A stretch of 64,000 nucleotides of DNA from contig CM102290.1 of assembly GCA_046563655.1 (NCBI GenBank), positions 8,556,001 to 8,620,000 of the forward strand, given 5' to 3'. Below, piece by piece: positions 1 through 64,000 of this stretch. The notes below the pieces were generated by a model. That model worked only from the letters and a program-made list of their open reading frames with translations, had not been told where the DNA came from and made no database searches. The translations under genes and the position numbers were made by a program. How positions within the stretch are numbered: the stretch's first letter is position 1; each line of letters begins with the position of its first letter. This DNA is from Yuukianura sp. NJ FZ-2021 (taxonomy: Eukaryota).

Positions 1-2646
1 GCCAAGAAAGCTGAAGACTTCCGAATAGAATTTTGGAAAAGACCGATTTCCTTCAGGGTCACAGTCACAGAATTTCGCGCACTTTTCAAAAACAGCAGCG
101 CTTTTACCAGTCTAACTCAGAAACCCTGTGTGTATCGCTTTTCAGCGGAAATGCCTTGTTCCTTTAGTACTCGTGTAAAACCTTAAAGAAAAAGACGACA
201 AAAATTACTGAAAACTGTTCATGCGCATAATTACTTTAAACCACATCATTTCCAAGTAATGCTTCGCTGAATAATCAAAATGATCTCAAAACACACAAAA
301 GGATTCTCCTTCAAAGAACGAATCTAACCAATTCACCCCGAAATCATTTCGACACACACCGAAACCGAAATTTTGAAACTGCGAAACCGAAGTTACCAAA
401 GTTCGTATTCCCCTGCCGCCAGAAACTTGTGTTGCCCCAGTACAACAAAACTTCTGAGTGTTTCGATAACTGTGACAAAATCCAAAAACACTTCTCGATT
501 CCCAACTTTATGCAATTCATTTTAAGGCACCACTTCTCCTTGCGGTAACCAAGTTACAAATTCCAATTACAAAACTTGTAACTTTGTAACTTTCAAAAAG
601 GACTTCACTTTTTTTCAAAACTTTGAGTTTTTTTTTTGAAAAGTGACATTTTTTTTTTGATTTTTCCTTTGAGACCGAAATCTCCGTCCCTGTTCATTAT
701 GGCTTCCATGTCACACATAAAAAAAATCCACATTTTCAAAACTTCCTAAGGTTTCGTTTGCTGTCGAATTCTTTTTTCTCCTTTAAAAAAAAACTTTGTG
801 TCAAAGTCATTTTTTCTCAAAAACTTTTCTTACAAATTTTTGCTTCCGTTCATCACATCTGTTTCGTCAGAAGCTTTCCGGTGTTCCGGATCGCATATCG
901 ATACGCCAGAGCAGTTGACAGGTCGGGTCAACGACCTCCCCCGTCTTTTTTTTTTCAAAAACGAAAATGTTTACTTTGGCAATTAGGTAAAGACAAATGA
1001 ACTCTCTCTCTGTTTTGAAAAAAAAAACTAATCAATGGAAAGCCATTGATTCTGTCTTTTACTCTTTTGCCAAAAAAGAGAATCTTTACAATGATTTACG
1101 TTATTTTCGTCTTATTTCCCGCTAAGCCTCGAAAATACCAAATCAGAATCCCTCTAGGACCATGACACAACAATAGAAGAAAAAAGAAGTAAAAAAGGAA
1201 GCTAGAATTGAATCCAGGAACTCCTAACTTTCTCTTGCGTTTTCATAAACCCGCGCCTTTTCAATTCTGTGAAAGGATTTCCACGGATTCCAACTCCACA
1301 ATTTCACAATTGATTTTTTTTGCGGTTGAAAACTCCGAAATGAAAGTTACGAGTACAATGAAATTTTCGGCGGCAATTGGTACATCCAAATTAAACTGCT
1401 ACTCCTGAACTCAAAATCATAATAATAATAATAAATATTATAGTACATAAATAAATGAGTAAATATATGAACTAAAAAAAAACCTTACGGAAAGACTTGT
1501 AGTTCAAGTCAAGATCAAATAAATTTCGCACAACGGAGACCTAAAAAAATACCAACTTGCGTCGCAAAAAATATCGGCGCGCGGACAGAAGTGTGCCGTG
1601 AGAACTACGCTTTAGTTTATAATTTTGTCTGGCAATGACAAAAACAAAAGAAAATTAGAATCATGTCAGCGTCCCGTCGTGTCAATTAATTAGTTAAAGA
1701 GTTAGGTTAACGTTGCTTTTGAGTTCCCCTACGTTGAGTTCATAACAGTAAGAGTGGATCTCTGTACTTTTTAGCATATTAAGAGAAGCCAAAGTTAAGT
1801 GTGTATCTCAGGACGCAGAAGGAGCGGAATGAAGTATAATTAGTTACCGTATCTACTCTCTTTTGTTGCCGCCCTGAACAAAGTTTCTTCTTTTGTTCTT
1901 TGACACCCACCAAAAAAACGGAGTTATAAATAGGACATTCTGCGTCTAGCCCAAATTGTGATCTGATCTCTCGAGATCTATGAGCATGTCTGTCCAAGTC
2001 CATGCAAAAGGATGATGTAGGGAGAATCGAATCAAGTAAAAAGATCCAAAGTCTCGGTGGGCTTCGTTGTCCTCGTTACTTACGTGACAATAGACAACTA
2101 AGCTACAAACCATATGGAACTTATGGAGCTCTAGGCACAACTAACATGTAGCTACGAAAACTAGAAACTGGTGCAGAGGAGGTCACAGAAATTGAATAAT
2201 TTTATCACATGACATGGAAGAGTTTCTCCAAATTCTAAAAAAGACAAAACAAAATGCTCTGCAAGGGGAATAATTCATGCTCTCAAAGTGCCAAATGGAA
2301 ATGGATGTGACTCCTCTTAAAAAAAAAGAACTTCAAAAAATTCGACGAAAACCGTAGCGAAAATGACACTAAAATTCTTTGACAAAAATGGGCTAGAAAA
2401 ATCTAAAAACTAAAAACGAAAAAAAAACTTTTCGAAACCTTACTCTTGAAAAAAGGGGCAACGTTCTGAAGCCAACAAAATCGTTCAAAAACTTGCCGGA
2501 AATGTTTCAAAATCTGTGAAAATGTTCGAAAACTAGGCCGAAAACTGTGAAAATCAACACAAAAATTCGACAGTCGGCCAAATTCGTTAAGAAAAACAGT
2601 GAAAACGTTTAGAAATCAGCAATCACGTTTTCAAGTTAGCCGAACA

Positions 2647-2902
2647 GGGAGCACGCCATTGTTTCAAATGAATTGTTTCAAATACGAATTGCTTCAAAAA
2701 AAATTGTTTCAAAACACGAGTTTTTTTAGAGTTTAAGGCTTAGATTAGGTTAATTTGGATTAGAATAATTAAGTTTAGGTTAGTTATGTAATTTTAGGTT
2801 AGGTTAGGTTAGGTTTAGGTATGAAAATTAGGTTTTTGAAACAATTTTTTTTTGGAACAATTCGTATTTGAAACAATTCATTTGAAACAATGGCATGGAA
2901 CC
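2647..2902. mobile_element. Non-autonomous foldback MITE with TTAGG-repeat core (copy 1)
   Basis: Inverted arms of about 60 bp (GCCATTGTTTCAAATGAATTGTTTCAAATACGAATTG... / ...CAATTCGTATTTGAAACAATTCATTTGAAACAATGGC) surround a TTAGG-rich spacer. The 8-bp direct repeat GCCGAACA flanks it at 2639-2646 and 2903-2910. Confidence 0.85.
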
Positions 2903-5900
2903 GCCGAACATATTTGTAGTAAAAAATAAAAAATGGTCAGTAGAAAAACCAGTGAACAAGTTAAGCTTTTTTCCGACCAACTTCTTGTTTGGAAGAAAAT
3001 GAACCACTTCTCCCCTCATGAATCTAAAATTTGGAGAAATGAATCGATTGATGTCATTCTGGATGCCTCTATTTTGGAACTGTTCTTATTCAAATTTTTG
3101 AGGCGGTTGAATTTGAAATATGACTCATAAGAAAAAATATGTCGTCGGAAATGGGAGGAGGGGGAGACTGTGGGTGTGTGTCGTAACGAGACTAAAGCTT
3201 TTACCTCCATTTGTCTTCCTTTTGACCTGACACTCCCGTTGTCTTAAGTCTCAGAGACTAATTAAGAGAAATTTCCCTCGCTTTTTACCCTACGTTCCCC
3301 TAACTATAAAAAGTTCAAGTTTCTGGGAAAAAAAAACATTGTGTGACCTTCCTGACATTGGAATTATAACGGTGTGTCGTTCCTCGTGCCTGCCTGGCGG
3401 AATAATGTACTATACCAGGCACTCCGGCACTCTAACGACGAAGATTGAGGTCACCGCAATGAATTCTGATCAACAAAAGGCTAAAAGTTGGGATTTCGTG
3501 AGACGATTAACGCAACGAACGGTGAATGGGTTTGGTTTTGTAGAGGCGTGATTCAATCTACCACCACCGCAGTATTATGATCATGGTGGACGAGACTAAC
3601 CTTTTCAAATTTTCCCGCTCCTGAAACTTTAGTCCGAGAGTGTATATTTCCACGCCTAAAATCCAAAAGAAAAATGATCCAGATAAAATCAAATCTATTT
3701 TGCTCAAATGTCACGATTCTCAAATTGAGCATTCCTCACGTTGCATATTGCGTTTAGTATGTTGTATTACAATTTCAAAGTAAACAGTTTTACCCTAGGC
3801 TAGACTATGCCCACGGTTCTCACAGAAACTGTGGAAACCGTTGGAGCGTCAAGGAAGGTCAACGGTTCATGCGTCATCAATCAACTTAGTAAACGCGGCA
3901 ATTAGGACTGCGCCAAACCTCAAACTTTTTTTTAGACGAGAACAACGTGGCCCGCATCAGCGTCATGAATTTTTAGCATTTCCGAAAAAAAAATCAAATT
4001 GGGGCCCTTAGAAAATCAAAGTTCCTGGAGGAACCTCATACATAGTACACAACTTTACCGTAGTAGTCGTCGTGTCAATATTTGTCGATGAAGTAGGATG
4101 TACTTCCGGTAGGTTCAGGTATAGAATAGACTCAAAAACAAAAATAAATTTTGTGTCTAGTAGGTTCTGCGTCCTCCCTTCCAACAACGCGTCTCGTCGA
4201 TCGAATCCCCTACATTTCCTTTTGGCAACAAAAATAAAAAAGATGAAACAAATATCGACTTCGTTATAATAAATCGTAAGCTTCTTACGTTCTTTTTTTC
4301 ATGACCAAACAAAAATGATTGCCAAAAAAGAACGTGATGAGCAGAAACACATAGTCGTGGCAGATTAGAATCTGAGCCAATTTTAGAAACCGGTTGAGAT
4401 TGAAAAAGTTTATTATTTTGAAAATCAAAAAAGAAATTTTGGAAAATCAAACTGAATTTTGTTGAAACTCGAATCAAAAAATCAAACAACAAAACACGTC
4501 CATCCTTTAGTATTCAAGTAATTGACTTAAGCCTTCAAGGGATCTACACAGCCCTCGTCTCTTGAGCTTTTCTGTCTTGACTCTTGAGTCGATTAATGGA
4601 AAACTTAACTTGTAAGTGGTTAATCACAATGCGCAAACAGTTCAAGATCACGGAGGTTGATCTTGATAAGTTAGAAACTCAATTGATGATGGTCGTTGAG
4701 TGTAATTTATAACCCAAGTCGTTAAGCCTTGGAGGAACTAAAATGAATTGTGATTAACCGTTCTGACTCCTGTTTAAAACGTTTTCTAAAACAGAAAAAG
4801 TAAATAAACAAACCTGTTGGTGGTATCCTGTCCAAAAGCCAAGTTTCCTTCCGTTGCCTTTGCCTGAGTAATGTTATACTGCCTGTAATACTGCCAAGGA
4901 TAATGACACTTTCAGATGTTGTTCCTGATCTCGTTGCTTATTCCTGTTAGCCCAATAACACAGATTTGGAAAATGACTGACCACGATAGCACTCTGACTC
5001 TACTTAAAACAAAACAGTAAGCAGTTAATTGACATTAATGACGATGACAATAACACAAAGGGTAGAGTTAATTCAATTACTACGGTTGACTATCCGTGAG
5101 AAATGGTATCTTAAGTGGCTTTTAAATTGCAATAACTTACTTATTGTCTTCACTCCAACTTAATTTTCAATGACACGAACGAGCCGAAGTTGGAGTTACA
5201 GTTTCGACTAAAGCGGTGTTTGTCCGTTCGATTCAGACGATTACTAATTGATATGAATTGGTGTTAACGTTGTGTAGAGTAACGTTCGGTAAGTACCCAG
5301 CTGATGCTGGTAAGATTTCGACGGACGCACAACCTAACCCGCGAAGATCCAAACTCAAACTGATTTTGCGAGCACGAGACGAGATTCAAGAGAGAAGAAA
5401 GTCAATATTTTTGGGTGGCGTTCACGTATTACGTCAACATTTTCCGGGTTTGGGGTAAAAGCAAAAAACTAAAGTACTAACATTATTATATTTTAGAATT
5501 ATATTATTTATTATTATAATTTATAGTACTTATGCTCTTCTTATGGAGGAAACAGATAACAACAAAGTAAAAACGCTTTTAACACGTGAGAAACTAAAAT
5601 TATATAGTTTAGTTTCCAGAAAATCGTAAAAGAACTTGTAATCTCAACAACTAATCGGCTAATTCTGTTTCTTCAAACTTAATTGATTGAATTTTCGTAC
5701 CCGATTTCGTTCTGAGTTTCTCTGTCTGAATTAGGAATTTGTGAAAAATGTCAAAATTTTGAGAGGTGGGAAGGGAACTGATGTACTGAAGATAACGAAA
5801 ACTAAAATTTGAGGTGAAAATTCAACCAAAATTTGAAAGGTGGAAAATTAATTTTTAAAGCTTTCGTTGAACATAAAATGAAGAGGCACTGGACAATTTC

Positions 5901-6418
5901 AATTTCACTAAAAAAAAGAAGTCAGAGTTGTCCTGTGCCTCAACTTTTGTTTCGTAATAAAAACATTGAAAAATTTTGTTTCATAAAACAACAAAGGCGA
6001 TAAAAAATTACTCAAAGGTTTAATTGAGTTGGGCGAGTTAAATAAGGTAATTATGAATTAACTAATCATAATGTTAATGTACATTTTATGTAAATCCGCT
6101 AACTTATTTGCGAAACAATTAATTCAATTGTCCTGAACATTTGAAAGTTTTATTCGGTGATGTTGAGGTACAGTGAGAAACTGCTCATAATTTGAAGTAT
6201 TACGCGGGAATTAGTTTTTGAAATTTAAAATTCGAAAATGTCAACATAATCAGCTGGTTAAATACTATGCATCAAATCAGTCGGGTTAATTTTTCGACGG
6301 GACAGGTAACGCCAAGTTTAGTTTAATTAATTAGCGATTAACAATACAACGGGGGATACTGTTGATTAATTAGTCATTTGATTATTTAGGTGAGAATATT
6401 GCAGATAAATTTAGAAAT

Positions 6419-7510
6419 ATGCGCCGGCTCGGTTTCCTTGTTCGAAGGTGTTCGTCAGTTGCTGCTTCCGCTTCACGTCCAGGTCCACCGCCACCACCGG
6501 CAGAACCTTCTGACATCAATGGTTTACTGCAGAAGTACTCTAGGACACTTTTACGTAAATCGGAAACATGGATGACTTCATATGAAGAGTTCATTGGAAT
6601 CAAACAAGTCAAAGAAGCTCACGCTCGTGTCCTTCAGGTAAGAACGACATCATAAATTAATGCTATTCAAAATTAGTTTCGCTGTTCTTTTATTACAGTC
6701 AGAGAACGAGTTTGTCAAAGCCCAAGAAGATCGTCGACAAGGTACAAAATCTATTTCTACGAGACATTTGGTTTCACCGATTGATGTCATCTTGTTTCAG
6801 CCCAAGTACTCATGAATTCAATGCAGCTGAGACTTCGAGAAGTTAGAACAGATTTGGACAGAACTCCTAGAGGAGATAACAACTATTTAGAACTGGTCAA
6901 AAGGGTATGCCGTACTACTGCGATGCATATACTTCCAGTAGTTTGAGGCCGATCAACGATTCAACGTGTTATTTGTATTTTTTCTTACCATTAGGAAATT
7001 GAACTTATCCGGGACGAACGAACACTTCGAGATAAGTTCGAGACTGAAGAGCGCCGAGAACGTGAGCTCTTCAACAGTCTGAGTAATGCCTTACGATTTA
7101 GTCACGAAAAGGAACGAGCTCAAACGGAGAAAACAAAATACTGGTCCATTTTTGCTTCTCTCGTGGGCGCTTTCCTTGGAATTGTTGGAACTACAATAAA
7201 CTCTCAATTGAAACTTCGAAAACTTCGTCAAATGCTGACAGAAAACACGGAAGCCAGTGCTGCCGCAGTTCTTTCCAAAATTGAACTCGTGACGGCCAAT
7301 GTTGAACAAACGGACAAAATAATTGCTGAACTTAATAGTTTACGTGAAGCCATTCTGGCGCAGAAAGAATCAATGTCATCCGACACTCCGCCATCAACAG
7401 AAGCTTCAATATTCGTTGACAACGTCGACCATACTCGAAGAGATATAGCACTAGCTGCAGTTTATATTATTCTGATACCACTTTTAATTCTCAGATTCTG
7501 GTCTAGCTAA
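6419..7510 (+). CDS. CCDC51: Mitochondrial potassium channel / coiled-coil domain-containing 51 (She9 family), 4 exons, about 293 aa
   Basis: Exons 6419-6637, 6699-6741, 6801-6904 and 6995-7510 join in frame with GT-AG introns. Family motifs YEEFIGIKQVKEAH, LDRTPRGDNNYLEL and SHEKERAQTEKTKYWSIFASLVGAFLGI are present, with an Arg/Ser-rich N-terminal targeting peptide and a C-terminal TM helix. Confidence 0.9.
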
Positions 7511-7645
7511 TTAATCAGTTAGTTGTCATTTAATATGTGAACTTAAGCATGAAATTATATCGGTAACTCAAAGAATTTAACATTTTCCATAGTTTCTGAC
7601 TTCCTGGAAGACGAATTAATTAAGCTCATCACTTAAGATTAGTTA

Positions 7646-10600
7646 TCACAATGGGTTAATATACTGTTTTCCGATTTCAACAACGTCAATTTCTGGTTTG
7701 ACTTTGTCGTACAAGTGCGGAAAAGCTCCTTCTGCGTGATACTTTTTGCGGACTTTTTCGTACAATGTCAAGTCAAACATTTCTTCAAATTCTGGACGGG
7801 TCATGAAAATATCAGCGTACAGGAAGGGATATCCGCCAACATCTCTAGTGAACCTGTGAAAATTTAAAAAAAAAACGGTTTTTCAGAATTCAACATTCAA
7901 AATCTTTAGCATGGTTGAAGCTTATTTTCTTACTTTTCCATATCACGTAACGCTTTGACGGCATCGTAAGGTTGCTTTCGCTTCACTGGTCCCGGAACAC
8001 CATAAATTCCAATATCATTGAACATTCCGTAGTTGGATCCCGGAACCATTTGGTCTGGTCGTGGCCGTCGAAGTTGTCCCCTAAAATCAATTACATAAAT
8101 ATGTCATTACATTACATCGCTGTCATGTCATTGATTCGAAATCGATACATTTCGGCAGTTTGATCTAAATGTTTCGGTTGCACTTACATGTGTTCTCCAT
8201 GGTCGTAAATTCGGCATGGATAGATGAGTACTGGATAAGTATCGAAGAGTTTTTCTGAAATATTGATTTGATCCTCCAGTTTGTTAATTGGAAGAACAAT
8301 GTCCTGGAAAACTTGTTTAGTGAACGTCATGGCTCTAATGCCGGGAGTCGTTGTGAATTTCAAAAATGCTGGTTTTGGTGGGAGCAGCCACCCGAAGAAG
8401 AATCTAAAGAGAGGATGATTTCCAAACGGAATCATGCATTCGACTACCCAGAAAATGGCACGATTGTGTCGCAGAAGATAATCTTGCATTGGAATATATT
8501 CTTCTCCTTCTCCAGACGTCAGAAACGAACGGACATGTTCGTAAAACCAAGGTTTGTACCATCTTGCCACGTGATTAATCTGAAATTAATTGGTTGTTCA
8601 TCAATTGATTGGTTCTTCTTGCAGAAGAGTGACGCTTTATTGCTTACTTTTCCCCATTGCATTACTGGAGGACGATCAGCAAAGTTGCCAATCATGAGAA
8701 CGGCTTCATCTTTAGAGAAAACTGTCGCTTCAACAAACTCTGGAACCTAGACAAAACAGAAGTCAAATGTCATCTACGCTCAGAGTTGTATAAATTGCAC
8801 CAAGTGGGCTTTTTTTGCATTGCACTGCAAAAAACTGAAAAAAAGTGCAAATAATGAAAAAAATGCAATAAATGCAATAAAGGTGCAAAAAAAGAAGGTG
8901 TTGTTATTTTGCACCTTGCTTCGATTATTTTTCATTGCACCCGCAAAAAATGAAATTAAATGAAAAATACTGAAATTAAATGAAAAGTGAAATAAACCGG
9001 TAAGTAGGTGCTATGTAAGCAGTAAACGGATTAACAAATTCCCGCCTATAAGGGGGCCCTCTTTGGTTTATCTAAAGGGGGGCTTCGAATGGGTAAACGG
9101 AATGTTAACCTCTGACATGGCCGAGGTCACTGAAGGTCAAATACGGCCAATGCCAACGTATGTATTATTTATGTACCATATATATGTTAACTTTAAGTGA
9201 AGTACATTAATGGTATATCAGTACATAAGCACATCTGAAAGTCTTCAGATTGACCTTTTTAGTGCATAAGTTGTGATTTCATCGGTGAATTGGCTAAACA
9301 CCGACGTAAGGAATGTAAGTCTCCCCGGTCTTGGAGGAGTGGAAAAGCTAACTGCGACATCCGGAACTATAATTTTTAATGCGGTAATCCGGTTAAGCAT
9401 AACTTGTCGTTAAGATTTAACGGAAAATAGTGTGCGAAGCAAGAAAAATCAGTTTTTTTCACTAACGTTTTTTTCAGTTACCTTTTTTTGCATTGCAGTG
9501 CAAAAAAACGCAAAAAAGTGCAAAATTGAAAAAAATGCAATAAAGTGCAGTAAAGGTGCAAAAAAGGATGGTGTTGTTAATTTCACTCAAACCTTTTTTT
9601 GCATTGCGCTTTTTTGCGCTTTATTTCAGTGAAAATTTCACTTCTGAAATATTTCACTTTATTGCATAACAACTCTGTCTACGCTATGTGTGGCATGAGC
9701 TTACGTTACCTTCTTATTTTTATCCAGAGCGCCAGAAGCATCACGAATAGCATCACAGTACTCTTTTTGTCCACGAATCGGAATGTATTTCATGTGCAAG
9801 TAAGGCTTGACTGGAATAATTTCCAGTTCCAGAGCAGTGAGGAATCCAAGACTTCCGTGTGACCATGGCAGAGCATAATAAAGTTCTGAGTGCTCGTTGT
9901 CCTTCGTTGCCGTGACGAGTGATCCATCTCCAAGGACGATGTCATAAGATTTGATACACTCTTGGTAAAGACCAACTTTATGAGAGTATGTTGTCATCCC
10001 TACGCCCATTGCCAATCCACCCAAAGTTGCATCTGCAATCTCCAACGTCACTGCCAAAGTGTATCCTATATACAACAAAAACGTTTTCAGAACGTTCAAG
10101 TCAAATTCCAATGTTACACAAACATCGCTACTGGGTAATCCAATTACTAATCGTTCCTTACCTTTCGGTACGAGATACTGAGTAATCTCTCCAACAGTTA
10201 CCATTGGCTCCACTTTGACTGTCAGCTTCTTTTCGTCGAGTTCCAGCACATCGTACAGTGGAATGGGAATCTGTTGACATTCGTCCTGTAATTAGCAATT
10301 GATATTAACTTAAGAAGATGTAAATGGAAACATTCCGGACTAGATGTCAACCTTACCTTTCGGAAGAAAGTGACCGACAGACTGAGCCAGTTCGGGCGGG
10401 CAGTACATAGTAGCTTCCGGGTTTTCGGATCCTGCTGATTCCATGTCCGGATCTATAAAGCATAAAATTACCAATTACGATTAACTAGTCTTAAACGATT
10501 TGAAATCAATCGAACATTAATTCTTACCTTGGCTTGGATTTCCTTGACTCTTTTATCGTGGAATTCCGGACCAGCGGATAGCTTTCGTAGAATCCACGAC

Positions 10601-10728
10601 CTGACCTTGAGAACGAGGTCAAAGACGAAACTGGCCGGGAGACAAAACAGAAGCACGACGAGTCCTCGGTTGTCTTCTAGTATCCGAATCAGTCTTTTCC
10701 TCCATTCTTCCGGTATTAAACTCCACAT
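7646..10728 (-). CDS. DHCR24: Delta24-sterol reductase (DHCR24/diminuto family FAD oxidoreductase), 8 exons
   Basis: N-terminal hydrophobic segment (GLVVLLFCLPASFVFD); motifs CTARPNWLSLS, VKVEPMVTVGEIT, LPWSHGSLGFL, WYKPWFYEHV, RHNRAIFW, QDIVLP and YHAEGAFPHLYDKV. Stop TGA at 7646-7648. All introns are GT-AG. Confidence 0.9.
8781..9677. mobile_element. Non-autonomous hAT-like DNA transposon in a DHCR24 intron
   Basis: Terminal inverted repeat CAGAGTTGT...ACAACTCTG; perfect 8-bp TSD TCTACGCT at 8773-8780 and 9678-9685; TGCA/A-rich blocks repeated near both ends (about 8808-8910 and 9483-9585); no long ORF. Confidence 0.85.
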
Positions 10729-11051
10729 GATTTATTACAGCCAACCCTCCTTCCAGAAATCCAGCAGAATACCAAATGACCCCTAATCTCACTCGACAAC
10801 AACGAGCCGGCCTGCACTTCCAGAACAATTGAATTGAAACTTTCAACTAACCGATATGTCACTTCCAGACCTTGACAAAAAACACTTCAAAACTTTTCGC
10901 TAAATTGTGATTACCAAGTTCAAGTGCATTGCACCTTGTAATGTTCGCGTCACGCACAGCATGGCAACTAACAACTAAAGTATTTCAAAGTATTTCTAAC
11001 TAGTAATCGAACTAATTACATGAAATAAACTTCTTGCAAAGACGATGTAAA

Positions 11052-11932
11052 TAAGTATCGTCAGATCAGTTATAGAAAGTTCCCACGCAGGATATTGGTG
11101 ACTAGACCTACGATATGGTTAGAGGTTACTTGAGGTCAAAGAACATTCGGAATTTTAGTTCTCGCGTCGTCAAACATCCATCCCCGGAAACCATTTCCGC
11201 GTCGGTCCATCCGTTTCCGTATTGTAAAGAAAGTATAACCGTGACCTTTGACACTATTGTGCAGACAGGCAGACGGACAGACAGACAGACAGACAGACTC
11301 GGAAGAAAACATAAAGTAGGTCATGCTTCCCCGACTAGGACGAGGGACGCCATTTTGCAACTTCCATCGTCTGTATCTCTGGAAACGTAGATCAAAGCTC
11401 AAGGTCATCTTTACAAAAGTTGTTCAGCACAATGAGATACACAACTTTTGTAGAGGTCATTTTTTCGATTTCCGTCAATAGAGTACATGACCTTGACCTT
11501 TAGCCCGGACCTGGACAACTTCCGGTCAAGCTGAACACTGATTATACACCCCTGGTACATGTGAACCGCAACTGCGACGACAGATTGAAAATCGGTCCAG
11601 TGGTTCTGGAGTTATAGATGCGAATTGCATGAGCCACGCCATAATGCAACTTCTAAGGCCTGTATCTCCAGAGCCCCGGGTCAGAGGTCAAGGTCACCTA
11701 TACAAAAGTTGTTCGTCTCGATGAGACGGACAACTTTTATAAGGGTGACTTTCCCGATTTCCGTCAAAAATGTATTTGACCTTGACCTTTGACCCGAACC
11801 TGGACAACTTCCGGTCAAGCTGGACACCGATTAATCATCCCTGGACAATGTCAAGTTCATCTGTAAAAACAGATTGAAAATCGGTCCAGCGGTTCCAGAG
11901 ATATTGTAGCTAGTATACAGACGGACGGACAG

Positions 11933-11967
<35 letters not shown>

Positions 11968-12003
11968 GACATTACGATCCCTATAAGTATCTGACGATAC
12001 TTA
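11052..12003. mobile_element. Helentron-associated non-autonomous element (HINE/DINE-1-like)
   Basis: Subterminal inverted repeat TAAGTATCGTCAGAT (11052) / ATCTGACGATACTTA (to 12003); the right copy also forms the hairpin TAAGTATC-TGAC-GATACTTA. (GACA/GACG)n microsatellites at about 11263-11298 and 11917-11970. Internal tandem duplication of about 289 bp starting at 11399 and 11688. Confidence 0.7.
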
Positions 12004-12463
12004 ATAAATGAAGTAATTACAACGGCATCCATCTGTAACTATTGTCTTCCATTTGGCAACAGAATTTAATCAGTACGTTTTAAAGCATATTGCAAGTAAA
12101 ACCTGGTAAAATATACCAATTCCATGATCACATCAATCGATTAATCATGCTTATAAATCTCTATTACCTTCTAAATGCAAAACGTACACATAAAAAATAA
12201 TCATGTACTTTTAACACTTTTATGGATAATAATTAACTTTGTAAAAGAATATAGAGGACATGTAACAAGTGTAATGAAAACAATATCACAACGACAACAA
12301 TACTCAATTCGTAAATCCTAAAATAAATGGAATATTTTCCGAACAACAATTAATTTTGTGAGACCTTGACCTTGCTCCGTCTTCGCTGCAGCGTTAAGCA
12401 TCTGAGTTTGTTTTTTCCGCTGACCAGCGAAGACTCTTTGTGACTTGTGTTTTAAACGCCTGT

Positions 12464-15400
12464 TCAAACAGGCGTTGAGATTGAACTGAGGATTTTAGCC
12501 CTCTGTCCTGCCCCTTCCTCATCTTCTTTTGGCTTCGCATGCACCTCAACTTGGACACCGGACCGTGGATCACCGTCGCCCTCGCCCACCATGGCTACTC
12601 CGTCGCCATCCCCATTCTCCTTCTCAAGGTTTGTCGACGGTGCAGGAACCGTTGGAATTGGAACGTTCCTGGAGTAGCTGCCATACTCCCTTGGGAATTC
12701 AATGTGTGCTGGAATGGTGTTGAAAGAGTCTCCTTGACCGAGACCGTTCATATCACATTCAAATTTTAGATCCAACCGCGGCGGCTGAGAGTTTCGCACG
12801 GTGGACAGGGGTCGAGCTCCACCGAAGGTTGAGAAGTTTTCCACTTCTCGGAGCCCATTCATCCAAGCACGTGAACCCAGTTCTGTCAAAAAACTTATTT
12901 TAGAATTTCCGTTTACAAGATAAAACTTACATTAAAAAAAAACGGGACAAAATATTTTACCATCTTCAGCGTCCGTGTTCATCAACGACTCTGGAAAATC
13001 CTCTCCATTTCCACTGTCTTTTCCACTGGACGACTGAGAGCCATATCCAGGTCGAATGACTTTGGCAGCCTAAATTGTCATTTATACTTTAAACGCTTCG
13101 AAAAATACTTCCTTTTTTAAATATTGTTATTCAGCTCATTACTCATGCTTACCCGAAGTACGGACAGTGGTGGGTAGATTAGCTGACCACTCATGTCTGG
13201 ATCTTCAAACTTCAACGGCGTTACCTCAACGCTAGTCGTAATATCAGCGCTTCCACGTTGTCGTTTCCTCGTCGTATAAATGACGACGACCCATGCAGCA
13301 GAGGTAACCACGACACAGAACACAGCAATTATTATGAAAACGATTGTCATCATTGTGTTGTCCAAACTCGTGTTTGCTCCAACTGAAAACAGAAAACCGA
13401 AAACGTTTTTGGAATTCTAAACTTTAGCAAACCAAATGTTACTTAATAATATTATTATTATTAATTATTACAATTGCAGTTAAATTAATTCATATTTATA
13501 CTAATTTAAACTTACCAGCACTGACAACAGTAAGTGTAGACGAACTTCTAGCTACTCCAACCGCATTCGTCAGCAGGCATTCGAATTTGCCACTATCCCG
13601 TGCATGAACTTCTTTAATCAACAGCAATGACCCGTTTTCAGTCAAATGGTAACGTTTATCCAATGCCAGGATTTCTGTTAGCTGGACACCATCTTTAGTC
13701 CAGACGATTTGTGGTTTAGGAGATCCACTCGGTGCACATTCCAGGATTGCATTGCTTCCGAGAACAACGCTTTGATCTTGCAACGGATACCGGAAGCTCG
13801 GTGTCTCTGAAAAAAAAAGGAGTCAAAATTGTTCATCCGATTCCAAAAACTTGCTAAACAGCAAAGGTTAGCAAACTTACCAAAGACAGTGACAGTTGCA
13901 TAAGCACGTACTTCTCCTGCAGTATTTTTAGCCGAACAAGAGTACATTCCTTGATCAGACATTTTCACTTCCATGATAAAAAACGAGTCGTCATTCGGCA
14001 TCACGTGGAACCTTCTCTCCAGAGCCGCTGGAAAGTCTTCGCCGCCATCTTTTTGAAATCCAATTTCCGGAATTGGATATCCTTTCGATCCACATTCAAA
14101 CTTTACGTTACTTCCAAGTCGAACTGTTATATTTGACGGTTTCTTCACAAACGTAGGAAAAACTAGGTAAAATCAAACAAAAATACCATAAATCATCTTG
14201 TGCTGCAGGCAACTTTGACAAATAATCGATTAACTTACTGTGAACAGTGACATTTGCCTTCTTCGAATACACAATGCCTAGTCCCTTCCCGACACACTGG
14301 TACCATCCACTGTCAGTCCAACTAACATTTACCAAATTCAGTCTTGACATGACTTCCAGTCTTCCCTCACCGTCCACACGGTTTGAGGTCTCAATGGAAC
14401 TTTGCTGCAATAACATAGTCATACCAATTATTAAATCAACACAAATCACTTTGAATTTAAACAATTTCTAAAAACTTACCAACTCCCTGGGCAGCGGCTT
14501 GTAGTCTTTCTTCCATTCAACTGTAATGGGAATGTTTGGCGGTGCTTGAAGGTGGCAGACTAGAGTTCCATTCCCTTCTACCAGGAATGTTTGAGTTTTT
14601 GGCTCTTCCAAGAATACTGGTTTTCGGTACTTATCTGCAAGATCAATCGAGACACAAATCGCGATTAATTTCCAATTCACGTCCAACTTTTAGTCATCTT
14701 TTACACCTTCAAAACATTAATGTTTCTTAATTTTGGAACCTACCAGAACATGACAAGTTCTGAAGAGTGAGATCCAACAAGTTTCGGTTGGCCAGCTCTA
14801 GCGGAAAAGCACACATCGTCGTTTCTTGTTGCAGTTTTCTGCCTTTCCCCCCGCGACCTTCGTGTCTGGCACGATTTATTTGCTGTTGCACGAGTTTTGC
14901 ATGGAGCCATTGTATTTCACAATCACAGACGAGAGAGTAGGTGCCAAAAATTTGTAGGTTGACAGCAGGGGTAGCTAGAAACGTCTTTTCAGACAACCAA
15001 GTGATTGGATTGTCGCTGAGGTTGATGAATCTCAAGTGGCTAAGGCCGTATAGCGACTCTGGATGCATGACATGGATTCGGTTTGAAGCCAAATTGAGTG
15101 TGTGACACTCCTTGAGACCTCGAAAAGGTGCCACAGTGTCTTCCAGAACCCATGATAGCTCGTTGTGACTCAAATCCCTAAACAAGAACACAAGTTAATT
15201 TATTAACAATTAATTAATCAAAATCGCGGATAATTAATCATAATTAAGTTGAAATTGTTTTAATTTCACTTACAGAGTTTCTAATTTCTCCAGTTGTACG
15301 AAAGCGTCTGGTTCAATCTCCACAATTTTATTTCTGCTTAGGTCAAGCGTTCGTAATTTCGACAGGCCAGAAAGCGTTTTCTTGCCGATGAATGTCAGTA

Positions 15401-18400
15401 GGTTGTAACTCAGATCGCTGCAACAAACCACAAATCATGTATAAAATCCATCATGAAATTTAAATCAATTATAAGTCATGGCACCTAACTTAAACTAAGG
15501 TCACAAAACATATGACCTGAACTTCCACTCCTCCTACCAGAAAATCCGAATATAAATATTCGTATTTTAGTAATTTCTAAAATCCGTCCATCTTTTCATC
15601 ATTTTTCCCATAAGACGAAAATTAAGTGGCAAAGAAAAGAAGAAAACACATTTCCAGAAACAGTTCAGCTCATTGCATCTTTTCAAAGAGAATTCTTATT
15701 GCATTTTGAGCTTTGCGTTTCTCTCTTTTTTGTGTTGAGGTCACGTTGAAACAGCTGAAGTACATAACAACTTTTAAAGTAATAATCCCTACTCCCCCTC
15801 AATTCTCACGTAAAAATCCGAGTTGGTAACACCTCCTAAGGCCCAAAAAAAAAATCTAAAGAAGCTCTTTGTCATGTCCAAAATTTATTTTCATTTGCCA
15901 GGTTCTCTTGGGATTTTATCATCATTATTCCCCGTTTTTCAAAACTTATTATAGTCGTGGTTGTGGTGGTGGGTGTAAAAGTCCCGATTTCGGTTTTTGT
16001 TCAACCCCTTAACAAAAGGGAGCCTCAAGAAAAACAAAATGTTGGGGAGGATTCCTTACTCTTCAAGCAGCACAGGGAACAAGGGGCCCTTCAACTTTTG
16101 TTCATTTCTTAAAAGGCGACAAGGAATGGGGGACTCCCTGCCTGCATTGAATAATAGGACTTCAAGGACAAGCCCATTTCAAAGTACCGTGAATCTTCCA
16201 ATAGTACTCCAGGGTGCTAATTGTATCGCCCACCTTTGGTAGGTGTACTATTATGGACACGGGAGTTGGGTATTATTTGAGGATTTGCGGTACTAAATTA
16301 AAAGAGATCCAAATGAAAAAGTCAAAAGAAGAAGAAGCCTTACAGACTCTGAACTTGCTCCACGAATTCCCATGAATCGTCTTCAATCCCACTCACTTCA
16401 TTGTGGCTCACGTTGAAGGTTTTGACGGATCGAAGACCATACAACCATCGCTTCTCAACCAATCGGATGTTGTTCCAATCCAAAAGCCTAAAAAATCAAT
16501 TCAAAATGAAAATTAAATACTGATCAAATTAATTTCCAACTTAATTTTGTCTAAATTCGGTTAGGCTGCCTTCATCTCCTGAATAGAAAATCCAATTTTT
16601 TTTGTGGAAACTGGAAAACAATTTTCGAAATTACATTTTCATTTTTTTGAACTTACAGTTGTTGGACTTTTTCAAGTCCATAAAAAGCAGCATCTGAGAA
16701 ATTGCCCAATCCATTCCTCCTGAGGTTCAACACCTGAAGTTTCTTGAGCTCTTGAAATCTGAGACTCTCCATAGTCTCTATTTTGTTCCGACTGAGATCT
16801 CTGCATGAGAGAAAAAGAAAACACTTAACAAAGCCCCCAAAAAAAGAATAAATAAAAGTTTAAAATTCTTGACTTAGAAAAAATTACGCCTTCACGCTCA
16901 GCTTACAGTTTTTCCAAGTTCGTCATATTTGTAAAAGCATCTTTGGCAACTGCTTGAATTCGGTTATTAGACAACTGGAAGTCTGTTAATTTTCTAAGCG
17001 TGTTGAGTCCACTCGAGTTAAGTGTCTCGAGAGCATTTCCCGCCAGATTTCTGCAAAAAGAAAACTTACATTCAAGCTCTTCACATTGCTACGTTAACCT
17101 AAATTCAAACCTTACAAAGAAAGCAACTGATTGTTCATTGGAAATGACGAATTGTCAATGACTTGGATTTGATTCTGACTGAGATCGAGATCTCGTAGCT
17201 TTGGAAATGCTGATAGCGACAGTCCATCGATCCGCTGGATTTCATTTCTCGATCTAAAAAAAAGTAACAGCAAAATTTTGAAGAAAAATTTGAGGATGAC
17301 GCAGTCTTAGAGGGAATATTCTTCGTGTTTGCACAACTTATCGTCAACTTAAGAGCCTGAGCCATGACAAAATGCTTACAAACTGAGTTCGACGAGATCT
17401 TCCATGAGGTCTGGCCCACTTGGAATCCTCGTCAAGTTGTTACCGTCTGCAGATCTGTAAGAAAAGAAGTTCATGAGAGATTACTATTAAAAATAGAGTT
17501 CAAAATAACAGCGTTAACATCAACATTGTACTTTGGTTTTTTAGTTTTAGGAGAGCTAGCACATAGCGACAAAAAAAAAGTTCTTACAGTGATTCCAAAT
17601 GAGCAAGTCTTGACAGATGGTTGGGCTGAATCACATCAATTCTATTCTTGCTTATATTTCTGCAAAAACATAAACACAAAAGCTAATTTCCATTGACATT
17701 AAGTACCACAAAAACCAAGATGGTCAACAATTTTGACTCAGAATTTTAAAGTTAAAAAATTTTTAGCATTTAACTACTACTTTTAACTACGCTACTGACT
17801 AACTTGTACCGGAAACCGGAAGTGTTTAAGATTTTAAAACCCATTTAACTACAGCTCTGGTTGAAGGTAGAATCTCTGGGGATTTCCAATTTTCTAAAAA
17901 TTGCTACAAGTTAACTCTAAAAAAACATTTCAAAGGAACTTTTTTTCGCAATGCCGTTTTTAAGTCTGTCTGTGAATGGAAACGAAGGTCAGAAGGACAT
18001 TAACTTAAGTCGTGGGACTTAACCATTAGACTAAGTACTAAGAAGTGAGAGAATGAGACATCAAGTCATCAATAAATTGAAGTAATTGAAATCAACTAAA
18101 GTGTTATGTCCTTAGATGAAGTCTCGGGACACTCATCCATCCATTCACTACTTAACTTTAGCAGCAGATGACTGTTGTGTAACTTTTCTTTCTTTTTTCA
18201 CACTAGTCACACATTAAGATAACAAGATGAGTCAAACTAGACAATATGGAGCAGGCTTAATTGCTATAGTTTAGTTTTTATTAGTCAGTAAACAAAACAA
18301 TTTTATAGACATTGTGTGAGAAGGGCATTGTCATTTGATCCTATCCAAGTCAGAACCTTATGTAACCAATTGATTAACAAGCAAAAGAATCAAATGACAA

Positions 18401-19803
18401 TTACAGTCTTACCAATTTAACCAAAGGTTGATCTCATGCACTTCTGTGACAAAAGTTTTGTCTAATCCTTAAGTTTGTCTAATCTGACAGTTTAGTTCTC
18501 ACGAACTAACCGATTTTTTACTTAACAAAATTAGTGGAATCCATTCAATGTAAATTGAACGTATCAACAACAATGGAATGTTGAGGATTCGGCAAGACGT
18601 TAAAAGCTCTTCATCCTGGCCCTAATTCCATTGTCCATTGTTTTCCCTTTCATTTTCATTCCAGCGTCACGTTCCAAGAGCCTTATGGATTTCTTAAACA
18701 ATTAAAGCTTTTACAAAACTGGAACTGTAAGGAAACGACTTTCGGTTTGGGCAAAACAGACCCGAGAATTGTGAAACAATCAAGCAATGAATTCGTGAAA
18801 AGCTGCACGACACCGCGATCGATATGCAATCCAACGCATAAATAGAGAATCGACGTGCGTAAGATCGGAATTGCGACCGACGGTACAGAATCGGATTTTG
18901 AACCAAACCGAAACCGTACCGTGGGCCATTTTTGGCGGTAAGACACCTTTATTCGATATTTTGCTGGTGTGGGTGTCCACTGGCGTCTGTCCACTTAACT
19001 TACGTAGCTCGTGTCAAGTACTTTAAGCTTATGTTTGTAGAGCTTAATGATTGTTTACTTAACGATAAGACTTAAGCGCGTACTCGAACTTAAAGTTTGT
19101 AAATAATTCATTTGCTTAATCCTTGATCCAAATTACTCTTAATTCCACACTCAGGAAATCAACAATCCAGAACTATCTTACGAATTTGAAAATGACAACA
19201 CACGAACCAAATGCAATATCATGACTATGGATAAGATCAGGATAACAGCGAATCTCTCACAGATATCAACAAATCCTCACATGTAGCCTGACTTAACCTT
19301 TGAGGAATCGTCATTGATCTGAACATTAACGTAATTCGGTTCTGAAGATTGACTACCATGTCAATCCTTCGATCTCTTGGATAGTGGATACGCTATATCC
19401 GCTTTGTACACTCTATTTTGCATTCTTTATCACATAAAGAAGAGGAAGATGGTAGTAAGAGGTAGTAAGAAGACATGACTTACAGTTTATTGATCCATGT
19501 GGGGAAGTCCCCTGGGAATGTCGTAAGATTTCTTGAGGTACAGTCGAAGACAACGTCTAAACAGTCACAGTCCGGGTGACAAAGGATGAGCGAAGGATGA
19601 CCTGACCCGACAGTGACCAGGAGTACCAGGATGACCACTGTGGTGGCCATAGTGACGGCGGAAGATGATGATCGTAGAAGGACAGGGTACGAAGAGAGCG
19701 TACGAGAGTACTCCATCCCCTCACATCTTTGAACTTGGACTGAAGAAGAATCTGTTCTTTCTTTTATTTGTTTCCTTCCACTACAGTCTATGCTCTTCCG
19801 CAT
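12464..19803 (-). CDS. LRIG: Leucine-rich repeat and Ig-like domain transmembrane protein (LRIG/lambik/SMA-10 family)
   Basis: Signal-like segment and LRRNT (CHPDCDC...DCTSRNL); a run of 72-144 nt LRR exons; LRRCT (LVCDCEIQWL); three Ig domains, including the LRIG-type KDGGEDFPAALERRFHVMPNDDSFFI; TM helix IVFIIIAVFCVVVTSAAWVVVIYTTRKR; cytoplasmic SSSGKDSG. The start could be the ATG at 19803, 19716 or 19650. Confidence 0.9.
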
Positions 19804-21369
19804 ATTACGCACAACACTACGCAAAAAGGGGTTGAACACGGTGTAAATACGGGTCTAAATTTCTAACCTTAGTTTGAAACTATAGAACTAAAGTAATTAG
19901 TAATTAGTAAGTTCATCCTTGTAATTAGATTTAACTAATCTATAGTAATATAATACGTACAGACAATAAATTATTGTGCCCGCGAATAGTATGTCGGAGC
20001 GTACAAATGGCCGGATAAAATTTGAGGGTTCGCGCGCTACATGTGAGGTTTGCTCCGTACTAGCAAAGCCTACAAAAACAAGCACACGTTTTTATAATTG
20101 TTTCTTGCATTTATTCCTGTAATTTTTCATTTTTTATACGTTCCTTAAACGCTTTCCTTACGTTTCTTGTACATTTTCCATACTTTCCGGTTTACCTACT
20201 TTCCTGTATTCCTTAATCCGAGTGTAGCGCTGGCTTAATCGACTTATGTATTATTGAAGAAGATCGTTTTTTTCTTGCCTCGTGACGTTTTAGTAGTCTG
20301 TAGTGACCTTTCACCTAACTAAAGTTAATTTGTTGACGAATGGCTGTGTGAGACTCTGGAACAAAAAGAAAGAAACATTAACGCGGGAAGGATAACTTCG
20401 TCGATGATTTCTTATTCATCCCTGGTTCCGGATTAGATGGTGGTCGCTGCTGGAAGATCTTTTGCTGCCATGTCCCAAGTGCATCATAAGACTTTAGTTG
20501 GAATAGTATCGGACAATCATGGACGGCCGCTGATGTACTACTGGGTTCTAGGACGGAAGCCTTGACACACATGTGACCTCACTGGCACAACTTAATGCCA
20601 AAAGCTATGTGTCGAAAAGACTTTGTCTGTGTATATCTTTATATGGAATGTTTCCGTTCAGAAATGCCCAGTTACTGAATTTGGTCCAGGAGGAACAAGA
20701 GGCAGCGGGAGGAAAGAACTTTCTCCAGGAGAACTTTCACTCTAGTCATGAAAGTCTTCAGCGTCAGTTGTGTCAGCGTCTTGATCCAGTATTGTTGCCT
20801 TACGAATTCCTCAAAACATTTCAACCTAATCACAGTAAGTTAAAAAAAATTACTTATAAACATACAAAATATAACTTAGAACCTTAGGAATTCAAATTCT
20901 ATTGTCTCTTGCTGTTTCTGTTACTAGTACTAATTCAAATGCAAATTTAAGATCGACTTTAACATAACGAATTTGGGATGACCTGATGGCAATTCAGGTC
21001 AAACTTGAAAAAAATAGCAGTAGTATAAAGGTTTTTTGTTATAGTCTTAGGGATTTTGTTTAGAAAAAACATTGTAGCTGTGCTCTTATCCACTAGGGGG
21101 CTTGTGTAGAAAAGGACTATAATTTGATTGGATTTTGTAGAATATTAGATTTTAGACTTATTCTGTAGCAGTTTTGGTTCATGAATTTCTTAGGCGAATA
21201 CGAAATCGGACCTACTTTAGACAAAGTGGATGAAAGCAACAAATTTCAAGGCTCTTTTCTTGCTGGTTCCAATTGACGTTGATAAATGTAACAAGGAAAT
21301 GTCACTGGGAACTATAAATTTTATTCAATTTGTAACATTTCATCTTCTAAATGAACACGACAGACGTTC

Positions 21370-21870
21370 CAAACCCCCTACATAATTAAACACACATGTT
21401 CAACTGCATAGCGTACTCAAACATTCAGGTCCAACTGACCAACATTCTCAAATATTCATGTACAGATGAACTATATGCTTACTATATTAATTGTCATACG
21501 TACTGAAACAAACTTGTTCAACTCTGCAGTTTACTAGGACATTCGTATCCAGCTCCCCAACATACTCAAACATTTATGTAACTAAATTTCTGTACATTAA
21601 CTCCCTTACACAATGTGTAAGGAAACTTACATATTACACTGCCCAACATTCTGAAACATTCATGTACAAATGTACAACATACAGAAACATGTATGGGCAA
21701 CTGCCCAACATGTGAAACATTCATGTACAAAGGTACAATGCACTGAAACATTCATGTCCAAAACAACTACATACATTTTGGAAGTGCCCAGTATACGTGC
21801 ATAACAGTGTAACGTACATTTTGTGTTAGAAATGCAACGTATTTTAAAAAATTCATGTGCAACTGTGTAG
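21370..21870. repeat. Degenerate tandem repeat (AAACATTCATGTAC-type units, about 29-30 bp)
   Basis: Recurring AAACATTCATGT(A/C) and CTGCCCAACAT units, e.g. at 21654, 21714 and 21746, with more diverged copies on both sides. Confidence 0.6.
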
Positions 21871-24800
21871 TACACTATTTTCCTGACCGCCAAATTGCAA
21901 ATTTTGGAGAAAAAAATGTCTAACACTATTTATTAGGTTCCATTTCACTTTTGGAATGCCGTTTTGGATCATATTTTAAAGTCAAATACTCCAGATTGAT
22001 GTAGAGAAGCTTAACGAGCTCCGGCGTATTTCAACTTGGTTTGCGTAACCTACCTACTCCAACTAATCTAACAAGCCTAACGAGCCGTTGAGTTCACAAG
22101 ACTGCTTGACCGTAATGTGAAAAAGTTTTAACATGAAACAAAAGGGATTACGAACATTACGTTTTCATTAGGTTTAAAACAACTATTACCAAAAACAAAA
22201 CAAAAACGCGAAAGATAGGAGCTTTACGTTGCATAACTTAAAATGAACTTTTTTTACAGGTGCTTTTTTCGGTTAGGCTTACCAATTAGTAAAACAACAA
22301 CAAGCGGAAGGGAAAGTGGGAAACTTGCTGTTTTTAAAACTATCTCCCTTGTTCATATCATAACAAATCAAAACACGGCTTTAGTTGTTTTCCTAATTTT
22401 TTTCAGTTTCGGGTTTTAAGAAGGAATCACACATGGCAACGGGGTGTCTCGTTTCGCCTCAAATTAATTAACTTTAACGTCTAATTAGAATTCACAGGTA
22501 TATCGTAGAAATGTGTACAAGGGCTCTAAAAATTCGGCATTATCTGTAGAATACAGAGCATTGAACCGAACTTGAATTTTAGTTGTAAAGTGATACTAAA
22601 AATTGAATACAAGGTTCAATTTTTTCTACGCGTCGAATGATACCAAAATTCGGGAATTTGGTCAAGGCGACTTAGGCGCCATGGTCTTCCGGATTTTTAG
22701 ACACCTCAAACACATTTCTAGGTCTTATAATGAACATCTAATTAGAAAAAGTAGATGCAATTCTATAGTAATTTGCAAATTAGCAAAAGTCGGCACTGAA
22801 ATTAGCCGTCTCCATGGGAACACGTTGATTGTTGAGCCCCAGATTATTTGAAATGTTGTACTCTGAAAAACTTTGATTCGTCAACCATTCAAAACAGTGC
22901 CGACTTTTGCACGTTTGAGCAGTGATTTTGCTTGGTTACTAACGGCAATGACTGACACCAAATCGTAAACAAACGCTGCCTCTTACCCGTCCTTAACCTT
23001 CTGGATTCTTAGTAACTATGGTTACCATCCTTTGTTTTACCTTGTTGCCATGAGAACGGAGAGCCCTCATGCCTCAAGCATATAAAAAAGCTGGATTTTG
23101 TTTTGAAACATTTTTCAAATTAAGTTGAAATTGTTGTAATTTTATTCTTTTTGTATTCTCAAAATTGAACCACTTTGTTTAAACCGGTCCTTTCACCCCT
23201 AGACTTTGTCACAAAGTTGTTCCGATTGCCTGGAAGGCCTTTCTGTGAAATCGAAACAGTATTTGTCATGTTGCCTCGCGCTAAAACTTCAAATTGAACT
23301 TCCTGCTCGCCCGTGTTTCGAAAGCCTTGAAGGGGTAAGTTGATACTAGTTGAGAGAAAGAGGTACGTGTGTCGTTTGATTGGATGAACGGTTGGAATGT
23401 TGAAATTGGAAACAGAAGTGACGAGAGTTGGGTTTATTTGAGCCTTGGAGTGTTTTTGGATGTTTGTCTCACTTTGCCCCGTCAACTCCACCTTTCTCTA
23501 CTTTCACCCGTGCCTCCCCTATTTCTTCATTCCAACAAAATGTGTCCCTCTAGATCCCGTTGCTCAGACTCAACGTGTTGTCAGGAATTAGGACTCGAAA
23601 GAGTGCATACTTACTAGGTCGAGTAGACTACAGTAATATACTGATGCTTACCTTCTACATATTTTGCTCGGTTTTGAGTTTTAGTCGATTTTGATCATAA
23701 TAAATGCGATTATTTAGAAATTACACTCTTTCAAAATTCAAATCTCAAAGTTTTTAAAGTTTATAAGCCCCATGCTTCATTCAAGCCACAGGCGCGAAAT
23801 TTGGAGTATTTGGAAACTTATTCGCGCCTAGGTGGCGAGTTTTCAATGTTTAGGATACCATGGGCATTATACAAACAAGCTGATACGATGTTTGCAAGAA
23901 GTTACTACGGTGCAGTTACGCGCCACTTCCTCGCGCTTTCGCTGAATTGGTCTGCTCAGATTTGGTGCGAAATTTGATTTCGACGTGAGGTGCGGAGGTC
24001 TGCTGAGAGACGTTTCTTTAGCACGTAATCAACTCGGGGAGGGAGTAATAAAGACCTTGTAAAAGTTTTAGTCGAAGAAGCGGCAGGTTTGTATGGGGAA
24101 GTGGATCTTCTGGAAGACCAGGAAAAGCGCGGGCTTTTCAGAATAAGACTGGAATGGTACGCTGTTGAGCGTGTCAGCGAAATGGAGGATATAATTGGAT
24201 TCGGCACAGTTTTCCACGGTTTCCTGGAAACAGTTTTCCGTAAGATCCCACAGTATCTTTTCCCACGCATCCAGAACAGACTCAGACAGGAACTCCCAAA
24301 TGTGTTTTAAGACTCAAATGAAATCTTGCACAAGTTAATCATTTGACGTGATCAATTTGGGAAAGACTTTTCAGAAAAAGAGGGAGAAAAAAGAAGAAAA
24401 CGAAAGCTATATACGAAAGCAAATAAAATCAAATTCCATTCCGAATTGAGGCAAAAATGTTGTGTCAAAAACCTAACCGAAACGTCAGTTGTGTTGAACA
24501 GCATTTTTGTCAAAATTTTGAAGCCGAAATAAAACAAACTTTTTTATTCCGAAATTTTGGTTTCCGTAAGTTTTTCTTACAGCTCCCTGTCACTCCAAAA
24601 AAATTTTGATTTCAGAAACGTTCACAATGTTACTTTCTCTCTTCTGAAACGCAGAAATAAGAGAAAAAAAATCACAACAGACAGACACTGTGACTTTGAC
24701 ATTGAATTTGATTTTTTTGTTGGCATATTTTTATGAATACGTTTGTTCCTAACCTTCCCACCACTAAAGCGTTTTTGCGATTTCTTCAAAATATTGCAAT

Positions 24801-26099
24801 CTTTGCTTTCTCTTTGTTTCTAAAACAGAGAAATGATAGACAAGAAAATAATTAAATTTAAACCACTTGACCTTCACATTTCAATTTAGAAGAAAAAAAA
24901 CCGTTTTCGAAACTTGTTTTGATGTTTTTTCAAATTTTGCTTTTTGTAGCACTGCGGAGTATCATATGACATTGAAGTGAAATCCAATCGACTGGATTTA
25001 TTCATGTCCAAATTGAATCTCATTTCACTCGTGTTCACGATTTGAGTAACAGTGGATGACATAAGCACTGCTCGCGTCAGTCCCTCTTATGCCAAAGTAT
25101 TCTCTGACCTACATAACCTAACAAAAACCAAATCTAAGCCTAACGTAAACCTAACCTTAACCTAGTATGTCCGCATTCAGTCGTCTTCACGGCTCACCTA
25201 ACCCTATTGTCTTCCAAAAACTTTGAAACAACCACTTTAGCATTCAAAACCCGAAATCCATCCACTGTTCGCTCAACTTTCTCCAGCCGCCATTCAAACA
25301 ACTTATTCACTTCTGAAAACCAATTTACTGTCCTCTAAAACTCAAAATATTGTATATTCTGTCAAAATTTTGAAAACAAGTCAGAGAAATTGAATAATTT
25401 GTTAATATTTTGAAAACTTTGGTAACTTCGTGACTTTTTTCCATTAAACACAATAAGCCTTGGTCAAGTTCGGAACTTTAGCGGGGAAAGTAAATAGACT
25501 TTTTTAATTGGAAAAGTCTTTAGAACATAAACTTTTTAGGCCTAAAGTGGGATTCATCTTTTTCGAAGAATTTCTAAAAATCATTTTATGGTTGAATAGT
25601 TTTTCAATGTCGTAGTTTGACTTTGGTTGAGGATTTTTCCAGATGAGAAAACTTTGACCGTGTTGACTATTTTTGATCCGATTTCAATTTGACTTGCGGG
25701 AACTTTCGGGAGAAAATAAGAACCGAAAGACTTTTTTGTTTTCTTCTGCTTCTTCTTTTTTTTTGTGTGGAGACTTGTTGAAGAAAGACGGCTCAGCGTG
25801 TGAGCGCTTTTGATCTTCCTTCTTGTGCTCAAAACGACTTTTTTATGTGCGCTCGCTGATTTTTTTTGCACTAAAAAGTTACGCTTTTTATGTGGGCTCA
25901 AAAGTTACACTTTTATATACGTCCAAAACCCGCTTTTATGAGCAGCCCTCTTTCCCCCGGAATTTTTGGCACGAGTTGAACTTTCTTCCAGGAAACATAA
26001 TCTAAACTTACCTTGAAACTGTTTTCAGACTACTACCTTTTACTAGCCGATTAGCCTAATGTAAACCTAACCTTCACCTACGCTGACTTATGATCATTA

Positions 26100-26297
26100 C
26101 AGGGTTGCAAAAAAATATTTACTTCCCATGCCTGTAATGTTAACAAAATCAATATTTCGAGCATTTTTGTTACGAAATATTTATTTATTTCCCCATGCCC
26201 GTAATGTTAAGCCAGTAAATATTTCCAGCTTTTTCAGTAAATGTTGCATTTATTTAAATATTTCGCTGGTTTTTAGTAAATATTTTTTGCAACCCTG
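26100..26297. mobile_element. Short MITE with CAGGG termini (hAT-like)
   Basis: Inverted repeat of about 23 bp, CAGGGTTGCAAAAAA(A)TATTTACT / AGTAAATATTTTTTGCAACCCTG, with internal direct repeat TCCC(C)ATGCCYGTAATGTTAA. No TSD is recognisable. Confidence 0.65.
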
Positions 26298-28853
26298 GGT
26301 AACAGAAGTTGTGTTACACAACTCAGCGTAACTTTATGGGTTATGACTTTCGTAGACTGCTTCATAACAACGCATTTCTTTGGCGTCTGAGTGCTGTCCA
26401 TCAGAGATTGTAAAAGTAAGATAAATAGAATATAATATATAAAATAAAAAAGAAGAAGAATTTTACGCGTTTTTTTGTAAAATAAAACGGAATGTTTTTT
26501 TTCGAAGTTTTTTTTATGAAACAGAGCACGATGAGACTGGCAGAAATCCGATCCTAATCGGCTTGTACAAATCCCGAAGGAAACATCATAATTCCTTTGA
26601 AAACTTCATCTTAAGTGATTAAATTAGAGAAACCGAACTAGAAAATTTATTTTAAAAAAATACTGACAAAAGAGTTGTTTTCAAAGTTTCATATTTTGTC
26701 AAACAATGAAAACCACAAAACAAGACTGATTTTTTTTTGCTTTCCAAAGAACCGGTTTGAAACTTTGTTTTGATTTTTGAAACTTTTTTTGCTGCTTTCT
26801 CCCTTGCTTCTAAAAAAAACTTTCAGAGTAACAGCACAGAATGAGTAAAAACCTAACTAAAAACGATTTTTTTTTCTCTTTTGTCTTTCAATAATAATTA
26901 TTATCATAGACTCACTCTAGACTCACGGAGACTGTCATTTCATCAAGTTCTGTTTTAGAACACTTTTTTAAACTTTTCCTTAAATTTTGAACAGAAACTT
27001 TCCATTCTCCGCCCATTGATGCATTATGCATTCGGGAAAACTGAGTTCGTGCACTTTGACATTTGTGGAAGGAGCGACACTCATTATGCGAATAAGCAAC
27101 TGAACTTACCCAAGTGTAAAATAATTCTATTTTCTTTACGGTTCCACTCTTTCCCTTCAGGTTACCAACCTAACCATGTACAGTAGGTTTCAAAATGTAA
27201 AATTTTAATTTGCTTAAAAAGTTCAAAGATATCTTCCAAGTTTCTGTGGTCATGCTTCGCTGCTTTCACACAATGCAAAAACCTAACCTTACTTAATCTA
27301 AAAGCCTTTGCCAGCATGTTGACAGCTAGTAGTGACAAAGGTTTAATCAATTGTCGGTTAAACGGCAGGTTGCACAACAAGTTGAAAGTTTGAAAAACTT
27401 GTCTAATTGAATGAGTTCAATTTAATCAAATTAAATTTAATCAAAGCAAATTTGGTCAAAGTAAACTCTTCTTCGTCTTCTGTGAAGTTGAAAACAAATA
27501 ACCTCATAATCCTAAAAGCCCTTCAAAACATCTTTGATGTTGTCAATTTTTTTCTAAAATAAACATGATGAAAATGTAATGGAAAAATATCTCCTTCCCA
27601 CACACTTGCTTTTCATTAAATTTTTCTCTTTCTCCAAGAAAAAACGTGTACACGCACAACAAATTGGGAAGGAAAATTGAAAATTGACAACACAAATTTC
27701 GAAGACAGCACACAGAAAAACGAAAACATTTTTAACAGCTAGCAGTTAAACACTTTTCAACAAACTCGCAATTTTAAAACTGAAAAATTTAAAATTGGAA
27801 AATCAAAGTTACTCAAAACCTGACAATTCAAAAGCTCCAAATTTAGCTTAGAAAAAAAATGGAAACGGTTGCTTCAACTTTGTCAAATTTTCTAAGTTTA
27901 ACTTTGCCAAAGTCTTACTTTTCAAAATTTTACTTTGAAAATTCTTTTTAAAAGTTTTCCTCCATTGTTTGTGCTTAATGTAAAAAGTTGAATTTCAATT
28001 TTCTTAGGAAAGCACATGTGGTTTATTGATTATCAGAAGTAAAAAAAAAACTGTAGAAGAAAAATCATTCGCTCCATTTTTTCAAAAAGTTTTTGATAAT
28101 GGCTGAGAAGGAAGCCCTACTTCGAGATGAATCTTTTTGGCGCTTAGAATTTCAACATGGCGCTGAACTTCCTTTCACGTTTGGTGAAAATGAAACTGGA
28201 GAAAGGTGGAGATTAATGCGTGATGTGGGAGTTGGGTGTTAGACTTCGCACAAAATAATTTACACCTTTTATGTGACTATCATCAGAACGGAAACTTACG
28301 TCAAGCTCAGAAGACGCTTCATGTTTCAAATTACTTTTCGAACCATCCATACTCATTTCCCGCCTACGCTGTCGTACGTATGGCGCGAGATTCTATTTCA
28401 ACCGGTACAATTCTTGTTCCTGCAAATTCTTCCGAACGCTTACTAGGAATTTCCCGCCTACAAACTACGAAAACGCGCGTACTTTTTTAAAAAAGTGAGT
28501 TTTCCCACAAAACCTGATCAAAGCTTTGCTGGCGATTTCCCACTTATGATTGGCTTGCATTTTTTTAAAAGAATTTTTTGATTAAGATCTAAACGCGTGG
28601 TGCAAATTTCTTCTTTTTTTTAAACAAACGCTAGGTTTTTTTCCCGCAAAAATTCGGTTTTCCATTGTAGCACCATTGATTACACTCGTCTACTTTAGTA
28701 AGACATAGGTTTGGACTTGTGTCGCAATAGCTTGCGCTATGTCCAGAGAGTCTAACAGTTTATTATAGTTACTATGCTTCTCCAAATGTAAATTTACCGT
28801 TTCGTTTCGTAGATTTCGACTCGGATTTGGATTTTCGTATAGCAGCGACAAAA

Positions 28854-29425
28854 ATGGCGAGTCGCGCGAGGAGCTTGAACGACACGACGTTCGGGATTCC
28901 AACGATGCCGGCGTCCACGTTTCCACAATTTAAAAAACCCATGCCACCGGATGAGAGAAGCAAACTACTAGCAATGCATCGCGCCGGTCGAGTCAATGCT
29001 GGTGAGAGAGTCATCTCGAACCAAAAAAAAAAATTCGTTTTTATCTTTTACCAAAATTTCCAGGAATCTACGTCGCAATTGTTCTGGCCATCTACCTCCT
29101 CCTCCTTACGCTTCTCCTCTGCCGGTACTCCAGGAAACATCGAAGTCACGTGAGCGGTGGACACAACTACTGCTTCTGTTGTTCTGGATTTGACGAAGAG
29201 CGACTAAACGGCCCGTTCGACTGGATTCGGTCACTTTCGGCTTGTTTCGGAGCAGGAGCAGTCGACGATCCGCCCAAAAAACGACGAAATAGCCCCGAAC
29301 ACCCTATTGAAGAGAACCAGGCGACGCAGCAGGAAGCGATCGAACTCATTGACAAAACTTCTACCGGAGCAGCCATTCTGCCGAGACACGACACAGAAGA
29401 AGTCAAACCAGTAGTCGACGTTTAG
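28854..29425 (+). CDS. Uncharacterised small single-pass membrane protein, 2 coding exons, 169 aa
   Basis: AAAATGG start at 28854. Exon 28854-29001, a 62-nt GT-AG intron and exon 29064-29425 join in phase 1, giving ...RVNAGIYVAIVLAIYLLLLTLLLCRYSRKHR... The coding region is GC-richer than its flanks. Confidence 0.75.
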
Positions 29426-29507
29426 CACTTAAAAACAAAGAGTTCCGTACGATTACGTACACATAAAAACTTCAACAAGAGCTTCTTACTTTCTGTCTTT
29501 AGCAAAG

Positions 29508-30143
29508 AGGTCTAGAGTCAAATCGTTGTAGGGTCAAAGTCATTCTAATATAAAATGGTCTGAAAGTCAAAGGTCGCGTGGTCTGAAAGTTAAAGGTCAT
29601 GTAGTCTGAAAGCTAAAAGTCATATGGTCTGAAAGTTAAAAGTCATGTAGTTTGAAAGGGTAGCACGCCATTGTATCAATTGAATTGTATCAACTGCCAT
29701 TGCATCAACTGAATTCTATCAATTTGAATTGTATCAACTGGCCAATTGTATCAACGACTAATTGTATCAACGAGTGTAATGCTTAATTTAGCTTAGGTTA
29801 GGTTAGGTTACGTTGGTTGATACAAGTAGCCGTTGATACAATTGAGCGTTGATACAATTCGAATTGACACAATTCAGTTGATGCAATGGCAGTTGATACA
29901 ATTAAATTGACACAATGGCATGGAACCGTTTGAAAGCTAAAAGTCATGTGGTCTGAGTGTCAAAAGTCAAAGGTCACGTGGTTTGAATGTCAAAAGTCAA
30001 AGGTCACGTGGTCTGAGTGTAAAAAGTCAAAGGTCACTTGGTCTGAATGTCAAAAGTCAAAGGTCAAATACTCTGAAAGTTAAAGGTCATGTAGTTTGAA
30101 AGTTGAAGGTCGTGTGGTCTGAACTTCAAAAGTCAAAGGTCGC
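29508..30143. repeat. Minisatellite of 23/30-bp units (GGTCTGAAAGTCAAAGGTCACGT-like), interrupted by a MITE
   Basis: Tandem units are visible at 29557-29657 and 29928-30143. Confidence 0.85.
29658..29927. mobile_element. Non-autonomous foldback MITE with TTAGG-repeat core (copy 2, related subfamily)
   Basis: Ends GGGTAGCACGCCATTG / CAATGGCATGGAACC nearly match copy 1. Arms are built of ATTGTATCAA repeats around a central (TTAGG)3. The 8-bp TSD GTTTGAAA lies at 29650-29657 and 29928-29935. Confidence 0.85.
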
Positions 30144-31580
30144 AACAAAGCCCTAATACATACCCCCAGAAGTTTTACATTTCCGGCAGTTTCCGGGACC
30201 CTAAAAGACAAACTAAAATTATATTATATGAAGTATTAAGTTGTTTATTAATTAATATATAAAGTAAGTACAAGTAAATTAAATAAATTAACAATCTTCT
30301 ATTAATAATTCGCAACAACCAGAAGATTGCGTACAAGATGACGCAGGTTCCTAATTCTCCAAATTCTAAAATCCAACCTCGAAAAAGTTTTTTGATGGAT
30401 TTAAACTCAGATATTTTGTTGTTTTTTTTCTATGCTATACTAAATTACATTTTGGAAACAAAATTGGATTTTTCTTCGCACAACATTCTTTATTAAAGTG
30501 TATTTGATGATATATTGCCTTCTTTTCTTTCTTTTTTTTTCCATTGAAAAGTACTTTTTGTCCCAGAAGGAATCGCGTGCGGGTGACTAACTTTTTGTAA
30601 AGTGGTAAAATTGTGGACAGTTTTCTAAAAATATCTTTTTTAAACTAAGTCAAAATTTCTAAAATTCAAAATAGTATTGCCATAAAATCTAACTTTCTAC
30701 AAAAATCTAAAACTTTTCATTTTATGGAAGTTATCTAAAGAAATACATTGGACTGGATGTTTTGAAAATTTTGAAAACTAACAGTAAAACTCTTAAATAA
30801 TTTTGAAAAATCAAGTCTTCTGAGATAGAACAGTTAACACATCATCCTACCTCATCACAACTAGTTTAAATACAGAAAACTCTGACTTTAGGTTAGGCCA
30901 ACATAGCGTAACTTTTCAAGATGGACATAAAAACAGTTTTTTCTAAACAGAATAACTTGAACATTTTTCAACAAAAAATTCAAATTTAGACACAAAAATG
31001 CACCTTTCAGATTCCATGCACCTTGTTAAAACTTTGGACCTCAACTTAGATTGTGACACAAAACTTCATTTTTTTTTAAATCTTTTGTCAAACAACTTCC
31101 GACTATGTTACATTTCAAACAACTTGCGAATTAGCTGTTTGATTTTTTAAAAACAATTTCCTATATCCACCATCGTTAGCTACAAATTCTCTGCGTTCTA
31201 CGATGGCCTCTCCGTGCGACACGGTTGGGATAAACCGGAATCGTGTCCAATGTAAACACACAGTGTAACGCACAGTGTGACCCGCCTACTTGGTAATCAC
31301 TCAGTGGTTATACGGGGTGGTTACAGAAGTCGCCTACAGAAGGAATCTGTACACTGAAGGAATCCTATCCGTTAAAAATATGTTTACGTATTACTGGTTA
31401 GTTGATTGCATAATTATCTATGAACTAAAATATCCTTAGTAGTTGCACAGCACTCGGCCTCTTCCTCGAGACGGTTTCTGTTCACTAGGTCACTAGGTTA
31501 AGGAACCTAACTGCGGACACTTCTCCCTGTCTGCAATGCGAGATGAAGCGACGACCGGTAGGTTCATGGACCATGCGCCT

Positions 31581-34500
31581 CTAGAAATCCATTCTCTGGT
31601 CACTCAGGAAGGTTTGAGGCATCATGGGATCATTTCCAGTTAAATTTTCCATGCCCAGGAGCAATTCGTCCTCCATGATGTCAACCAAAGAGTGTTCCGG
31701 AGTGGAGACCGAGGGGATGTCACTTGGCGGTTCCTAAACAACAATTCAAATTTAAACAACCAGATACGTGAGAATAACAAATACCCAATTTCATGGCGTA
31801 TAATAGCGTACACTTTAACGTAGTTGTAGCGTAATTGTGTACAACGCAAGGCTTAAACAAAAAACTTTTTTCTTATTTTGGTTAGTAGGTTAGGTTAAAT
31901 TTCTGACAGATTCAAAGAGCAGTTTGTTTTTGCATTCCAAGTGGAGTTTCGAGCCGGAAAAATATAAGACAACGCGAGCGTAGCACGCCGAGAAATGTGG
32001 TATTACAAAAAATACTAAAAAAAAGTTGGGCCCACCCTCTTGACTTCAACTGCCGGAGGAGATCCAAGGTAGTGCTGCAAGCCATTAGCATTGTCAAGTC
32101 GCCGCCAAGTCAACTTTGACTCAGGTATCGGAATATGATTTTGAACCAATAACTGTTCGTATTCCTTGAAAAAATAAGAAGAAAAAAATTAAAAAGAAAA
32201 CAAAGCAACAAAAAGTTAATGACTCAATGTCAAAAAGTTATAACAAAAAAAAAACTCAATTTAGAAGACAAAGTACCTTAATTTGTAGCAAAAGTCTTTT
32301 GTTTTCAGAGTCCACTTCCTTTTGATTAACATGAAGGTTTTCATTTTCCTTACGGAGTAATTTGATATAGTCAACAGTGGCCTTGAGGATATTGCCTTTG
32401 TGAAATCTGAATTCTCCTACTTCCTTGTGATGACTGTGAATCAAAGTCAATTCCAAGAATTCGTCATAATTTTCATAAATTTATCAAAATTATTACGAAT
32501 TTTATTTTTAGTTCTAATTTTAGAACAATCCTCTTACGGTTCGCCGTCTCTTGGAAGCATCTTGCCCAATTCCGTTATTCTGTCATTGATATTGAAACGC
32601 CGCTTCCGTTCGACTAGAACAAAAAAAGTATTTTGACAAACTTTGAAAATTCAAAAGTTTGAATTTTTTTTTTCAAAAAACGGAAACTTTGTAGGAGTTT
32701 ACTCTGGTTGTGGTTGTCCTTTCGTTGTCGGTCTTTGGCTATTTTTGTAGGATCGTCATACTTTGAACCAGAGCCAGATGACGTGTGACGTCGGTTATTA
32801 GTAGCGGAAGTTGGAGCTGAAGAGTCACGTGACTCGGTACACTTCAAAGTAACAAATCCATCCGCCAGATCGGACGTGTCATCTTCCAAGTCCAAAATTG
32901 TGTTGATGATGTCCGTCTAATTCAGATTAAAATAAAATAAAATTCGACAAAATCAAATATCCAAAAATCTCAAATTTTGAATACCCTTTTTCCAAAATCT
33001 GTTACCCCAACTTCCTGAGTGGATCCAACACTCGTCACAGAAGAAACGAGAGAGCTGTAGGCTCCAGGTGAAGCCGCCACAAGGTCAAAGTGTGAACTGA
33101 GCTCCACTGTGGCTGGAGCTGAAACGGCTTGATTTCCAGCAGTCACTTGCTGTTGAAAGCGATTCTGAGTAGCTGAACGGAGTAGGAAGGGGGACGTGTG
33201 GGTTCCGCCAATCAGAGGAGGTACACTCCCCCCGGTTGCGCCATTTTCGTTCAAAAACTGACGCATTTGGGTATCTCGATGATATTGCGTTGGATTCTCT
33301 AGAAGACTTGACACCTATTACGACACACACAAAATCAAAAACAATATGAGAAATCGTCATAACTTCTGGTTATGGTTTGGTTGCGAATGCTACGTTTTAA
33401 ACATTATGTTTAACGGACCTTCAGGACTTCCGGTGGAAGGTTGGCGGAGAGATGTGGTGACTCAGCATTCGGAGCAAGAACGACCACTGACGAAAGTGGA
33501 ACGGAATCGCTCGTGTTGAGTCGAGCTTGCTGAATTTTTCGTTGTTCACTTTCCCTTCGGTCGTCATCCGCCGTCTTCATCCTCATCAATTCTTGCTTCA
33601 GCTGAGTTCTCGTCATTTTGCTTCGGTAACTTGGAGGTGTCGACGATACTGGAACCGACTCGACTCTGAAATTCAGCACAATTTTCAGTCAATCTGAGAA
33701 CAAACTTATCTGAAAGTGTTTGTCAGCTGACATTACACTATCGTCATCGTCAAAACACTATTATGAATTTGCACTATGCGATGTGTTTCTTGCACAATTA
33801 ATTGAGACCAATAACGATGTGGTCAATCAAGTGTACTGGACAAGACTGTCAAACTAATTGAGAAAAAGTTAAAAGTTGCGGAAACGGGAACCGGCAAAAT
33901 AATGTCTGAATGAGTCTGAGTCAACATCATAAAACTGTCTCTTCCCACGGTCCGTTTACATGCGTCATCAAATTGTCCACGGTAAAAAAAAAGTTGTTGT
34001 CGAATGTAGAAAGTGCTTATGAAAAGAAACAATAAACAAAAGAACCGAGGTAGCCTACTAAGCACGTTCAATCCTTTTGTAAAGTAGCGTGACACTTTCA
34101 AAAACCAGAGGCCTCAGTTCAAGCGAGGAAGTTTTCAGAAAAACTGCTGACGTCTGTGGAATCCGATTACTACGAGCCTTGCATAAGGTCTTAAAAACTA
34201 TATTAAATAAATAATATTAGGTCAACAAACTTAGTCAGTCATATGATCAGGTTTGGGAAGTAAACTTTCCCGGACCAATCATAACAATGCTGAATAACTT
34301 TGGACTAGTTAATTATTAATGTTAGTCTAACCCTTCATGAATGGTCATCGGTGTAGAAACGGAAGCTGATGGGTGAGTGTAGTACGTGTTCCTTGTTACA
34401 GGTTGGAGGGTTTGAGCAGGCGTTGTAATATTAGCACCAGTGTTACTAGAAGTGAGAAGTCCAGCCGTTGACGACGTCGTGGCGGCTGCCATATTGTTAT

Positions 34501-34633
34501 TATTTGCGCTGTTATTGAGATACTCCGAAGAGAGGTGGGCAGTATTAAGGGTGTCCAGGTACATGTCCATTGATTCGTGAGAGTAATCAAAGCCCAATTG
34601 AAATGCAAATTCGAGATGCGGAATAGGTTCCAT
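31581..34633 (-). CDS. Mitf: MiT/TFE family bHLH-Zip transcription factor, 8 coding exons
   Basis: MTRTQLKQELMR and VLKVSSLLENPTQYH (MITF/TFE N-terminal domain); KDRQRKDNHNQ|(I)ERKRRFNINDRITELG; HKGNILKATVDYI; C-terminal DIMEDE...DPMM; stop TAG at 31581-31583. Exon phases are compatible. The first exon (34332-34633) is less certain. Confidence 0.93.
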
Positions 34634-36697
34634 CTTTCCTACGTGTTACTAAAACCAAATACAATTAGTCATTATACTCAATTGTTAATCGTTAATTCGA
34701 TTGTTAACGTTCTCGATCAAGTCCATTAAAGTCTTACCAGTTACCACTATATTCTCTTCAGTTACAAAAACGAAGTTGGCTAAAAGACAGGGCCTCTTCC
34801 TATTTGCTCAGCACAGCGATTCAGCAGTATAGATGTTCCTCTGAGCAATGTCGAATGACAGAGTACTGTAACCATAAAGTAATCAATTAGTTTTGTTGTT
34901 ATTCACATAAACTTTATAGTTACCATCTACAGTTACACTACAACTTTCTAAATTACCCTGACCTACCTCACTCCAGTCTCGTTTGGTAAACTCGTCCTAA
35001 CCGATTAAGAGAACATGTATCTATCGTTTTGGCCGAATGCCAAAAACGCAACTTAAGCTCCAATTAGTAATGGACAGTACCGATTCGAGACTCAGTTTAC
35101 ATACCTACGTTTGCTTCTTGTAACTAGTTACATCTGTCTGCTTCCAGTGACCTCCGAGTTCGTGTCAACCGTCACCAGTAGCCTCAGTTCCATTCGTCCA
35201 CTTCTACCCACCGATAGTTGCTGACTTTGGGATAGTTATGTTACGGTGGTGTACACGGTAAGCCCTGTCCGGTTGTTATGTTCCGTAAAAGTTATGTTTG
35301 TATGTAAATATGAAAGTATAGGGAGTAAATGAGGTGGTGTGAGAGCGAGAGGTGTGAATAACTAATTAGTCCTCACTAACTAACTTGAGTCTGAGTCCAC
35401 GGCCCTTCTCCAATGCTCGTCCATACACAAAAGCCCAACGAGTGTACAGTGAGGTGTTGGACAATTAATTAGTGGACAGACAGAGCTAGGGACACAGTAG
35501 AACTTGTTATGCCCACAAAGATGAGTGTGAAATGTCGAAATTGTTGATGATGCAAGAAAAGAGACAGACAATGGGAACCGTCCAAGTCCAAATCATATCC
35601 AACTCATGTGTCCGTCCTAAACGCATTTGGTTTGACTCTGTGGTGTAAAAAACGCATACTCATTCCTCGGCCTCGAGCTTTGCTCCGGTTATAAAAAAAA
35701 CACTCAAAACAAACAATTGTCATCGTCGTCAATCGTCCAGTCCAGGAGAGGACCACTCTTGAGTGTCCAGCATTTTGGTAATCGTTATCATCAGTGATAT
35801 ACTGAGCTCGGCTACTTTGATACTCTCCTGCCCTGTCCTTTAGCCTGACCAAACCCCATGGACATAGTCCTCTTCAAATGGGTTGTAAATCATCATTGTC
35901 CAGAAAAACCACTTGAAGACACGTTTTATTGGCTTTGGATGGAATTTAGAATGAGGATGACCACGGTAAATCACAAATTGAAATCCACCACAGGAGTATG
36001 TCTATGAATTTTGATTTTTTTTTTACTAATGTTTAACTAATTGTCGTTTTCCTTATCGTTTAGAGTAGCAGAGGCAGAGAGGCATGGATGGGGGTATGTT
36101 GAAGTTGAACGTTCAAGGAGTTATAATGTCATTGGAAGGATGTCACATGAAAGTAATTGTAATGTGTATGGTTTATTGTTCCCCTTACAGACTTGAACAA
36201 GCTTGTTGGGGATTCCTTGATTTTTGGACGGCTTTATAACAGTACTAAAATGCCTCTATGTGTGAATATTCTGGATGGATGTTTTAGCAAAAAGCGAATG
36301 CTAAGTGTGAACAGGAAGAAGCCGAGGGTGTTGGTTGATTAGCTATTTAGTTTCATTCATAGTTTTCCAAGGAAGACAAGTGACAGTTTCAGTTACGGTT
36401 TTTAGTGTACGAAAAGGTTTTGGGCTTTTGGGGACAGTAATATCCCACCCACTAATTAAGGAAAAGTGACACAAACACCATCAGTTTCCGCAATGACAGC
36501 TTTATTTTTCACTCTTTTCTAGATGAAAGACCTACGAAATCTGGAGCATCGTGGACGTTATACTCCAAATATCAAACAGTGGACATAAGTTCACACTCGT
36601 CAGTCATCAGTGATCCAGCTCACCTTCGGTATCGGATCGTTAGAATCGCAATAAGTTATCAAAATCGTGTCCAGAAACGGACCAGTTCTTGCCAGCA

Positions 36698-39600
36698 ATG
36701 GAACCCACAGTCTGGACACCTCGACATCCCTTACCATCGTTTGGGGTCGGTAAGTACAAAGTGTCTGACAACAAAAACTTTACCAATTGTTACAAGATTC
36801 AGAATTCATGAGGTCCATCATATCATAGCCAATACCCAGCTTCCCCCTGCTTTGCTTTCATAGAATCATCTTATTGTCGTGTCATTTTTTGTGTGTTATT
36901 TTCATTAATGCCAAGCTTTGTTCAACTAATTCTGGATATCGGCGTGTCTCGACATAACAATTGCAAAATATTGTGACGCAACGATGAAGGAATTTGAGCA
37001 AATCATGAGTCAACAGAACCAATTTAACCTGAACTGATTATAAGTTTTGGGTTAAGGTTCAAGGCGAAGTTGTAAATTCCGTTTTTTTTAAACTTTTGAA
37101 CAGTTCAATGCAATTTCGAAAATGATTCGAATCCACACTTCCTTATGGCGACACTTGGAGAATCAGTGGAAATCCGTGCCGAGTGTCAAGATTGGTTCTA
37201 CGTGGCCAAGGTTGACGATGAAGAGGAGGAAGGAATCATTCCAAAGTCTTATATTCATGTTCACAGTTCCAACATCTACCAAAGGTATGTAAAAATTAAC
37301 GTTTACTTTCACAGTAATTTGAGACATGCATTAAGTTAATTAGTTGGACATTTTTGTTTTTCGATTGAGCAGAAGTGATTCGCAAGGGAATAATTCATCT
37401 TGGGCGGATGTGATTGGAGAAACCACCGAAGTTCTGAAAGAATGGCACAAAATATCCATTCAACACTTTCTGGTGATTTTGAATTCCCAATTCTAAAAAG
37501 AAATCTAAAACTTTGAATTGCTTTTAACACCGAATTTTGTTTTTATAGACTCGGAATGCGTTGTTTCAGATTATTAATCGAAAAATTATAGATTTGCATC
37601 TGGCTCGGAAGGAAATTATGTCACAAAACTGGACTGTGGAGGGATTGAAGCATCTTCGGAAACGTGTCGCCCACATCATTGATTCTGGAAATAAGTAAGA
37701 ATTAATCAATTGTTTTTAGCTAATTAATCAATTGAAATTAATGTTGATTGGAATTCCATACTAGTATCTTGAAGTTGGACATGATTGTACGTGATGATCA
37801 AGGAAATCCGTTAAACACCAAAGTCACTTCAGCCGTTCAACTCTTTCGACAACATCTCAAAACGAGTGAAAGATTGGAAAAAATGCACATGGTAATTGCC
37901 CTTTGTCTTTTTGGAGTTACTTTTAATTTTTTTTTCATCCTTTTGCTAAAACTCTGCTAATTTCAGATGGATAGTACTGGCAGTTTCAGAGTTACAAAAC
38001 ACAGTAATTGTCAGTCTCTTCTTTTAATCTGTGAAAAAATTACATGGAAGTAAGCAGTATAAATCAAAACTTTTTTCGGAAATCGGAACTTTTTAAAATT
38101 TGACGGAAAATATTTGCAAATTCATTATTTAGACTTGTTGACGAATGTGAAATTCGATTGTTTTTATACGACGCGGATGAGGGGAAACCGTTTAGCGAAG
38201 GAGGACAAGTCAACCTTACTGGAAATTCTTCATTTTCAGCTTTTCGCTTTCTATTTACCGTAAGAAAGAACACTCTCATTTTTTGGGTTTCGAAATTTTG
38301 AAATTTTTGGAATTTTGAAAACAGGACTTGGGCAAGAGAGACAGAAACCGTGAAAGGATTTACCTCATCTTTTACATTGTGAGGATAGGAGCAATGGATT
38401 ACAAGGAAGAAAGTTCTAAGCGTGATAATGCACCATTTTCTCAGAAGTCTATGTAAACAGACCCTCATTATTTTTTCAATTACTTTCAAATTAATTATTT
38501 TTTATTCATTATATTAATATATTTATTAACTTTAGCAGCAGTCAAAGAATCCGGCGGCCGTGGGGGGCTGCTGCTTTAAATGTGACGAAACTTTTGAACA
38601 CTGACGGTCCAATTACTCCAACGGGAACTGGAAGTGCCGAAGAGGCTACATTTATCCCATTTTTTCCGTGAGTTAATGTGGTATTGTTTATTAAAATTTT
38701 CAATTTGTTAAAATTTTAACCTGCGTTTCAAGGTTTGGAGATAGTGATTCGTTAAAGACGCTTCTTACAAAAATCATCGAGTCACCCCAATTTAGAGATT
38801 CGGATAGAGGGTTCTTGTGCTCGCTGTCTCTCATTCCTGGAACACCTACCGAGGTTTCAGTTGACTTTTTACCTCTAGTGACCTTGATGTTGACTTGATG
38901 ACTTTGGCATTTCAAATTTTTGGTTTTAAACTGTAGGTTCAGGAGGAACAACCGTTGCTGATGCGAGGCAACCCAACTGTGATTAGGAAAATGGGCTTTC
39001 CTGAAGTGATTTTACCAAACGATGTTCGGAATGACCTCTACGTGACTCTTGTTGCTGGAGAGTTCCACAAAGGATCCAAATTCAGTGACAAAAATATCGA
39101 AGTTGCTGTCACTGCACACAATGACAACGGAGCAATAATTCACGTGAGCTAAAACATATTACCTACCACATTTCCTTCTAAATTCGAAATTTGACCTAAC
39201 TTTTGATTTCTTTTTATGCTCATTTGTTAGGGTATTATATTTGGAGGTAGTGGATCTGTGGGGTTGAGTCAGTACAGATCCGTTGTCTACTCGGATGAGT
39301 GGAGACCACGATGGGAAGAAACATTTCGAGTCAGTTTACCAATGTTCCTGGACCAGTTCTCAAAGGCTCATCTCAAGTTTTCTTTCAAGTACAGGTAAGG
39401 TCAAGGGCATTCGTACTAATTCGTAAATAATTCGTAGCAACCTAATTCGTACTTCGGTCCCTTAGATCCGCAAAAGAGTCCAAAGACATTTCTGAAAAGA
39501 CGTTTGCAATAGCCTATGTCCGCCTGCGTGTCGAGAAAGGACCGGCGCTGCCCGATGGAGAACATAAACTTGCAATTTTTAAAGTAATTGCGTGCAAAAA

Positions 39601-42600
39601 TTATTATAATTTTAGGCAATTAACGTCATTAATAATCAGTGTTGCATTAACTGCTCATAACAATTACAGGTAGAGTCAAGATCCTATCGAGAAACGGACG
39701 TTCACTACTTGCATCTTCCAGCGATGCTCACTGGTGGACATTCGGCCAAACGAAGTTGTCCCGGGTTGACATGGTCACACAAAGATACATTTTCAATACG
39801 AACCACCTTATGCTCAACTCAGTTTACTCAAAACGGTGAGCGGTCGACACTGCTGACATTTGACCTCTATTTTTGACTTTGATATGATGATGTTGACCTC
39901 GATCTTAACGTTTTTGAAATTTGAACAGAACACCTATTGGAGTTGCTACAGTGGAGCACAAGTCTGAAGAAAATAATCCAGAGTCAAAGTCAATTGGTTC
40001 ATGAAGTAACTCGTGAATTTTCATCACTTAATTAAGTTTTGTTAATGAATTGTTTAAAATATGGCTTATAGTTTGATGTTTTATGTTTTAGAACACAAGA
40101 ACGACGCTGTTTCACATGCTACTGAACAATTTGAAAAAGACGCTACAAAATGTGCAAGCAGTGAGCGGAGAAGAAATTGTGAAATTCCTTCCATATGTAT
40201 TCAACGCCCTGTTTTCCATTTTGGTGGAATCGCTGGAGTCGATTATGAACGAACTATTTTCAGCAACAGACGCCTTGCCACCAGCTCCAGGAGTCCAGAC
40301 TCAATTTGCACCAGAGAACTGTGACCGACCCGTCTTTGATTGCTTAGTAAGCGCATATCCTCCTACTTCAATTTAATGGACTTATTCAGTTCTAATGTTT
40401 GATTTAACTATGATTTGGCTTTTACTTTTTAGTTTCAATTTTTATTTGACTTTGGTTTTTCTTTCTGTTTTCCTCGGGTTTCTGTAGATTTATATTTTCG
40501 GACTCATTTTAGACCACAAGTTCCAAAATTTCAAATCTGTCCTTTACCATTACATTGAAGAAGAGTTTTCTGCTACCATGGCTTACACGTAATTGCACTT
40601 ACAATTCCTATGTACACTCCTAACCTTGCACTGTTTAGAATTTTACGTCTTCATTTTTGAAAATTTTGAATTTTGAAAATATTTTGTATTTTTACTTGGC
40701 ATGCAGGAAATTGATCAAAGAACTGACGTCTGCCATTTCAAATCCAATTTCGGATCGGGTTTTGAAGATTATGAAAAGTTTGGAATTTTTCATGAAGTTC
40801 ATCGTCAGATCATTTTCGATTAGAATCAAACTCCTTTCTATGGGGTAAGACTTTTAATTAACGCAAATCTAAACTAGCTTAAGTTAAAGTTAGCGTTTTG
40901 TTAACTTATCTTTAATTATGTTGTTTTTGATGTTTTAGACTTGAGTCCAATGAAGAAATAATTGCGAAGGAGGAAGCAGAATTTGAACAGTCTGTGGAAG
41001 CTTTGTTTGCTGCCCTTGGTGGTCTCGTGTCGATGGGGGAGATGCAGTTTGTGAATGCGCAAAAGGGATGCCTCAAGTACATTCCAACCATCATTGAGCC
41101 TCTCAGTACCGTATTTTCTGAGCAGAGACTAAGGTTTGATTAATTAACCTAAGCTACAGAAATGCCGAGCAATTCAACTTATTTGGGGTAATTTATGAGT
41201 TTTTGAATGTGAAGTGAGTTGCTGGCGGCGCTGATTATGCAAGTTGGACGCGGGAGACTCACCATTCCAAAATCGATAGCCATCATGGACATCGTCAAGT
41301 CGCAACTATTTCGAAATCCATTGTCGAGAACCATGCTTCTGCCAATTGTGGCGGACAATATCAAACATGATTTACCTGGAAACGAAGAGGTTTAACAAAT
41401 TTCGAAATGAGAATTTCTAAAAAACGAAATTTGAAAAAAGTGTTGGCTTTTAGGACTTGAAGCGACGGTCGCAGGAACATGCGAAGAATAGATCCAGAAC
41501 CAAAGTGGGTAAAATGATTGGACCGGAAGCGATTGAGGGGCCGTTAATGCTTTTGACTGCAGAGCCGAACAGACACTGCGAGGAGGTATTGTTAGCAGAA
41601 TTTAGAATTTTTGAAAAGTTTCTGTTTTTTTTAAATATCGAACTTTTTTTGAAAATGCTTAGACATATAAATGCGTTGAACTCTTGAGTGAAGTCATGGA
41701 CACTCTGTTCTCCAAAGACATCGGACCGACTGACCAAGACATTGTCTACTTAATTGAAATTTTACTGCGCAACATCATTTTGTCTGTGGGAACAATTGGA
41801 GACAATGACCCAATGGCTGTAAGTATTTTTTTAACAAATTTTTTAAAAAATGAATAAGTAACCTTATGCTGATGTTTTAGGGAAATATGGTTGCCATTTT
41901 GATGGCACTTTTGAGACAAATGCCTCCAGGAGCTTTTACAAATTTTATGATCCGTGTCAAAATGGAATCTGGTTTGACGGAACTGTTCAAGTTCATAAAC
42001 GACGCTCTCGTCGTTTTCAAAAATTTATTTTCAAAATGTTTTTTCCCGCCTCACTGGTCTGAAATGATTTTGCTTCAAAACCAGTAAGGTTTCTTCCAAA
42101 TTCAGCAAGCTCAAGAAACATTGGCAAAATTTTTTAATTTTTGATTTTGTACAGTGTATTGCTTGGTGCTATGGAACAGTTAACGGAAATTGTGAAATCT
42201 GAGTTTGGATCTCCATTTGAATTCATTCCTTGGAACAACTTCTTCCAGTGCGCAGTTTCCTTTTTGGTTCAAGACTCGCTTCAAGTGGAGAGTTTTCCTG
42301 TAGTGAAGAAACAGCGTCTCCTGGTGCAATATGGTGACATGCGCCTGCGTGCCGCTGGGCTCATTCGAATCATGTGGAAATGTCTGGGAGAGAAGCAGAT
42401 TCAGTTTGTACCGAACATGGTGGGAACTTTTCTGGACATGGGCATGGTCCCTGAACCCACCGTCAGAAGAATTGCCATCAGAATTTTCTTTGAAATGATC
42501 CGCAGTGATTTTCTGAACAACGGAAGTTTCCAGAAGGTGAGAATCCATTATTAGCCAATTAGTAATTGATTATGAGTAGCTAATTACTTTTAACACTTTT

Positions 42601-45600
42601 CTGTATAAGGTGGAAGATGAACTTATCAATCGGCTGGTGGAATCAATTGAGGCTGGTCACGGCGATCCGGCATTCAGGCACATTTTTCATGAGAAAATGG
42701 TCAGCAGCTGCTGTGAGGTGGGAAATGAGGCGCTCAAGGAACAGGTACGTTTCATGTTTTTAGTGATTTCCATATTTTTTTTGAGTTTGTTATTTTTGAG
42801 GCTTTTTATGCAATACTTGATTTGGTATTTAGGGACTACGAATGGTGGAGACGGTGACGAAATTACTGGATCTTCTGCTCGAGTATCGTGAAGTAATTGA
42901 TGAAGCTGATTCTGGAAATCGGATGACATGTATCGTAAACTTGCTGGTTTGTCAAGCACAAAACTATCCCAAATTTTGTTAAACTGAGACTGATTTAAAA
43001 AATTCACAATTTTCCAGGACTTTAGTATGGAGGTTGGCCGGAAGGAACTGTACCTGCGTTACCTGTACAAACTCCATGATCTTCACATTTTTAGTCACAA
43101 CTTCACTGAAGCTGCGTTCACGCTCAAACTGCACAGTCGGCAGTTGGAGTGGACGGAGGACGAAGTACCACATTACCTGAGATCTCCGAAGTATCCTCAC
43201 TTGACAACCCAAGTAGAACTAAAGGAAGCCCTGTACAAAGACATCATCAACTACTTTGACGATGAAAATGCGAAGAGTTGGGAATGTGCCATTGAAGTTT
43301 GTGATGAACTTCGTCAGTTGTACGCTGAAGAACTCTTCAGCTACAGTCAACTTCCGGAACTCCTTCTACGCATGTCCGATCTCTATGAAAAGATTTTGAA
43401 GGGAGTGAGATTCGAACCGGGGTACTTCCGTGTTGCGTTTTTCGGGAGAGGATTTCCGTCGTTTTTGCAGGATAAGGTAATTCAAAAGTTTCTATAAACA
43501 AAAAAAGAAAACCAAATTTTAAATTTCAAGATTTTGAAAATCAGGTGTTTGTGTATCGTGGTCGACGGTCTGAAAAACTTGGTGACTTTCAAGCAAGAAT
43601 GTTGGAGAGATTCCCGCATGCCGAGTTGTTGCGAACGCTCAACGCCCCGTCATTGGAAAAACGAAACTCGGTTTGTCAGTGTAAGTGGAACGAAATTGTG
43701 CAATGGTACATCGCTTCGATTTTGTTTTGTGAGCTGGAAGAATTTTTTTTATGTATTTTAGTGCTGCAAATATGTAGCGTGGAGCCTGTGATGGATATGG
43801 ACTCGAACAATAAGCGTTTGAGTGGCATGAAGTACGCAGAGGAGTCCATCCGCCGATATTACCGATCCAATGATGTCAACAAATTCGTCTACTCGAGGCC
43901 GTATCACAAAGAACCTAAAGATCCGAAGAACGAATTTGCGTCGTTATGGCTCGATCGATACACACTATGGACAGCCTCCTCTTTTCCTGGAAACATGAGC
44001 TGGTTTCCTGTAGTCCGAGAGTCATCTACGCAGGTACGGACTAATGGATTCGTGGACTCATGGATTGATAAGACTCATGACATGAGTCCAGTGACCTCCT
44101 TGAATCACTGTGTTTGACTCATTGACTCCTCCTTTGCATGTCCAGATTAAGCCAATCCTGTTTGGTATTGAAACGCTCGTGGACGCAAATGAGAAGCTGA
44201 GGAGTTTGATTTTGGCTCACTGCAGCAATCCACAAGAGGACTTGGGCACTTTGTCGATGAAACTCAATGGAGTGCTGGACGCTGCTGTCATGGGAGGAAT
44301 TGCCAATTATGAAAAAGTTAGTTTGCTGGAAAAAAAAAGAATACAGCATTTATATTCTTTACGTTACGTTTTTCTTGTAGGCATTCTTTTCTCCGGAATA
44401 TTTGGAGCGGGAACCGGATGATGCCCAACATGTTCTAACGATGAAGCATTTAGTTCTGGCTCAAGTTCCGCTGATTTCGGAGTGTTTACGAGTAAAAAAC
44501 CATTAAACATTATTGTTGTTGTTGTTTTTTTTTTCAATTTTATAAGACTACTCTACACCTATTTCCTTATTCAGATTCATCGTGAGAAGATTGCAGAATC
44601 GCTGAGACCTAATCATGAAAAATTGGAGGACAGGTACAGAGAACTTCTGACTCATCTTGAAGAAGCTTACGGAGATCTGGGCATCAACGTGAGAGAAATG
44701 AAGGACGAGGGACTACAACGTGACATGGAACGAGTCCAGAAGAAGCGATTAGCACTTACGCGGAAAGACGATAGAACGAAACCACATGTTATTACGAGAA
44801 ATTCAGAGTATGTTATGTTTTTAGCGATTAGTTAGTAGCTTAATCGGTTAGATTAACGTAATCTGTTAGGCTAACACAATAAATACTTGAAACTATAAGT
44901 TCAATTTTTTCTTGTTTTTTTTTTTCAGTGGAATTCGTGTGACGGCGTTACAACGCAGCAAGAGTTCGTTTTCGTCGACCCTCAGTGTCTACTCTGGATT
45001 TGCACATACCAAGTACGTGTTCGATTGAAAATATATTAATATTTTTATATATAATAAATATAAGTATTTGGTAATTAATTAAAAATTGTTTTTATCAGAA
45101 ATACTGTTGGCAAGTCCGTGGTTGCTATTCATCGCCCAGGAATAATGCATCGACGGTCTACGCAAAGTTCGTTTGACGAATGTGTTGGGATTGGGAGCAG
45201 CAGTAGCAGTAATTTGCGTGGGAATTTGTTTATAATGGGTTCCTCTATGAACAAACTGTCGTCAATTTGTGGAGAAGAACCTGAGACGTCCAATTCTCAT
45301 AGCACGTCCACTTCATCAATCCAGGTAGAAATGGTTAACCTCTCTATTGCTTTTCGTTCCCGAGATATGAATTTTTAAAGTTTTTAAAAATTAAAATAAT
45401 GAAAATTTATATCTCGAGAACGGAAGACGATAGAGACCTAATCTCTTCACGAAAAACTGTCAAAAATATTTAAAATTTTAATACATTTTATGTATTTGAT
45501 TAAAAGCTTCACCAATGAGTGGAAATTGTTTGTTTTTAGTCTCAACTCAATCCGAGGCTGTCTGTGACTCTGGACAATCGTAAGAGCACTGGAACTTGGG

Positions 45601-45809
45601 CGAGTTTTGGCAACGGAGACGCTCGTAGTTCTGGAATTTCAATTTCGTCAAACGCTGAAAATTCGTCTAGGAATTCTATGGAGTCACGTGAGGATGAAGA
45701 TCAGCCGATTCCACCAGCACTGCCACCGAAGCACCGTGAAGCGCTTGCACAGTTGTTCCAAGAAATGAATCTCGGATCCCCACCACCCCTTCCACCCAAA
45801 CCTTCATAA
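36698..45809 (+). CDS. mbc: DOCK-A (DOCK1/2/5, myoblast city/CED-5) Rac GEF, many exons
   Basis: First exon MEPTVWTP...FGV (36698-36749) splices to an SH3 exon. DHR-1/C2 KMGFPEVILPNDVRNDLYVTL; ELYLRYLYKLHDLH; DHR-2 YFRVAFFGRGFPSFL, NEFASLWLDR and LSMKLNGVLDAAVMGGIANYEK. C-terminal Crk-SH3-type motifs PPALPPK and PPPLPPK. Confidence 0.92.
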
Positions 45810-46860
45810 CTCGGCCAATATGTTAAAGTCAAACATAGCCTAACTAACCTAACAAAACTAAATGAAAGAAATAATTCCAGAAATAAGTTGGTAACGAAAG
45901 TTAAGTTAACGTAAGAGTACAAAATTGTTCAAATGCTGGTCAGTATTTTCGATTTGTTGTTGTGTTCAGTGTGCCAAAACGTTTTTTGCCTTCCCATGAT
46001 TCCAGTCATTCCAGTGTTGTCTAATAACCTTGATGGTTGTGCTTTCGCCTTACCTCTTATGAAACTTTTTTTTTCGTATTTGTTCAAAAAAATGGTTTTC
46101 AAAAATCTTTTTTTTTAACTTGTAACCTGTCTCCGTCTTTTTTCAAAACGCCGTCATTTTGTTTTCTGTTCTTAAAATTTCATACCGCCAATTGCTTACT
46201 GTGGACAATTCAGATTTTATGTTGGAATTTGAGTTGATATTTTGTATTTAAAAACTTTTTGTTCGTTCGCTGTGCAGGTACAGACGAATTGTTGTGAGAA
46301 GTTGGTTGTTATTAATCTAGCACAATTTTAGTTAGGCTAATGTTCGCCTAATCTTAAGTATTTTCCAGTGTAACGTAAGTATTAGTCGATCACAAACCTA
46401 ACATCACTGTATTCTGTACTATTTAACCTAATCTTATAAACCCTAACTTAGGTTAACCTAGTTAACCTCTTTTTTTCAATTCTTGCACTGGATTATTCTA
46501 ACTCTGAGCCTTGGAAAGCCAAAAGACGTAAAGCAGATAATGTGATAAAATTCAACACACGTTCCACCTTCTATGATTTCCGTACAAAATTTTGTTGAAG
46601 CAATGCTTTTGAACTGAAGTAATTTTAATTAACAACGAATTACTAATTTAAATTTAGAGATTTAGTTTAATTAAAGGTGTGAAAAACGGCAGGCCAAAGA
46701 CTGTAGTCACTGTTTTAATTTTGTGAAATTAATTTGCAATGAATAAAACTTACTGCAAAAAAAAACTTTGTCTTTTATTTAGATTCAAATTGCGAGATTC
46801 CACGATCAACGTGGACTTTCTAAATTTGTTTTCACTGTTTTAAGTCAAAATTTGGAAAAG

Positions 46861-48074
46861 TTAAGCCATGTGCCCAATTCTGAAGAAAGTTTTGGAGGAA
46901 TCGGAGTCGATGAGGAATTCGGGAGTGTGAACGTGGGTTTTGGTGGGGGCTTCGAGTGGCTTCAAGACTTCGATGTTTGACGACGGGGCTGGTGGGAGAA
47001 CAGCTGAAAGGGCGGGGCTGGTGAACATTGGTTTGGATGCTGGTGGAGCAACTGGTTTCATTGGAACGACATAGCTGGAGTAGCTGGAGTGAGTGGGCTT
47101 CTCGTATTGGCTCAAGTCAACCTTGGGGAGGAGCAAAAGTGATCGCTGGATCTCCTCTGGGATTGGTGGAGACACTGGAATGTGAGATCCGATTGGCCGA
47201 AATCCATTTTCATCAGCGGTGTACGTCATGCTAATGAAAAGAAAACAGACAAGAAATGGTTGACATTTTATGTAGGCGTAGACACGTCGCAAGTGTATCG
47301 CAGGTATGTCGCAAGTGCGTCGCAGGTTAGTCGTAAGTACGAATAATGTAAATTTTTAGCTTAAGGATTGGGTGAGTAACATCATTTGTATCTCTAAGGA
47401 AGCGTAGCTGCATCGCAAGTGCGTCGCAGCTATGCCGCACGTGTGTCGCAGCTATGTCGCAGGTTTTTAGTAAAATGCTTGAGAACTGGTGGCTCACGTG
47501 AACTGTTGGTTTTCTGGAGATGTGAAGGAGAAGGATCCCACTTTGGTGGCTCCGGCTTCACCATTGATGACCTTCAGACCTCCAGATTCAGTGAACTTGG
47601 TTCCATCCTCAGAAACTGAACTGCGAAAATTTAGGTAAGAATTAGTCAAATAAGTTGACTTAATCAGGCTATATTTTCATAAAAACGTAACATTTACGAA
47701 CACAATTGCCGAGATAGAGGACTTACTCAAAGTTGTAGTTGCCAGCGTTGTCAGAACCTGAACGTAGAAAATTAAAGTTCGTAGCGTCAAATTTGAATTT
47801 ACGAAAAATAAATTATCCAAAATTTTGAGAAGCTTATCCAAAATGCTTACTTCCAACGAGGCGCATGATTTTGACAAACTTCTTGCCTCCAAGCGTCTCA
47901 AAAGTCGCCATGCGATGGCCGCTTTCGTAGCCACCATAGCTGTTTGCACTGACAGCAGCCACGAGAAATGCGAGACAAACAACCTTAAGGTATCAAAAAA
48001 TTCAAATCAAATTCTTGTTGGAACGAACATTTTTGAAAATTAAAATTCTGTTTTGCAATGCTTACGGCTTTCAT
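46861..48074 (-). CDS. RR-1 cuticular protein, 5 exons, about 221 aa
   Basis: Exons 48066-48074 (MKA), 47851-47983 (signal peptide [13 protein letters not shown]), 47727-47757, 47498-47620 and 46861-47230. R&R consensus GNYNFD...SEDG...ESG...[32 protein letters not shown], followed by PPIPEEI. Confidence 0.9.
47280..47463. repeat. Intronic minisatellite of about 11-bp GTCGCA-containing units
   Basis: Two clusters of GTCGCAAGTG/GTCGCAGGT/GTCGCAGCT units in the last intron of the cuticle gene. Confidence 0.6.
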
Positions 48075-48165
48075 GATGGATGATGCTTAAGTTTTTGAAA
48101 ACTTGGAAACTTTGGTGGTTTTCGGAAAAGTTGAAGTGATGTTCACTTGGACTGATGAAATGCTG

Positions 48166-48204
48166 AACTGATGATTTTTTCTGGAAGGGGACAGCCCTTA
48201 AATA
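48166..48204 (-). promoter_or_regulatory. Candidate TATA-like box plus arthropod Initiator for the cuticle gene
   Basis: Minus-strand TATTTAA (48198-48204) lies about 32-35 nt upstream of TCATCAGTT (Inr TCAGTT at 48166-48171), about 95 nt before the ATG. Confidence 0.55.
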
Positions 48205-48809
48205 CCAAACTTTCTGGATTGAGATCCGTGTTGCGAAGATGACGAATTGTTGTTCCGGAGATGAATACATCGTGTGACCTTGTTTGCGCGTCTATGAAGG
48301 ACATGTCTATTTGTGGGTACTTAGGACAAGGAGACCCTTGACTCTGATTCCAATGACATTGAAGTGAGGGACACTTGTTTTTGTTCTAAATCTATTTGAA
48401 CAGAATCAAATCTATTTTTAGACAAAATAAAAACGTTTAGAAAAGTTACAAAAACTTGTTTTGACAATTGGTTCCACCTCATACCAGGTTTACATATTTT
48501 ATAATACAAAGTTTTGTTTAGTTATAAGCTATGCTTACGTTGCAAGATTTTGAATTTCAGACTTTCTGATGTTGAAATATTTTTGAATATTTTTACTTTT
48601 CAAATATAAATCAAGTAATAATTGTGATAAAAGTGCACAATGGCACTTGCAGTAATTGAAAAGAATTCGTTGCATGGACAAGTGACTACCATAATCATCA
48701 TTTGGTAATACGCGATCAACTATCTCTTTTTTGTAAGTATTACGTTTCGTTTTGAGCTTCGTGAGGTGAGTTGCTTTTCTTGCTTTGAGAATGTGATTCG
48801 TGGAGAGTG

Positions 48810-49975
48810 CTAAGCACGATGATCTCCGCCACCAAACTCGGCAACATTACTGGGAAAAGACAAACAACTGCCAGCGGGTGATGGCGCTCGTTGTCCGCTA
48901 GATTTGTTCTTTTTCTGTCGTTTCTTCTCTTTCAATTTGAGGTAACTTGTTTCAGCATCAACCAGTCCATCATCGGTAACATCACTCTCAGTAAAGGATA
49001 CTTGATTCAAGAACTTCACCAGTTGTGGATTCGGTGGAGTGAGTGGAACAGTAGAACGACGCATCAGGGCATCCACTTCTTGATTGATCAGATCTCGCAT
49101 GCGTCTGGAAAGGAAACAGGAGAATTGTGTGAATAATGGATTGCTTTTGTTTGAGTAATCCATTATGAACTTACTGCATTTCTTGACGAAAGGAAGTGAT
49201 ATCGAATTCAGACACGACGGAAGGTGGTGCCGAACTACCCTGTGACGAAGGACTGGCAGTTCGTCCATGCATGTTTTGGTACGACGAGATGATAATGTCC
49301 TTGTCTCGAACGACTCCGGTAAATTTAGTTTCCAATTCATCTTTGGCTCGACTCATTTTGTCAAGATCTTGTCGTAAGGAAGCACAAAGATGATGAAGTT
49401 GGGTGATTGTATTTGAGTAGTCTTTCAATTGGGCAGCAAGATCTCTATCTCGATTGAAAAAGTTCTCACCACTGCTTGTATTAGTACTTTTGACTCTCAT
49501 TTCTTCATGTGGATCAGTTTGTGTCCCAATGGAATGCTGCTCAGTTTGTGTCGAAGTAGAACATACCGAATGAGGACGATCTGGACCAGCACCAACATCC
49601 ACGGCCTTTTTTGGAATTCTCGCCAAGTGAATGTTCATTGCTTCTCGTTCTCGTCGATCGCGCTCTTGCTGGGAACTCAGAATGTGTGCCCATGAACCTA
49701 GGTTCACATAAAGAAATAATTAGATGACACTTCAGTGCCTCATCGTGAAACCCAGAAAAATCGGTAAATTGAATCATACCTCTCTTGAAGTTCATCATAC
49801 TGTTCCTGCTGGCACTTGGATGGCCCACACGAGACCGTGAAGAAGATGCTTCTGTAATAGCACGATGTTGACCCACTGGTTCCGAGGTTGGAGTTCGACT
49901 GATCCGAACGTTGACTTCAACCGAATGCTTGCCAGTACTGGTAACTACACGATGGCCCTTGTCCTTCCCCTCCAT
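48810..49975 (-). CDS. Uncharacterised coiled-coil protein with TQT motifs, 3 coding exons, about 337 aa
   Basis: Exons 49780-49975, 49175-49697 and 48810-49104 join in frame via GT-AG introns. It has a heptad segment (LAAQLKDYSNTITQLHHLCASLRQDLDKMSRAKDELETK) and a basic cluster KLKEKKRQKK. Confidence 0.7.
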
Positions 49976-50760
49976 AATGCCCGTACTGAACTGAAACACC
50001 GAACAGGAAATCGAAAGTAATGTTCAGTCTGAAACAAGCAACAAATTAGCGATTAGTTTACAACCAACAGTCAACCAAAGACTGCACACAAATCAACTGT
50101 TTTAACTGCCACACTACTCGACGGATTAGAAAGGAAGAACACCCTTGCCGCCGTTCACAGGTCAATGACCGCTGATTTTACTCCTTACCGGCAAACAAAC
50201 AAATATCAGAAAATTTGCCCTCGATGTTATTCCTATCCGTAGCGGTAGCAACCAAGTGGAAGTGTGACCTATTGTCAATTGAACGTATTAATGATCGGCC
50301 TTACCTTGTGACCTGGACCTGGACATTGGGCAATGTTCACTCTCGATGACAGAAGCGATGCTGGAGCTCGATTCTCCTAATATTACAAAGACAAAAACAA
50401 AAATTATGAAAAAAAGTGCCCGCTTCCCGCTTCAAAAATTCGAATATGTACTCCGATTGAAAACCAAGGAATTTGAGCCTGAAGTTAACATGACACGACC
50501 GACACGTTCCTTCTTGATGCTTTAATTATTAATTAAATTAATTATTACAAACGAATGTGTTACGTAAAGTTAGAATATTTAACTCTAAATCATGGACCAC
50601 TCTCCTGATACCCTCGAAACCACTCTCCTGATTTAGAAGTACTAAAAAGTTGGTATTTATTTTATCAACAGTTCTAAAATTTATAGAATAGACAAATAAA
50701 TTATTTCTCCAATAAATCACGAAGATCCAATGTACACAACACACGAAATTAGTTAAGAAA

Positions 50761-53700
50761 TTACTGGAGCCTAGTTTTTAGAAAAGTTACAAAACTCATC
50801 ACTTTGTTCACTCTACGTTGTAGAAGATCTGCAGGCAGACATTCCTTGAGCAATTCCAGTTCCTTGACTAGTCTCTTGTGTTTGTATAATGTTGCTCCAT
50901 GAATCTAAAATAGAGACGACGAGTTAACACTGGGAACAAGACCAATTCAGCCTAATTCTCCAACGAATATGACACTTACCTTGAGAAATAACGCAATATA
51001 CGCTTGGCCGTTTTCAAAGTTCCTTTTCGACTGACATAGTGCTCTTGCAAAACGTAAAAACTGTTGTAACAGTAAGACTGTCCCACCAGCCTCAGGACCC
51101 AAACCCGTAATTTCCATATCAATCCTGGAAGGCCCTTGAGCGTTGAGTACTTCACAGAGGTCTGGAAGTAAAACGAAGTTTAGACAATTGGCAGCCATTT
51201 AAAAAGCTGGCGGGGTCTTTCCTACGTTTTCTAGCATTCAAATGTGGTAAGCATACCATCTACTTGCTGAAGATCAGTTTCGAAGTCCGCAACCTGTAGT
51301 CCTTGTACGAATTCAGAGGCACGAAATCCAGGAACCTCATTCAGGATCTTCGAAACAATCAAGTTGGATTCTGCCTCGGATTCCATCTCGACGTTCACTT
51401 CAGAGGTTTTCGCAGTTTGAAGGAAGAACGGAGCCACATACGTCTTAGCCGGTTGCTTCGGTTTATTTCTCATCTAATCACATATGCAAAGTTGTGACCT
51501 TACCATTATGATGAAAAAAAAACGATTAAAATGTTTTAAAAAGCCTTACTTTGATGATGTCCAATTTTAGCAAGTTCCTCCATCGAGAATCCGGAATTAA
51601 ACTCAGAGTGATTAAATCTTTCTCTACTTGTTTAGGTGAAACGTATACTAGCGGTACTTGTTCCATGGTGAGTTCTTCTGTAAGCAAGATGTATAGGACG
51701 TTAGGAAATCATCGGTTTTTGATACGTTAACCATATAAATTGTTTCACTTATGAGCAGGTCACCTGTTTTCCTCGCTGATGTAGATGCGTCAAACAGCGG
51801 CGGTTCGTAGTCGATTGGTAATGGCATAAGAGAAACATGCCCGAACAGCGTTTTGTTAGACCATATGAAAATTCCTGTTCTATTACAAAAGCTTCCCGCT
51901 AAATGCTCACCGGTTGGCGAGTAATCCAGCGACGTAACTATTGACTCAACTCGAATCACATCTATCAAACTTTAGAAAATAAAAATTAACTTTCTAAACA
52001 TACTGCTATGTTAAAAATTCAAATTACTCTGCAGTGCTAAGTTCCCAAGTTCTAACTAAGCAGTCCGTTGTGGCAGCCGTTAGCCACATGTTGTCAGGAG
52101 AGAAGGAAGCATCGGTTAGAGGATTCGAGATTTCTGTAAATCGACGGAAGCAATTTCTTGCTGACAGATTAATTACGAAGATGCTGAAATCATCCAGTGC
52201 AACTCCGGCAAAGTAATCCCTGGGTAACACAAAACATTACTCGGTGCGTTGATGTTCACTTACGCCAAAGGTCAAGTATCACAAAAAATCATTTGCTCAC
52301 GTTGTTCGATGAAAGATAAAATTTACACCAGCTGGAATCGAAATTTCATCGTTTGATACACCAGTTTTGAAATCCCAAAACTTAAGATTTCCATAAGACG
52401 CCCCAGTTAGAACTGTTATGTTCAATTGATCCACAGCAACACCACGAACCGTGACTCTAAGATGTGCAAGAACGAAAACGTTATGAATTAAAACGTGCAC
52501 ATAGCGTTAACATAAAGTAACGGAACTTATATCAAGTATAAACTCACGGTGATCCATGCGTTCCTCCATGTGCTGGACAACCATCTTTGGAAACATACGT
52601 TTTACGATGAAGTCCAGACTGAATGTTAAACCTTTCTACTGTTCCATTGTCGTAGCCGACAATCACAAACTGACAACATGCTGTCATTGTTATGCACTGC
52701 AGAACATACAACCAATTTCAATAAATAATAAAGTAGAACTCATACTTTCGCTACTTAATAACTGAAGCAACATTTCCAAAGAAAGAGTTTCAGTCTCACC
52801 GTTGCAGTAACGTTGACATGAGGAAGTTTTGTGTACTTTGGAAGCATCAGGGTTTTGTCACCTCTCTTGGTATTGGCGAAAGACCACGTCGACACTCCCA
52901 CTTGTCCAGCATGGCATGCAGCAATATCAGCATGATGTGACGGGGCAGTTACAGTTTCTGGCCATCCATAATCAAAATCAATTAATTAGTATAGGGTGAT
53001 TTTGGTTGAAGTATTAGTTTTAGAACTCTTACGTGTTGTAAACTGAGTTATTGGAGCCATCCCATTGGAAGAGTCAGTTAAATTGTTAAACGATCGTTTT
53101 AGTTTCACCTCCTGATTTGTTAGATTGCTTTTGCTGATGCATCGATTATAAGTCTCATTGTAAATATGGAACATCCGAAAGCTCCCATCCGAACTTGAGC
53201 TAAGAATATACTTCGCTTCCACTTCTTTCCCAAAGAACCGTACCCTATTGCTTGGTTTTCCATGCCCATCTCTCGAGTTCAGTAAACGACAACTCCCATC
53301 AGGCATATCGAATATCCATACCTGGAATGTATTCAAAGTTTGGCAATAACCTTATGCGATTGGATTTAGAACCTTGATAACCTTATAAAGGATTATAACC
53401 TTTAGACTGTTATCCGATGACGATGTAACAAACATGGGCTCTTGCGGGAGACTTTGGATTCCGCCGACAGGCCCGTCATGAGCCTTCTCTTGGTGGCACA
53501 CAAGCTGTTGAGCTGAAAAAATAAGTAGACTTGCACTTGCAGAAAATATTGTGCAACATAACTAAAATTGTAATTTTCTCACTTTCAAGGTCCCACAGTG
53601 TAATGCTTCCTTGTGGACTTCCACAAATGAGAATTGGTGCTCCGTCCAGGCGAAATGAAATACTAATTGGTTCTTCTAAACAACTGAATTTCATCAATGT

Positions 53701-54775
53701 TTCATCCACTCTCAGATTGTGCAAAACAATTCGTTTGTCAGAAAGAGCAACAGCAACGACATCTACGGCAGGAGTCTAGATAAGAATTTTAATATCGTGA
53801 AAATATATTGGATTGACTAACCATTCATACGCAAATATTTTAGAACATTTAGAATATTTGACCTAGACCTACCTGTACAATTTGGAGTATTCTCGATCCA
53901 AAAGTGTTGAAATGATGCACAATTCTATTAGAGCGCGTATTTAGGAGGATCATTGAACCTTCAACGGATCCAACCAATATCTTGTTGATGTAAGTAGCAG
54001 GATGCATCATGGTACATGGTGAGAAAGCTTCTGATTTTAGGGTAGCAGCGATTCTTCTCCCTTTTCAAAAAATAAAGTAACAGATAAAGTGTTGTAACTC
54101 GTAATATTCCAGTAGTTATAAAAATAACGTCATACTTTCCGTGATGACGTTCCAGACAACAACTTGTCCATCCGAATGGAGAGATATCAAATCCGGAGGA
54201 AAGGCAAGTAATGAAATGACATTTTCTCCGAATTGGTAGACATGCTTTAACTGTTTCAAAAAAAAACAAAAAACAAAGTTTAGATAAAGCACAAGATAAA
54301 TTACAAACCCTAGGATTCCTAGGCTAGGAATTTTACAGGCACTGCACAAATACGATTGTACCAATCTAACAGTTGGTACAATTTACCTCAAATCCACGTC
54401 TCCAAGCATAAATCAGATTCCCACAAGCAGTGTACACATGATAAGTGTCCACTGCCATACATGTGATGTCATCTGGCATAGACCCACTCGTCGTCAACAA
54501 CTGCAACTTCTGACTCTGTAAAGTAATTGAATTTTGCAATATTTAAATTCACGTCAAACATAGCATGCGATGCATACTAAATTAAGCCAACTAAAGTCAC
54601 TTACGGCGTATGTGTGAAAAGACCTGCCAACACATGTCACAACGAAGTTCTCACGACGGCGATGGATATATCTCAGGAGACACGGAACATCGCCACTGAC
54701 CTGACCCACTGTACGCAAGCTATGAAATATTCTACTCCCACCGGAACTGTTTGCCTGCACTTGAAGTTCCACCAT
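50761..54775 (-). CDS. WDR36: WD repeat protein 36 / U3 snoRNP-associated UTP21
   Basis: SRIFHSLRTVG...FVVTCVGRSFHTY, MHPATYINKILVGS, SSSDNSLKVWIFDMPDGSCRLLNSRDGH, FSPDNMWL, DYSPTGEHLA and RNKPKQPAKTYVAPFFL (Utp21 domain); stop TAA at 50761-50763. Confidence 0.93.
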
Positions 54776-55092
54776 GTTGAACTCGTGTTATTGGTACTTG
54801 ATCAAGTCCGACCAGTACAACTAATGCGTCAATATGATCGTACTAAAATCACAACACTATTAATTGTTAATTGAGTAAATTCCATCACAAACTGTTGAGA
54901 TAAACAAGACGAAGGATCACGTCGTGTCAAGGAATCTGCATTACAGAATCTGCAGCACGTGTTTACATGGAGAGTTGTACTAGGAGACACCTTCACACCA
55001 GCACGAGTAGTGCAGCACCCGATGGCTCACAAATGGGCAAAACCGCCAGAATATCTCAGTATCTCAGGAATTCGTGCTTCATTTACGTTTTA

Positions 55093-55867
55093 AGCCCGAA
55101 TCACATTGCAAGCCTTGCGTCGTGCGTCAACTTTAAAGTTGACGCTCAGAATTAAAGCGCGTTGATTTTGACGCAGACCCGAAGACTATCACACTGCGAG
55201 CTCTGGCGTTGAAAAAAAAGCAGCTTAAAAAAAAACGCACAGATTTCCCTACACCTACTATGACTGATCCTAGGCTATGACTTATAGCCTATGAGAGGAA
55301 CATGCAGAAAAGTATTGGATATGGATGAACAGCTGAGAAGCAGTGGTTAAATGTAATTCTTGGTCAATTTCAGTGCTTGACTTTCCGTTTCTTAACTTTC
55401 CCATTAAAGTCAAGGTTCTTCATCCATTTTTCCATAAATTAATTAAATAAAATAATTAAATAAAAATAACAAGTCCGGCGCCGGAACTTCTAACGACATT
55501 TTGATTCAGTAATGCAAAATGGACATTACCTGACTTGAAACTGAAGTTAAACCATGTCATAGTTAGTTAAAGTTGAAATAGCAGATGGTAAACAATTAAA
55601 AAAACAGACGATTCGATTTTGACGCGAAGAAAAGTTGAACCAAGTTCAACTTCTCATCGCGTCAACTTTTCTTGACGCGACGTCAGTTTTGAATCGGAAG
55701 GAGGCAGTGTGATAGCTCCCCGATTTTGAGGTCGCGTTGAGTTTGAGGCTGAGAAAAAACGCGCGTCAACTCAACGCAGCCTCAAATCCAATGTGATAGC
55801 CTTTTTCTCGCGTTGGATTCAAATCCAACGCAAAAAGTTGAGGTGCGTCGGCAATGTGATACGGGCT
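55093..55867. mobile_element. Non-autonomous PIF/Harbinger-like element
   Basis: TIR AGCCCG(A/T)ATCACATTGC at both ends; 3-bp TTA TSD at 55090-55092 and 55868-55870; repeated subterminal TATCACA(C/T)TG and TTGACGC motifs. Confidence 0.8.
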
Positions 55868-56176
55868 TTAGAAGAAAAACTGATGCAATGAATCTTCACA
55901 TTAAATAATTATATTTTTTAATTAAAATGATTCTTTAGTACATCGGTTTTTTAATAGAATAATGTCTAGTTTTCGGAATAAATAATTAATGAAGTTTAAC
56001 TGAATTTATTATTATTATGAGTGCAATAAATATAAAAAATAACGTTGAATTCAAATACACCCAATTCTTCCCTCAAGAATAAGACAGTTATCAATATTCC
56101 ATCAAATTAGAAATTTTATTCGGAGAAATATAAATGGAAACAAATTAAGAGTCATTGAGAACAACTTCATCTCCTT

Positions 56177-56613
56177 TTACAGCTTGAGCTTAGTCCTCCT
56201 CCAGTGACGTCGCTTAGCATTGTACCTGAAATAGTTACAAACAAATTAGGCTAATCGGTTTTTGCTTGACATAGTATGTATGTAGCACTTTTTGTCATTA
56301 AGTGTCGCTTACCGAATTGTATTTCCAGTTTTCATCCGAATCCATTGAGGGATGGGCCGATTCTGGGCTTGCTTCCTCGCCAGTTTCTTCTTTACCAGGA
56401 AAGATTTGTGAGAAGACTGAAAAAATGTTATGTAATTTATTAGTTACTAGGCATAAAAATTTCATTCTTTGCTGCACGTAATTCTGTTTTGCGTTCATAC
56501 TAATTTATCAAAACAAACCACAATCCGGCCCTCCTTCCGAGGTTTTTGGCAAACCTAAAAGGAGGCCAGAACAATTGTTTCAGAAATTTAAGAAACAGAG
56601 AGACACTTACCAT
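56177..56613 (-). CDS. RPL39: 60S ribosomal protein L39 (eL39), 51 aa
   Basis: ATG|GT at 56611-56613 (alternative ATG|GT at 56726-56728), exons 56313-56416 and 56177-56225. Translation: [51 protein letters not shown]. Confidence 0.96.
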
Positions 56614-57674
56614 ATCTGAAAGCTGGTCACTTAACTCGTGGTCTTCCGAATCTGACCTGTGACCGTCGAAGAACAATTACGTTCAATTAATTGAAAAACA
56701 CAAGACTACAAAACAGTTACCTCACCATATCAATTCTTTTACCACAACACAAGACACTAGACACACCTAAGACTGTGTCATGTGACTCTGAGGAATTGAT
56801 CTCAAAAATTTGCACCACAATTGTAACCAGAATTTGGCGCTATGCTGGTCATTATTTGTCAGTAGATGGCACACCAATGTCAGCTTAAGTCCATACGAGA
56901 CGCTTTGTTGATGTAGTATGACTCCCTGAAGTAATTAAAGTACCCTAACAATTTAACGTACAATAGTAGTTCAACTTCCTAATCACGTGAATTTGAAATA
57001 AAAACGAACGAAATATTAATGCAGAAGTAACTTATTTATATAATTGACTATGACTTGTGCAATCCTGGGAAACAGGTTAAAGTTTCAAAGTTTTTCAGAA
57101 ATTCTTGAGCTAATGAAATAATAAACCCTACTGCACTGCAAAATCCACTATTCCAATAAAATTAGTTTCCACAAGTGTTTATTCCCCATGTATTTAAATA
57201 GCAGTTAATTAGATACTAAATAAATAAGTCAAACTAAAACTAAACATGTTGTATAAAAATCATCCAATAAGTTAAAGTGTGGGTTGCATTTTGAAATGTT
57301 TTCTTCTATCATCCATTGATAGTTGACAAATGTTTCTTAAATTAAACTTTGATTTTTAGTTATCAAATTATGTAAAAGTTTAAAAAACTTAAATAACACA
57401 ATACCCTCCAATCACCGACCACAACTCATCCCATGTTTGCCCTTGAAACTTTCCTTGCAAAAATTTTCCTTTGACCATCATATAAAACTGTAATCAAAAT
57501 GTAATTAAAAAGAATTAAAATGTAATTTAAATGTGATTTTTAAAAAGCATTAAATTAAACCAAGCACCATGTGGAGTGCCAATTGCTGCCCAAAGAAATA
57601 CTCTACCCACAGCCGCTCGGTTTGCGTTCGGTCGTATCCACTGTTAAGTTCACTTTTACAATTTCAAGCGGCGT

Positions 57675-60600
57675 TCAATTGTATCTGCTTTGTTGGTTTC
57701 GTCGTGACCTTCGAACTACTCTTTTAGCATGTCGTGACTTGGCATATTGAAAAGTATTAGCAAAGTTTGTAGGATAAGCTCCACGACTGCTCGGAACGTT
57801 CACGTACGGGTTTCCACTTGTAGGAAACTTCATGGTAAGTGGTTGGTGGTAGGAGCATGATGCTGCTGGGGCCTGTTGCAATGACGGACAGTATGGCACT
57901 ACTGCTGGTCTAGTGTAAGCATTGGATCTACAGTCTGGATAAAAAATGACTGGAATGTTGGACGTAATGGCTCCAGGAAGTTGAGCATAGTCAATTCCTT
58001 CTGGTTGTTGTTGTTGTGACTGATATGGACAATTGCCATAACGTTCGTCGCAAGGCAACCCTCCAGAAGATTGTTCTCCAGAATCATTTCCGAGCCCATT
58101 TTGGTCAACTCCGCTACCTTCTCCGGATTCTCCGGACTCAGTCGGCGGGACGTAAATTCCAGGCGGAACTGGGATTCGGCCGGGAGACATTCCAGGAAGT
58201 TTTTGCTCAAAGTATCCCCCTTGAAATCTGTCTCCGATTGACGATTGGGAAACTAAAGAAATAAAGTCAATTAATGTTATTTAAACCTAGAGGGGTTTAG
58301 CATACTAAACAAAAGTTAACGGTAACGCTACCGGGAGGGTTAAGGTGTCCACCGGGTTTCGAACCTGGACCAGAAAAATAACTTCCAGAATCTCCCGGTC
58401 GTTGTTCAGCCGATGAAAATTGATTCGTTTCTTGTGACCCTGAAGTAGGTGAAGCCGGTCGATGGCCAACGTTGTATTGAGGGGACAGCGGCCTCTGTCC
58501 AGAGCCCAAGTGAGGGGCTAACGTTGACATTGGCCGATTTCCAATACTGGATTGTGTAGACAGAGGTCTTTGTCCTCCAGCATTCAATTTTGGTGAAGAT
58601 GGAGCTGTTGGCCGATGTGCAGAGTTGAGGTGAGGTGACGACGTAGACCCTGGTCGATATCCAGCACCATGTTGTGGTGACTGTTGTCTTTGGCCACCAA
58701 TTACCTGAGGAGCTGCAGTCGCTCCTGGTCTTAGTCCAGCATTTGCTTGTGGAGACGCTGAAGGTGAAACGGGTCGATACCCAGCATTTGATTGCGACGA
58801 TGGTCGTTGTCCAGGATTTGGTTGTGGTGATGCCGTTTGAATGGTGCCTTGAGAGTGATGAGACAGCGCTTCCTGCGCATGCTCAGATGGATGTCCTGGC
58901 TGTTGCGTTGCACCTACTGCACTTGTCAGGACCTGGTCGCCTTGAAAATACTGTTGCTGACCTGCAGTACTTCCAGAAGGAGCTGGAACTGGCAAAACGC
59001 CTTGCAGATACGTCCCTTGGTTTTGGTTTAGTGAAGTTGGCGGGGTAGGATAAATGTAACCTCCTTCCGACGACTGCTGAGAAACTCCGGTGCCTGACGC
59101 ATGGTTGGAAAATGTTTGTGATGCTGGCTGAGCTGATGGAGGTGGGTTTTGGGCATTTCTAATTTCTTCAACGTAGTGTTCTTCAGACAAAAGGCCTCCG
59201 ACTCCTGGGCGTGGGAAGTTGACCTGTGGAGGTTGGCCGTTGACCTGAGTCTTCGGGCCGTTACCATTTGACGGTGGGGCATTGACCTGTTGTGGTGGTG
59301 GGACGGAGGATGGAAGTCTTTGGCCGTATCCCCCTGGCGGAGTATACGAATAGCCTCCCTTCTCCGCAGATCCATGTTGTACTAGTTTATTATCATCTGA
59401 ATTTTGCGAACTTTGAGCTCCAGCACCAGATCCTCCTGAATTTTGATTTTTCAAAGTTTTTTTTACTTACTTTTTTAACAATTTGATTCTGAATTGAATT
59501 AGGATAGTATATTACCGATTCCGCCAGACCCTCCATTGGCCGTCGAACTTCCGCTTGCGACTCCTCCTGAAAAAATATAAAATTTCGAATTTTGCTAACG
59601 CATGTCTTTTACAAATTCTGCTTTGGCATTTACCGTTGCCAGCAGATCCACCATCTCCGGCAGATGCACTGGAGCTTCCGCTTGCATTTCCACCTTTCGA
59701 AAAAATAATAATAATAAAGTTTTATTTTTCCAAAAAACTATGATTCAGTTAAGGTTTCCGCCAATTTCCTTTGCGTACCTCGCCCGCCAGCGCCAGCGGA
59801 TCCACCATTTGCACTGGAACTTCCGCTTGCGGTACCACCTAAAATATGGACAGATTTAAAGAAAAAATGTTTTTTATTTGTATTTGTTAAATATCTATTT
59901 AAATCTTAAAAAAAACTCACCGCGTCCCCCAGATCCACCAGCGCCACCTTTCGCTGTTGAACTGCCACTTGCATTCCCACCTTAATATGTTTTAGAAATT
60001 ATTGGAACTGAATATTTTAAAAATGTATAAATATCTTACCATCGCCACCACTAGCAGCATTTCCACCAACAGCACTAGAACTTCCACTTGCAACTCCACC
60101 TGTATAGACGCAACTTACATTTTTAATTTTGAAATTTTCATAATTAGTTAGTACAACAAGAACGACATTATTTTATATATTTTTACCTTTTCCACCAGAC
60201 CCGGCTGAACCACCATTTGCATTTGAGCTTCCGCTGGCAGATCCTCCTGAAACCAAATTCAAAATTAGCTTGAATTCAGCAGAAAAATATACTAGTTATA
60301 CTTTTGAAAATTTTCATACCTTTGCCGCCATTTCCACCATAACCTCCGCTTGCATCGGAACTTCCACTGGCTTCGCCACCTTAGTTTGAAAAACTCCTTT
60401 TAGCGTTAGAGACTACTTTCTTTAAATATTTTGGTTTTTTATCCAATTGTATTTACCGTCTCCACCGTTGCCACCATTTCCTCCATTTGCAGCGGAGCTT
60501 CCACTGGCAACTCCTGCGTTGCCACCGTTGCCTCCATTACCACCATTGGCCTTTGAACTACCGCTCGACACTCCGCCTAAAGTTAACGACATTTTCAAAG

Positions 60601-61790
60601 ACAACTGTGCAACAACACAAAATGAAATTCACAAAAAACTATTCAGACCGTCTCCGCCGTTTCCTCCTGGACCGCCATTGGCTGCTGCACTTCCGCTCAC
60701 AAGACCACCTTTTTCAGAAAATGAATTTGCAAAAAATGAATTTTTCGAAAAATAACTTTGCAAAAAATCTGGACTACGACATATGAAGAACTAAATAGCT
60801 CACCGGTGCCACCTTCTCCACCATAACCTCCATCCGAGAGTATTCCAGGCCCGCCTGCTTAAAATTGTCCAGTATTAGATTTGTAAAAATCATTTTTTAA
60901 AAATTTGATCAAACTACCTGGTTTACCCCCGGTTCCAGGAAAGGCAATGTCTGAACCTACAGAAATTAACAAAAATTGATAGCCATGAAGATTACAATTG
61001 AAAATCGCAGATTTACAACTCGTTATGTTTAAAAAATTACGCAGCGGGAGAGTTGAATGAGTCGTAACTGACGCTGCCGTTTTGACAGAAAGCGAATTTC
61101 CAGCTTGTGTTCTAATGAGTCCGGGTGGAATAAATGGAGGAGAAATTGACGCAGGCGCAGAGAGTGGAGTGGCTCCATCTCGTTCATAATTTGAACAAAC
61201 TTTTGGAAAATCCAGTTGAGCCCATGAACGCAAAGTTCCTTTCATTTCTGCAGTTGAACCTTCCGATTGATCCGATGGATAAAAAACGTTGACTGAATTT
61301 CCCACTGTTATTGGTCGGTAGCCCCAGGAATCTGACAGAAAAGATCAAATTTTCAAATTCCTCAGCAATAATTTCAAAAAACTCAGAAAATTTGAACTTG
61401 TAAAAACCTGAAACGTAGTAAGTGATCTGTGGTTTGTCATTTGGATCTACATAGCCATAGCAGCCATAAACAACGCCGTCCGGTGCTTTATTTTCATGAT
61501 GAAATTGACCATTTGGACCCTCAGGTTTTACGTCGTAACCATAATTGTAGTTCCCTGAAAAATTTTTAAATTGTTCCGACTGCATTTTTGTACAAATTTT
61601 TATGGCTAATATTCTTACCTTGTCTAAAATTTTGGTTTAGGTACTGCGTTTTGTTGAGGTCTTCGATTGAAAGGACTTGCACGGTTCCATTTTGATTCAC
61701 AACATCATTTTTGTCCGAATTTTCAACTTTGGCTTGGGTAGACACTGTCAAAAACAATAACGCCGCAGCGATACCAACGAAGGGCGTAAC
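57675..61790 (-). CDS. Secreted chitin-binding (R&R-type) protein, l(3)malignant blood neoplasm-like, with Gly-rich repeat array and Pro/Gln/Ser-rich tail; first exon not located
   Basis: Signal peptide exon (VTPFVGIAAALLFLTVSTQA); domain NYNYGYDV...GQFHHE...PDGVVYGCYGYVDP...ITYYVSDSWGYR...LDFPKVC; eleven small phase 1-1 exons at 59516-60956; a large low-complexity exon with GYSYTPP/GYIYPTP motifs; last exon ends at 57675. Confidence 0.8.
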
Positions 61791-64000
61791 CTATCAAGTA
61801 AAAAACAAAACAAAAAAGAAATCAATTTTGGAAAAAACATTTCAGAAAACCAATTTTGAGGAGTAAACATTTCATGATTTCCAGGTTTGAGTCCATCATT
61901 AACATTGCTTTTAGTTTGAAGAATCAAGGGTATTCACAATGCAAAAAGTTGTGTAGAACATGTTTGAACGGATAATAATTTTTTGAAAGTGTGTGGGTCG
62001 ACAGGTTGAAATTGAAACTCCCAACTATGACTAATATGGCAAGATGCTCTTACAAAGTCTAAATGCCACTCTTGATGTTCTGTGACATTTGGCTCATGAT
62101 TTGGTCATTACAGAATTCCGAAGGATGTCATTGTCAAATCCAATCCCAATATTTAATTCAGTTGCATTGTTCTTGTTCATCCATTGTATCGGTTAGAGAT
62201 GGACTTGGGAAAATAGATTCAGATGCAATTGCAACATTTACTTAATCACTAAAAATCAGGATCAACTATACTTTTTGGACCACGCCACTCACTATATGTT
62301 GTAATGTAGCAATGCAACCCTGTCGTTGGAGGTCGATTTAATAGTTAGCATTACAAAGAGAGCTCATCTTCTATAGAAATGCTTCAATTGAAATGACAGA
62401 TTGTCCACTTTCATTGTTCTTCGTCAATCCATTTTCAGTTGGTTGTGACAGTGTCATTCTTGTGTCACACAAGTTGACTCCAGAAACTGAGTCGAGGTCG
62501 AGAAACTGATACTTTTTTCAATTTTTTGATGTCTCAAAGCTGAAATGAGTTTATGCTTATACAGATTCTAAAACTTTTGTATTTTACTATTTTTGACTTT
62601 GGCTTTGGTTTTAAATTGAGTTGAGTTTGGATTATTTTTGGGCGATTTTTTTTTACAAACTTAGAATGCTTACAAAGTGACGCCAACTTTGAGTGAAATT
62701 TAGAAAAATTGGGTCTCGTGTTTTCAACTGCAGAAACTCCGAAATTGTCTGGTACCACCACTTGAACAGCTTGAATAAAATTTCAAACTTTTTGCAATTT
62801 TCATTTCAAAAATATACGACGCTTTCCTCTGTTAAAATCCATACAATTCTAATCTTTTCAAATGGCTCTACGAAGGGTTTTCTATAGAAATTGACTATTT
62901 GAACAAAGTTAACGTAAAGTTATGTTTAGTTTGCATTGTCATTTGTCAACTTTAAAAAAATGGTCCTATTGATTTGTTAGAATGCTTCTTAACTGACACC
63001 ACCTTCAAGTCCATATTGCATCCATGTTACCTTCGTATGCACTATTGGCATCGTGTATACACGAGGACAATGTTCGCCTAAATTCAACATGGGCTTGTCA
63101 AAGTCAACAGCACCGAAACCTACACATAACACACAGCGAAATGAATAAGTCCATTATGAAAGTGACACAAGTCGAGCCATTGGAAATACTTTCCATTATT
63201 TTGCGTTTAACAAAAGGCTCATTTAAACCTTTTATTTTCTGTTCCTATTACGATCTTTTGTTTCTGAGCGTCGTCTATTCATATACGACGTCTTTCTAAA
63301 AATTCAATTCCACCAGCCTCTGAATTTCTATGGACAGGCAATATATGGGCTAGCACAAATACTGCGGAGAGCGGTTGAAACATCCCATTCAAACAAAGGC
63401 GCTATGTTAGTAATTAGCAAATTGCAATTTGCGATTCTGAATTTGCAAATTGGAAGAACTTAAAAGAGCATGAGGCGCTTCGTACCCAGGAAACATTTTT
63501 TGATGACTATCAATTTGTAGTTCATTCAAGATTGAATAAAAGTGTGGCCTTAATTGTTACGTATGTGCTCCTCCGGCAGATGACGACATCGTTATGCATA
63601 ATTTGTCGAACCAAAACAATGCCTTAGGTAACCAACACAAAAAAGTGAAATTCAAAATTTTCCGCTTAAACTTGTATTAAAATTTAAGTTTTGCTAAACT
63701 GGAAGGAGACATAAGGTTAACTTTTCAAGTGCTGGGATTACTTAAGACTAAAGATCCATTGTTTATAATAATTGGATGCGTGTCTCAAAGGATGCAGTTC
63801 AGATTTAAGTGTTTGGGGTTTTGGTGTAGGCTAAATTCCGTTTGTTATTATTTGGATATGCTCCCATTATGAAACAAAGAGTCCCAGTGTGATTCTATTT
63901 ATTGACAAAGGCTTCACTTCCCTTGTGGACTTGGAGTGCCCTCGACTTTACAATACAAAGGGCTTTTGGTCTTAGCTTTGGTCACTTCCTCTTTAATTAG

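Follow-up and report, generated by a model that had tools for sequence, protein, structure and literature searches.

An intact arthropod MiT/TFE gene whose leucine zipper lacks the three-residue stammer

The window analysed here, a 64-kb stretch of DNA, carries on its minus strand a gene with a predicted structure of eight exons, every one of them open and bordered by GT-AG. Exon 1, whose donor (GTTAGA) is weak, is the least certain part of this model. The search for a second MiT-like exon within the 64-kb window gave none. The exons are the following, with the basis of each in brackets.

34332 to 34633, minus strand: exon 1, tentative, N-terminal region with the ATG at 34633 (open in frame in the splice model)
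33419 to 33665, minus strand: exon 2, first part of the MiT N-terminal domain (PF15951 match; AG/GT boundaries)
33006 to 33314, minus strand: exon 3, LENPTQYH motif and further MiT N-terminal domain (weak PF15951 match)
32703 to 32916, minus strand: exon 4, acidic region and first residues of the basic region, with ...KDRQRKDNHNQ at its end (ORF listing, splice model)
32538 to 32613, minus strand: exon 5, basic region and helix 1, ERKRRFNINDRITELGKMLP... (Pfam HLH PF00010 match)
32277 to 32433, minus strand: exon 6, loop, helix 2 and stammer-less zipper (translation, PDB alignments)
32036 to 32164, minus strand: exon 7, last part of the zipper (EYEQLL...) and linker (splice model)
31581 to 31733, minus strand: exon 8, acidic C-terminus and stop codon (splice model)

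On sequence criteria the gene is confirmed as a member of the MiT/TFE (Mitf/TFEB-type) family of an arthropod, and the Mitf identity proposed by the first-pass annotation is borne out by the Pfam HLH and MITF_TFEB_C_3_N matches together with collinear full-length MiT relatives. Indeed, the HLH profile PF00010 matches exon 5 with an E-value of 4.9e-6, and the basic region and helix 1 display the MiT-type signature NHN-IERRRRFNINDRI with a single departure, an Arg-to-Lys replacement. Furthermore, PF15951 (MITF_TFEB_C_3_N) matches the exon 2 ORF at 33410-33688 (E 2e-6, 28.7 bits for a cut-off of 27), and the exon 3 ORF matches positions 63-133 of the same profile at E 0.0033, a score that by itself lies below the cut-off. 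With the spliced model as blastp query, the best match is a protein of Allacma fusca (196 bits, model residues 79-520); the next ones are Periplaneta, Ixodes and Drosophila-type Mitf rows, and these are collinear relatives. A family trait not found is the stammer, described as the hallmark by which the family restricts its partners and recognised by a distance of 24 residues from the helix-2 Tyr-Ile to the core Asn, the spacing here being 21; because all the sequence-based marks of membership are present, we read the missing stammer as a derived loss within the family.

This trait resides in exon 6, whose translation (window positions 32277-32432, minus strand) is HHKEVGEFRFHKGNILKATVDYIKLLRKENENLHVNQKEVDSENKRLLLQIK. 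Its acceptor is CAG (32434-32436) and its donor GT (32275-32276), so that the loop, helix 2 and the zipper through LLLQIK are encoded in one exon. Three of its sites are referred to below.

32301 to 32303, minus strand: zipper Asn, residue 44 of the exon peptide, at a core 'a' position (translation; aligns with MITF Asn278 and MAX Asn92)
32331 to 32336, minus strand: Leu33 and His34 codons, where the aligners place the three-residue gap (HMMER and MAFFT alignments)
32400 to 32402, minus strand: His11 of the exon peptide, in HKGN just before helix 2, where the family has Asn (NKGT) (alignment)

The first-pass annotation had stated that the zipper Asn stands at +21 from the Ile of DYI, both in a single exon, that this results from a net loss of three residues at the stammer, and that the corresponding registers are +21 in MAX and +24 in MITF. 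The translation and borders of exon 6 uphold the first statement, and HMMER alignments to PDB sequences together with MAFFT alignments to the family uphold the second. As for the quoted registers, they agree with the residue numbering in excerpts of PMC6954422, in which MAX Tyr70 and Asn92 give +21 from Ile71 and MITF Tyr253 and Asn278 give +24. The window's protein receives an identical three-column gap in MAFFT against 163 other domains, and again a three-column gap against springtail-type exon fragments, in which the exon encoding loop, helix 2 and zipper has the same boundaries; the true position of the gap is uncertain by a few residues, one of the alignments with the springtail-type fragments shifting it one residue further. 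Counted from the Ile of DYI, the core positions are L3, N7, L10, Q14, V17, N21, L24, I28, Y31 and L35, hydrophobic or Asn/Gln throughout. A spacing of 21 equals three heptads, and the heptads are predicted to run uninterrupted from helix 2 into the zipper; the loss of the three stammer residues thus gives a canonical in-phase register.

Comparison with proteins of known structure leads to the same register. The search of PDB sequences by phmmer with the exon 6 peptide returned 15 distinct sequences at E<=10. The top two, 7eod_A (E 3.2e-8) and 6fx5_A (E 7.2e-7), are MITF constructs that fall short of the wild type by three residues, and each aligns gap-free across query residues 7-51. The nine MITF, TFE3 and TFEB chains of wild-type length are three residues longer over the same query range, with a three-residue gap following 'rkene' in the alignments of 9h5f, 4ath and 7f09. 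The site is also crossed gap-free by USF2 (8ia3, query 11-42) and SREBP-2 (1ukl, query 8-37), at weak E-values of 0.17 and 0.037, respectively.

The sequence of exon 6 is reproducible. Four DNA runs, which come from two studies, have contigs that cover 32277-32433, and these show no substitution and no indel; this agreement rules out an assembly error as the origin of the deletion. Over 3201 bases, 33 variant rows were recorded, of which six fall within the 1587 exonic bases and five of these six are synonymous: one synonymous change and one A49S in exon 1, three in exon 2 (all synonymous) and one, synonymous, in exon 7. The 11 indel rows all lie outside exons. A diverged relative, found on a metagenome contig (L001) that starts inside exon 3, shares ERKRR, FHKGN, the gap-free 38-residue zipper and Asn at +21. 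Synonymous sites between it and the window are near saturation, and the exon-wise comparison over 312 codons gives a pN/pS of 0.23 or, with a spurious exon-2 row subtracted, of about 0.18. Identity amounts to 70% in exon 3 (70 codons), 66% in exon 4, 96% in exon 5 (one non-synonymous and nine synonymous differences), 74% in exon 7, where the alignment has no gap, and 86% in exon 8. Judged from these comparisons, the gene is intact and selectively constrained, and is no dead gene.

How common this state is was addressed with a survey set of 179 distinct MiT bHLH-zipper domains, the window's protein included. The spacing is 24 in 163 of them, 17 in two, 23 in three, 21 in nine (again with the window's protein) and 14 in two. 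The stammer phase is thus kept in 165/179 domains, among them those of vertebrates, a nematode, chelicerates, insects and the springtail Allacma, and the 11 in-phase domains are the window's protein and a single mite-like clade of ten. The possibility, left standing by the first-pass annotation, that the deletion is widespread in invertebrate Mitf does not hold, since Drosophila, ticks, spiders, Limulus, the nematode and the springtail keep +24. In 96 further matches the residue at +24 is Asn (89) or His (7), and among the 51 metagenome loci with a full zipper it is Asn in 48 and otherwise His, Phe or Ala, with Asn at +21 in none. Springtail-type exons that retain the stammer are also known (P0003, P0009, P0010 and L002); two of the eight matches of an exhaustive phmmer search, P0002 and P0007, are long multi-stretch proteins without the helix-2 motif, and a word-based protein search with the 52-residue exon peptide gave four unscored candidates. 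As far as these domains tell, the stammer-less state is rare and derived. The survey also substantiates the two departures from the family consensus pointed out at the start, ERKRR and HKGN: the Lys is found in 0/178 other domains and is present in L001, and the His is found in 10/178. Indeed, the residue before helix 2 is His in 11/11 in-phase domains and Asn in 168/168 others. Of the columns conserved at >=90%, the window's protein deviates in 10/41, the maximum among the 179 domains, for a median of 1.

In trees built on 85-86 columns with a 'quick' search, the window's protein has Allacma as its sister (SH-aLRT 96 and 94) and sits on a long branch of 0.8-1.0 changes per column, and the remaining stammer-less rows form one clade (SH-aLRT 96 and 95) among mite-like rows, which amounts to two changes of stammer state. 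The mite-like clade probably represents a second, independent loss. That the losses were independent is not firmly established: when the 11 in-phase rows were united in one clade, an AU test (60 rows, 86 columns) did not reject the arrangement (p 0.375), and both groups have the His before helix 2.

We favour, with a probability of roughly 0.75, the reading that this is an intact, constrained arthropod MiT/TFE gene having undergone an old, derived and rare loss of the stammer, which structurally permits cross-pairing. The mechanism that we propose relies on engineered mouse and human MITF. With the three stammer residues gone from the zipper, helix 2 would enter the regular heptads without a phase break. 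Homodimers of the stammer-less Mitf, in which the zipper would be symmetric and probably more stable, most likely retain binding to CACGTG/CLEAR-type E-boxes. The phase barrier separating MiT proteins from canonical in-phase bHLH-zipper factors would be removed, and cross-pairing would hence be structurally permitted. The deletion appears to be old, as it is common to at least one diverged relative, L001. The analogy draws on excerpts of PMC6954422, according to which MITF(delta) retains DNA binding and homodimerisation with a gain in stability of 18 degrees C, co-immunoprecipitates with MAX, as wild-type MITF does not, and loses pairing with wild-type MITF or TFEB. The same text restricts pairing to in-phase partners, with favourable a, e and g positions as a further requirement, and states that no known MITF mutation touches the stammer, a severely deleterious effect being expected in mammals (PMC6954422). 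By this published rule for MITF(delta), pairing with Max, Mlx or USF would be allowed.

It seems unlikely that the in-phase Mitf functionally heterodimerises with its own Max-network, Mlx/Mondo or USF-type proteins, in which case the lysosome/autophagy programme would be coupled to the partner networks. Such partnerships would fit the in-phase rule and the MITF(delta)-MAX co-immunoprecipitation, but the need for favourable a, e and g positions weighs against them (excerpts of PMC6954422). They would also fit the window's zipper, whose core has a polar Asn at +7 and another at +21, the latter matching MAX Asn92 in the numbering of PMC6954422. The Asn at +7 also loses force as an argument, being frequent in stammer-containing tick and mite proteins. 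MAX has Asn at +7 too, and ERKRR in its basic region. Having considered ERKRR or Asn +7 as a Max-like adaptation, we rejected this idea: because Asn +7 is so common in the stammer-containing mite and tick rows, it is no special adaptation of that kind. The most far-reaching version, in which at least two arthropod lineages lost the stammer, each time together with the replacement of Asn by His where helix 2 begins, and Mitf left its private dimerisation compartment and functionally heterodimerises with the Max network, Mlx/Mondo or USF, we consider improbable.

A different explanation would place a canonical stammer-containing Mitf elsewhere in the genome and make the window gene a fast-evolving, insulated duplicate. 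The stammer-bearing springtail-type exons would suit this explanation, as would the long branch of the window's protein and its rank as the most deviant domain of the survey; furthermore, stammer-less and stammer-containing forms do not pair (PMC6954422, in excerpts), so that the deletion would insulate a duplicate at once. However, the N-terminal domain, acidic regions and C-terminus are kept and are collinear with single-copy arthropod Mitf, the 64-kb window holds no second MiT-like exon, and L001 keeps the stammer-less state under purifying selection. For the most part, moreover, the surveyed arthropod rows have the look of a single gene in each species, and Drosophila and C. elegans each have a single orthologue (excerpts of PMC6954422). 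On balance a divergent paralogue appears quite improbable. As for an assembly or consensus error that dropped nine bases, or a pseudogene, to which the weak exon 1 donor and a run listing for 31500-34700 with no RNA run in it might point, it is close to refuted by an exon identical base for base across the contigs of the four DNA runs, by 8/8 open exons with GT-AG borders and 5/6 synonymous exonic variants, and by the identical length kept in the diverged relative.

The loss of the stammer in an intact gene bears on a rule of dimerisation specificity. To our knowledge, the stammer is the only documented three-residue coiled-coil insert that sets the partner choice of bHLH-zipper proteins, and we know of tests of its role by engineered deletions only. 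Natural, selectively maintained stammer-less orthologues would provide a direct evolutionary test of the stammer rule. They raise the questions of whether the stammer is dispensable where a single MiT gene exists, of what takes over its insulating role and of whether cross-talk with Max-type networks arises. If heterodimerisation were to take place, the case would be one of natural rewiring of a lysosome/autophagy regulator into growth-control networks. No description of a natural stammer-less MiT protein was found in the literature searched, the 2012 structure paper, which possibly includes an invertebrate alignment, being outside that search; in one evolutionary review, a term search located the stammer in the reference list only.

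Set beside known systems, the intact but stammer-less gene resembles first of all the MiT/TFE proteins (vertebrate MITF, TFEB, TFE3 and TFEC, Drosophila Mitf and the nematode HLH-30 type). It shares with them the bHLH-zipper architecture and PF15951, the KDNHN-IER-RRFNINDRI basic region, the helix-2 KG-ILKA-VDYI and the zipper Asn followed by LLL-I, but differs by the absence of the three-residue stammer, the Lys in ERKRR and the His replacing Asn before helix 2. The mite-like clade (P0005, P0006, P0008, P0011-P0016 and P0019) is in phase like the window's protein, with a spacing of 21 or, in two members without a further heptad, of 14. Both have the His before helix 2 and the Gln in NHNQIER, whereas the clade has a mite-type loop, VRDMKQ, and the basic region ERRRRYNIN; the MiT N-terminal domain is not detectable in the clade, and its likeness to the window's protein is limited to the bHLH-zipper. 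The engineered MITF(delta) of PDB 6fx5 and the shorter construct 7eod have the same spacing from helix 2 to the zipper Asn and align gap-free, at an exon identity of about 45-50%, but the window's version is natural and, by the comparisons above, old and under selection; in the alignments its deletion falls a few residues further down the helix than that of 6fx5. Finally, uninterrupted heptads are likewise a property of MAX, USF and SREBP, and MAX has the same 21-residue distance between Tyr-Ile and its core Asn (excerpts of PMC6954422), but to these proteins the window's gene is related at the superfamily level only, its specific motifs and flanking domains being of the MiT type.

The Mitf gene was modelled on the minus strand as eight exons with GT-AG borders, which, joined by coordinates, give a spliced model with an open frame of 528 residues:

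Exons of the Mitf gene model
34633-34332, minus strand, exon 1 (tentative), donor GTTAGA
33665-33419, minus strand, exon 2, PF15951 (MiT-specific N-terminal domain), 28.7 bits, cut-off 27
33314-33006, minus strand, exon 3, PF15951, weaker match than exon 2
32916-32703, minus strand, exon 4, GT-AG model
32613-32538, minus strand, exon 5, basic region and helix 1, Pfam HLH, E 4.9e-6
32433-32277, minus strand, exon 6, loop, helix 2 and zipper, stammer-less
32164-32036, minus strand, exon 7, GT-AG model
31733-31581, minus strand, exon 8, GT-AG model

The best alignment of this model is with a protein of the springtail Allacma fusca (residues 79-520, 196 bits), followed by insect and tick Mitf rows, and no further MiT-like exon was found in the 64-kb window. 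Head-to-head with the Mitf gene lies a large DOCK-family gene (37100-45000, plus strand). Two Chitin_bind_4 ORFs and a Pro/Gln/Ser-rich ORF indicate a cuticle-gene neighbourhood, and from these neighbouring genes the DNA of the window is that of an arthropod.

Other genes in the window
8184-10291, minus strand, FAD_binding_4 gene (Pfam), presumably a sterol delta-24 reductase
13678-15194, minus strand, LRR and Ig I-set gene (Pfam)
near 37100, plus strand, SH3-like start of the DOCK-family gene
42994-43497, plus strand, DHR-2 lobe A of the DOCK-family gene, Pfam E 1.6e-11
46861-47355, minus strand, Chitin_bind_4 ORF, 23.9 bits, just under the cut-off of 25
58297-59466, minus strand, Pro/Gln/Ser-rich low-complexity ORF, 389 residues
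61184-61636, minus strand, Chitin_bind_4 (arthropod cuticle-protein family) ORF, 32.8 bits, above the Pfam cut-off

The stop-free translation of window:32277-32432:- is HHKEVGEFRFHKGNILKATVDYIKLLRKENENLHVNQKEVDSENKRLLLQIK. Since this exon is bordered by a CAG acceptor and a GT donor, it supplies the loop, helix 2 and the larger part of the zipper on its own, and a splice choice adding residues in its middle is impossible; the open translation and the borders thus agree with the first-pass annotation, which had read helix 2 and the zipper from one exon free of splicing artefact. The conserved zipper Asn lies at +21 from the Ile of DYI, and the core residues counted from this Ile (L3, N7, L10, Q14, V17, N21, L24, I28, Y31 and L35) keep the heptad phase unbroken from helix 2 through the zipper. 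An assembly error at the deletion is contradicted by Logan contigs from 4 DNA runs of 2 studies, which cover the exon without substitution or indel, three of the four runs coming from one sample that may be the assembly's own source. Furthermore, only 6 of the 33 variant rows between 31500 and 34700 are exonic (in 1587 exonic bases), five of these six being synonymous, and all 11 indel rows of this interval are non-exonic. No RNA run is among those listed for the interval. The locus is neither an assembly error nor a dead gene. The contig coverage also shows a spike in depth, loose ends and two spurious 'skip' joints, all caused by an A/T-rich simple stretch in intron 4/5 (32640-32690) that draws many unrelated contigs.

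The extent of the deletion was surveyed by an exhaustive phmmer search with the exon as query (1.84 billion representatives, E<=0.001), which gave 8 matches, 6 of them MiT-like, and by word-based searches with residues 325-425 of P0005, a mite-like protein (best 120 of 3137 matches used), and with a profile of five exon fragments (best 120 of 2857 used). Of 225 sequences (224 plus the model), 198 were kept for having a basic-region motif, a helix-2 motif and a zipper of 34 residues or more; the 27 left out are mostly fragments, and the 198 represent 179 distinct domains. Among the matches listed, aligned with MAFFT, the distance from the helix-2 Tyr-Ile to the zipper Asn is 24 residues in 163 of the 179, including fish TFE3b, primate TFEC and Haemonchus as well as Limulus, scorpions, spiders, ticks, mites, a sea spider, Allacma and many insect orders, Drosophila among them. 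A spacing of 21 is found in nine listed domains, that is, the window's protein and eight others, and two more (P0015 and P0016) have a spacing of 14, in phase with 21 and without one more heptad. Two listed mite-like domains (P0033 and P0050) have a spacing of 17, having kept the three-residue stammer and lost a heptad, in the same phase as 24; three others (P0101, P0102 and P0110, also mite-like) have a spacing of 23, a one-residue deletion leaving an unusual 2-residue discontinuity. From these alignments, the length of the site seems readily changeable in the mite-like group. A scan of metagenome contigs gave 56 loci, of which 51 have a complete zipper and four a truncated one, the remaining one being L001; position +24 of the complete zippers is Asn in 48 and otherwise His, Phe or Ala, and none of the 51 has Asn at +21. 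The near-universal stammer phase in domains and loci argues that it is ancestral and that the window's state is rare and derived, so that the deletion is not widespread in invertebrate Mitf and the evolutionary part of the earlier interpretation is supported.

Of the 56 loci, L001 stands nearest to the window's gene. Over 38 residues of helix 2 and zipper it is 79% identical, gap-free, with Asn at +21, and it also encodes ERKRR and FHKGN (the His at about 806-808). An extra intron (822-1168, about 350 bases) separates the KGN and ILK codons of its helix 2 and is absent from the window's gene. With a spurious exon-2 row left out, an exon-wise comparison of the two genes gives a pS of about 0.66 and a pN of about 0.12; pN/pS is 0.23 over all 312 codons and about 0.18 without that row. 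The deletion therefore predates a deep split, as do the Lys and His shared with L001, and all three were kept by selection. P0004, a 70-residue fragment, has the exon structure and length of the window's and Lys at the Asn position. The three residues are retained in the springtail-type P0003, P0010, P0009 and L002 and in Allacma, and the zipper seems fast-evolving across the springtail-type sequences. In the Allacma zipper (P0129), the stammer region (SEKLKPLEAE) contains a Pro, and the core position that follows the Asn is occupied by His.

The mite-like stammer-less proteins are His/Gln/Asn-rich, with a mite-type loop and the basic region ERRRRYNIN; they resemble the window's protein within the bHLH-zipper only, and their recorded Pfam domains do not include the MiT N-terminal one. 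In trees of 85-86 columns with the gap region taken out, the window's protein has a long branch (0.8-1.0) and adjoins Allacma (SH-aLRT 96 and 94), and the other 10 in-phase rows form one clade (96 and 95) within oribatid- and trombidiform-mite-like rows, which implies two state changes. A single clade of all 11 in-phase rows is not rejected by the AU test (p 0.375); two separate losses are thus likely from these trees, not proven.

None of the 179 listed domains departs from the consensus as much as the window's, which differs at 10 of the 41 columns conserved at >=90% (median 1). The departures from consensus pointed out earlier, ERKRR and HKGN, are both real: the Lys occurs in 0 of the 178 other domains, and the His replacing an otherwise invariant Asn before helix 2 (HKG for NKG, 32400-32402, minus strand) occurs in all 11 in-phase domains listed and in 0 of 168 others. 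As this pairing reflects at most two evolutionary events, it is a lead rather than a statistic; the His may be coupled or compensatory to stammer loss, or a two-event coincidence. The basic-region His, Glu and Arg, which we take to be the CACGTG-reading residues, are present.

In the literature searched, mostly abstracts, no natural MiT protein lacking the stammer was found to be described; a 2012 structure paper may hold an invertebrate alignment. Term searches met the stammer in the reference list only of an evolutionary review (PMC7815692), and gave no match for stammer or invertebrate in another review (PMC6672050). In PMC6954422, MITF(delta), an engineered stammer-less MITF, is more stable by +18 degrees C. 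By analogy with that work, the window's zipper would form a symmetric, more stable homodimer that keeps binding its DNA sites; pairing with stammer-containing MiT proteins would be blocked, and pairing with in-phase factors would be permitted provided that the residues at a, e and g are compatible. Max, Mlx or USF are candidate partners under this published rule.

Comparison with PDB sequences shows the three-residue deficit. The residue numbers in PMC6954422 place the Asn at +24 from the Ile following Tyr253 in MITF (Asn278) and at +21 from that following Tyr70 in MAX (Asn92), as the first-pass annotation had stated. A PDB search with the exon gave 15 distinct sequences (E<=10), headed by 7eod_A and 6fx5_A, MITF constructs 3 residues shorter than wild type, which align gap-free over query 7-51. 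Over the same range, nine wild-type-length chains of MITF, TFE3 and TFEB have 48 residues against 45 in the window's protein, whose gap falls after 'rkene' in the three printed alignments; together with the spacing of 21 against 24, this confirms the net deletion at the stammer that had been proposed. The USF2 and SREBP-2 chains, at weak E-values, run gap-free with the exon through the site.
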